Below, in pieces: positions 1 to 32,000 of a stretch of 32,000 nt of DNA. The stretch spans positions 600,001 to 632,000 of the forward strand of contig CP061211.1 of NCBI GenBank assembly GCA_026016245.1. The letters are read 5' to 3'. Made by a program: the position numbers and the translations under genes. The stretch is from Candidatus Pacearchaeota archaeon. Lineage in GTDB: Archaea; Nanobdellota; Nanobdellia; Pacearchaeales; UBA284. Below the pieces are notes generated by a model. It had not been told where the DNA came from and searched no databases. It saw nothing but the letters and a program-made list of their open reading frames with translations. The stretch's first letter is position 1. The number at the start of each line of letters is the position of its first letter.

Positions 1-72
1 AAGAGTTGCAATAGCAGTTAGAGCATAAGGTAAAATCTTTTTTGCTTTTTTCTTTATTTCATAAGTATCCAT
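1..72 (-). CDS. 5' end (24 codons) of an unidentified gene running off the left edge
   Basis: ATG at 72-70 on the minus strand opens MDTYEIKKKAKKILPYALTAIATL with no stop before position 1. It is too short to identify. Confidence 0.25.
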   Translation of the reverse strand, partial: MDTYEIKKKAKKILPYALTAIATL

Positions 73-168
73 TTTGTTTCAACACCTCATGATTATATTT
101 TTTATAAGAATAAGACCTTTTTAAATCTTTCGTTTGTAGTCACTAAGCAATGAAGACAAAATATAATA

Positions 169-252
169 TGCGGGAGACAGGATTCGAACCTGCGTAGGGA
201 CTAACCCACCAGGTCCTAAGCCTGGCCCGTTTGACCACTCCGGCACTCCCGC
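169..252 (-). tRNA. tRNA-Leu (anticodon UAG), type II with long variable arm
   Basis: The reverse complement folds by eye as follows. Acceptor GCGGGAG/CTCCCGC; D arm CCG..CGG with AGTGGTCAAA loop. Anticodon stem CCAGG/CCTGG with loop CTTAGGA. Variable arm GGG-TTAGT-CCC; T arm GCAGG-TTCGAAT-CCTGT; discriminator A. Confidence 0.9.
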
Positions 253-326
253 ATACTTTTTTAATGTATTAAGGATTTTTAAAATTATCGAGAATAAACA
301 AGCTAAAATTTAGAAAATATTTGGAT

Positions 327-569
327 TTAAGATGTTGCAGGTGCTGGAGAAATATAAGTTATTGTGTTTCCTCTGATAAATGCCAGTCCAATGTTTCTTT
401 TGATCTCTCCTTTTTCTAGTTCTTTTGTATTGTCCAAAACAATATTAATGTGTATGTCAAAAGCTAGAAGTTTTCCAACAACTTGGCTACCATTTTCTAA
501 GTTTACAAGTATCTCTTTTCCTTTTGACTGATTCAATAAATCCAAAGGTCTTTCGATTCCGTTAACCAT
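327..569 (-). CDS. archaeal Sm-like (LSm) RNA-binding protein
   Basis: 80 aa. Sm1-like GKLLAFDIHINIVLDN and Sm2-like FIRGNTITYI motifs, with the size typical of SmAP. Confidence 0.9.
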   Translation of the reverse strand: MVNGIERPLDLLNQSKGKEILVNLENGSQVVGKLLAFDIHINIVLDNTKELEKGEIKRNIGLAFIRGNTITYISPAPATS

Positions 570-666
570 TTTGTTATTTCGCTTTTAAAGTTTTTAAATC
601 TTTTGTTCTTCGTCGGAAAAAATTAATAAAAGAAAGTTATTTAAATATCCTACCTGTTTATTTTTC

Positions 667-1041
667 ATGACAACAAAACGGGGCAAAAAAATAAGTGGTG
701 GAAGATATAGAAAGAGAAGGAAGAGAAAGGCATATGAGGCAGTGGCAAAACCCAGGGTAGTTTTATTGGGTGAAGAAAAAAAGAAGAAGATAAGAATAAC
801 TGGTGGCAAAATAAAAATTATTTTATTAAGGACAAATAGGGTAAATGTGATGGATCCTAAGACACATAAAGCAAAGAGTGTACAGATAAAAAATGTTATT
901 GATGTTCCTAGCAACAAGTTCCTTGCAAGAAAAAATATTTTGATGAAAGGGGCAGTGATAGATACAGAGGCAGGGAAAGCAAAAATAACAAACAGGCCAG
1001 GTCAGGAAGGTTGTGTGCAAGCTGTTCTTTTAAGTGATTAG
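667..1041 (+). CDS. rps8e: 30S ribosomal protein eS8 (S8e)
   Basis: 124 aa. Basic N-terminus KISGGRYRKRRKRKAYE, then RVVLLGEEKKKKIRITGG and a NRPGQEGCVQAVLL tail, typical of archaeal S8e. Confidence 0.9.
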   Translation: MTTKRGKKISGGRYRKRRKRKAYEAVAKPRVVLLGEEKKKKIRITGGKIKIILLRTNRVNVMDPKTHKAKSVQIKNVIDVPSNKFLARKNILMKGAVIDTEAGKAKITNRPGQEGCVQAVLLSD

Positions 1042-1067
1042 AAAGTTTTAAAAAGCTGAATAGTAAG

Positions 1068-1100
1068 ATTTATAAAGTTTTTTTCTTTTTATTTATAAAG
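1068..1100 (+). promoter_or_regulatory. two copies of ATTTATAAAG (TATA-box-like) upstream of tfb
   Basis: Identical 10-mers at 1068-1077 and 1091-1100. The second lies about 30 nt before the tfb ATG at 1130. It resembles an archaeal BRE/TATA element, but the TSS is not known. Confidence 0.35.
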
Positions 1101-1129
1101 CTTTTGTTATTATTTTAAGTGACAAAAAA

Positions 1130-2074
1130 ATGCCAACTCGATATATTAAAAAATGCCCAGAATGTGGTTCTGTTAATTTGATTTATGATGAACAAAAAGG
1201 TGAATTGATTTGTAGTAAATGCGGATTAGTTATTGAAGAGAAAATGATTGACCTTGGTCAGGAATGGAGGCAGTTTGAAGAAGGGGGGAAGAAAGGTAGA
1301 GGAGGAGCTCCTTTAAGTTTGCAGAAATTTGATCAAGGACTTACAACTAATGTTGGCGAGGTGAGTGATATTTATCAGCTTGGTTCTGAAAAAAGAATAA
1401 GGAAATTTTTCAGATTAAAGAAGTGGCAGGAGAGAGTAAGTACGAGCATTGAGAGGAATTTAAGATTAGCCATGGCTGAATTAAGAAGAGTGGCCTCATT
1501 TTTGAGCTTGCCAAATTTTGTTAAAGAGGAGGCTTCTAGAATTTACAATATTGTTTTACAAAGAGGACTTGTTAGAGGCAGGAGTATGGAGAGTGTGGTT
1601 TCTGCTTGTATTTATGCTGCTTGCCGTTCTTACAATATACCAAGAACATTGGATGAAATTTCAGCGGCAAGTGATGTTGAGAGGAAGGAGATTGGCAGGA
1701 CTTATAGATTTATTACAAGAAAACTCAAATTGAAGATAATCCCTAGTAATCCTAAAGACTATATCTCAAGATTTGCTAGCATTCTTCATTTATCGCCTAA
1801 AACCCAGAATGATTCCCTGAAAATTCTAAAGAAAGCTGAAGCTTCTGAGCTTACAAGTGGGAGAGGCCCAGCAGGAATCGCAGCTGCTGCATTATATGTT
1901 TCTGCTTTGTTAAATGATGAAAAGAAAACACAAAGAGAGGTGGCTGATGTTGCTGGCATTACAGAAGTTACAATTAGGAATCGTTACAAAGAGCTGCTTG
2001 AGAAGTTAGGAATGGAAGAGAAACTGAAGATAAAGGAAGCAGAATCTAGAGAAAAGAAAAAGAAAGGCAAATAA
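1130..2074 (+). CDS. tfb: transcription initiation factor IIB (TFB)
   Basis: N-terminal Zn ribbon CPECG..x..CSKCG, two cyclin-like repeats (GRSMESVVSACIYAACR; GRGPAGIAAAALYVSA) and a lysine-rich tail. Confidence 0.95.
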   Translation: MPTRYIKKCPECGSVNLIYDEQKGELICSKCGLVIEEKMIDLGQEWRQFEEGGKKGRGGAPLSLQKFDQGLTTNVGEVSDIYQLGSEKRIRKFFRLKKWQERVSTSIERNLRLAMAELRRVASFLSLPNFVKEEASRIYNIVLQRGLVRGRSMESVVSACIYAACRSYNIPRTLDEISAASDVERKEIGRTYRFITRKLKLKIIPSNPKDYISRFASILHLSPKTQNDSLKILKKAEASELTSGRGPAGIAAAALYVSALLNDEKKTQREVADVAGITEVTIRNRYKELLEKLGMEEKLKIKEAESREKKKKGK

Positions 2075-2083
2075 TACAAACAA

Positions 2084-2983
2084 TCAAAGTTTAATTCTCA
2101 TAAAATCTTCTGCAAGTTCACTTTTCTTGAATACTTTTTTTGCTTCATTAAGGACAGGTCTTGGATCTTTAGCATATCTCTGAGAAAGATGTATTAGTAT
2201 CAGTCTTTTTGACCTTGCTTTTTTTGCTATTGTTGCTGCTTGTTTTGCTGTTAGATGCCCTCGTTCCTTTGCTTTATCCAAATGCATTGATTCGAGAAAT
2301 GTTGACTCACTGACAAGAAGATCAGTGTCTTTAGCGACTTTTATACAATTTTTATTAAATAGAGTATCAACTATGAAAGCTATCTTTCTTCCTTTTTTGA
2401 TTTTTGTAGCGTCTCTTGCCCTAATTCTTCTGCCTTTGAATGTTATGCTCTTTCCTTGCTGAAGTTTTCCTAGAAGAGGGCCAGGTCTCATCCCAAGTTT
2501 TTTTATGAAATTAATATCTATTCTTCTTTTGTCTTTCTCGATAAATCTGTAGGCAAGGCAAGGAATGAAATGTTTCATCTTATATGCTTCTATGTAAAAA
2601 TCTTTAGCATCTATTATTTTTCCATCTCTGTTTATTTCATGTACTTCTGTTTTTATCCTCTGCTTAAAAATAAAAATTTTAAGTAGTAGGTCCATAAATC
2701 TTTTTGTTCCTTTTGGCCCATAAATCTTTAGAGTCTTGCTGTAATTATTAAGGGTAAATGTCTGAAGCAAACCAGGAAGGCCGAGAATATGATCTCCATG
2801 CCAATGACTAATTAAAATTCTTGTTATGCTCATCGGGCTTATCCTGGCTATCTTGAACTGCCTTTGTGTTCCCTCTCCGCAATCTATTAGGATATTTTCA
2901 TTCTTGTATTTTAGAAGCATGGCTAACTGACTCCTTTTTGCTGTCGGAGTTGCCTCACTTGTTCCTAAAAATATAACTTCCAT
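2084..2983 (-). CDS. rnz: ribonuclease Z (tRNA 3' endonuclease, metallo-beta-lactamase fold)
   Basis: 299 aa. N-terminal FLGTSEATPT..R, then LIDCGEGTQRQ, the HWHGDH metal motif, and C-terminal GHLTAKQAA and LIHLSQRY. Confidence 0.9.
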   Translation of the reverse strand: MEVIFLGTSEATPTAKRSQLAMLLKYKNENILIDCGEGTQRQFKIARISPMSITRILISHWHGDHILGLPGLLQTFTLNNYSKTLKIYGPKGTKRFMDLLLKIFIFKQRIKTEVHEINRDGKIIDAKDFYIEAYKMKHFIPCLAYRFIEKDKRRIDINFIKKLGMRPGPLLGKLQQGKSITFKGRRIRARDATKIKKGRKIAFIVDTLFNKNCIKVAKDTDLLVSESTFLESMHLDKAKERGHLTAKQAATIAKKARSKRLILIHLSQRYAKDPRPVLNEAKKVFKKSELAEDFMRIKL

Positions 2984-3079
2984 GCTAGAAAGAGCTTTTT
3001 AAGATTTTTAATTGTTTTTGTTGATGATAATAATGAGGGAGTTAATAAAGTTTAAAAAGAAAAACATGTTCTAAAGGAT

Positions 3080-3703
3080 ATGCCTATTAAGAAAAAGGAG
3101 AAGATAAAAAAGATAAGAAGGAAGACAACAAAAAAGAAAACACCAAAGAAGACAATAAAGAAAACAAAAAAGAAAAAAGGAAATTCTAAAGTCTTTAAAG
3201 CTTTGGTTATTGGAAGAAGGGTTGTTAGTGAAGACAAGAAAGCTCTAGATTTATATGGAAAGAGTTATTTTGGCCAGGTTACTGGAGGTAAGGTTTATTA
3301 TTCTTTTGTAGAAGCTGCTTATTTGATTGATAAAGGAAAGATTAATATTTATGAGGGGAGGAAAAAATTAAATTTTGATAAGTTTGTTAACAAAGCCAGA
3401 AGCCTTGAAAAAAACTTCTGGACCAGATTTTCTGTTTTTAGAGATATTCGTAATAGAGGTTATATTATAAGGACTGCTCTGAAGTTTGGAGCAGATTTCC
3501 GGATTTATGACCGGGGGGTTAAGCCTGGAAAAGAGCATGCAAGATGGATTTTATTTCCAGTTTATGAATCCTCTAGTTTAACATGGCATGAATTTACTGC
3601 CAAGAGTAGAGTCGCTCATAGTACGAGAAAAAAATTACTTATAGGGATTGTTGATGAAGAGGGTGATGTGACTTATTATGAAGTAAATTGGGTAAAGCCT
3701 TGA
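3080..3703 (+). CDS. endA: tRNA-splicing endonuclease EndA, single-unit size, with ~35-aa Lys-rich N-terminal extension
   Basis: The core resembles archaeal EndA: LDLYGKSYFG, FRDIRNRGYIIRTALKFGADFRIYDRG, KEHARWILFPV. A poly-K/T N-terminus (MPIKKKEKIKKIRRKTTKKK...) precedes it. Confidence 0.85.
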   Translation: MPIKKKEKIKKIRRKTTKKKTPKKTIKKTKKKKGNSKVFKALVIGRRVVSEDKKALDLYGKSYFGQVTGGKVYYSFVEAAYLIDKGKINIYEGRKKLNFDKFVNKARSLEKNFWTRFSVFRDIRNRGYIIRTALKFGADFRIYDRGVKPGKEHARWILFPVYESSSLTWHEFTAKSRVAHSTRKKLLIGIVDEEGDVTYYEVNWVKP

Positions 3704-3710
3704 TTCTGAT

Positions 3711-4607
3711 ATGGAAGGAAAAAATACCTTGAATAATTTAAAAGAAAAGAAAAAAGTTATTCTAGGAATTATAGAAAATAAAGGCCCTTCTTTGCCTAGT
3801 GCGATTTCTAGAAAGATAGGGGTTTCTTTATTATTAACTTCTGCTTTGCTGAGTGATATGAGGGCTGATAAGAGTTTGAGATTAAGCAGGCTAAAGATTG
3901 GTGGTTCGCCTCTTTATTATATACAGGGACAAGAAGGACAGCTTGAGAATTTTATAAAGCATTTGCAGCCTAAAGAAAGAGGGGCTTTTGAGCTGCTTAA
4001 GAAAAAACAAGTTATTGATGAGGAAAAAGTTGAACCAGCTTATAGGGTGGCTTTTAGTAATATGAAAGATTTTGCTTTTCCTTTATATGTCAAGATTAAT
4101 AATTCTGAAAAAATATTCTGGCGTTTCCATTCTATAAGTCAGGAAGATGCCTCAAAGAGAATATCAGAGCTGCTAAAGGAAAAACACAAACCAAAACCAC
4201 CAAAAATAGAAAAGGAAAAAGAAAAAATAGAGAAAAAACCAACAGAAGAAAAGAAGGAAGAAAAGACTGAAATACAAAAAATAAAGAAAAGAATTAGGGG
4301 AAGCAAGGAAGAATTTAGAAAGAAGGTTTTTTCTTGGTTGGATGCAAAAGACCTTCATATTATAGAGGAACTTGATGCTGAAGATGCTTTTTGCACAGTT
4401 TCTACAAAATCAGAGATTGGCTATCTCAATTTTCTGGTTGTGGCAAAAAAGAAAAAAATAATCAATGAGGCTGATCTGAGTTTAGCATATCAAAAAGGCC
4501 AGCAAGCTAAGATGCTTGTTCTATTCTTGACTACAGGGAAGCTTACCAAAAAAGCGCAATCTTATATAGGGAATTTGGGCAAGTTTATTATCGTAAATTC
4601 TTTATGA
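3711..4607 (+). CDS. hypothetical protein: N-terminal winged-helix-like domain, K/E-rich linker, C-terminal Mrr-type restriction-endonuclease-like fold
   Basis: The N-terminus ILGIIENKGPSLPSAISRKIGVSLLLTSALLSDM..GGSPLYY looks like a wHTH. The C-terminus NFLVVAKKKKIINEADL...MLVLFLTTGKLTKKAQSY..FIIVN follows the Mrr_cat strand/helix pattern. Assignment is by eye only. Confidence 0.4.
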   Translation: MEGKNTLNNLKEKKKVILGIIENKGPSLPSAISRKIGVSLLLTSALLSDMRADKSLRLSRLKIGGSPLYYIQGQEGQLENFIKHLQPKERGAFELLKKKQVIDEEKVEPAYRVAFSNMKDFAFPLYVKINNSEKIFWRFHSISQEDASKRISELLKEKHKPKPPKIEKEKEKIEKKPTEEKKEEKTEIQKIKKRIRGSKEEFRKKVFSWLDAKDLHIIEELDAEDAFCTVSTKSEIGYLNFLVVAKKKKIINEADLSLAYQKGQQAKMLVLFLTTGKLTKKAQSYIGNLGKFIIVNSL

Positions 4608-4762
4608 TTCTTTATGAAAAATTTAAAATTATTAAATGATGTGAGGGAAAGCTTAATGGATGTAGGAGTAAAATGTTCTAGAATTACTAAAAATAATTCT
4701 ATTTATATTACTAAAAAAAAGAGATAGAAAACTTTTTTAAATTGGTTGGATTTAAGAATGAT

Positions 4763-4789
4763 AAGCATCTTAATTCTATTAAGATGCTT
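4763..4789. repeat. perfect 10-bp inverted repeat (AAGCATCTTA / TAAGATGCTT) with 7-nt spacer, just 5' of tRNA-Gln
   Basis: Read directly from the sequence: arms at 4763-4772 and 4780-4789. Function is unknown; it could be a leader hairpin or an upstream terminator. Confidence 0.6.
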
Positions 4790-4795
4790 GAGAAT

Positions 4796-4904
4796 AGCCC
4801 GGTAGTGTAGTGGTCAAATTCTCTAAATAAAAATTTTATTTATAGAAGACTAAGCATCCAAGGCTTTGGACCTTGAGACCCAGGTTCGAATCCTGGCCGG
4901 GCTA
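4796..4904 (+). tRNA. tRNA-Gln (anticodon UUG) interrupted by a ~36-nt intron in the D-loop
   Basis: Acceptor AGCCCGG/CCGGGCT; D stem GTGT..GCAT. Anticodon stem CAAGG/CCTTG with loop CTTTGGA. T arm CCAGG-TTCGAAT-CCTGG; discriminator A. The 109-nt total requires removal of ~4818-4853. Confidence 0.8.
4818..4853 (+). other. non-canonical tRNA intron (between D-loop positions ~20/21 and 22)
   Basis: An AT-rich insert, ATTCTCTAAATAAAAATTTTATTTATAGAAGACTAA, sits between D-loop AGTGGTCAA and the D-stem 3' strand GCAT. It forms its own hairpin (TTCT.TAAATAAAA / TTTTATTTA.AGAA). Boundaries are ambiguous by 1-2 nt because of flanking A residues. Confidence 0.65.
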
Positions 4905-4906
4905 TA

Positions 4907-4917
4907 CTATATAAAAG
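4907..4917 (+). promoter_or_regulatory. TATA-box-like element upstream of rps15
   Basis: CTATATAAAAG lies ~30 nt before the ATG at 4947. Weak evidence in an AT-rich genome. Confidence 0.3.
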
Positions 4918-4946
4918 TTTAAAAATAAAACAAGAATTAGAATAAG

Positions 4947-5348
4947 ATGGCAACACTTTACGGAAAAGGCAGGGGCAAGGCAGGAAGTCATGCTCCTAAA
5001 GCTGAAAAACCTTATTGGTTTAGCATGAAGCCTGAAGAAGTTGAGAAACTTATTGTTGATTTGGCTAAGAAAGGAACAAATCCTGTTAAAATAGGCCTCA
5101 TTCTTAGAGACAATTATAGTGTTCCTAGTGTGAAAACTGTAACTGGAAAGAAAATTAAGAAAATTCTTGAGGAGAAAGGGATTGAGGTAGAGCCATATGA
5201 AATTATAGCCTTAGAAAAAAGAGTCAGGGAATTAAAGAGACATCTAGCAAAGAATAAGAAAGACATGAGAGCTAAGAGAGGATTACAATTGAGTGAAGCG
5301 AAAATAAGAAGACTCAAGAAATATAAGAAAAAAGAGAAAAAAACATAG
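4947..5348 (+). CDS. rps15: 30S ribosomal protein uS15 (S15P/S13e)
   Basis: 133 aa. N-terminal GKGRGKAGSHAPK, then PEEVEKLIVDLAKKG, IGLILRDNYSVPSVK, and DMRAKRGLQLSEAKIRRL. Confidence 0.9.
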   Translation: MATLYGKGRGKAGSHAPKAEKPYWFSMKPEEVEKLIVDLAKKGTNPVKIGLILRDNYSVPSVKTVTGKKIKKILEEKGIEVEPYEIIALEKRVRELKRHLAKNKKDMRAKRGLQLSEAKIRRLKKYKKKEKKT

Positions 5349-5396
5349 CTTAGCAATACTCTGGCTGGGGGCTGAGCTAATTATTAGATTTTGAAG

Positions 5397-6791
5397 ATGA
5401 ATTTAGTTAGTAGTATTGAAAAAAACATAAAAAGAGCTTCTGAGAAATTCAAAAAGATTTTTCCTAAAGAAGGCATTATTAGAATTGTGACCCATCTTGA
5501 TACAGATGGTTTGACTTCTGCTGCTATTTTAACTATGGTATTGATTAAAAATGGCCAGGAGTTTTGGATTACTATAGTAAAGCAGCTTGAGGAATCTATT
5601 TTTGAAAATTTGAAGCAGGAGGCATCAAAACAAAAATGGAAGGCTTTATTATTTTTGGATCTTGGTTCAGGTAATTTAGGGGAGATTAAAAAAATAACTA
5701 AAGAACCTATTTTTATAATAGACCATCACGAGATTGAGGCTTCTTTTGAGAGTTATATTGAAGAGGAGAATTTTTATTTCATTAATCCTTTGAGTGAAAA
5801 AATAAGTGCTGCTGGCTTATGTTATTTATTTGCTAAAGGTCTTGGCAGCGAGAAGAAACTTGCGCAATTTGCTGTTCTTGGGATGATAGGAGATATCCTT
5901 GACAAATCAATTGGTAAATTAAATAATCTCATATTGAACGATGCTAAAGATAGTGGAATGAAGGTTAAAAGAGGGCTTACAGTTTTTTCAGCAATGAGAC
6001 CTTTACATAAGGCACTTGAATTCAGTTCTAGTGTTTACATACCTGGTGTGACAGGAAATTTTAATGGTTCTCTTGGAATGCTGAGAGAGATAGGTATTAA
6101 CGCTAAAAAAGCAAGAAGGTGGAGGACTTTAATGGACTTGAATGACGAAGAGGTTTCAAGACTTATTACTGCCATACTTGTAAGGAGAGTTAATGATGGA
6201 AGAGGGCAGGATATTATTGACAATATTTATTTGATAAAAATAGCAAATCAGATATGGGATGCCAGAGAAGTTAGTACTATGCTGAATGCTTGTGGTAGAT
6301 TAAATTATGGTGGTTTAGCTTTATCTTTCCTTCTTGGTTCCAGAGAGGCTAGAGAGGAGGTAGAGAATGTTTACAGCCAGTACAAGCATCTCATTATTAA
6401 AGCCCTGAATTGGATAGAGGGGGCGAAAAAAATTCAAGGAAGTAATTATATTATTGTTAATGCAAGATCAAACATAAAAGACACGATTATAGGGACTGCC
6501 ATGTCTATTCTTTCATCTTCTTTTATTTATTCTAAAGGAACTATCTTAATTGGAATGGCATACAGACCTGACAGCAAGATTAAGATTTCTGCGAGAATTG
6601 TTAGGGATGGTGAAAAAAAATGTGATGTTAATCTAAACAAAATTTTGAGTCCTGTTATTAAAGCCATTGGAGGAGAAGTTGGAGGACATCCAAGGGCTGC
6701 AGGCGCCCTTATTTCTCAAGATAAGGAAAAGGTTTTTCTTGAATTAATAGAAAAAGAAATGAATGCTCATGAACTGAGCATTAAGATTTAA
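5397..6791 (+). CDS. RecJ-like DHH-family phosphoesterase (archaeal RecJ/Cdc45-GAN type)
   Basis: DHH motifs THLDTDGLTSAAIL, IIDHHE and GMIGD, plus the DHHA1 motif GGHPRAAG. The rps15-recJ adjacency is a known archaeal neighbourhood. The ORF track offers an alternative TTG start at 5391. Confidence 0.85.
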   Translation: MNLVSSIEKNIKRASEKFKKIFPKEGIIRIVTHLDTDGLTSAAILTMVLIKNGQEFWITIVKQLEESIFENLKQEASKQKWKALLFLDLGSGNLGEIKKITKEPIFIIDHHEIEASFESYIEEENFYFINPLSEKISAAGLCYLFAKGLGSEKKLAQFAVLGMIGDILDKSIGKLNNLILNDAKDSGMKVKRGLTVFSAMRPLHKALEFSSSVYIPGVTGNFNGSLGMLREIGINAKKARRWRTLMDLNDEEVSRLITAILVRRVNDGRGQDIIDNIYLIKIANQIWDAREVSTMLNACGRLNYGGLALSFLLGSREAREEVENVYSQYKHLIIKALNWIEGAKKIQGSNYIIVNARSNIKDTIIGTAMSILSSSFIYSKGTILIGMAYRPDSKIKISARIVRDGEKKCDVNLNKILSPVIKAIGGEVGGHPRAAGALISQDKEKVFLELIEKEMNAHELSIKI

Positions 6792-6809
6792 AAAGCCCTA
6801 AGACTTTTT

Positions 6810-7010
6810 TTGAAAATGAAGATAATGAAACAAATAAGGACAACAAAAAGCAAGTTTATTAGAGTGAGATGTCCAAAATGTAACTCTGAACAAGCAATAT
6901 TTGGAAAAGCTACAACAAAAGTAAAATGCTTGAAGTGTGGCCAACAACTTACAAAACCAACTGCAAGCAAAGCTAAAATAAAGGCCAAAGTTCTAGAGGT
7001 TTTTAAATAA
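6810..7010 (+). CDS. rps27e: 30S ribosomal protein eS27 (S27e)
   Basis: 66 aa. Zn ribbon CPKC..x..CLKCG and SKFIRVRCPKCNSEQAIFGKATTKVKC. Confidence 0.9.
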   Translation: MKMKIMKQIRTTKSKFIRVRCPKCNSEQAIFGKATTKVKCLKCGQQLTKPTASKAKIKAKVLEVFK

Positions 7011-7024
7011 AATTTAATGATAAA

Positions 7025-7666
7025 ATGATAGTTTTAGATATAGAAACAAGTGGAGTAGATTTTCTAAAGTGTGGGATTTGGCAGATAGGTGCTGTTGATT
7101 TAAAAAATCCAAAAAATCAATTTCTAGAAGAAAGCAGAATAGATAATGAAGATATAGTAACAGAAGGCTCTATGAAAGTTACAGGAAAAACAGAAGAAGA
7201 GATGAGAGACGAAAATAAGCAGATACAGAAAGAATTATTAGAGAGGTTTTTTGATTGGTGTAAAAAAGCTAAGATTAAGAATTTTATATGTCAGAATCCG
7301 CAATTTGATACAACCTTTTTAAAATTAAAAGCTTCAAAATATGGATTAGAGTATCCTTTTCATCATAGGGCTTTTGATACACATAGTATTGCATCATTAA
7401 AATATAAACAAGTCAAAGGAAAATTTCTAATTGAAGAAAGTAATGGGCAATTTTGTAGTGGATTAACTTTCACAAAAATAATTGAATTTTGTGGTGTAGA
7501 AGATAAAAGAAGATTAATGAAAGATGGAGAGATTGTTAAAGAAGGCTCTCCTCATAATGCTTTAACAGATGCTAAGCTTACAGCAGAGTGTTTTTCAAGA
7601 ATTGTTAATGGAAAAAATCTTTTAGAAGAATTTAAAAAATTTCCAATTCCTAAATATTTAAAATGA
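7025..7666 (+). CDS. DEDDh-type 3'-5' exonuclease (DnaQ-like fold)
   Basis: ExoI VLDIETSG, ExoII NPQFDTTFL, ExoIII HNALTDAKL. Its stop overlaps the aIF2-alpha start (ATGA at 7663-7666). Confidence 0.75.
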   Translation: MIVLDIETSGVDFLKCGIWQIGAVDLKNPKNQFLEESRIDNEDIVTEGSMKVTGKTEEEMRDENKQIQKELLERFFDWCKKAKIKNFICQNPQFDTTFLKLKASKYGLEYPFHHRAFDTHSIASLKYKQVKGKFLIEESNGQFCSGLTFTKIIEFCGVEDKRRLMKDGEIVKEGSPHNALTDAKLTAECFSRIVNGKNLLEEFKKFPIPKYLK

Positions 7667-8430
7667 ACAATAAAGAATTTCCAGAAGAAGGAGAAATTTT
7701 GTTAGGGACAGTTGAAAGAGTAGTTAGAACAAATGTTTTTGTAAAGTTGGATGATTATGGTAAAGAAGGAGTTATGTCTTTTAGTGAGGTTTCCCCAGGT
7801 AGAATTAGAAATATAAGAAAATATGTTGTTCCTGGCCAAAAAATAGTCTGTAAGGTTTTGAGGGTTGATGAGGCTAGAAATCATATTGACTTATCATTAA
7901 GAAGGGTAAGCACAAGAGAAAAGAAAGAAGTTCTTGAAATACACAAGAGGGGCAAGGATGCGCTGGCAATGATGGGTGTTATTGTGAAAGAAAAGAAAAA
8001 ACTAGATGAGCTTGTTGATAAGATAAAAGAAAAATTTGGTTTAGGAGAATTTTTAGAAGAATTAATGGCCAAGGTAGGAGAACCAAAGGAAAGTCTTTCT
8101 ATGTTAAAAAAGGTAGGTTTTAGTGATGAAGAAGCTAATAGACTCTTGAAGCTGATTTCTGAAAAAATAAAAGAGAGAAGGGTGAAAGTCAAAGAAAAAA
8201 TATCTTTGAGCAGTGAGGCTGAGGATGGAGTTGAGATAATTAAAAAAATTCTTGGCGAGGCAGAGAAGAAGGCAGAGGTTAGTTATTTAGGAGCGTCTTA
8301 TTATTCTCTTACAATAGAAGATAAGGATTATAAGGAAGCAAATAAAAAGTTAAAAAATATTCTAGATAATATAGAGAGAATGGCAAAAGAATTTAAATGT
8401 AATTTTAAACATCTAAAGGAGAAAAAGTAA
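7663..8430 (+). CDS. eif2a: translation initiation factor aIF2 alpha subunit
   Basis: N-terminal S1 domain PEEGEILLGTVERVV..NVFVKLDDYGKEGVMSFSEVSPGRIRNIRKYVVPGQKIVCKVLRVD..HIDLSLRRV. Length is 255 aa. Confidence 0.9.
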   Translation: MNNKEFPEEGEILLGTVERVVRTNVFVKLDDYGKEGVMSFSEVSPGRIRNIRKYVVPGQKIVCKVLRVDEARNHIDLSLRRVSTREKKEVLEIHKRGKDALAMMGVIVKEKKKLDELVDKIKEKFGLGEFLEELMAKVGEPKESLSMLKKVGFSDEEANRLLKLISEKIKERRVKVKEKISLSSEAEDGVEIIKKILGEAEKKAEVSYLGASYYSLTIEDKDYKEANKKLKNILDNIERMAKEFKCNFKHLKEKK

Positions 8431-8431
8431 A

Positions 8432-8590
8432 ATGAAGCAAGTCAAATGTATAAGTTGTGGAAAAGAGCTGAGTAAAGGAGGAGTTATTTTAAAATGTCCT
8501 TCCTGCGGCAAGAAAACTATTGTGAGATGTGATCATTGCCGTAAAGTAGGAGTTAAATATAAATGTGATTGTGGTTTTGAAGGTCCATAA
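8432..8590 (+). CDS. small double Zn-ribbon protein (52 aa), absent from the ORF track
   Basis: MKQVKCISCGKELSKGGVILKCPSCGKKTIVRCDHCRKVGVKYKCDCGFEGP has four CxxC/CxC pairs. Its position just upstream of aEF-1beta matches the conserved archaeal Zn-ribbon/EF-1beta pair. Confidence 0.7.
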   Translation: MKQVKCISCGKELSKGGVILKCPSCGKKTIVRCDHCRKVGVKYKCDCGFEGP

Positions 8591-8600
8591 AAAAAGAAAA

Positions 8601-8873
8601 ATGGCGATGGCTATCCTTAAACTTAAGATAATGCCTAAATCCCCTGATACAGATTTAGGGAAGATAAAAATAGAGATAGAAGAGAGAGCTAAGAGATTTG
8701 ATGCAAAAGTTCATTCTTCTGAGGAACAACCTATTGCTTTTGGCCTTAAGGCTTTGATAGTAACACTTGCATGGCCAGAAGAGAAAAGCACAGAGGGTGG
8801 GGTAGAAGAATTTTTACATATAGAAGAGATTAGCAGTATTGATGTTATTGATTATAGAAGGGCATTTGGTTAA
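8601..8873 (+). CDS. ef1b: translation elongation factor aEF-1 beta
   Basis: MAMAILKLKIMPKSPDTDLGKIK...EEQPIAFGLKAL...IDVIDYRRAFG. The ATG at 8601 is preferred over the GTG at 8565, which would overlap the Zn-ribbon gene. Confidence 0.85.
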   Translation: MAMAILKLKIMPKSPDTDLGKIKIEIEERAKRFDAKVHSSEEQPIAFGLKALIVTLAWPEEKSTEGGVEEFLHIEEISSIDVIDYRRAFG

Positions 8874-8885
8874 GATTAATCAAAA

Positions 8886-9548
8886 ATGGATGAAAAAGAA
8901 ATAGAAAAATTAAGAAAAAAAATTTTAGAACAGGTAGAAAGGCTACCAGAAGAGCAAGCCTCCTCTTTGAGAGAACAGATTAAGAGCGCAAGTCCTCAAG
9001 AGCTGGAGAATTTTTTAAAACAACAAATGGTTCGAGGAGATGAGGGCGAGTGTTTTTTCTGCCAGCTTGTTTCTGGTAAAGTTGAAACAGTGAGGATATA
9101 TGAGGATGCTGATATTTTATGTATTCTAGATATCTATCCTGCAAATCCTGGACATATGATTGTTATACCAAAAAAACATTTTCAGTTTATGCATGAAATC
9201 CCTGATGCTCTTCTGAAAAAGATATTTATTTTTATTAAAACAATAGAGCCTATACTCCTTGATACTACTAAAGCACATGGTTTAAGCATTTATATTGCCC
9301 AAGGACAGGGAGCTGGTCAGAAAGTAAAACATTTTTCTGTAAATCTTATTCCTAGATTTGAAGGTGATAATATTAATTTTGAATGGCAAAGAAAAAAAGT
9401 TTCTAAAGATGAATTAGAAAAGCTTGGTAAAAAGATAAGGGAAAAAAGCGAGGGAATTGTAAGGGGGGAGCAGGAAAAAAAGGAGAAAGAAAAAGAATTG
9501 GAAGAGGCTGAAAAGATGATGAAGCATGTTAAGGAAAGAGTGCCTTAG
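8886..9548 (+). CDS. HIT-superfamily protein with degenerate histidine triad and charged N/C-terminal extensions
   Basis: The core is CFFCQLVSGKVETVRIYEDADILCILDIYPANPGHMIVIPKKHF. The triad position reads GQKVKHFSVNLIPR (H-F-S-V-N-L) instead of HxHxHxx. Confidence 0.75.
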   Translation: MDEKEIEKLRKKILEQVERLPEEQASSLREQIKSASPQELENFLKQQMVRGDEGECFFCQLVSGKVETVRIYEDADILCILDIYPANPGHMIVIPKKHFQFMHEIPDALLKKIFIFIKTIEPILLDTTKAHGLSIYIAQGQGAGQKVKHFSVNLIPRFEGDNINFEWQRKKVSKDELEKLGKKIREKSEGIVRGEQEKKEKEKELEEAEKMMKHVKERVP

Positions 9549-10438
9549 ATTCCAAACAAGTAATGTATTATTATAAATAATAAATCACCCACAAACAGGC
9601 TGCATATTAAAGCTATGAGGAAGACTGGTACAAAAGGCAGGCCGTATTTGATTGTAATTTTCTTTTTTGATTTTCTAAGCAGCTGAATGTCTTTCTTACT
9701 TAAACCATGAATGCTTGGCTTGATCATTTTATTCTTTATTTTTACAGATTCAATTATCCAGTCTCCTTCACTGAGCTTGCTTGCTGGAACTTTTCTGATC
9801 ATTGCTGAATTTTCTGCAGCTTTGATGAAAGAGTAAAGTAAGGGCAGGATTAAGAATACTATAAATGGAATGAAAAACCAGCTTTTATCAAATAAACTTA
9901 ATGTTAAGGCGATGGCAGCTATAAGCCAGGAGATAGTTCTGAAAAATCTTATTCTTTTGAATGTTTTTTGGAATTCCATGCCAAATGTTTTATTTCTAAT
10001 TGCTGAGAAGATACTGAAGAAAAGTCCATAAATAGAACCTATGAAAAATATGTTAATTAGGAAAATGAGAAGAAAAGGCTCATTGAATGATCCTAGTGAA
10101 TAAACCTGAAAATGTGATGCAAAAATTGGTTGTGTTGCAAAAACCACAGAAAGGGCCATCAAAAGTTTGGCATCCCCTCCCCCAAATATTCTAGTATAAT
10201 AGAAGAGATGCGCTAAAAGGTAAAAGATTGCAAATGCAGCTAGGGCATACCAAAAATATGGGGCTTGTTTTTCCATAATTGCTGCAAGGGCCCTTACTGC
10301 AAATGCTATAAAAATTAAACTAAAACTTAGCCAGTTTGGCACCTCCCTCTTTCTTAAATCAGTTACAGAGGCTGTGATTAGCCATAAAAAGGCGATAGAT
10401 ACTAACAAAATATCAGAAATGAAAATTATATCTGCCAT
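9545..10438 (-). CDS. A24-family type IV prepilin/preflagellin-like aspartyl peptidase (FlaK/PibD type)
   Basis: Polytopic membrane protein with a first catalytic Asp context (VTDLRKREVPNWL) and the signature FGGGDAKLLMAL. A soluble insert lies before the last TM helix. Confidence 0.8.
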   Translation of the reverse strand: MADIIFISDILLVSIAFLWLITASVTDLRKREVPNWLSFSLIFIAFAVRALAAIMEKQAPYFWYALAAFAIFYLLAHLFYYTRIFGGGDAKLLMALSVVFATQPIFASHFQVYSLGSFNEPFLLIFLINIFFIGSIYGLFFSIFSAIRNKTFGMEFQKTFKRIRFFRTISWLIAAIALTLSLFDKSWFFIPFIVFLILPLLYSFIKAAENSAMIRKVPASKLSEGDWIIESVKIKNKMIKPSIHGLSKKDIQLLRKSKKKITIKYGLPFVPVFLIALICSLFVGDLLFIIIHYLFGI

Positions 10439-10649
10439 CTTTTTCCTTGTTTTTAATCTTTCTTTCTTTTTTTCAGTGTTCTTAGTGGTCCACCTTTCTT
10501 ATAGACTCTATATCTTCTTTTCTTTTTTAAATGTTTTTTGCTTTTTCTTTGTTCAGGAACTGCGTATTGCATTGTAAGGGAAAGGTTTTAAAATTTAAAA
10601 ATTTTAGTATTTTTATCATAAAGAGGAAAAGAGAGGATAATGGTATAAT

Positions 10650-11984
10650 ATGGTGATTTGGGTTTTCATTATTGCTGGAGCCATACTTGGCGCAATACTT
10701 TTAGGTGCTGGCAAGCCAGGGGGAAGAGTTTCTTACACTATGGGTGATATATTTAATGCTAGTATTGGTGCTGCTATTCCTGGTTTAATAATAGGGGGTG
10801 TTATTGGAGTTTTGCTTAGCCTTTTTGCTATCTATGACCTTGGTTTTAGTGGCTTGCTTGCCACTTTAATTCTAGGTGTTGTTGGCGCTTTTGGTCTTGG
10901 CTTGCTTTTTTTTGTTTTCACTGCTGTTGTCAAGGGTCTTTCTAATTTAATTGGTGAGAGAGGTGCGAGAATTATTACTGGGCTTCTTGCAGGGGCTGTG
11001 ATCGGTGCTATATTTGGTTTATTCTTTTCACCGCTTGGAGTTACTATAATGCCTGAGTATTTGAAATTTGCAGATCCTTTGAAAGAGACTGTTGTTGATG
11101 GCTTGGAAGAGCTTGCGAAGTTTAGGCACTGTCTTTATGCTGATCCAAGATGCCCTTTCTTTGTTTCCTGGGAAGATCCAAATGTGCAATCAATTGTTGA
11201 GGAATTTAATGTGAAAGTGGATTTCTCTGAAAGAAGAATCCTTCCAGATAATACTATAAATCTTCTTGTATCATTATCTGTTCGAAATCCTGAGTTTGCA
11301 GAGCTTCATATTAAGCCCAAATGTTTTTTCAAAAAAGACAAAGAAAGAGAGCTTATTGTTGAGAGAATGGGGAGTTATGCTTTTGGCGATGAATTTGTTT
11401 TTGGGACCACATCACCTGGGCAAGAACTGCATACAACTTTTAGATGCATAGGAGAGATTCCAGAAGCTGCTGATAAAAATATCTATAGTGAGTATGTTGT
11501 TGTGGAATTAGAAAGGCCTGTGGGTGTAAAAACAATCTGGCCAGTGTGGATAGGAGAACAGCCAAGAATGGGAATTGTCAGGAGTGAGATGAAATTCAAT
11601 GCTCCTTATATTGTTGCTCTTGGAAGCAATAATGACATGCCTTTTGAAGAAGGCAAGGAATATGATTTTCAGCTGACAATTAAAAGAAAAGAAAAAGGAG
11701 CTAAGCTGAAAGAAATAGAAACAATAAACGTGAAATTCCCTGAGGATGTCTTGGCAAGCTGTGATAATTTTGAAGGAATAGATCATGAATTTGAGTTAAG
11801 CGATTATGATTATGATTCTTTAAAAAATATTGCACAGTATGAAAAAGAGTACGATAAATTTATATTCCCTTGTGGACTTTATGTTGTGAGTGCTCCAAAA
11901 GAGGCTGTGATGGCGCCTTTTGAGCTCGAAGCTTATTACAGAGTTTATTCAGATTATTCAATTAGGATAATCAAATCACCTTAA
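10650..11984 (+). CDS. membrane protein: four Gly-rich TM helices plus a ~310-aa Cys-containing extracytoplasmic domain (paralog 1 of 3)
   Basis: N-terminus VFIIAGAILGAILLGAG... The C-terminal domain shares strand motifs with the next two ORFs (LVSLSVRNPEF; YDFQLTIKRKEKG; C-terminal PFELEAYYRVYSDYSIRII). Confidence 0.6.
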   Translation: MVIWVFIIAGAILGAILLGAGKPGGRVSYTMGDIFNASIGAAIPGLIIGGVIGVLLSLFAIYDLGFSGLLATLILGVVGAFGLGLLFFVFTAVVKGLSNLIGERGARIITGLLAGAVIGAIFGLFFSPLGVTIMPEYLKFADPLKETVVDGLEELAKFRHCLYADPRCPFFVSWEDPNVQSIVEEFNVKVDFSERRILPDNTINLLVSLSVRNPEFAELHIKPKCFFKKDKERELIVERMGSYAFGDEFVFGTTSPGQELHTTFRCIGEIPEAADKNIYSEYVVVELERPVGVKTIWPVWIGEQPRMGIVRSEMKFNAPYIVALGSNNDMPFEEGKEYDFQLTIKRKEKGAKLKEIETINVKFPEDVLASCDNFEGIDHEFELSDYDYDSLKNIAQYEKEYDKFIFPCGLYVVSAPKEAVMAPFELEAYYRVYSDYSIRIIKSP

Positions 11985-11990
11985 AATAAA

Positions 11991-12923
11991 ATGAAAAAGA
12001 GGAAAACTATAGTTGAGATTATTTGTATTATCTTAATATTATTGTTGGTTTTTTTTCTTGTTTCTGGTCAGGAAGGTTGTCAATTGCCAGGACAAGGGCC
12101 CAAGGCAGAAAAAACTGGAATTGATTACCAGCTTATTAGCGGGATTGATTATTTAAGTGCTGGGAAATTGTTAGAACAAGGAGAGAGTTTCTATGTTGGC
12201 ATTAAAATAGAAAATTATGATGAAACACCAAGGACAGGACAGATATGTATTAGGGATAATATAGCTGACACTTTTGGGGGCATTTCTAGCGAAGGGTTTG
12301 GTGAATGTAAGTTTTTCAGTATTCGTGCTGCTGATGTCATCAAAAAAGAAGTCTCAACTATCTGGGGCAAGCAGATTAAGGAGGAAGTAACCCCTGGAGC
12401 AACAGAAATTTATTTTCCTGAAGCAGCAGAATATAGCTATTATAGCCTGCCTTCTTTAGTAAAACCATATTCTGGATTGCTTTTTGTTTCTTTACAATAC
12501 AGGGAGACAACACAAGCAACAGGAACAGTTACAGTTCCTGGTCCTGAACAGCCAGCCTTAAGTCAAGAACCAGCACCTATAGCAATCTCTGTGGTCAAGT
12601 CTATACATAAAAGACAGGATGGCTATAAAGTTGATTTTGAGATCTTACTGAAAAAACAGCAGAAAGCAAAAATTTTCTCCCATGATTTTATCCAGGAGAA
12701 TGTAACTTACTTTAGAGCTGAAATGGTTCCACAAACTTTGGCTTGCACAGTTTCAGGACAGCCTATTACAGGATTAGTTGAGTTTGAAAACGAAAGGCTT
12801 ATAAAATGTTCAAGTCTTATTTATACAACAACCCAACAAAGTTATCCTCTTGTGATAACTCTTGATTATGGGGTTGCTCTAGAAAAGAGTTATCCTTTTG
12901 GTATTGAAACAGAAGGTGAATAA
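11991..12923 (+). CDS. secreted/anchored two-domain envelope protein (paralog 2 of 3)
   Basis: Signal/anchor MKKRKTIVEIICIILILLLVFFLVSGQEGCQ. CARDB-like strand motifs (FYVGIKIENYD; APIAISVV..YKVDFEILLKK). Confidence 0.6.
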   Translation: MKKRKTIVEIICIILILLLVFFLVSGQEGCQLPGQGPKAEKTGIDYQLISGIDYLSAGKLLEQGESFYVGIKIENYDETPRTGQICIRDNIADTFGGISSEGFGECKFFSIRAADVIKKEVSTIWGKQIKEEVTPGATEIYFPEAAEYSYYSLPSLVKPYSGLLFVSLQYRETTQATGTVTVPGPEQPALSQEPAPIAISVVKSIHKRQDGYKVDFEILLKKQQKAKIFSHDFIQENVTYFRAEMVPQTLACTVSGQPITGLVEFENERLIKCSSLIYTTTQQSYPLVITLDYGVALEKSYPFGIETEGE

Positions 12924-12976
12924 AAAAGAAAAAGAAAGATTGTGAAAAAAAGAAAAAAAGAGGAAAAAAAGGAAAG

Positions 12977-13885
12977 ATGAAATTTGATATTAATTTTTTT
13001 CTAGTTTTTTTACTTTTAGCTGTCTTAGTTTTAGCCAGTGGTCAGATGGGTTGTCCTCAGGAAGAGGAAGTAGAGTTTAATACAACTGCCCTTATCATGA
13101 ATTTTGTTGAAAATGCCCCTCCAAATGAACTTGTCACTGGATTGAAATATCCCATTTATGTTGATATAAAGAATCTTGGAGGATATGATGTTCCTAAGGG
13201 AGCAGCACATTTTTATCTAAGTGGAATCGGGGATAATTTAGAGAATGTGCAGACTCATGTCCAGAATGTTAATTTTTTGAATAAGAGAACTGGAACACAG
13301 GAAGGCGGTCAGGAAAGAATCAGCTTTGCTACAGAGGCAGAGCCTTGGAAAACCCTACCAGCCCCTTTTAATTTAAACATTCAGATAGATTCTTGTTACA
13401 GTTATGCTACAATAACCCAAACAAGTATCTGTGTTGGAAAGGGAAATACTATCTGTAGTATAAGTGGAGAAAAAATTGAAACAGGAAGCAATTCTGCTGC
13501 TCCGATACAAATCTCTAGCTTGACAGAGAGCATGACAGGGAATAAACTGTTTGTCACATTTAGAATAGAGAATAAAGGCTTAGGAGAGGTTTATCTGCCT
13601 AATACTGATTGTGATAAGTTACAAGCACAAGATATAAATGAAAAATTAAAACAGAATCAGGTTGAGATATCAATAAGGGTAGAGGAAGGAGTTACTTGCA
13701 GGCTTCAACAATCAACAGAACCTTATGGAACTATAGATGCTCTTGACGGCATTACTTCTATCGGGCAGGTAACATGTCAGAAAGTTATAGAGGGCGCTGA
13801 ATCACACTTGTCTCCTTTTGAAATAGTTCTTTCATACAAATACAGAGAAAAAATATCAAAGAGCATAACAATATTGCCAGAGTGA
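12977..13885 (+). CDS. secreted/anchored two-domain envelope protein (paralog 3 of 3)
   Basis: Signal MKFDINFFLVFLLLAVLVLASGQMGCPQ. Motifs PIYVDIKNLGG and APIQISSL..KLFVTFRIENKG; C-terminal PFEIVLSYKYREKISKSITIL. Confidence 0.6.
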   Translation: MKFDINFFLVFLLLAVLVLASGQMGCPQEEEVEFNTTALIMNFVENAPPNELVTGLKYPIYVDIKNLGGYDVPKGAAHFYLSGIGDNLENVQTHVQNVNFLNKRTGTQEGGQERISFATEAEPWKTLPAPFNLNIQIDSCYSYATITQTSICVGKGNTICSISGEKIETGSNSAAPIQISSLTESMTGNKLFVTFRIENKGLGEVYLPNTDCDKLQAQDINEKLKQNQVEISIRVEEGVTCRLQQSTEPYGTIDALDGITSIGQVTCQKVIEGAESHLSPFEIVLSYKYREKISKSITILPE

Positions 13886-14194
13886 TCATTCAATCATTTC
13901 TATTTCTACATTAACATCTTTAGGGATAGGCATTCTCATTATGCTATGAAGAACACGTTCATCAGCAGGCATGTCAATCAGCCTTTTATGAATTCTCATT
14001 TCATATTTATCAAAAGTAGCTTTACCATCGCCGCAAGGGCTTTTTCTCGTAGTAATCTTTAATTTTTTAGTTGGCAAAGGCACAGGACCTCTAATTATAA
14101 TACCAGCCTTAGAACTAATCTCTTTAATATTATTTATTAATTCATTCAACTTATTTATATCTATACTTGCTAGCTTAATCCTTGTTCGTGCCAT
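13886..14194 (-). CDS. rps10: 30S ribosomal protein uS10
   Basis: 102 aa. RIKLASIDINKLNE..., GPVPLPTKKLKITTRKSPCGDGKATFDKYEMRIHKRLID. Confidence 0.9.
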   Translation of the reverse strand: MARTRIKLASIDINKLNELINNIKEISSKAGIIIRGPVPLPTKKLKITTRKSPCGDGKATFDKYEMRIHKRLIDMPADERVLHSIMRMPIPKDVNVEIEMIE

Positions 14195-14280
14195 AAAAGA
14201 CCTTGAGTGTGGATAATATAAAAATCTTGCGTTCCATGATTTTAGAAAAACTTTAAAAAAACCAAATCCTTCTAAAATTG

Positions 14281-17200
14281 ATGTTAAAAGAGGATAATAG
14301 TAAAATCAACAAAGTAACTGCAATAATTTTTTTTATTGTGTTAATTGGACTAGTCTTTTTTATGTTCTTCATAAAACCTGTAATCACTGCAAAAGCCATA
14401 GCTTTAGAAAAAGAATTTTTTATGCCAAATGAAAAAATCAAAGGGAATTTTACTCTGATTTTAAAAGAGGGCGAACTTATCCCTTCAAATACAAAAATTC
14501 TTATAGAATTGGATGGACAGCAACAAAGAGAGCTCACTATCAAGGAATTTATTGAACTTAGTAATCTTGATATAGAAGAAGAGCAGGGAGGTTTTTTTAT
14601 ACCTAAGACTAGAATTTCTGGGGCTGGCTTTGGATATGGAAAAGCAGGGCATTATGTAGTTTATCCAGATGTTGATTTTCAATTAAAAATTATCTCTCCA
14701 ACAGAAGAAGAAGTAACAGAGATAGAAGAGCCAACAGAAGAAAGTACTGAAGAAAATATTACAGAACAAAACATAACTGAACAAAACATAACAGAAGAAA
14801 ATAAGACAGAAGTTCCAGAAGAAAACATCACTGAAATTAAAGAAGAACCTACAGAAGAAGCAACAGAAGCAGAAGAAGAGCCAGCAGAAGAAGAGAATTC
14901 AGGAGAAAATGAAAATCTAGAAGAAGATGTTATAAACTCATTGTCTATTTTTGCTATCTTAAATAAATTTTTCAGTTTTTGGGGGGCATTTACAATAGTT
15001 GAAGAAAGTGGCAATGTAAAAATTATAGAAGCATCTTGTTCTTTGGATGAGCCATTTTATTATGAGTTAGGAGAGGGGGAGCAAGCAGAACTTATGGAAG
15101 GAAGTGTAAGAATAGATGGAGAAATTGTTAGAGATAATAAGGTTGATATTGATATTAAGGACGATGTTTTAACTGTTTCAACAGATTATTTTGAAAGCTA
15201 TGAAGGTTTTGGTGAGGCTTATCTTGGTGATGATTATGAAATCACCCTTAATTTAAATGTTCTTGATTTAAATATTGAAAAAGAAGGAACCCATACCTTA
15301 ACTATAACTTTGGTTTATGAAGATGAAGAGTTAATGAATGCTAGTGAAGAAATTGAAGTGAAGCCAGAGAGTATAACAATTAAGATTATTGATAAAGATG
15401 GAAATATTGAAGATGAAATTTTGGCTAGTTCTACAAAAATAAAAATAAAGATTAGGAAGATTGTTGTGGGGGGAGAGGAAGAGCATGAAATTGAAATTGA
15501 AGATAATGTGATAAGTATAACTGGTGCAGCGATAATAGAAACTAAACAAGCACTGCCAGAATCTGAAATTATTTTTATTGATTTTCCAGACAACACAATT
15601 ATCCAAATAGATGAACCAACAATCGAGCAAAAAGCTAAGGGTTTTGCAACAGAGGTTTTTGCTATAGAACCAGGCTCTGAGATTGAGATTGAAACTGCAA
15701 CAATAACTCTTGAAAAATTTACAAGTGATACCATAGCTTCAATTTTATATTGTGAAGATTGGAATATTAATAATTTTAATTGTGATGGCAACTGGATGAA
15801 TTCTGGTTTAGAATTTTTAGATAATGGTACACATATAAGTTTTGAGACAGATCATTTTACTGCTTACATTGGAGCTGGAAATATGACTTGCCCTTATTTT
15901 GCAAATGACAGTGTTATTTTAGTTGAAAGTGTTGCTTGCAATGGAACAGCTTTTATTATAAACAGCAGTAATGTTGAGATAGATTGCCAAGGCCATACAA
16001 TTAATTATTCTGCCACAACCTTAGGATATGGTATTAATAATACAGCTGGTTTTGACAATGTTACAATAAAAAATTGCATAATCAAACAAACTAATTTTAG
16101 TATAGCTTATGCTTATGGAATTTATTTAAAAAATGGAATTGTAAATATTACCATACATAATAATACCATTTTAACTTATGCTTATGCAAGTTATGCTATA
16201 TATCAAACACTTCCTTACACTGGCTCAGACAATATAACTGTTACTGACAATATTGTAAATGGGGGAATAAATCTGGGATATGTACCAAATTGTACAGTTA
16301 CTGGAAATAATGTAACTAATAGTTCATTTGTGGTGGGTGGTTCAGGGGACAGCCCTTATTGCCAAATTACAGACAATAATGTTAGTGGGGGAGATGCTTA
16401 TTTTTCTGGGCCCTATCATAATATAGAAGATAATAATTTTTATGACATAGGATCTGTTATGATAGATGGGAGCCATATTTATTTTTCAGACAATTATATT
16501 TCTAGTAGTACAGATTCAGGAGATGGTACTTTAATTTTAGACTCATCAAGCATTACGAATAATACAGTATATAGCAATATAATCGTGACTTCAGGTGATG
16601 ATGATAATGATGCTGTTTATCTTGATGGTGCTAATGACACAAACTTCAGTTATAATAATATAACCACTGATTGTGTTGATTGTGATGGGATTGTGTGGGA
16701 ATATCCTAAGGTCTTCAATTTGGCTTATAATAATATAACCACTAATGGAAATAACAGTTTTGGCTTAATGCTTTCATATGCTTATAGTGATGTTAAAAAT
16801 ATAACTAATAATACAATAAAGACTTATGGGGCTAGTTCTGGGGGGATCTATTTGGAGACCACTTTAAATTATGATGGCCCTAGCAAGAATGTTTTTAGAA
16901 ATAATATAATAGAGACTGCAAAAGGAATTGCATTTAATTTTTCAGAAGATTGTAATGATCCTTATGATGGTCATCCAAGTGATATTGATACAAGCAATAC
17001 AGCTGAAGGAAAGCCAATTTATTATTATTGCAATACAACAAGCACTTTAATACAAGACCTAGATGCTGGGCAGATTCTTTTTGGTCCTGTTGCAAATGAT
17101 CCAAATATTGTTTTAGAGAATGTTTCAGCAGAAGATGGTATTTTTGTTTCTGATGGTGTCAGTAATTTGATAATAAGAGATTCTACAATAGACACATCAA

Positions 17201-20200
17201 ATCAAGAAAAAGTTGCTGGGATATATATATATTGGGGAGATAATATTAATATTTCTAATAATAATTTGATAAATAATTATTATGGTGTTTTTCTATCTGG
17301 CAGTTCTAATAATATAACCTCAAATAATATATCTAATAATGAATATGGTATTTTATTGAAGGGGAGTTCATATAGTTATATTTTATCTAATATAATGGAT
17401 TCAAATACAATCCATATTTTATTAAATTCAACTTTAGGAGGTCATATTGAGAGTTCTAACACAGTCTCCTTAAACAATCTTTCTGGAGGAGATTATGGGA
17501 TTTATTTAAGTGATGAAGAAAATAATGATTTTGAAAACAATAAGATAGAAAATACTGATTATGGAATTTATATTTATGGAACTGTTTCAGAGCAAATAGG
17601 AGCCAATGCTTTTACAAACAATAATGTAAGTAATAGTTCTGTTTATGATTTTTATTTATATTATGTAAATACTCCTGGTTTTGGAAATGATCCTGTAATT
17701 AATTTAACAACAGGAAATGTGATGTCAAGTTTTGAGGCTTGGAATATTGCCTTAAAAAATACGACAAGCCCTGCTGCTGATCCTAGTGGATATGATAATA
17801 TAAGTAAATATTTGAATATAACAAACAATTCAGCTGATTCTTGGGTATTTTTGAATATAAGTTATAATGAATCTGCTTTAGGAGATATAAATGAATCAAG
17901 TTTGGAAATATGGAAGCATAATGGCTCATGGCATAATACTACTTTTTATACAACAAGCGGGGTAAATGAAGCTAGTGATTATGTTTTTGCTAACATTACC
18001 TCTTTCAGTATTTTTGCTCCTTTTGTAAAAAGCACAGGAGGTGATATAGATTCTTGCCAAATTCTTAATGAATCAGGAACTTATACACTTAATCAATCTG
18101 TTTCATCAAGCGGAACTTGTTTCACGATAGAAAATAATAGCATAACTCTTGATTGTGATGGATATACAATAAATTATTCAGCAACAGAAAAAGGTTATGC
18201 AATAAACAACACTAATGGATTTGATAACGTGACAATAAAGAATTGTAATATAAAACAAACTTCAAGTTCTTATACACATGCTTATGCGATATACTATAAT
18301 AATAGTGTTAATAGCACAATATATAATAACATAATAACGACTTCAGGAACCTTTGGTTGGGTAATTTATCTTACTACAACCTCAAGCTTTAATATAACTA
18401 ATAATAATATAACAACTTTAGGAGGAGATGGTGATGCAGTTTATCTTTTTTCGAGCTCAAATAATAACTTAACTAATAATAATATAACAACTTTTGGGAG
18501 TGGTGGTTATGCACTTATTCTTTCCACAAACTCGAGTTTTAACAATCTAAATAATAATACAATTACAACTAATGGACCCGAGAGTTGGGGAATTCATCTT
18601 GCTTCAAACTCAAGCTTTAACACATTAATCAACAATACAATAAATGTAACGACAAACCCAGATGACAAAATAGCACTATATATTGATGGAAGCCATCATA
18701 ATGTTATAGATGGTGGTTCAATCAGTGTAACATCATCCAATAATCAATATGCTTCTGTTTTAATTACTAGAAGTGATAACAATATTATAAAGAACTCCTA
18801 TATCTTCAGCGATTCAACTTATGGTCTTAGAGTTTATTGGACCGGAACAGGTAATACAACAATATACAATACAATAATCAATTCAACATGGGGCCCTGAC
18901 ATTATATACGACAACGATGTTGGTGGCTGGACAAATCTGACTAATTGTTCTTTTAATAAAAGTGATGTTTCATTTGGCTCAGGCTCAACTGGCTTAATAA
19001 ATGTGAAATGGTATGTAGATGTCTATGTTAACAACACTTTTGGATATCCTATTTACTTAGCTCAAGTAGATTTAGTAGATACAAACGGTAATACAGAAAC
19101 AGCTATGACAAACACTTCAGGCTATACAGAAAGAGCAAATGTTACAGAATATTATCAAAATGCTACTGGAAGCTATACTTATAATAACTATACTGCAAAA
19201 GCTTCTAAGACAGGATATTATGATTCAAGCAAACAAGTTAATTTAACAACAAATGCAATCAGGGATGATAATACGCAAGTTGTTTTAACTTTAACAAAAC
19301 ACTCTGGCGGCGGAGGCGGCGGAGGAACAGGTTATTGTGGTGATAATGCTTGTGATCCAGATGAAAATTGTTATAATTGTCCTGAAGATTGTGGAGAATG
19401 TTGTGGGAATAATATATGTGAGCCATTATATGGAGAAGATTATACAAACTGCTGGAAAGACTGCTGTTATCCAGAAGGAATAGAGATGCCTGTCCTGCCA
19501 AACAGAACTTGCTGTGCAAATTTAAATCGAGGAATAATTTATGATATGGGTTGTGTTGCTAATCAGAATGACCAGTGTGAAGGATGTGAGCTTATCGGAA
19601 GTGTTGTTTGTGTAAATTGTGGTAATAATATCTGTGGTTTAGGTGAGAATTATTGTAATTGTCCTGAAGATTGTGTTGAAGCAATATTAGATTGTTCACA
19701 ACTACCTCCTTTGTTTGTAAATATTGAATGGGATTGGTGGCCAATAACTCCTCAAACAAAACTAAACTGGTATCAGATGCCCTCCCCAGATATAGAATTG
19801 TTAAGAACTGAAGTTTATAGTGCAGATAAATGTATAGGAAGTGAATGTAATTTTGTGTTAGAAGAAGTTGTTAATGCTCCGGCAAGTGAATGGTCAGCAC
19901 ATGTTTCTGAAAGACTTAAATTTTTCACAATTATAGGAAAAACAAAACTAGGCCAAGGAGAGTGTAAGCCTGAATATTATGAGCAGGGTGTTGGTAATAG
20001 CAATAAACCAGGATGGTATAATGCTTGTACTTTAGAGCTTTTAAAAGAAGAGACTTTAATGGTTGCAGAGCCAAGAGCTTATTGTTGTTATCCTGAAGCT
20101 GATAGTGAGGGTTGGTATAATGTTCAATGTGATCAGGTGAAGATACCAGAAAATTTAATAAGATATTCTGATTGTGAGGAAGGAGAGTATGCTTTATTAT

Positions 20201-20847
20201 GTGATCAGACAAGTGATATTCTTGTAAAATTCACGCAAGATCTTGTTCATAATAAACAGATTGGAAGAGGAGAACAAGGTCAGAACACTAGTGTTAATTG
20301 GATAGTTTATATGCCTTTTGAAAATATCACTAATAACACAGATTACTTGCTTAAGATTGGAGATATCGTGGATTATGTTGCTTATTGGGATGCAGAAAAA
20401 CAAAAACAATTAGGAAGTGCTAGAGGTTATAAGGCAGGAATCCCATTAATAACTACAGGTGCTTTTGAACTTGAATCAGGAAGGCCTTACTTTGTTTCTT
20501 CAAGTGAAAAAACAGATAGGATAACCTGGGTTGGAAGAATTCCTGAGCATGTTACTTTCCACTTAAAATATGTGCCTGGAACTTTTAGTGAAAATTATAT
20601 GTCCTTACCTTTAGATACTTTTTTAAAGAAAGCAGTTGATATTTGTGATGCTTTAGGTCTAGGAGATGATGGGAGTGTTGCTACTTGGGATCCAATAACA
20701 CAAAAATATGTTAACGAGGAAGCATCAAGGTGTGGGTTTATTAGAAGCCCCATTGGGGGAAATAGTGCGCTTAATTTTGATTTAAATCCTGGACAAGTTT
20801 ATGAAGTTGCAGGGTTAGAACAAGATATAACTTGGAAACAAGAATAA
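14281..20847 (+). CDS. giant (2188 aa) surface protein
   Basis: A single uninterrupted ORF. Domain order: N-terminal TM anchor, acidic sequon repeat, two parallel beta-helix (PbH1-like) cassettes, CarboxypepD_reg-like domain, Gly7 linker, Cys-rich CGxNxC modules, C-terminal globular repeats. Beta-helix rungs show the NNITxN / NxTIxNN periodicity with very many N-x-S/T sequons. The prealbumin-like segment is VDVYVNNTFGYPIYLAQVDLVDTNGNTETAMTNTSGY...KTGYY. The ORF track also allows a TTG start at 14278. Confidence 0.9.
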   Translation: MLKEDNSKINKVTAIIFFIVLIGLVFFMFFIKPVITAKAIALEKEFFMPNEKIKGNFTLILKEGELIPSNTKILIELDGQQQRELTIKEFIELSNLDIEEEQGGFFIPKTRISGAGFGYGKAGHYVVYPDVDFQLKIISPTEEEVTEIEEPTEESTEENITEQNITEQNITEENKTEVPEENITEIKEEPTEEATEAEEEPAEEENSGENENLEEDVINSLSIFAILNKFFSFWGAFTIVEESGNVKIIEASCSLDEPFYYELGEGEQAELMEGSVRIDGEIVRDNKVDIDIKDDVLTVSTDYFESYEGFGEAYLGDDYEITLNLNVLDLNIEKEGTHTLTITLVYEDEELMNASEEIEVKPESITIKIIDKDGNIEDEILASSTKIKIKIRKIVVGGEEEHEIEIEDNVISITGAAIIETKQALPESEIIFIDFPDNTIIQIDEPTIEQKAKGFATEVFAIEPGSEIEIETATITLEKFTSDTIASILYCEDWNINNFNCDGNWMNSGLEFLDNGTHISFETDHFTAYIGAGNMTCPYFANDSVILVESVACNGTAFIINSSNVEIDCQGHTINYSATTLGYGINNTAGFDNVTIKNCIIKQTNFSIAYAYGIYLKNGIVNITIHNNTILTYAYASYAIYQTLPYTGSDNITVTDNIVNGGINLGYVPNCTVTGNNVTNSSFVVGGSGDSPYCQITDNNVSGGDAYFSGPYHNIEDNNFYDIGSVMIDGSHIYFSDNYISSSTDSGDGTLILDSSSITNNTVYSNIIVTSGDDDNDAVYLDGANDTNFSYNNITTDCVDCDGIVWEYPKVFNLAYNNITTNGNNSFGLMLSYAYSDVKNITNNTIKTYGASSGGIYLETTLNYDGPSKNVFRNNIIETAKGIAFNFSEDCNDPYDGHPSDIDTSNTAEGKPIYYYCNTTSTLIQDLDAGQILFGPVANDPNIVLENVSAEDGIFVSDGVSNLIIRDSTIDTSNQEKVAGIYIYWGDNINISNNNLINNYYGVFLSGSSNNITSNNISNNEYGILLKGSSYSYILSNIMDSNTIHILLNSTLGGHIESSNTVSLNNLSGGDYGIYLSDEENNDFENNKIENTDYGIYIYGTVSEQIGANAFTNNNVSNSSVYDFYLYYVNTPGFGNDPVINLTTGNVMSSFEAWNIALKNTTSPAADPSGYDNISKYLNITNNSADSWVFLNISYNESALGDINESSLEIWKHNGSWHNTTFYTTSGVNEASDYVFANITSFSIFAPFVKSTGGDIDSCQILNESGTYTLNQSVSSSGTCFTIENNSITLDCDGYTINYSATEKGYAINNTNGFDNVTIKNCNIKQTSSSYTHAYAIYYNNSVNSTIYNNIITTSGTFGWVIYLTTTSSFNITNNNITTLGGDGDAVYLFSSSNNNLTNNNITTFGSGGYALILSTNSSFNNLNNNTITTNGPESWGIHLASNSSFNTLINNTINVTTNPDDKIALYIDGSHHNVIDGGSISVTSSNNQYASVLITRSDNNIIKNSYIFSDSTYGLRVYWTGTGNTTIYNTIINSTWGPDIIYDNDVGGWTNLTNCSFNKSDVSFGSGSTGLINVKWYVDVYVNNTFGYPIYLAQVDLVDTNGNTETAMTNTSGYTERANVTEYYQNATGSYTYNNYTAKASKTGYYDSSKQVNLTTNAIRDDNTQVVLTLTKHSGGGGGGGTGYCGDNACDPDENCYNCPEDCGECCGNNICEPLYGEDYTNCWKDCCYPEGIEMPVLPNRTCCANLNRGIIYDMGCVANQNDQCEGCELIGSVVCVNCGNNICGLGENYCNCPEDCVEAILDCSQLPPLFVNIEWDWWPITPQTKLNWYQMPSPDIELLRTEVYSADKCIGSECNFVLEEVVNAPASEWSAHVSERLKFFTIIGKTKLGQGECKPEYYEQGVGNSNKPGWYNACTLELLKEETLMVAEPRAYCCYPEADSEGWYNVQCDQVKIPENLIRYSDCEEGEYALLCDQTSDILVKFTQDLVHNKQIGRGEQGQNTSVNWIVYMPFENITNNTDYLLKIGDIVDYVAYWDAEKQKQLGSARGYKAGIPLITTGAFELESGRPYFVSSSEKTDRITWVGRIPEHVTFHLKYVPGTFSENYMSLPLDTFLKKAVDICDALGLGDDGSVATWDPITQKYVNEEASRCGFIRSPIGGNSALNFDLNPGQVYEVAGLEQDITWKQE
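14749..14835 (+). repeat. in-frame acidic sequon repeat (EENITEQNITEQNITEENKTEVPEENITE)
   Basis: Imperfect 15-nt units (ACAGAACAAAACATA / ACTGAACAAAACATA / ACAGAAGAAAATAAG) are visible at 14761-14805. Confidence 0.7.
19306..19326 (+). repeat. GGC/GGA run encoding Gly7 linker
   Basis: ggcggcggaggcggcggagga is a GC-only 21-mer inside an AT-rich gene. It separates the prealbumin-like domain from the Cys-rich modules. Confidence 0.8.
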
Positions 20848-21711
20848 TTAATGAATAATCTTTATTGATTTCATAATTGTTTTTTCTGAATCTTCTGGTT
20901 TAAATTTCACAAAATAATGTCCTTGTGGCAAGTCCCCGGTATAAACTTTATTTCCCTTTACTTCTTTTACTTGACTTCCAATCATATTATAAATATTAAT
21001 TTTCCCAGATTGATTTAAATAGAAAAATTCATTAGCAGGATTTGGTCTAACATTTAACTTATCAACTTTTACTTTTTTTTCTAAATTTTCTTTTATACTT
21101 ACAGTATCAAGATTAAAACTTGCTAAAGTGTCAGCATCAAGGAATCTATGTTGAACTTCTCCTTTTGTAATTCCATATTTTCCTGGTGCTGCAGCTTCAA
21201 TAACTACGGTGTCTTCATCAACTAATCCTAAAGTAGAAGCATCGAAATAAATTTCATATGCCCAACTTGAAGAAGTTATATCAAATCTTCCATAAAGAGT
21301 ATCTAAACCATCTTGTTTGAAACATTTTGCATCAACACTATCTATTCCGCCATCAGTAACATCTCTCACTGAAATTCCATAACCGCCAACAAATGCTGTT
21401 GGTTGTAAAGTAAAATTTCCTCTACAAAACCATTTTAAATAAGAAGTATCTGAAGGGGCATCAAACCTAACTAATCCACTATCTCCAGGAGAAACTCCCC
21501 ATGCGTCTGGAACTGTCTTTACCCAGTAATTGGGAACAATCTGTCCAACCATTGTTTTTGCACTATCTAAACTATTAGGTTTGAAAAAAGTAACATTAGC
21601 GCTATCAGGGTAAGCCCACCCATCAAAGTTAGGTAAAGCATCAGCCAACTTAGGCAAGAGAAAAGTAACTCCAGCTAAGAATAATGTTAATAAAGTGCTT
21701 TTTAATCCCAT
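20848..21711 (-). CDS. secreted protein with T9SS type-A (Por_Secre_tail-like) C-terminal sorting domain
   Basis: N-terminal signal peptide MGLKSTLLTLFLAGVTFLLPKLADA. The C-terminal 70 aa, NVRPNPANEFFYLNQSGKINIYNMIGSQVKEVKGNKVYTGDLPQGHYFVKFKPEDSEKTIMKSIKIIH, fits the PNPa...i.iyd..G..v......idls.L..G.Yfvk...kl.k pattern. Confidence 0.75.
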   Translation of the reverse strand: MGLKSTLLTLFLAGVTFLLPKLADALPNFDGWAYPDSANVTFFKPNSLDSAKTMVGQIVPNYWVKTVPDAWGVSPGDSGLVRFDAPSDTSYLKWFCRGNFTLQPTAFVGGYGISVRDVTDGGIDSVDAKCFKQDGLDTLYGRFDITSSSWAYEIYFDASTLGLVDEDTVVIEAAAPGKYGITKGEVQHRFLDADTLASFNLDTVSIKENLEKKVKVDKLNVRPNPANEFFYLNQSGKINIYNMIGSQVKEVKGNKVYTGDLPQGHYFVKFKPEDSEKTIMKSIKIIH

Positions 21712-21786
21712 GTTTTTTTCAGGCCAATATGATATTTAAAGCTTTTGGTTTTACTACTTTTTAGGGGTTTCTTTTAGATATCTACG

Positions 21787-21799
21787 AAAAATATTTATA
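21787..21799 (+). promoter_or_regulatory. TATA-box-like element upstream of the Cys-repeat peptide gene
   Basis: AAAAATATTTATA ends 15 nt before the ATG at 21815. This implies a very short or absent leader, and M3 or M5 could be the true start. Confidence 0.35.
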
Positions 21800-21814
21800 C
21801 CATGTAAGCTTATA

Positions 21815-22030
21815 ATGAAAATGGCTATGGAGAAAAAAACCCTTTTAGAAACAGAAAAAGAAAAAGCTTCACTAATTGGAAAAATAGATAATAAGATGGC
21901 TTTTGATAATGAACATTGCAGTTGTCAATGTGCCTGTGATTGTGTTTGTATATGTGATTGTGATACATATGATTCCTTAAAACAAAATAAAGAAAAAGCT
22001 CTTGAAAAAAATTATTGGAAATATTCTTAA
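21815..22030 (+). CDS. candidate RiPP precursor peptide (71 aa) with core CSCQCACDCVCICDC
   Basis: MKMAMEKKTLLETEKEKASLIGKIDNKMAFDNEH-CSCQCACDCVCICDC-DTYDSLKQNKEKALEKNYWKYS. It sits 25 nt upstream of a radical SAM/SPASM gene on the same strand. The eight Cys codons are interleaved with seven intervening codons, six of them distinct (only GAT recurs). Confidence 0.6.
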   Translation: MKMAMEKKTLLETEKEKASLIGKIDNKMAFDNEHCSCQCACDCVCICDCDTYDSLKQNKEKALEKNYWKYS

Positions 22031-22055
22031 TTGAGGGTAAGGGGGGAGATTTAAA

Positions 22056-23459
22056 ATGAAATTTAAATTATTTAGAAATCTCTATTTTAAAAAAGTTAAT
22101 TCTGATTATTGGGGAGTTTATCATCCATTTAATGAATATAAAATAATTTTTATTTCCTCTGATTTAAAAGCTGAACTTAAAAAATTCCAAAATTCTGGAG
22201 AAATATTGGAAAATAATCCTTTTAAGAACGAATTAGAAAAATTAAAAAAAGAATATTTTTTAGTTCCAGAATTATTTAATCATACAAAACCTATACAAAC
22301 TATTAGAGAAGGATTACCAAAAAAACCAAGTATAGGATTATTATATCTTCTTTTAACAGATTCATGTAATTTAAATTGTAGTTATTGTGCTATTGAAGAA
22401 AATTTAGAGAGTCTTTGTAAAAATTCTAAATTAAGAGCAAAGAACATGAGTATAAAAACTTGTGATAATGCAATTGATTTTTATGTTATGTGTAAAGATG
22501 ATAAATTACCAGAACATCGTGTGATATTTTATGGAGGAGAACCATTATTAAATGAAAAAGTTTTTAGACATGCTGTTTCTAGATTGAGAAGTGAAGAAAA
22601 AAAAGGAAATTTAAAAAATTTGGGGATGGTCATGAATACTAATGCAACAAAAGTAAATGAAGAAATTGCAGAATTCTTTGCTAAAAATAAAATAAGCCCA
22701 GCAGTCTCATTAGATGGTTATAAAGAAATTCATGATTCTCAGAGAAAAAACTTAAGAGGAAAAGGAAGTTACGATGAAACTATAAGAGGATATAAATTAT
22801 TTCAAAAGCATGGTATTCAACCGGGAATATCCTGTACAATTACAAAAAATAATATTGGAAAACTAGAAGAAATCGCAGAATTTTTTGTTGATAATCTTAA
22901 TCCAAATGGAATTGGTTTTAATCTTTTACTTGATTTTAAAGATAAAATTAATCCTTTAGCAGTTTCTGTTAAAAAAGCAACTAAAGCAATGTTAAAAAGT
23001 TTTGAATTTTTAAGAGAAAAAGGTGTTTTTGAAGAAAGAGTTATGAGGCGTCTTGGAAAAATAATTAAAAAAGAAATGCATCTAAAAGATTGTGCTGGTT
23101 ATGGTAGACAAGTTGTTGTTGCACCTGATGGAAGAATCGGTCCATGTCAGATAGCAATGGCTGCAGATTATCCTTCACCAGGAAATGTCAATGATTCTAA
23201 AATGTTTGATCCCAATGATAATGAATTGTTCTTAGAATGGAATAAAAGAACAGCATTCAATATGTCTCAGTGTGAAGATTGCAGTTTTATAACAATCTGT
23301 GGAGGAGGATGTGCATATCAGTCTTATATAAAAACAGGAAATATATGGCAAGTTGATAAAAGAATATGTGAACATTGTAAGGAATTAATAGATTGGGTTA
23401 TTGATGATTTATGGAAAACTAAACAAAAAAATATTCAATATGAGACCAGATTGGGATAA
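22056..23459 (+). CDS. radical SAM enzyme with C-terminal SPASM domain and ~95-aa N-terminal extension (peptide-maturase architecture)
   Basis: CX3CX2C cluster motif CNLNCSYC (22365-22388) and GGE motif FYGGEPLL. SPASM motifs are CAGYGRQVVVAPDGRIGPC (CX12GX4C) and CEDCSFITICGGGC (CX2CX5CX3C), followed by CEHC. A G-rich SD (GGGGGGAG) lies upstream. Confidence 0.9.
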   Translation: MKFKLFRNLYFKKVNSDYWGVYHPFNEYKIIFISSDLKAELKKFQNSGEILENNPFKNELEKLKKEYFLVPELFNHTKPIQTIREGLPKKPSIGLLYLLLTDSCNLNCSYCAIEENLESLCKNSKLRAKNMSIKTCDNAIDFYVMCKDDKLPEHRVIFYGGEPLLNEKVFRHAVSRLRSEEKKGNLKNLGMVMNTNATKVNEEIAEFFAKNKISPAVSLDGYKEIHDSQRKNLRGKGSYDETIRGYKLFQKHGIQPGISCTITKNNIGKLEEIAEFFVDNLNPNGIGFNLLLDFKDKINPLAVSVKKATKAMLKSFEFLREKGVFEERVMRRLGKIIKKEMHLKDCAGYGRQVVVAPDGRIGPCQIAMAADYPSPGNVNDSKMFDPNDNELFLEWNKRTAFNMSQCEDCSFITICGGGCAYQSYIKTGNIWQVDKRICEHCKELIDWVIDDLWKTKQKNIQYETRLG

Positions 23460-24033
23460 AGTTTATAAGAAAGGCCCCCATTGGGAAAGAAAACATTCTA
23501 AAGCAATAGAAGATTTTGTTAGATATTTAGAAAAAAGAGACAAAGTTCTTGATCTTGGCTGTGGGTCGGGCCGCGATGTTGTTTTTCTTGCTAGGAATGG
23601 ATTTGATGTTTATGGAATAGATATCTCTAAAGAAGCAATTAAAAAAGCAAGAAATAAAATTAAAGAAAAAGGTTTGAAAGCTTATTTTGATGTAGGAGAT
23701 TTAACTGCCTTGAAATTTGAAAACAATTTTTTTGATGCTATTTATTCTAATGCTGTTTTAAATTTCACACTACTTCAAGAAAGTTGTTCTGAAATCTATA
23801 GAATATTGAAAAAAGATGGCTTAGCATATCTTATATTTCTTTTAGATTACATTCCTTTATTTAATGATGGTAAGAATAAAGAGGATCATTCGTTTTATCC
23901 AGAAGATTTGATTTTACAAACTTATAAAAATTCAAAATTCAATATAATCTATAGCAAGAAATTCCTTTCACTAGATCTTGGGGGAGAAAAACCACATAAA
24001 CATAATATTTTGAACTTGCTTTTAAAAAAATGA
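23440..24033 (+). CDS. class I SAM-dependent methyltransferase
   Basis: Motif I VLDLGCGSGRDVVFLARNGFDVYGIDIS, then post-I/II motifs (DVGDL; FDAIYSNAVLNF; LKKDGLAYL). The ATG at 23440 overlaps the rSAM 3' end by 20 nt. The ORF-track TTG at 23401 is less likely. Confidence 0.85.
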   Translation: MRPDWDKVYKKGPHWERKHSKAIEDFVRYLEKRDKVLDLGCGSGRDVVFLARNGFDVYGIDISKEAIKKARNKIKEKGLKAYFDVGDLTALKFENNFFDAIYSNAVLNFTLLQESCSEIYRILKKDGLAYLIFLLDYIPLFNDGKNKEDHSFYPEDLILQTYKNSKFNIIYSKKFLSLDLGGEKPHKHNILNLLLKK

Positions 24034-24794
24034 GGGGATTGCCGAAAATAGAATTTAAATTAGCATCTTTTAAATATAATTATCAAATTCTAAATTATTT
24101 TGTTTTTCATAAATCTCCAAAAATTAGAAAAAGAATTCTGAATGTTTATCCTGAATTAAGAAAAATTTATTCTATCAAAAAAAATACAGAAAGAGATAAA
24201 TTTATTAGAGAATTTTGTAAGAGACAATCATCAAAAAATTCTAAAGCAATAATGAAGAAAAAAGAAATTATCGATAAAGAATGGAGGAAAATACATACAC
24301 CATTTATGAAGGCATTGAGCAAAGTTTTAGAAATAAAATGGCCCAACACAAAGATAATAGGTTATCTTTCAATAGTTCCAGTTTATCCTAGACATCTCAA
24401 TAATTGGAGTTTTTCTTTTTATTATAAAGAAAATACTAAAGGCATTATTGCTGTAATAGCACACGAAATATCCCATTTTTTATATTTCAAAAAATTCAAA
24501 GAACTTTTTCCAAAAATCAATAAGAGAAGGTATGATATTCCTTATATAGAATGGTATCTTAGTGAAATGCTTGCTCCAATAATTTTAGCACATCCAAAAA
24601 TCAAAAAAATAATTGGAAAGCGAATACAAAGAGGTTATATTTTGAGAAAAAGAGAAAAATTATTATATAGAAAACTTCTTTTACTTTATAAAGATAGTTT
24701 GAAAAATAGAGAACCTTTTTCAGAATTCTTAAAGAAAACTTATAGATTAGTCAAAAGAATAAATAGAGGCTTTGTGGTTAAAGGCTTCCCATAA
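24030..24794 (+). CDS. hypothetical protein with HExxH motif (possible Zn metallopeptidase)
   Basis: AVIAHEISHFLYF (HEISH at 24462-24476), with a downstream E (IEWYLSEMLAP) as a possible third ligand. ATGA overlap with the methyltransferase stop. No family was recognised by eye. Confidence 0.5.
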   Translation: MRGLPKIEFKLASFKYNYQILNYFVFHKSPKIRKRILNVYPELRKIYSIKKNTERDKFIREFCKRQSSKNSKAIMKKKEIIDKEWRKIHTPFMKALSKVLEIKWPNTKIIGYLSIVPVYPRHLNNWSFSFYYKENTKGIIAVIAHEISHFLYFKKFKELFPKINKRRYDIPYIEWYLSEMLAPIILAHPKIKKIIGKRIQRGYILRKREKLLYRKLLLLYKDSLKNREPFSEFLKKTYRLVKRINRGFVVKGFP

Positions 24795-24840
24795 ATTTTC
24801 TTCTCAAAACCTTTTTAAATCCACTAAGCATATAATAATA

Positions 24841-25272
24841 ATGGCAAAAAAGAGGAAAGCAAAAAGAAAGAAAGTTAAAACTAGAAGAAAAGTTAGAAGA
24901 GTGAAAACTAGGGCAAGGGCAAAAAGAGTGGCAGTAACAAAAGCACCTACAACAGTGCAATCAGCTTACACACTTTGTGTTGCAGGCGGAATAATTGTAT
25001 TGATAGCTGGAGTTCTTGCTTTGTTTTTCAGCAGTGTATTTGCATTGACACAGATAGCAGGAACCCTTATTGACCATATAATTAGTTTGATATGTGGTGC
25101 TGTGTTGTTGATTACAGCATCATCAATTAAGAAAAGTCCAAAAAGCGCAGCAATTATAACTTTATTGTTTGGAGTTATTGCATTGATCTTTCCACCACAC
25201 GGATTTATTGTTGGTCCAATCTTATCTTTGATAGGATCAGTAATATTGCTAGTAAGAAGAAGATTAGAATAG
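24841..25272 (+). CDS. small membrane protein: ~35-aa Arg/Lys-rich N-terminus followed by 3-4 TM helices
   Basis: MAKKRKAKRKKVKTRRKVRRVKTRARAKR... is followed by hydrophobic segments (GGIIVLIAGVLALFF; LICGAVLLITA; IITLLFGVIALIF; ILSLIGSVILLV). The ATG at 24841 is preferred over the TTG-type start at 24772. Confidence 0.6.
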   Translation: MAKKRKAKRKKVKTRRKVRRVKTRARAKRVAVTKAPTTVQSAYTLCVAGGIIVLIAGVLALFFSSVFALTQIAGTLIDHIISLICGAVLLITASSIKKSPKSAAIITLLFGVIALIFPPHGFIVGPILSLIGSVILLVRRRLE

Positions 25273-25281
25273 AATTAAAAA

Positions 25282-26421
25282 TTATTTCAGGAATTTAATT
25301 ATTTCAGGAATTCTTAGAAGTTTTTCTTTTCCTGTTTTCATATTTCTTAGTTTAATTTTTCCTTTTTTGATCTCTTCTGCTCCTATGAAAATTACAAAAG
25401 GAATTTTTTGTTTATTTGCATAATCCAGAGCTTTAGAAATTTTATCCATAATAAAACAAGATATATTTCTTTTCCTTAACTGTTCTGCAATTTTAATTGC
25501 TTCTTTCTCTTGTTTGATTGAAATAATAAGACATTTGATATTTTCAACTTTTATTTTTGTTATAGTACTTAATCTTTCTAGACCAAAAGAAATTCCTGTG
25601 CTTTGGATTCCATTGATAATATAAGAACCTCCCCCACCTATGCTTTCCTTAATCTTTTTCACTTTTATTTCAAAGACACTTCCGTTATAATAAGCCAAGC
25701 CGCGAGCAAGACTAGATAAGAATTTAACTTTTACGCCATAATTTTTGCAATATCTCTCTAACTCTTGAATTTCTTTGTATGCCTTATATTTCTTAAAGAA
25801 AGATTCAGGTTTTTTGAATAAAGTAAGGAGATTTTCTGCTTTGTATTTTTTCAGATTTTTCCTTACTTCTTGTTCTGAGAGCTTGTCTAATTTGTCTATT
25901 TCCTTAATAACCTGTTCTTTTTTCTTTATTCCTTCTTTTTCCAAAATTTCATTTATTAATTTTCTATTGTTTATGTAGATTTCAGTATCTATTTCCAATT
26001 CTTTTAGAATTTCTGAGAATAATTTAAGAATTTCAGCTTCATCTTTAGTTGTTGAGCCTATTACATCAACATCACACTGAGTAAATTCCCTAAATCTAGC
26101 TTTTGATACTGGTTCATCCCTAAAAACTTCCCCGATTTGATATCTTCTATAAGGTAATTTTTTGTTTTTCGCCAGTCTTTTAAGCTGGAATGTTAATTCA
26201 TATCTTAAAGCCAGCTTTCTTTTTCCCTTATCTTGAAGCTTGAAAATATCACTTATGATTTCATCTTCTCCTGCTTTTACAAATTTTTCATACTCAATAA
26301 CTGGAGTTTCAGCTGGAAGAAAGCCATAGGATTTGAATTTTTTTATTATGATTTCCTTGATTGCTTGTCTTTTCAGAGCTTCTTCTTCTGAAAAATCACG
26401 AAAGCCTTTTACTGTTTCCAT
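25282..26421 (-). CDS. hisS: histidyl-tRNA synthetase
   Basis: Class II motifs: VKGFRDF, LRYELTFQLKR, YQIGEVFRDE..RFREFTQCDVDVIG, GGGGSY. The C-terminal anticodon-binding domain is IPFVIFIGAEEIKKGKIKLRNM. Confidence 0.9.
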   Translation of the reverse strand: METVKGFRDFSEEEALKRQAIKEIIIKKFKSYGFLPAETPVIEYEKFVKAGEDEIISDIFKLQDKGKRKLALRYELTFQLKRLAKNKKLPYRRYQIGEVFRDEPVSKARFREFTQCDVDVIGSTTKDEAEILKLFSEILKELEIDTEIYINNRKLINEILEKEGIKKKEQVIKEIDKLDKLSEQEVRKNLKKYKAENLLTLFKKPESFFKKYKAYKEIQELERYCKNYGVKVKFLSSLARGLAYYNGSVFEIKVKKIKESIGGGGSYIINGIQSTGISFGLERLSTITKIKVENIKCLIISIKQEKEAIKIAEQLRKRNISCFIMDKISKALDYANKQKIPFVIFIGAEEIKKGKIKLRNMKTGKEKLLRIPEIIKFLK

Positions 26422-26454
26422 TTTATTTTTTACTTACCTCCTTTTTGCTTGGAG

Positions 26455-26527
26455 GGTGGTAGCTGGGAATCGGACCCAGACCACTCGGGCCACAGCCGAG
26501 CATACAGACCACTATACGACTACCACC
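26455..26527 (-). tRNA. tRNA-His (anticodon GUG) with genomically encoded G-1
   Basis: The reverse complement is G-GTGGTAG..CTCGG-CTGTGGC-CCGAG..CTGGG-TCCGATT-CCCAG-CTACCAC-C. The extra 5' G lies opposite discriminator C73, as expected for tRNA-His. No CCA is encoded. Its 3' end is 33 nt upstream of hisS. Confidence 0.85.
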
Positions 26528-26675
26528 ATATTTAATTTTAGTGATTGTGGCATTAAAAATCTTTTGAGAAATACAAGCACAGCTAGAGAAATTTATTCTA
26601 GTGATGAATAAACCTCCAGGAGATTTTCATTGTAAAGATTAAAAAGGGAAAAATATTTATAAACTTTTTGTATTA

Positions 26676-26897
26676 ATGGAAAAGATGATTCATAATAATC
26701 AAAATCGTGTAATAGGAATGCTAAAAGACATGTATGGTGATTCTTATAAAGATGAATTTTATTTTGAACAAAAACCAAAAAGGACAATGGGCTATAATGG
26801 AATAATAAAAGATAGGCCACCGAAAAATCTTACAGAAGCTGTCAGAGATTCCAAAGAATTTTATAAAAATAATTTTGGAATAGAAGAATTTATTTAA
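26676..26897 (+). CDS. hypothetical 73-aa protein
   Basis: ORF with an ATATTTATAAAC TATA-like element ~15 nt upstream. No recognisable motif. Convergent with and abutting the minD stop. Confidence 0.35.
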   Translation: MEKMIHNNQNRVIGMLKDMYGDSYKDEFYFEQKPKRTMGYNGIIKDRPPKNLTEAVRDSKEFYKNNFGIEEFI

Positions 26898-27698
26898 CTA
26901 TTCCTCTTTAAACATCCAGCTAAAGAAATTTTTTCCTTTTTCCTCTGGCAGCCTTTTCTTTTCCCCTATTTTCATTGTTTTCTGTTTTTCTTCTCTCATT
27001 CCTATTATTTTTTCAGCCAATCTTTCATATGCTCTGGCTGACTTACTTTCTGGATGTGTATGGATTACTGCATCTCTTAGCATCAAGCTTTCCCTGACAG
27101 CATCATCTTCAGGAATTTTTGCTATCAGTGGCTTTTCTAGCAGTATTTTTATTTCCTTGACTGAAAGCTCTCTTTTATCTTTCCTTATCCTGTTAAGAAT
27201 TATTGATATCTTTTTGTTCATTCTTTCTGCAATCTTTATTGTCTTTAATGCATCTGTAATAGCATGAGTCTCTGGGTTTGTTACAATAAAGAGCTCGTCA
27301 GCAATTTGAAATGGCATCAAAGCCTCACTTCCTAGACCAGCAGCTGAGTCTATGATAATAAAGTCAGAATAATTTTTCATTTCCTGGATTACTTGATTAA
27401 ATTTTTCTGGCTCTATATTTTTTAAGTCTTTAAGGGATAGCGAAGCTGGGACTATTTTTGTTCCTGAATGATGCTCGTAAATAGATTCATAGATATCTTT
27501 TTTTCCTTGGAGTACATGATTTAAAGTTATTGGAATGACTGGGGCTCCAAGATTTATGGCTATGTTTGGAGTTATTAGGTTGCTATCAACGAGAATGACC
27601 TCCTTGCCTAACTTGTTTAAAGCTGAGGCAAGGTTTATTGCAGTAATTGTTTTCCCAACACCCCCCTTTCCTGAGCTTATTACTATGACCTTAGCTAT
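26898..27698 (-). CDS. minD: MinD/ParA-family ATPase (full length 266 codons) lacking a canonical start codon
   Basis: My own translation upstream of the ORF-track M (27380) continues in frame: (I)AKVIVISSGKGGVGKTITAINLASALNKLGKEVILVDSNL...IIIDSAAG. It has a deviant Walker A (27670-27650) and a C-terminal amphipathic tail KGKNFFSWMFKEE. The expected Met position is ATA (27698-27696), 5 nt after GAGGT. Confidence 0.8.
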   Translation of the reverse strand: MAKVIVISSGKGGVGKTITAINLASALNKLGKEVILVDSNLITPNIAINLGAPVIPITLNHVLQGKKDIYESIYEHHSGTKIVPASLSLKDLKNIEPEKFNQVIQEMKNYSDFIIIDSAAGLGSEALMPFQIADELFIVTNPETHAITDALKTIKIAERMNKKISIILNRIRKDKRELSVKEIKILLEKPLIAKIPEDDAVRESLMLRDAVIHTHPESKSARAYERLAEKIIGMREEKQKTMKIGEKKRLPEEKGKNFFSWMFKEE

Positions 27699-27725
27699 TT
27701 TTACCTCTTTTTTCTTCTTATTTTC

Positions 27726-28172
27726 TTATTTCTTTTTTGCCCCATATGAGTGGCATAACTTTATAAAATCATTAAGAGTCTCATTCCATTCCTTGAGTTT
27801 GTCCATATTAATTTCTATTTCCCTGCCAGAATTTATAACTCTGACAGTCACGTTTTTTCTGAACTCATGCTCGCGAATTTTTTCGAGCATTGGGATACGC
27901 CTGAAGAAAGCATACATATCCATCACTCTCACTATGAGGTCATCTTTGTAAGCATCCCTAATAGCGAGTTCTCTAGCTTTTGGAGCAACAGGAATCTCTC
28001 TTATTGCTTTTGATTTTTTTGCCCTTCTCAAAAGCAGCTCCATACATCTATCAACCATCCTTTCCCATCTATTTATCAGATTAAGAATAACATCTCCTGT
28101 TTTAGTGTATTTAAGAGAAACATAAAAAAGATGTTCAGCCATCTTCTTTTCTCGTTCTATTTCATTTAACAT
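27726..28172 (-). CDS. hypothetical helical protein (148 aa), paralog of the upstream ORF
   Basis: Shares an N-terminal xEH-hydrophobic helix and a C-terminal EFxRK...L..W/Y pattern with 28241-28708. Its TAA stop is in frame with minD, 9 codons upstream of it. Confidence 0.6.
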   Translation of the reverse strand: MLNEIEREKKMAEHLFYVSLKYTKTGDVILNLINRWERMVDRCMELLLRRAKKSKAIREIPVAPKARELAIRDAYKDDLIVRVMDMYAFFRRIPMLEKIREHEFRKNVTVRVINSGREIEINMDKLKEWNETLNDFIKLCHSYGAKKK

Positions 28173-28240
28173 CTTAGAAATATCTTCTTTCCTCTTTTTA
28201 CTCGCTTAAGAGGATAATATGTTATTTATATTTATCGTTT

Positions 28241-28708
28241 TTAAATAAGAGGCTTGTTAATTATTGCCTTTATTTTTTTTAAAATGACCTTTAACATATT
28301 CAGATATTTCTTTAGCTGTTCTAAACCAATAGACTCTGTTCTTAGATTGTTTGACATTATAACCAATCTGTCTTTTCTAGTAAACTCAAAACTGCTCTCT
28401 TTGTGTTTCTCCATTATTCCAAAAAGCTCTTTCAGAATTTCTATTTCTTCTGTACTGATATTAAAACGGCTGGCGCATCTTTCTCTAAAAATATCAAATT
28501 TCCTTTCCTGATAAGATCTTATCCTCTTGTACATATATTCATACTGTAATGTTGCTTCTATGATATTGTTGGCTATATTGTAAAGTTGCTCAATAACTTT
28601 CTTCAGAAGCAAATTTTCTTTTATGAGGGGATATGTTATGTAGATCATATGGTCGACTGTTCTTAATGAATGCTCAGTCTTATCAAGAAGTTCATTTATA
28701 TCAGCCAT
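28241..28708 (-). CDS. hypothetical helical protein (155 aa), paralog of the downstream ORF
   Basis: MADINELLDKTEHSLRTVDHMIYITYPL...SSFEFTRKDRLVIMSNNL...LEQLKKYL. Same strand and spacing as the next two genes. Confidence 0.6.
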   Translation of the reverse strand: MADINELLDKTEHSLRTVDHMIYITYPLIKENLLLKKVIEQLYNIANNIIEATLQYEYMYKRIRSYQERKFDIFRERCASRFNISTEEIEILKELFGIMEKHKESSFEFTRKDRLVIMSNNLRTESIGLEQLKKYLNMLKVILKKIKAIINKPLI

Positions 28709-28785
28709 TATTTCTTTCTTCTCCTCGTAAGATATAGAAAGAGGCTATCTATAAATATTTTTTTATTTTAGAATGATAAATTAAA

Positions 28786-28938
28786 TCAGAAAAAAAGCCT
28801 TAAGGCAATCTCAAAAAATATTACTAGAATGATGAGCAAGATGACGAATTCTGGCTTTATCTGAAACTTGCTCTTGTATTCTTCAAAATATCTGACCAAA
28901 CCTCCAGAAGAGGCTGGCACTCTTAATTGTTCTACCAT
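28786..28938 (-). CDS. secG: preprotein translocase subunit Sec61-beta (SecG), 50 aa, absent from the ORF track
   Basis: MVEQLRVPASSGGLVRYFEEYKSKFQIKPEFVILLIILVIFFEIALRLFF has the diagnostic SGGLVRYF(E/D)E motif followed by a single C-terminal TM helix. Confidence 0.75.
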   Translation of the reverse strand: MVEQLRVPASSGGLVRYFEEYKSKFQIKPEFVILLIILVIFFEIALRLFF

Positions 28939-28977
28939 TTTCAAGATTAGTAATTAGTCAAGATATAAAAAACTTTC

Positions 28978-29547
28978 TCAAACAGTTTTTACCATGACCA
29001 CGTCTAGATTATTATCATCATAAAGACATTCCTCAAATAAGGGTTTATAACCATGCCACAAAAGAAATTTTGCTAAATCTTTTCTTTCTTTTCTAAAATC
29101 TAAGATAATTAGGTTTAATCCCTTAGCTTTTGTTGCTTTCTCAACCTGTTTTATTAAAAAAGAAGCCACGCCCTCTCTTCTGAATCCTTCTTTTACTCTC
29201 ATATTTTTAAAGTGCAAAGTATTAGGTAATTGAGATTCTTTGGTTGCTTGGTAAATAGCATTTCCAACTAACTCCCAAGAATCTTTATTATGTTGTCTAT
29301 AAAAAGCAAGTATTGCTTTTTTCCAGTTATCTTCTATTTCAGGAATGCATATTTTTTCAACCCAATCTTTATAGCCAGGATAATTCATTGGATAAGAAAG
29401 TAAAAATGTTTTCAGAAGTTTCAATTCTTTTTCATCACCAAGATTTCCAAAATAAAAATCTCCCATTTCCCCTAGCCTAAAAAGAGGTAGCCAACAATAG
29501 GCCACTTTCTGTAGTTCCTCTTTCCCCTTAAGGAAAGAAACGAACAT
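28978..29547 (-). CDS. GNAT-family N-acetyltransferase
   Basis: Acetyl-CoA motif A: VKEGFRREGVASFLIKQVEKATKAKGLNLIILDF. The start is uncertain, since the ATG at 29547 abuts the RNase P RNA 3' end and an internal M28 is possible. Confidence 0.75.
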   Translation of the reverse strand: MFVSFLKGKEELQKVAYCWLPLFRLGEMGDFYFGNLGDEKELKLLKTFLLSYPMNYPGYKDWVEKICIPEIEDNWKKAILAFYRQHNKDSWELVGNAIYQATKESQLPNTLHFKNMRVKEGFRREGVASFLIKQVEKATKAKGLNLIILDFRKERKDLAKFLLWHGYKPLFEECLYDDNNLDVVMVKTV

Positions 29548-29913
29548 GCTAACATCTGACTAAGCGTCTCGAAGACTTGCACCAGCCAAGATAGCCGTGC
29601 TCAAAATCTTAAGATTTTGGCACGCCTTGTTTGTCACCAAACTTCGGCGTTTCATCAAATCTCTTGTTTCATAGTTTAGCGCAAGCATCATAACGCACGA
29701 AAATCAAAGATTTTCGGCGCGCCAAAAATCATAAGATTTTTTAGCGCTCCACAAGAGCTGTGTCGTTTCTGTGCCAGAGCTATGCCTTTCAGCATGTCTC
29801 TCGCGAGACTGACTACTTCCTCATTAGAAAACCAAGGTTTTCCAATACCTTTCCTTTTCTAGTGAGGGGTGTGTGGACCTTCCTCTATCCCTCGAAAGAG
29901 ACGGAAAGTTAGC
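29548..29913 (-). ncRNA. rnpB: RNase P RNA
   Basis: A GC-rich, ORF-free island in an AT-rich genome. The minus strand carries CR-I-like AGAGGAAGGTCCACAC (about 29872-29887), GGCACAGAAACGAC, AGATTTGATGAAACGCC and ACGGCTATC (CR-IV/V-like). Terminal pairings are GCTAAC/GTTAGC (P1) and CGTCTC/GAGACG (P2). Ends are approximate. Confidence 0.7.
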
Positions 29914-29990
29914 TAATTAGCTACCTCAATAATATGAAGCAAGAAGAATTTAAAAAGGTTTTTATGACTTACTTCTGTCTTCTTAAACAA

Positions 29991-30004
29991 AAAATTTATA
30001 AAGG
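29991..30004 (+). promoter_or_regulatory. TATA-box-like element upstream of the second beta-helix surface protein gene
   Basis: AAAATTTATAAAGG lies 36 nt before the ATG at 30041. An AGAGGT SD-like element lies 5 nt before the ATG. Confidence 0.35.
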
Positions 30005-30040
30005 TTTTTTTATTACTCCTTATGAATAAAAAGAGGTAAG

Positions 30041-32000
30041 ATGAAAAGAGCTATCTTAGTATTTGTTATAATTTTTCTTGCTTTTATTAGTCTGAATCTT
30101 GTTAGTGCAGCAACAAATGTTAGTCAATGCATGAATCTAACAAATGAGTCAGAAATTTATACTTTAAATCAACCTATTAATATAACTGGGGGTGATTGCC
30201 TTGTAATTAAAAATAATTCAATAGTGTTAGACTGTCAGGGACATAATATAACTGTTAATGGGGCAGACGACAAGGATTGGCGTGCTGTTGATAATGAGCA
30301 GGGTTATGATAATATAACTGTTAAGAACTGTACATTTTCACAAAACTTCACAGGACCAACAGAAGAAGGAGAAGGACAATATGCAATTGGTTTTATAAAT
30401 TCTATAAACTCAACGATTTTTAATAATACATTTGAAGTTTCTGGGATTTTCTTTGGGAATTCAAGTAATGCTAATATAACTTCAAATACTCTAAATTATT
30501 CAGGTGGTTCAGCTCCAATTTCTTTGTTCTCTGGTTCAAATTCAAGTGTTGTGGAGAATAATAATATTACAACTACTGGCTTAGGAATTTTGGTCGAAGC
30601 TTCATCAAGTATTAACATTAGTTCGAATACTATTACTTCTTCTGGTGAAAATCAGAGTGTAATTGGTATTGGTTCTTCATCAAACATTAGTGTTGATTTA
30701 AATACTATAATAATTTCTGGTACTAATGCAACAGGGATTGTATTAGTTATGGCTACGACTGATACAAATATAACTACAAATAATATTACATCTTCTGGTA
30801 TTGGAGCAGCTGGAATTGGTGTAGTCGATAACTCAGATTCAAATCTTTTATATAATAATACAATTACAACTTCTAATGATACTGCATTTGGGATTATGTT
30901 GGACGGAGTAAGTAGCACTAATATTATAAATAATACTATAACTACCAGTCATACTTCTTCAGATGGAATACATAGCGAGGATTCTAATTCAACTATCATA
31001 TTTAATAATACAGTAAAAACCGAAGGTAATGAGTCAGACGGAGTTTTTATTTTCAATGGTTTATCTAATAGTATAACTAATAATACATTTAATACAACAG
31101 GATATGCTTTCGGTGTAGGGGGTCCAACCTGTGATTATTATAACCATACTGTAACAGATAATACAGAGCAAGGAGAAAAGATTTTATATTATTTTGATAA
31201 TGATTCAATAACAATAGAAGATCAAACCTTTGGGGAATTAATCGTAACTTGTTCTAATAATATAACAATAGACAACGTATCAGTCAATCATGATGGTATT
31301 GTTCTTGTTATTACAGAAAACTCTACTATTAATAATAGTAATTTCACTACTGCTGAACTTGGGATACACGGAGTGTTTTTTATTAATAGTTCTCATAATA
31401 ATGTAACAAATTGCAGAGTAAGAACTTTGGCAGATGGAGAAACATGTGTTATTGCTTTTCAATCCTCTGATTATAATCTTCTTTACAATAATGTTCTTAA
31501 TGTTTCAGCAGCATCAGTAAGTTCCTCTGGATTTTGTTGGCATCCTTCTTCACCTATGAATAATAATTGGAATACAACAGAGACAGTAGGAAAAAATATT
31601 ATAGGGGGTCCAAATTTGGGTGGAAACTTTTGGACAAATTCATTAGGCACAGGATTTAGTGATACATGTACTGATTCTGACGGCGATTATTTTTGCGATA
31701 CCGCTTTAAATCTTAAAGGTGGTCCTGGCAATGATACTAATAATATAGACTATCTCCCTCTTGCTAATCATACTAATGCAGTCTGGGAATGCAAGACATT
31801 AGATATTGAAGATGAAATTTATTTTTTAAATCAAAGTATTGAGGTCAATGGAAATTGCTTTAATATTACTGCAAATAATATTACTCTTATTTTCCTTAAA
31901 GGGAAAAATATAACAGGGGATACTACTGGATATGGCATTAATATTAGTGGTAATGATACAACAATAGAGCATGGAGTAATTTCTAATTTCTCAAATGGAA
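30041..32000 (+). CDS. large sequon-rich parallel beta-helix surface protein, 3'-truncated by the window edge (paralog of 14281-20847)
   Basis: My own translation gives MKRAILVFVIIFLAFISLNLVSA-ATNVSQCMNLTNESEIYTLNQPINITGGDCLVIKNNSIVLDCQGHNITV... and stays open to 32000 (653 codons). It is missing from the ORF track because no stop lies in the window. It contains two copies of the same Cys-framed cassette entry motif (at 30128 and 31790). Confidence 0.85.
   Translation, partial: MKRAILVFVIIFLAFISLNLVSAATNVSQCMNLTNESEIYTLNQPINITGGDCLVIKNNSIVLDCQGHNITVNGADDKDWRAVDNEQGYDNITVKNCTFSQNFTGPTEEGEGQYAIGFINSINSTIFNNTFEVSGIFFGNSSNANITSNTLNYSGGSAPISLFSGSNSSVVENNNITTTGLGILVEASSSINISSNTITSSGENQSVIGIGSSSNISVDLNTIIISGTNATGIVLVMATTDTNITTNNITSSGIGAAGIGVVDNSDSNLLYNNTITTSNDTAFGIMLDGVSSTNIINNTITTSHTSSDGIHSEDSNSTIIFNNTVKTEGNESDGVFIFNGLSNSITNNTFNTTGYAFGVGGPTCDYYNHTVTDNTEQGEKILYYFDNDSITIEDQTFGELIVTCSNNITIDNVSVNHDGIVLVITENSTINNSNFTTAELGIHGVFFINSSHNNVTNCRVRTLADGETCVIAFQSSDYNLLYNNVLNVSAASVSSSGFCWHPSSPMNNNWNTTETVGKNIIGGPNLGGNFWTNSLGTGFSDTCTDSDGDYFCDTALNLKGGPGNDTNNIDYLPLANHTNAVWECKTLDIEDEIYFLNQSIEVNGNCFNITANNITLIFLKGKNITGDTTGYGINISGNDTTIEHGVISNFSNG

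What the first reader, a model, noticed from the sequence alone, without database searches (positions are those of the whole stretch)
21787..25272. Compact five-gene cluster resembling an undescribed archaeal RiPP system (Cys-repeat peptide + rSAM/SPASM + methyltransferase + HExxH protein + membrane protein)
Five same-strand genes sit with tiny gaps or overlaps. The peptide-to-rSAM gap is 25 nt, rSAM and MTase overlap by 20 nt, and MTase and the HExxH gene share an ATGA overlap. This implies one transcription unit. Its composition matches radical-SAM-dependent RiPP clusters: a short Cys-rich substrate candidate, a SPASM maturase with an N-terminal extension, a tailoring methyltransferase, and a possible leader peptidase. 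It also includes a membrane protein that could serve in export or immunity. The cluster lies among housekeeping genes of what looks like a reduced archaeal genome, where secondary-metabolite-like loci are unexpected. I do not recognise the Cys-X alternating core as any named rSAM peptide family (SCIFF, CXXX-repeat, Cys-every-fifth, sacti-/ranthipeptides).
Basis: partly seen in the sequence, partly recalled or inferred. Interest (0 to 1): 0.9.

Follow-up and report, generated by a model that had tools for sequence, protein, structure and literature searches.

The report
Cysteine-repeat peptide maturation cluster, DPANN archaeon
A tiny archaeon carries a compact gene set that very probably makes a chemically modified, cysteine-rich small peptide. 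It is a divergent relative of a widespread family that has a database name (FibroRumin), for which I found no published experimental study, so the chemistry and the role of the product are unknown.

Summary
The RiPP reading holds. All rSAM/SPASM homologs at 45-50% identity whose context I read carry an upstream peptide ending in HCSCQCAC[DE]C[VI]CIC(DCD). Cys-dense peptides sit beside most homologs down to about 30% identity in DPANN archaea, CPR bacteria, Bacteroides and Firmicutes.

Three corrections are needed:
- **Not fully undescribed.** It is a divergent outlier of NCBIfam's FibroRumin system. The rSAM scores 198 bits against TIGR04136 (cut-off 400) and the peptide misses TIGR04135. Relatives that pass the cut-offs share the same leader motif (h-x-G-K/N-h, 8-13 residues before the core).
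- **The conserved module is three genes.** These are the peptide, the rSAM and the 254-aa HExxH…E protein. That protein belongs to a family with no Pfam or NCBIfam model and about 960 cluster representatives. It also occurs beside an ATP-grasp RiPP enzyme. The methyltransferase is one of several interchangeable tailoring modules; relatives have it fused or adjacent to the rSAM.
- **The membrane gene is probably unrelated.** It has its own TATA-like box, a different GC content and no homolog in the 167 loci tested.

Thioether cross-linking is the likeliest chemistry but is only inferred.

The parts
21785..21799 (+). Putative archaeal BRE/TATA promoter (cgaaaaatatttata). It sits about 22-26 nt upstream of ATG 21821, which would give a leaderless or near-leaderless transcript.
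   Evidence: Read directly from the sequence. Inferred from general knowledge of archaeal promoter spacing; not tested.
21815..22030 (+). Precursor peptide, 71 aa (69 aa if it starts at ATG 21821, as in the NCBI annotation IB618_03740).
   Evidence: ORF. Homologs P0283-P0285, L001, L004 and L006 lie directly upstream of rSAM homologs. pN is well below pS.
21872..21889 (+). Leader recognition motif LIGKID (residues 20-25).
   Evidence: The motif h-x-G-[KN..]-h is present in 29 of 40 family precursors against 6.7% of shuffled leaders. It lies a near-constant 8-13 residues before the first core Cys.
21914..21964 (+). Core HCSCQCACDCVCICDCD: 8 Cys in strict C-X alternation. The follower tail 21965-22027 is poorly conserved.
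   Evidence: Alignment of the close clade. Cys codons vary TGT/TGC between relatives.
22041..22048 (+). Shine-Dalgarno-like GGGGGGAG, 7 nt before the rSAM ATG.
   Evidence: Read from the sequence.
22056..23459 (+). Radical SAM/SPASM peptide maturase, 467 aa. Residues 1 to about 90 form an N-terminal CteB-like (RRE-type) domain.
   Evidence: Pfam Radical_SAM. Best NCBIfam hit is TIGR04136 at 198 bits, below the cut-off of 400. AF2 model has pLDDT 92. Full-length Foldseek match to CteB 5WHY/5WGG, E=2e-20.
22365..22388 (+). CX3CX2C radical-SAM cluster motif (C104, C108, C111).
   Evidence: Invariant in 24 homologs.
23091..23369 (+). SPASM region with seven conserved Cys (346, 364, 406, 409, 415, 419, 438), enough for two auxiliary [4Fe-4S] clusters.
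   Evidence: Six Cys invariant and C438 at least 90% conserved in alignment A1. The Pfam SPASM match is weak: 17.3 bits against a gathering score of 21.5.
23440..24033 (+). Class I SAM-dependent methyltransferase, 197 aa from ATG 23440 (the longest ORF starts at TTG 23401). Lineage-specific tailoring enzyme.
   Evidence: Pfam Methyltransf_25/11/31, E about 1e-22. It overlaps both neighbouring genes. Relatives have methyltransferases fused (P0118/L174) or directly adjacent (L052, L074, L010).
24030..24794 (+). 254-aa HExxH…E protein with a zincin-like active-site arrangement; putative leader peptidase. No Pfam or NCBIfam family.
   Evidence: Found in about 30 loci, adjacent to the rSAM and on its strand in all but two. 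959 cluster-50 representatives. AF2 model has pLDDT 89.9. Foldseek hits are weak (E>1) and mostly Zn-metallopeptidases.
24462..24476 (+). HEISH motif (H145, E146, H149). The putative third ligand is E179, at 24564-24566.
   Evidence: H145 conserved in 27/31, E146 in 29/31, H149 in 26/31 and E179 in 29/31 distinct family members. All are invariant in A2. The motif and E179 sit in separate helices, 136-159 and 173-186.
24841..25272 (+). Adjacent 143-aa membrane protein with a polybasic N-terminus and 3-4 hydrophobic spans. Probably NOT part of the system.
   Evidence: No homolog in the 167 loci of rSAM homologs tested. GC is 35.6% against 26.8% for the cluster. It has its own TATA-like tttttaaa at 24812-24819. 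Pfam hits are all below threshold.

Best explanation
Genes 21815-24794 form a four-gene RiPP-type operon. It is a divergent DPANN-archaeal branch of the superfamily whose named corner is NCBIfam's FibroRumin system.

Proposed pathway:
1. The 71-aa precursor is bound through its leader motif (LIGKID, 10 residues before the core) by the N-terminal CteB-like domain of the rSAM/SPASM enzyme.
2. The enzyme uses its radical-SAM cluster and two auxiliary clusters to act on the cysteines of the core HCSCQCACDCVCICDCD. The most likely reaction is formation of several intramolecular thioether (sactionine- or ranthionine-type) cross-links.
3. The class I methyltransferase adds a lineage-specific methylation.
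4. The cytoplasmic HExxH…E protein removes the leader.

**Shown:** gene order and overlaps; the conserved peptide + rSAM + HExxH trio; the shared leader motif; the cluster-binding cysteines; the fold.

**Inferred:** the type of cross-link, the methylation target, the protease activity, and the biological role (antimicrobial, signal or metal binding). No conserved exporter or immunity gene was seen in the loci whose gene tables I read.
For: **Precursor and rSAM.**
- Every rSAM homolog at 45-50% identity whose context I read (L001-L007, plus the L172 locus reached from the peptide side) has the conserved precursor immediately upstream.
- Adjacent Cys-dense ORFs are strongly enriched: 4/4 and 25/45 loci against a 1.5% background.
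- The leader motif is at a fixed distance from the core in 29/40 precursors, including true FibroRumin-type peptides.
- The rSAM has CX3CX2C plus seven conserved SPASM Cys.
- Its best family models are peptide maturases: FibroRumin 198 bits, PapB 160, DynA 138.
- Its model superposes full-length on the thioether synthase CteB, E=2e-20.
- Minimal cores in relatives (…STCACGCSCW in L012, …SVCACGCSC in L099) contain only Cys plus small residues between the cysteines and little or no tail. The chemistry must therefore centre on Cys within the run.

**HExxH protein.**
- It lies next to the rSAM, on the same strand in all but two cases, in about 30 loci.
- The HExxH and downstream Glu are conserved.
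- One family member sits in an ATP-grasp (graspetide-type) locus, L171. This fits a general RiPP accessory such as a leader peptidase.
- Makarova et al. 2022 report zincin peptidases, SPASM enzymes and UbiE-like methyltransferases in CPR graspetide loci (PMC8939145).

**Methyltransferase.**
- It is fused to the rSAM in P0118, whose locus L174 has a CxC-repeat precursor.
- Other relatives fuse HAD or GNAT domains in the same place.
Against: - No chemistry was tested.
- The enzyme and the peptide both fail the curated FibroRumin cut-offs, and I found no published experimental study of that family.
- The core lacks the CX3[DE] ranthipeptide motif. With Cys at every second position, the acceptor residues are unclear.
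- The HExxH protein has no significant sequence or structure match to any peptidase.
- In the closest rSAM relatives (L001, L172, L090) the first His of the motif is replaced: AEE[IL]xHLH.
- One close HExxH homolog, P0124/L168, has no RiPP neighbour.
- The methyltransferase is absent from the closest relatives.
- No exporter or immunity gene is conserved in the loci whose gene tables I read.
Confidence: 0.6

Rival explanations
1. Same gene set, different chemistry and role. The product is an intracellular thiolate-rich metal- or cluster-binding peptide, or a redox peptide (metallothionein- or chalkophore-like). The rSAM would perform a non-cross-linking reaction, such as epimerisation of the alternating residues or Cys C-beta oxidation as anSME does, rather than building thioether rings.
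For: - C-X alternation puts all the thiols on one face of an extended strand.
- anSME, a Cys C-beta oxidase, is the best PDB sequence hit (E=3e-23) and a top structural hit.
- No exporter or immunity gene is conserved in the loci whose gene tables I read, and the hosts have reduced genomes.
- The residues between the Cys vary freely across the superfamily.
- The methyltransferase's nearest models methylate soft nucleophiles (TehB, ArsM, TPMT).
Against: - Family-model scores favour cross-linking peptide maturases over anSME (198, 160 and 138 bits against 127).
- The full-length fold match, including the leader-binding domain, is to CteB.
- The known SPASM epimerases did not rank among the top hits.
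- A leader peptide plus a dedicated HExxH partner is typical of RiPP logic.
Confidence: 0.2
2. The HExxH…E protein is not the leader peptidase. It is a non-catalytic scaffold or chaperone, or a different hydrolase, that works with the rSAM.
For: - The motif is degenerate in the closest rSAM relatives (AEEIFHLH in L001, AEELLHLH in L172) and in L088, L092 and L018 (HELLISH).
- No significant peptidase match was found.
- L168 has a homolog without RiPP genes.
- P0274 pairs the domain with a separate Peptidase_MA_2 domain.
Against: - H, E, H and the downstream E are conserved in 26-29 of 31 members and lie on two helices next to a beta-sheet, as in zincins.
- The weak fold hits are mostly Zn-metallopeptidases, including the lanthipeptide protease EryP.
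- The variant motifs keep potential metal ligands (E/H).
Confidence: 0.3
3. All five genes, including the membrane protein, form one functional unit, with the membrane protein acting as exporter or immunity factor.
For: The gene is on the same strand, lies 46 nt after (or overlaps) the HExxH gene, and is followed by a convergent hisS gene.
Against: - No homolog in the 167 loci tested.
- GC of 35.6% against 26.8% for the other four genes.
- Its own TATA-like box about 25 nt upstream of its ATG.
- No transporter domain.
Confidence: 0.1
4. The small ORF is a chance ORF over a TGTNNN simple repeat, and the rSAM is a cofactor or sulfatase maturase.
For: TRF detects a weak 6-nt repeat at 21935-21964 (score 37). 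anSME is the best PDB sequence hit.
Against: - The leader and core are conserved at protein level across saturated synonymous divergence.
- The ORF keeps its position next to rSAM homologs.
- anSME and QhpD scores are far below their cut-offs.
- The peptide has no C/S-x-P-x-R sulfatase motif.
Confidence: 0.02

Closest known systems
FibroRumin system (NCBIfam TIGR04135 Cys-rich RiPP precursor + TIGR04136 radical SAM maturase). It is defined by family models; I found no paper that names it.
   Same: - TIGR04136 is the best-scoring model for the rSAM and covers almost its full length (residues 57-454 against model positions 55-455).
- The architecture is the same: a Cys-rich precursor directly upstream of an rSAM/SPASM enzyme.
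- The leader motif (h-x-G-x-h about 10 residues before the core) and CxC-rich cores occur in true members: L021, L056, L116 and L013.
- L013, a true member at 403 bits, also carries the HExxH partner.
   Different: - The rSAM scores 198 bits against a cut-off of 400, and the peptide gives no TIGR04135 hit at all.
- The core is a longer, strictly alternating run of 8 Cys with a 21-residue follower tail.
- A methyltransferase is inserted in the operon.
- The host is a DPANN archaeon.
CteB / SCIFF maturase (PDB 5WGG, 5WHY), a thioether-forming rSAM/SPASM enzyme with an N-terminal RRE-like domain
   Same: It is the best structural match over the whole length, including the N-terminal domain (E=2e-20, TM 0.70-0.78). 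It has two auxiliary clusters and a Cys-rich substrate.
   Different: About 20% identity. The SCIFF maturase model TIGR03974 scores 117 bits against a cut-off of 425. The precursor is unrelated to SCIFF.
PapB-family ranthipeptide maturases (NF047865)
   Same: Second-best family model at 160 bits. Multiple thioethers are formed in a repetitive Cys core.
   Different: Below the cut-off of 340. PapB substrates use CX3[DE] motifs, which this core lacks.
Anaerobic sulfatase-maturating enzyme anSME (PDB 4K36-4K39)
   Same: Best PDB sequence hit (E=3e-23). It acts on a Cys in a peptide and has a SPASM domain with two auxiliary clusters.
   Different: TIGR03942 scores 127 bits against 349. anSME lacks the N-terminal leader-binding domain, since the alignment starts at residue 91. 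No sulfatase or sulfatase motif is nearby.
Zincin/gluzincin metallopeptidases, including the RiPP protease EryP and the zincins noted in CPR graspetide loci (Makarova et al. 2022, PMC8939145)
   Same: HExxH on one helix, a conserved Glu about 30 residues later on the next helix, and a preceding beta-sheet. The protein is associated with RiPP loci of two classes, rSAM and ATP-grasp.
   Different: No significant sequence or fold match to any peptidase family. The motif is degenerate in some members. Activity is untested.

Membership tests
FibroRumin system (TIGR04135/TIGR04136) | Maturase scores at or above the curated cut-off (400 bits) of TIGR04136 | tested here: not met
   198.3 bits. Relatives L116 (504), L021 (457) and L013 (403) pass. 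L027 (324), L008 (244), L001 (228) and L015 (179) do not.
FibroRumin system (TIGR04135/TIGR04136) | Precursor scores at or above the curated cut-off (45 bits) of TIGR04135 | tested here: not met
   No hit at E<=0.1 for the window peptide, and none for its close homologs L001 and L004 at E<=10. The L021 peptide scores 59.7 bits.
FibroRumin system (TIGR04135/TIGR04136) | Cys-rich precursor encoded next to the rSAM maturase, with a shared leader architecture | tested here: met
   25-nt gap, same strand. The leader motif h-x-G-x-h lies 8-13 residues before the core and is shared with the FibroRumin-type peptides L021a/b and L056.
Radical SAM/SPASM RiPP maturase (general) | CX3CX2C motif plus a seven-Cys SPASM region for two auxiliary clusters | tested here: met
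   C104/108/111 and C346, 364, 406, 409, 415 and 419 invariant, C438 at least 90% conserved, in 24 homologs.
Radical SAM/SPASM RiPP maturase (general) | N-terminal leader-binding (RRE-type) domain | tested here: inconclusive
   The AF2 model shows a beta-sheet plus helices at residues 1-90, and the full-length alignment to CteB includes its N-terminal domain. No PqqD/RRE Pfam hit was found. Binding was not tested.
Ranthipeptide (PapB family, NF047865) | Maturase above the 340-bit cut-off, and CX3[DE] repeats in the core | tested here: not met
   159.8 bits. No Cys lies four residues before any Asp in HCSCQCACDCVCICDCD (read from the sequence).
SCIFF (TIGR03974 maturase) | Maturase above the 425-bit cut-off | tested here: not met
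   117.1 bits.
CXXX-repeat (TIGR04115) and Cys-every-fifth (NF038107) systems | Maturase above the cut-off (350 / 600 bits) and matching Cys spacing | tested here: not met
   73.5 and 79 bits. The Cys spacing here is every second residue.
Anaerobic sulfatase maturase (TIGR03942) | Score above 349 bits, and a sulfatase substrate with C/S-x-P-x-R | tested here: not met
   127.1 bits. No such motif in the peptide, and no sulfatase among the neighbours scanned.
Zincin (gluzincin-type) metallopeptidase, for the 254-aa protein | HExxH on a helix plus a downstream Glu ligand on a second helix | tested here: met
   H145, E146, H149 and E179 are conserved and lie in helices 136-159 and 173-186.
Zincin (gluzincin-type) metallopeptidase, for the 254-aa protein | Significant sequence or fold similarity to a known peptidase family | tested here: not met
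   Pfam and NCBIfam give only sub-threshold SprT-like hits. The PDB profile search found 0 hits. The best Foldseek hit has E=1.2.
Zincin (gluzincin-type) metallopeptidase, for the 254-aa protein | Zinc-dependent peptide bond hydrolysis | not testable with these tools
   Needs biochemistry.

The most novel reading that the evidence does not exclude
The peptide + rSAM + HExxH trio may define a large RiPP class, for which I found no published characterisation, that is well represented in the ultra-small episymbionts (DPANN archaea and CPR bacteria). Its rSAM may install a cross-link pattern not seen before on a strictly alternating Cys-X core. One possibility is a contiguous ladder of very small thioether rings within the run, since minimal cores such as CACGCSC leave no distant acceptor residues. 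Its HExxH…E partner may be a new family of RiPP leader peptidases shared between rSAM and ATP-grasp pathways. The product could mediate symbiont-host or symbiont-competitor interaction.
Probability: 0.25. Interest if true: 0.75.

Novelty: new variant of a known kind. Interest (0 to 1): 0.5.

Why it matters
I found no published characterisation of any member of this Cys-repeat/rSAM superfamily, including the named FibroRumin corner, although it spans Bacteroides, Firmicutes, Proteobacteria, CPR bacteria and DPANN archaea. Only two archaeal RiPPs, both haloarchaeal lanthipeptides, had been validated before the 2025 survey that states this (PMC12144867).

This locus offers a compact four-gene test case of about 3 kb for three questions:
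- What does an rSAM/SPASM enzyme do to a C-X-C-X-C core?
- Is the unannotated HExxH…E family (about 960 cluster representatives) a new RiPP leader peptidase?
- Why do genome-reduced episymbionts keep such systems?

It is not a new kind of system. The logic of precursor, SPASM maturase and tailoring enzymes is standard.

Tried and rejected
- **Apparent rSAM-HExxH fusion in L042.** Rejected. The rSAM ORF (3518-5116) and the long ORF (3763-5898) are in different frames, and the HExxH domain starts at about 5182, after the rSAM stop. The long ORF is probably a chance upstream extension of the HExxH reading frame.
- **Literature.** A full-text search for 'FibroRumin' found 0 papers. I tried one PMC identifier from memory for the 2011 Haft and Basu paper, and nothing is held under it. 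Searches combining ranthipeptide, SPASM, Cys-rich, DPANN and CPR terms found only general surveys.
- **Promoter and terminator scan.** The bacterial sigma-70 scan found fewer promoter-like sites than in shuffles. It is uninformative for an archaeon.
- **Peptide word search.** It found only 4 proteins, probably because such small ORFs are often not called in metagenomes. The six-frame scan of loci was far more productive.
- **dN/dS.** Synonymous sites are saturated, so only pN well below pS can be stated, not a precise ratio.
- **Methyltransferase orthology.** Methyltransferases near relatives' rSAMs are only distantly similar (25% identity to P0118). This is recurrent recruitment, not conserved orthology.

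Full report
**Observation**

The five + strand ORFs are present as described.
- Peptide: 21815-22030, 71 aa.
- rSAM: 22056-23459, 467 aa.
- Methyltransferase: from ATG 23440 (the longest ORF starts at TTG 23401) to 24033.
- HExxH protein: 24030-24794.
- Hydrophobic ORF: ends at 25272.

There is a 25-nt gap holding a GGGGGGAG Shine-Dalgarno-like run, a 20-nt overlap and an ATGA overlap. A TATA-like aatatttata lies at 21790-21799, about 25 nt before ATG 21821. NCBI's annotation starts the peptide there, giving 69 aa. The rSAM is 100% identical to a protein of a Candidatus Pacearchaeota MAG on a 710-kb contig. Neighbours include hisS beside tRNA-His, a 2189-aa beta-helix surface protein and several unannotated ORFs.

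**What the enzymes are**

The 467-aa protein has the Radical_SAM domain. It has an invariant CX3CX2C (C104/108/111) and seven conserved SPASM cysteines. Against NCBIfam it passes no curated cut-off.

| Model | Bits | Cut-off |
|---|---|---|
| TIGR04136, FibroRumin system radical SAM peptide maturase (nearly full length) | 198 | 400 |
| PapB | 160 | 340 |
| DynA | 138 | 450 |
| QhpD | 130 | 453 |
| anSME | 127 | 349 |

By these curated cut-offs it belongs to no sulfatase or cofactor family; I built no tree. Its AF2 model (pLDDT 92) aligns over its full length with the thioether synthase CteB, E=2e-20. That alignment includes the N-terminal beta-sheet/helix domain at residues 1-90. The next hits are TigE, anSME, ChlB and SuiB.

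The methyltransferase is a generic class I enzyme. The 254-aa protein has no Pfam, NCBIfam or PDB sequence match.

**The peptide is real and conserved**

Every rSAM homolog at 45-50% identity whose context I read has a small ORF directly upstream. These include P0003, P0005 (Woesearchaeota) and P0008. The ORF carries the pattern GL-x-GK[IV]D, then 10-11 residues, then HCSCQCAC[DE]C[VI]CIC(DCD). A peptide search added P0283-P0285 with the same pattern, and P0285 again lies before an rSAM. Between these loci the synonymous sites are saturated (pS 0.63-0.80), while pN is 0.18-0.45. Cys codons switch between TGT and TGC. The weak 6-nt DNA repeat in the core is therefore a consequence of the coding sequence and not an artefact.

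**How far the association extends**

I fetched 160 loci of rSAM homologs from reference genomes and metagenomes. Together with the seven loci from the first context look-ups, I scanned all six frames of the 167.

| rSAM score (bits) | Loci with an adjacent same-strand Cys-dense small ORF |
|---|---|
| above 400 | 4 of 4 |
| 190-400 | 25 of 45 |
| 120-190 | 18 of 40 |
| below 120 | 12 of 73 |

The background is 1.5% of small ORFs elsewhere in the same loci. The 25/45 figure is a lower bound, because several contigs are truncated.

The hosts include DPANN archaea, many CPR/Patescibacteria, Bdellovibrionales, Desulfoscipio, Bacteroides and Bacilli. Cores range from minimal (…STCACGCSCW, …SVCACGCSC) to 14 Cys.

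A leader motif, h-x-G-[K/N…]-h, occurs in 29 of 40 precursors against 6.7% of shuffled leaders. It lies 8-13 residues before the first core Cys.

**Relation to the named family**

One relative's peptide (L021, Proteobacteria) passes TIGR04135, 'FibroRumin family radical SAM-modified Cys-rich RiPP', at 59.7 bits against a cut-off of 45. The rSAMs of L116 (504 bits), L021 (457) and L013 (403) pass TIGR04136. L027 (324), L008 (244), L001 (228), the window (198) and L015 (179) fall off gradually.

The window's system is thus a divergent outlier of a continuum whose centre is the FibroRumin system. It shares that system's leader architecture and Cys-rich cores. Through L013 it also shares the HExxH partner. 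I found no paper that mentions FibroRumin. A 2025 survey lists antiSMASH-predicted rSAM RiPP clusters in DPANN and says that only two archaeal RiPPs, both haloarchaeal lanthipeptides, had been validated before it (PMC12144867).

**The HExxH protein**

An iterative search of all ORFs in the loci finds this family in about 30 loci. It lies next to the rSAM, on the same strand in all but two. Conservation among 31 distinct members is H145 in 27, E146 in 29, H149 in 26 and E179 in 29, plus W175 and Y203.

The AF2 model (pLDDT 89.9) puts HExxH on helix 136-159 and E179 on helix 173-186, after a small beta-sheet. This is a zincin-like layout. Foldseek gives only weak hits (E>1). Most are zinc metallopeptidases: M61, the M1 enzymes IRAP and ERAP, anthrax lethal factor, IrrE/PprI, and the lanthipeptide protease EryP. 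A profile search finds 959 cluster-50 representatives.

Contexts of close homologs vary.
- Two are in peptide + rSAM loci with a different core, CGG(G)SC[VI]GGNC.
- One is beside an ATP-grasp MvdD-type ligase and a 49-aa ORF in Parcubacteria.
- One has no RiPP neighbour.

Association with two RiPP classes fits a general accessory such as a leader peptidase. Makarova et al. 2022 note zincins, SPASM enzymes and UbiE-like methyltransferases in CPR graspetide loci. Two cautions apply. The motif is altered in the closest rSAM relatives (AEE[IL]xHLH). No activity has been shown.

**Accessory genes**

The methyltransferase is absent from the closest relatives. However, P0118 is an rSAM-methyltransferase fusion. 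Its locus carries a CxC-repeat precursor (…VAGKVI…ACDCICYCNCDC…CDCSVCNCDCNC). Directly adjacent methyltransferases occur in L052, L074 and L010. Other DPANN relatives fuse HAD (L015, L026) or GNAT (L032) domains to the rSAM C-terminus. Tailoring is modular, and the window's methyltransferase, which overlaps both neighbours, is very probably part of the pathway.

The membrane protein is a different matter.
- It has no homolog in the 167 loci tested.
- Its GC is 35.6% against 26.8% for the four-gene block, which is the lowest 3-kb window in the 32 kb (mean 32.3%, sd 2.1).
- It has its own TATA-like box about 25 nt before ATG 24841.
- It has no transporter domain.

I do not count it as part of the system. 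The low GC, the lack of flank synteny and the transposases beside relatives (IS240-type in L001, Y1 in L006) suggest the block moves horizontally.

**Mechanism**

*Shown:* the gene set, the conserved trio, the leader motif at a fixed distance, the cluster ligands and the CteB-like fold.

*Inferred:* the leader is bound by the N-terminal domain. The rSAM acts on the cysteines. Minimal cores contain only Cys plus small residues between the cysteines, and little or no tail, so aromatic cross-links and distant acceptors are excluded and the chemistry must lie within the run. The most likely reaction is multiple thioether formation, by analogy with CteB, PapB and QhpD (about 0.35-0.4). The HExxH protein removes the leader (about 0.5-0.6), and the methyltransferase adds a methyl group to an unknown site. 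No conserved exporter or immunity gene turned up in the loci whose gene tables I read, so a cytoplasmic or metal-binding role remains open (rival, 0.2).

**Verdict**

It is a RiPP-type cluster, but with four genes rather than five.
- It is a divergent variant of the FibroRumin-type Cys-rich peptide systems, not a wholly undescribed kind.
- It is not unexpected in DPANN or CPR organisms.
- Interest is moderate. The logic is standard, but I found no published characterisation of any member of this superfamily or of the HExxH…E family.

Noticed in passing
window 20848-21711 (- strand): A 287-aa protein next to the cluster ends in a Por_Secre_tail domain, the type IX secretion C-terminal sorting domain (32.4 bits against a gathering score of 27, E=1e-7). 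To my knowledge that sorting signal is characteristic of Bacteroidota, so it is odd in a Pacearchaeota genome.
   Followed up: no
window 14278-20847 (+ strand): A giant 2189-aa protein with NosD and right-handed beta-helix repeats and a Cys-rich C-terminal region (CGDNACDPDENCYNCPEDCGECCGNN…). It is probably a surface or adhesion protein of the episymbiont.
   Followed up: no
L015 205-2112; L026 3977-5893; L032 3932-5710; L174 1098-3368: DPANN relatives of the rSAM carry different C-terminal fusions: HAD hydrolase (Micrarchaeia L015, Woesearchaeota L026), GNAT acetyltransferase (Micrarchaeota L032) and a class I methyltransferase (P0118/L174). Each sits next to a Cys-dense precursor.
   Followed up: partly
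L171 4001-6252: A 37%-identical homolog of the HExxH protein in a Parcubacteria contig lies beside a 49-aa ORF and an ATP-grasp MvdD-type ligase. This links the family to a second RiPP class.
   Followed up: partly
L168 2987-6086: A 40%-identical HExxH homolog (P0124) sits in a same-strand run of DNA-repair-like genes (HhH-GPD, LigD_N, HD, AP endonuclease), with no rSAM or peptide within 4 kb. This does not fit the leader-peptidase idea and is unexplained.
   Followed up: no
P0274 (488 aa); L175 934-1614: P0274 joins the HExxH-family domain (residues 2-248) to a separate Peptidase_MA_2 domain (residues 361-455). In L175 the closest HExxH homolog is followed by a second, unrelated 226-aa protein with its own HEYIH motif.
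   Followed up: no
L001 5390-6076; L172 4185-4910; L090 1698-2402: In the relatives whose rSAM and peptide are closest to the window, the partner protein has AEE[IL]xHLHYW instead of AHExxHFLYF: the first His becomes Glu and an extra His appears two residues after the second. L088, L092 and L018 have HELLISH.
   Followed up: partly
window 21815-24794 against the rest; L001 6112-7026; L006 3004-3429: The four-gene block has the lowest GC of any 3-kb window in the 32 kb (26.8% against 32.8%). Relatives have unrelated flanks and nearby transposases (DDE_Tnp_IS240, Y1_Tnp). This hints at horizontal mobility between CPR and DPANN genomes.
   Followed up: partly
window 25282-26526 (- strand): tRNA-His (GTG) at 26454-26526 lies immediately upstream of the histidyl-tRNA synthetase gene (25282-26421) on the same strand.
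   Followed up: no
L169 4788-4952; L170 2399-2557: A second precursor type occurs with the same rSAM/HExxH pairing. Its core is …CGG(G)SC[VI]GGNCK… with only 3 Cys and no C-X alternation, so the partner proteins are not tied to the CxC core.
   Followed up: partly

Follow-up and report, generated by a model that had tools for sequence, protein, structure and literature searches.

Enzymes that combine radical-SAM and SPASM domains are already known to act on Cys-rich peptides, and several described systems bear on the locus studied here. FibroRumin (maturase family TIGR04136, Cys-rich precursor family TIGR04135) has a small Cys-rich peptide immediately before an RRE-rSAM-SPASM enzyme; it was defined computationally, its definition contains neither strict Cys-x alternation nor an archaeal host nor an HExxH partner, and we found no experimental paper on it in the open-access literature. 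Among the ranthipeptides (PapB/freyrasin and CteB/SCIFF), PapB makes Cys-Asp/Glu thioethers, tolerates Cys-Xn-Asp with n = 0–6 (PMC9413430), and has already been exploited for enzymatic peptide stapling (PMC9413430, PMC12373016). In the hairpin sactipeptide systems StsA/StsB and BlaA/BlaB, the StsA core follows the pattern CxCxCx4GxGxG, and StsB converts the CxCxC…GxGxG core into three nested sactionines (PMC10288494). Regular Cys cores with a period of 4 or 5 also accompany SPASM maturases in the CXXX-repeat (TIGR04115), CefA/CefB (Cys at every fifth position, NF038107), and CLI_3235/CcpM (TIGR04065/TIGR04068) systems. In the open-access literature, the CxCxC pattern itself appears only for StsA and for eukaryotic metallothioneins, silk proteins, and similar cases; the biosynthetic clusters of DPANN archaea are reportedly very few (bioRxiv 10.64898/2026.04.17.719132).

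We analyzed a 32,000-nucleotide stretch of DNA (hereafter, the window) from a Candidatus Pacearchaeota archaeon. A short ORF in it encodes CSCQCACDCVCICDC, a ladder in which each second residue is Cys. The earlier note had described eight strictly alternating Cys and had listed the codons between them; a direct reading of 21917–21961 bears out the former and matches the latter exactly, with one TGC and then seven TGT separated, in order, by AGT, CAA, GCC, GAT, GTT, ATA, and GAT. The ladder is preceded by a charged 34-aa N-terminal part and followed by a 22-aa tail, DTYDSLKQNKEKALEKNYWKYS. We consider it rather probable that this ORF encodes a RiPP precursor, with Cys residues that would be cross-linked, from a small family that had not been defined before and occurs chiefly in DPANN archaea. 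The features of the locus are collected in the table below.

Table. Features of the ladder-peptide locus (coordinates counted from the first nucleotide of the window).
Feature	Coordinates	Strand	Basis or remark
TTTATA hexamer, possible archaeal TATA box	21794..21799	+	Read from sequence; ~22–28 nt before ATG 21821/21827
Precursor peptide gene	21815..22030	+	ORF; 71 aa counted from first ATG
Conserved leader motif L-I-G-K-I-D	21872..21889	+	Family pattern L-x-G-K-[IV]-D
Cys ladder CSCQCACDCVCICDC	21917..21961	+	8 Cys; centre C-D-C-[VI]-C-I-C kept across all subfamilies
C-terminal tail DTYDSLKQNKEKALEKNYWKYS	21962..22027	+	Possible follower or acceptor half of core
AGGGGGGAGA, Shine-Dalgarno-like run	22040..22049	+	6 nt upstream of rSAM ATG
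RRE + radical-SAM + SPASM peptide maturase, 467 aa	22056..23459	+	Pfam, NCBIfam, AF2, Foldseek
Class I SAM-dependent methyltransferase	23440..24033	+	Methyltransf_25/11/31, 1e-22 (Pfam)
HExxH protein, 254 aa	24030..24794	+	Alignment A4, AF2, Foldseek
166-aa protein	24772..25272	+	ORF; Lys/Arg-rich N-terminus, apparent membrane-spanning segments; overlaps end of preceding gene

The precursor is 100% identical to NCBI protein IB618_03740, a 69-aa hypothetical protein from a Candidatus Pacearchaeota MAG. Its start could be any of three ATG codons (21815, 21821, or 21827); the NCBI annotation uses 21821, and either 21821 or 21827 (69 or 67 aa) is more likely to be the true start because the N-termini of the homologues fit these positions. 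The TTTATA hexamer upstream would fit a leaderless transcript of the precursor gene. A sigma-70 promoter scan of the window was uninformative, the model not being applicable to an archaeon. With Cys at a frequency of 0.0275 across the six frames of the window, eight in-register Cys are expected ~2e-8 times per window.

Homologues of the precursor (P0002–4, P0139–143; loci L001–L017) were collected in several ways. A word-indexed search returned three from metagenomes, scanning collections of metagenomes and genomes with degenerate patterns added further ones, including one from a Nanoarchaeia MAG, and more distant precursors were found by reading the neighbors of rSAM homologues (L015 and L017). 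The 12 non-identical relatives lie in DPANN archaeal metagenomes, and their ladders are nearly unchanged around a shared centre, C-D-C-[V/I]-C-I-C. The ladder-peptide family is genuine yet rare, with a total of just six members recovered when 1.84 billion representative proteins were searched with a profile. The precursor matches none of the curated precursor families in Pfam and NCBIfam. Across the family, the ladder comprises 7–9 Cys over 13–17 residues; the L015 precursor, from a Woesearchaeota MAG, carries CSCYCNCDCVCIC, and that of L017 carries CNSCSCDCVCICDCEC. An alignment of 13 sequences (A6) shows no variation at four of the ladder Cys columns and at one Ile, and hardly any at an Asp and at another ladder Cys, the fifth. 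The leader L and G/I positions are likewise invariant or nearly so, the L-x-G-K-[IV]-D motif is retained, and D-A-E-H immediately precedes the first ladder Cys in most of the 13 precursors. All relatives have a tail of 15–29 aa past the last Cys that is variable and holds 2–4 Tyr/Trp; in L017 and P0140, just 15 residues follow the last of 8–9 Cys.

At every locus with readable flanks, the precursor gene ends 2–25 nt upstream of an orthologous rSAM gene (447–470 aa, 43–50% identical), and if more distant rSAM relatives are counted too, a Cys-rich ORF lies 2–120 nt upstream wherever the sequence is readable. The earlier note had named an ORF missing or frameshifted beside a related rSAM gene as the observation that would speak against its reading; instead, a Cys-rich ORF stood before each readable one. 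In the window, 25 nt separate the precursor stop from the rSAM gene, and a terminator scan of the window found no terminator-like site between the two genes, hence they are probably co-transcribed. The ladder ORF thus has the makings of a RiPP precursor: it is small, adjoins a maturase gene, and has a conserved recognition region and core that are co-conserved with that enzyme.

We then characterized the putative maturase by domain searches and structure prediction. Pfam assigned Radical_SAM (3e-17) and Fer4_12, with SPASM sub-threshold (17.3 versus a cut-off of 21.5). The CX3CX2C motif (C104-N-L-N-C108-S-Y-C111) has all three Cys invariant in 38 homologues. Seven SPASM Cys (C346, C364, C406-x2-C409-x5-C415-x3-C419, and C438), invariant or nearly so in the same homologues, are predicted to serve two auxiliary [4Fe-4S] clusters. 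In the AF2 model (pLDDT 94.5), residues 1–90 form four strands followed by three helices (pLDDT >94), and Foldseek aligned the full-length model to TigE (3.7e-20) and CteB (5WHY, 4.6e-20) over ~460–480 columns, RRE domains included, with anSME, ChlB, and SuiB as further matches. Both the AF2 fold and the Foldseek alignments identify the N-terminus as an RRE. At the sequence level, the top PDB match was anSME (3e-23), and the phmmer alignment to CteB begins at residue 30.

The maturase falls below every curated NCBIfam family cut-off. Its best family is FibroRumin, matched near full length at 198.3 bits (cut-off 400), and PapB is second at 159.8 (NF047865, cut-off 340), followed by DynA (138), QhpD (130), and anSME (127.1; TIGR03942, cut-off 349). 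Lower scores came from CcpM, the SCIFF maturase (117.1; TIGR03974, cut-off 425), GrrM and YhhB (104–107), and StsB (91.5; NF045574, cut-off 625); the enzyme models of the CXXX-repeat, CefA/CefB, and CcpM systems matched weakly (73–118 bits), again under their cut-offs. Judged by these likenesses, the maturase appears closest to the thioether-forming RiPP maturases (FibroRumin, PapB, CteB). The radical-SAM neighbor of the earlier note therefore resolves, by NCBIfam and Foldseek, into an RRE + radical-SAM + SPASM maturase nearest to thioether-formers.

Upon inspection of the alignment to anSME, we noted that the extra Cys-bearing insertion of that enzyme (the "tctc" stretch) aligns to a gap in the maturase. 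This stretch carries the fourth Aux I ligand of anSME; its absence here suggests that, like CteB, the maturase has an open site at Aux I that can bind a substrate thiolate. At the six active-site-proximal positions, the maturase family has F, Y, N/V/I, S, H/Q, and A/I/G, and the published residues are F, F, T, S, H, Q in CteB and Y, T, I, S, K, L in StsB (PMC10288494). The family therefore leans toward CteB, the ranthisynthase type, rather than the sactisynthase StsB, a weak lean because just these two comparators are at hand. The window maturase departs from its own family at three of the six positions (A112, Q365, and I366).

How, then, does the whole system compare with those described? It would appear to work like a sactipeptide or ranthipeptide cluster, with FibroRumin as its closest named relative. 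The likeness to FibroRumin extends to the precursor of L019, in which the leader and the opening part of the Cys-rich core weakly match TIGR04135 (E = 0.0045); the window precursor, by contrast, has no TIGR04135 match at E ≤ 10 (cut-off 45 bits). With the ranthipeptide systems it shares enzyme architecture and fold, and Asp lies within the Cys-rich core here, fitting the tolerance of PapB for Cys-Xn-Asp (PMC9413430). The core differs from that of PapB, however, in being Cys-x-Cys with Asp at +1/+3 and without CX3D repeats, and from SCIFF in lacking both the six-Cys-in-forty-five spacing and a match to the SCIFF precursor model. Moreover, there are eight Cys but only three Asp, so most Cys would need other acceptors.

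With StsA/StsB and BlaA/BlaB, the system has in common the CxCxC register, a C-terminal segment as a possible source of acceptors, and an RRE-rSAM-SPASM maturase (PMC10288494). Unlike in those systems, there is no GxGxG register, the six proximal residues differ, and 7–9 donors take the place of 2–3; in some members, a full hairpin would need a longer tail. The CXXX-repeat, Cys-every-fifth, and CcpM precursors have other leaders and a longer period than the 2 found here, although TIGR04065 aligns weakly, in its C-terminal part, to the L015 ladder (E = 0.1). More distant relatives of the rSAM enzyme (35–43% identity) also adjoin Cys-rich peptides (L019, L020, L024, and L025). The cores of the first three are Cys-rich but less regular, and L025, on a contig of 59% GC, has another ladder, CVCRCSCACNC; within this wider range of Cys-rich substrates, strict alternation thus marks one end. 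We found no alternating-Cys ladder paired with a radical-SAM enzyme in the open-access literature.

In the mechanism that we propose, the RRE domain would bind the precursor leader, for which the conserved L-x-G-K-[IV]-D motif is the likely contact. Ladder Cys would, one after another, ligate the open iron of auxiliary cluster I, and the 5'-deoxyadenosyl radical would take a hydrogen atom from an acceptor residue to give a C-S thioether. Repetition along the ladder would produce a multiply cross-linked, rigid, protease-resistant peptide. The product is probably thioether-cross-linked, its chemistry and ring topology being extrapolated from the relatedness of the enzyme. Two topologies may be envisaged. 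Acceptors could lie inside the ladder (the conserved Asp, Val/Ile, and Ile), as in ranthipeptides; that Asp can act as an acceptor, as the earlier note had held, is documented for PapB, which accepts Cys-Xn-Asp with n = 0–6 (PMC9413430). Alternatively, tail residues could serve as acceptors in a sactipeptide-like hairpin, as in StsA. Such a hairpin would explain why the variable tail is constantly retained, but the 15-residue tails after 8–9 Cys in L017 and P0140 are too short for a complete one. The arrangement of leader, central core, and follower suggested at the outset is not established: the C-terminal segment is always kept but is variable and Tyr/Trp-rich, and instead of a follower it may form that half of the core which supplies the acceptors, as in hairpin sactipeptides such as StsA. 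Finally, the methyltransferase would add methyl groups in this genome's cluster, and the HExxH protein would cleave the leader off.

We weighed this reading against three others. We give almost no credence to the idea that the ORF is not a gene but an accidental frame arising where the rSAM promoter region contains a slipped TGTGAT-type repeat. A repeat is present, although TRF reported only a weak period-6 array (TGTGAT ×5, 76% matches, score 37, 21935–21964); the only other in-register Cys run in the six frames of the window, CRCFCYC, is off-frame and antisense; and bare (C-x)6C runs are common off-frame in simple repeats of viral contigs. There, a scan for seven in-register TGY codons returned at least 120 loci, made up of simple repeats and off-frame runs, with no locus resembling the ladder family, hence matches to (C-x)n alone have to be filtered by conservation. 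Yet 13 non-identical sequences from different samples keep the full frame (65–79 aa), along with its start region, its stop, and the leader motif, and an ORF on the opposite strand (21825..21968) is unsupported. Furthermore, the 16 core codons of seven orthologous genes show 95 synonymous versus 16 non-synonymous pairwise differences, with synonymous swaps of TGT/TGC, AGT/AGC, GCC/GCT, CAA/CAG, and ATA/ATT. Because synonymous differences exceed non-synonymous ones, the Cys periodicity is maintained at the protein level, which agrees with the earlier note's distinction from a slipped nucleotide repeat. Slippage is nonetheless occasional at the 3' end of the ladder, given that the L013 ladder is one TGTGAT (Cys-Asp) unit shorter than those of L009 and L012. 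The accidental-frame reading is refuted by these conservation data, and the precursor ORF behaves as a conserved gene under purifying selection. Quite improbable, too, is a metallothionein-like or Fe-S/metal-chaperone peptide with eight free thiolates, the rSAM enzyme being unrelated or receiving metal or sulfur from it. High Cys content is shared with metallothioneins, and CxC and CxCxC are typical of the eukaryotic ones (PMC4862169, PMC7216689). On a β-strand, alternation would put all thiols on one face, and the nearest named relatives of the neighboring methyltransferase among its best NCBIfam matches (TehB, ArsM, and TPMT) act on metalloids or thiols, though that likeness is generic. Against this, the ladder has conserved hydrophobic non-Cys residues (D, V/I, I in the centre), and such residues between Cys are unusual for metallothioneins. 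The N-terminus is leader-like and conserved, there is no homology to any Pfam or NCBIfam metallothionein family, and the precursor strictly adjoins an enzyme with an RRE, a peptide-leader-binding module; it is this strict enzyme linkage that makes the metallothionein alternative less likely.

A third alternative, which we think unlikely but keep in view, is that the ORF is a RiPP precursor whose maturase performs chemistry other than thioether formation, with the Cys serving metal binding or disulfides, for example. Non-thioether SPASM chemistry would agree equally well with the sequence and the fold of the enzyme. Candidates include conversion of Cys to formylglycine (anSME-like), cyclopropylglycine formation on Val/Ile (TvgB/TigE-like), epimerization, and C-C or C-O links to tail Tyr/Trp (cyclophane- or dynobactin-like). 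The first would agree with anSME being the top sequence match in the PDB; however, anSME targets a Cys/Ser-x-Pro-x-Arg motif that is absent from the precursor, and the maturase is without the Cys-bearing insertion of that enzyme. For the second, the top structural match, TigE, is a methyl-cyclopropylglycine synthase acting on Ile (PMC10878394), and the Val/Ile and Ile of the ladder are as conserved as its Cys. On the other hand, the GYW motif, the hallmark of the cyclopropyl synthases, whose Tyr ligates Aux I (PMC10878394), is absent from the 467-aa maturase. Links to the tail would suit the Tyr/Trp found in every tail and the scores of DynA and the cyclophane formers GrrM and YhhB. Nevertheless, the best family scores belong to FibroRumin, a computationally defined Cys-rich RiPP maturase, and to the thioether-formers PapB and QhpD, and the Cys register is the most invariant feature of the substrate; both argue against this alternative.

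Downstream of the maturase gene, a third gene (228–254 aa) is present in the window and in L001, L010, L012, L013, and L017, and L024 holds a fragment of it. In the window it encodes the 254-aa HExxH protein, whose H145-E146-x-x-H149, E174, and E179 are invariant in 14 homologues (alignment A4). Its AF2 model (pLDDT 90) places these residues on helices 136–159 and 173–186, so that HExxH is joined by a downstream Glu on the next helix, the gluzincin motif. No match was found in Pfam, NCBIfam, or PDB sequences, including a search of the family profile against the latter. Foldseek likewise gave nothing significant (best E = 0.7), with weak matches almost all to metallopeptidases (lethal factor, IrrE/PprI, M1, M61, selecase, and the lanthipeptide peptidase EryP). 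We infer that the protein is probably a zinc metallopeptidase of the gluzincin type, and it is a candidate for the leader peptidase; the latter reading is only moderate because the copies adjoining most ladder peptides carry EExxHxH in place of HExxH. Homologues also occur beside a different rSAM/SPASM enzyme and a 52-aa Cys peptide (L146), beside a small peptide and an ATP-grasp MvdD homologue on a Parcubacteria contig (L022), and in a non-RiPP context (L023). This HExxH family may be a portable RiPP peptidase among DPANN archaea and CPR bacteria.

The methyltransferase gene, which appears to share one operon with the precursor, rSAM, and HExxH genes, overlaps the end of the rSAM gene and, by 4 nt, the start of the 254-aa gene; its ORF is open from TTG 23401, with ATG 23440 the likelier start. 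It is specific to this genome's cluster, no counterpart being present in L001, L010, L012, L013, or L017, and L002–L004 have a B12-binding radical-SAM gene downstream instead. P0122, a related rSAM protein (36% identity), is a natural fusion to a class I methyltransferase, but its methyltransferase domain shows generic likeness only to the window methyltransferase (25% identity, E = 5e-7) and is not taken as its ortholog. The 166-aa membrane protein that follows, for which Pfam and NCBIfam gave only sub-threshold family matches, is a doubtful cluster member: it shows no similarity to the gene that occupies this position in L017 and probably lies outside the system.

Flanking genes are not syntenic between loci: L001 and L002 have RtcB upstream, and the cluster here is flanked by different genes. 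Transposase genes abut the cluster in L013 and L017, and the GC content of the cluster (0.25–0.30) is slightly under the ~0.32 of the window. Taken together, the non-synteny, the adjoining transposases, and the lower GC suggest a mobile cassette that moves between lineages. The source contig is 710 kb, which suggests a very small genome; that such a genome retains a four-gene cassette apparently moving between lineages points to a role in a symbiotic lifestyle, possibly in interaction of a small-genome symbiont with its host or competitors. An alternating-Cys core of 13–17 residues is without counterpart in the curated libraries and open-access papers. If the ladder is cross-linked, its product would reveal the number and the topology of the consecutive rings that a single SPASM enzyme is able to install, a matter of interest for enzymatic peptide stapling. 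A bolder proposal, which we regard as doubtful at present, is that most or all of the 7–9 Cys are converted to thioether or other sulfur-to-carbon bridges within ~15 residues, which would make this the most densely cross-linked RiPP scaffold described and the first characterized DPANN RiPP; its leader would be removed by a new family of HExxH peptidases that serves different RiPP classes in both DPANN archaea and CPR bacteria.

Elsewhere in the window, ORFs of 466, 213, and 255 aa at 5.4–8.4 kb were considered as a second copy of the cluster and rejected in favor of housekeeping genes, which we take to be RecJ-like, an exonuclease, and eIF2-alpha. The remaining gene content is consistent with an archaeal source: translations of ORFs at 4.9–8.9 kb presumably represent ribosomal proteins S15 and S27e, eIF2-alpha, and aEF-1-beta. 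The window also encodes HisRS (Pfam) and a tRNA with a probable intron.

The genes flanking the peptide-rSAM cassette differ from genome to genome, and transposase genes lie immediately beside the cassette at two of the compared loci, L013 and L017 (see table). Both the adjoining transposases and the differing flanks would fit a cassette that moves horizontally. At a further locus, L025, on a contig with a GC content of 0.59, a 37%-identical rSAM enzyme has peptide genes on both sides (2061-2291 and 4454-4666). The two peptides have the leader IVPTxDAExAxLG in common, and one of them contains the alternating run CVCRCSCACNC; Cys ladders are therefore not confined to the low-GC archaeal group.

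Features adjoining the cassette at L013 and L017, and further features of the window
Feature	Locus	Coordinates	Strand	Remark
DDE transposase	L013	8309-9223	-	directly adjoins peptide-rSAM cassette
Y1 (IS200-type) transposase	L017	3004-3429	+	directly adjoins peptide-rSAM cassette
tRNA, 109 nt	window	4796-4904	+	Rfam, 54 bits
2189-aa protein	window	14278-20847	+	NosD / right-handed beta-helix repeats
287-aa protein	window	20848-21711	-	C-terminal Por_Secre_tail / type IX secretion sorting domain (Pfam 1.1e-7, TIGR04183 4.9e-7)
60-aa antisense ORF	window	24778-24960	-	contains CRCFCYC
Histidyl-tRNA synthetase gene	window	25282-26526	-

The rSAM gene at L010 (253-1619) is frameshifted near the SIDG motif, and the adjoining ladder peptide is intact; the frameshift is either an assembly error or the mark of a pseudogene. 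In the sub-lineage of L002-L004, the gene next after the maturase encodes a B12-binding radical-SAM enzyme (e.g. L002 1967-2854), within which these contigs stop, and neither the HExxH protein nor the class I methyltransferase is encoded at that position. A related rSAM/SPASM protein of 756 aa (P0122, 36% identity) carries a fused class I methyltransferase domain, suggesting that methylation has repeatedly been coupled to this enzyme group.

Homologues of the HExxH protein also adjoin other peptides. At L146 (2399-4765), one lies beside a different rSAM/SPASM enzyme and a 52-aa peptide (…SCGGSCIGGNCK…), and on a Parcubacteria contig (L022, 3793-6252) another adjoins a peptide of 49 aa that is accompanied by an ATP-grasp MvdD homologue. 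The HExxH protein may be a RiPP accessory common to DPANN archaea and CPR bacteria.

Within the window, the CRCFCYC ORF results from out-of-frame reading of the sequence for the Lys/Arg-rich N-terminus of the 166-aa protein and exemplifies how short CxC runs arise in non-genes. The 2189-aa protein also contains an acidic linker rich in Glu and Thr, and its C-terminal module is Cys-rich (CGDNACDPDENCYNCPEDCGECCGNNICEP...); giant surface proteins are common in DPANN archaea, and this one is probably of that type. The gene for the 287-aa protein and the peptide gene are divergently oriented. The sorting domain of the 287-aa protein is unexpected in an archaeal genome because such domains are part of a Bacteroidota secretion system.

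The 109-nt tRNA, absent from the ARAGORN output, is probably an archaeal tRNA with an intron; the S15 gene lies directly 3' of it. Lastly, tRNA-His(GTG) directly precedes the histidyl-tRNA synthetase gene on the same strand, and the genes for substrate and enzyme are therefore adjacent.
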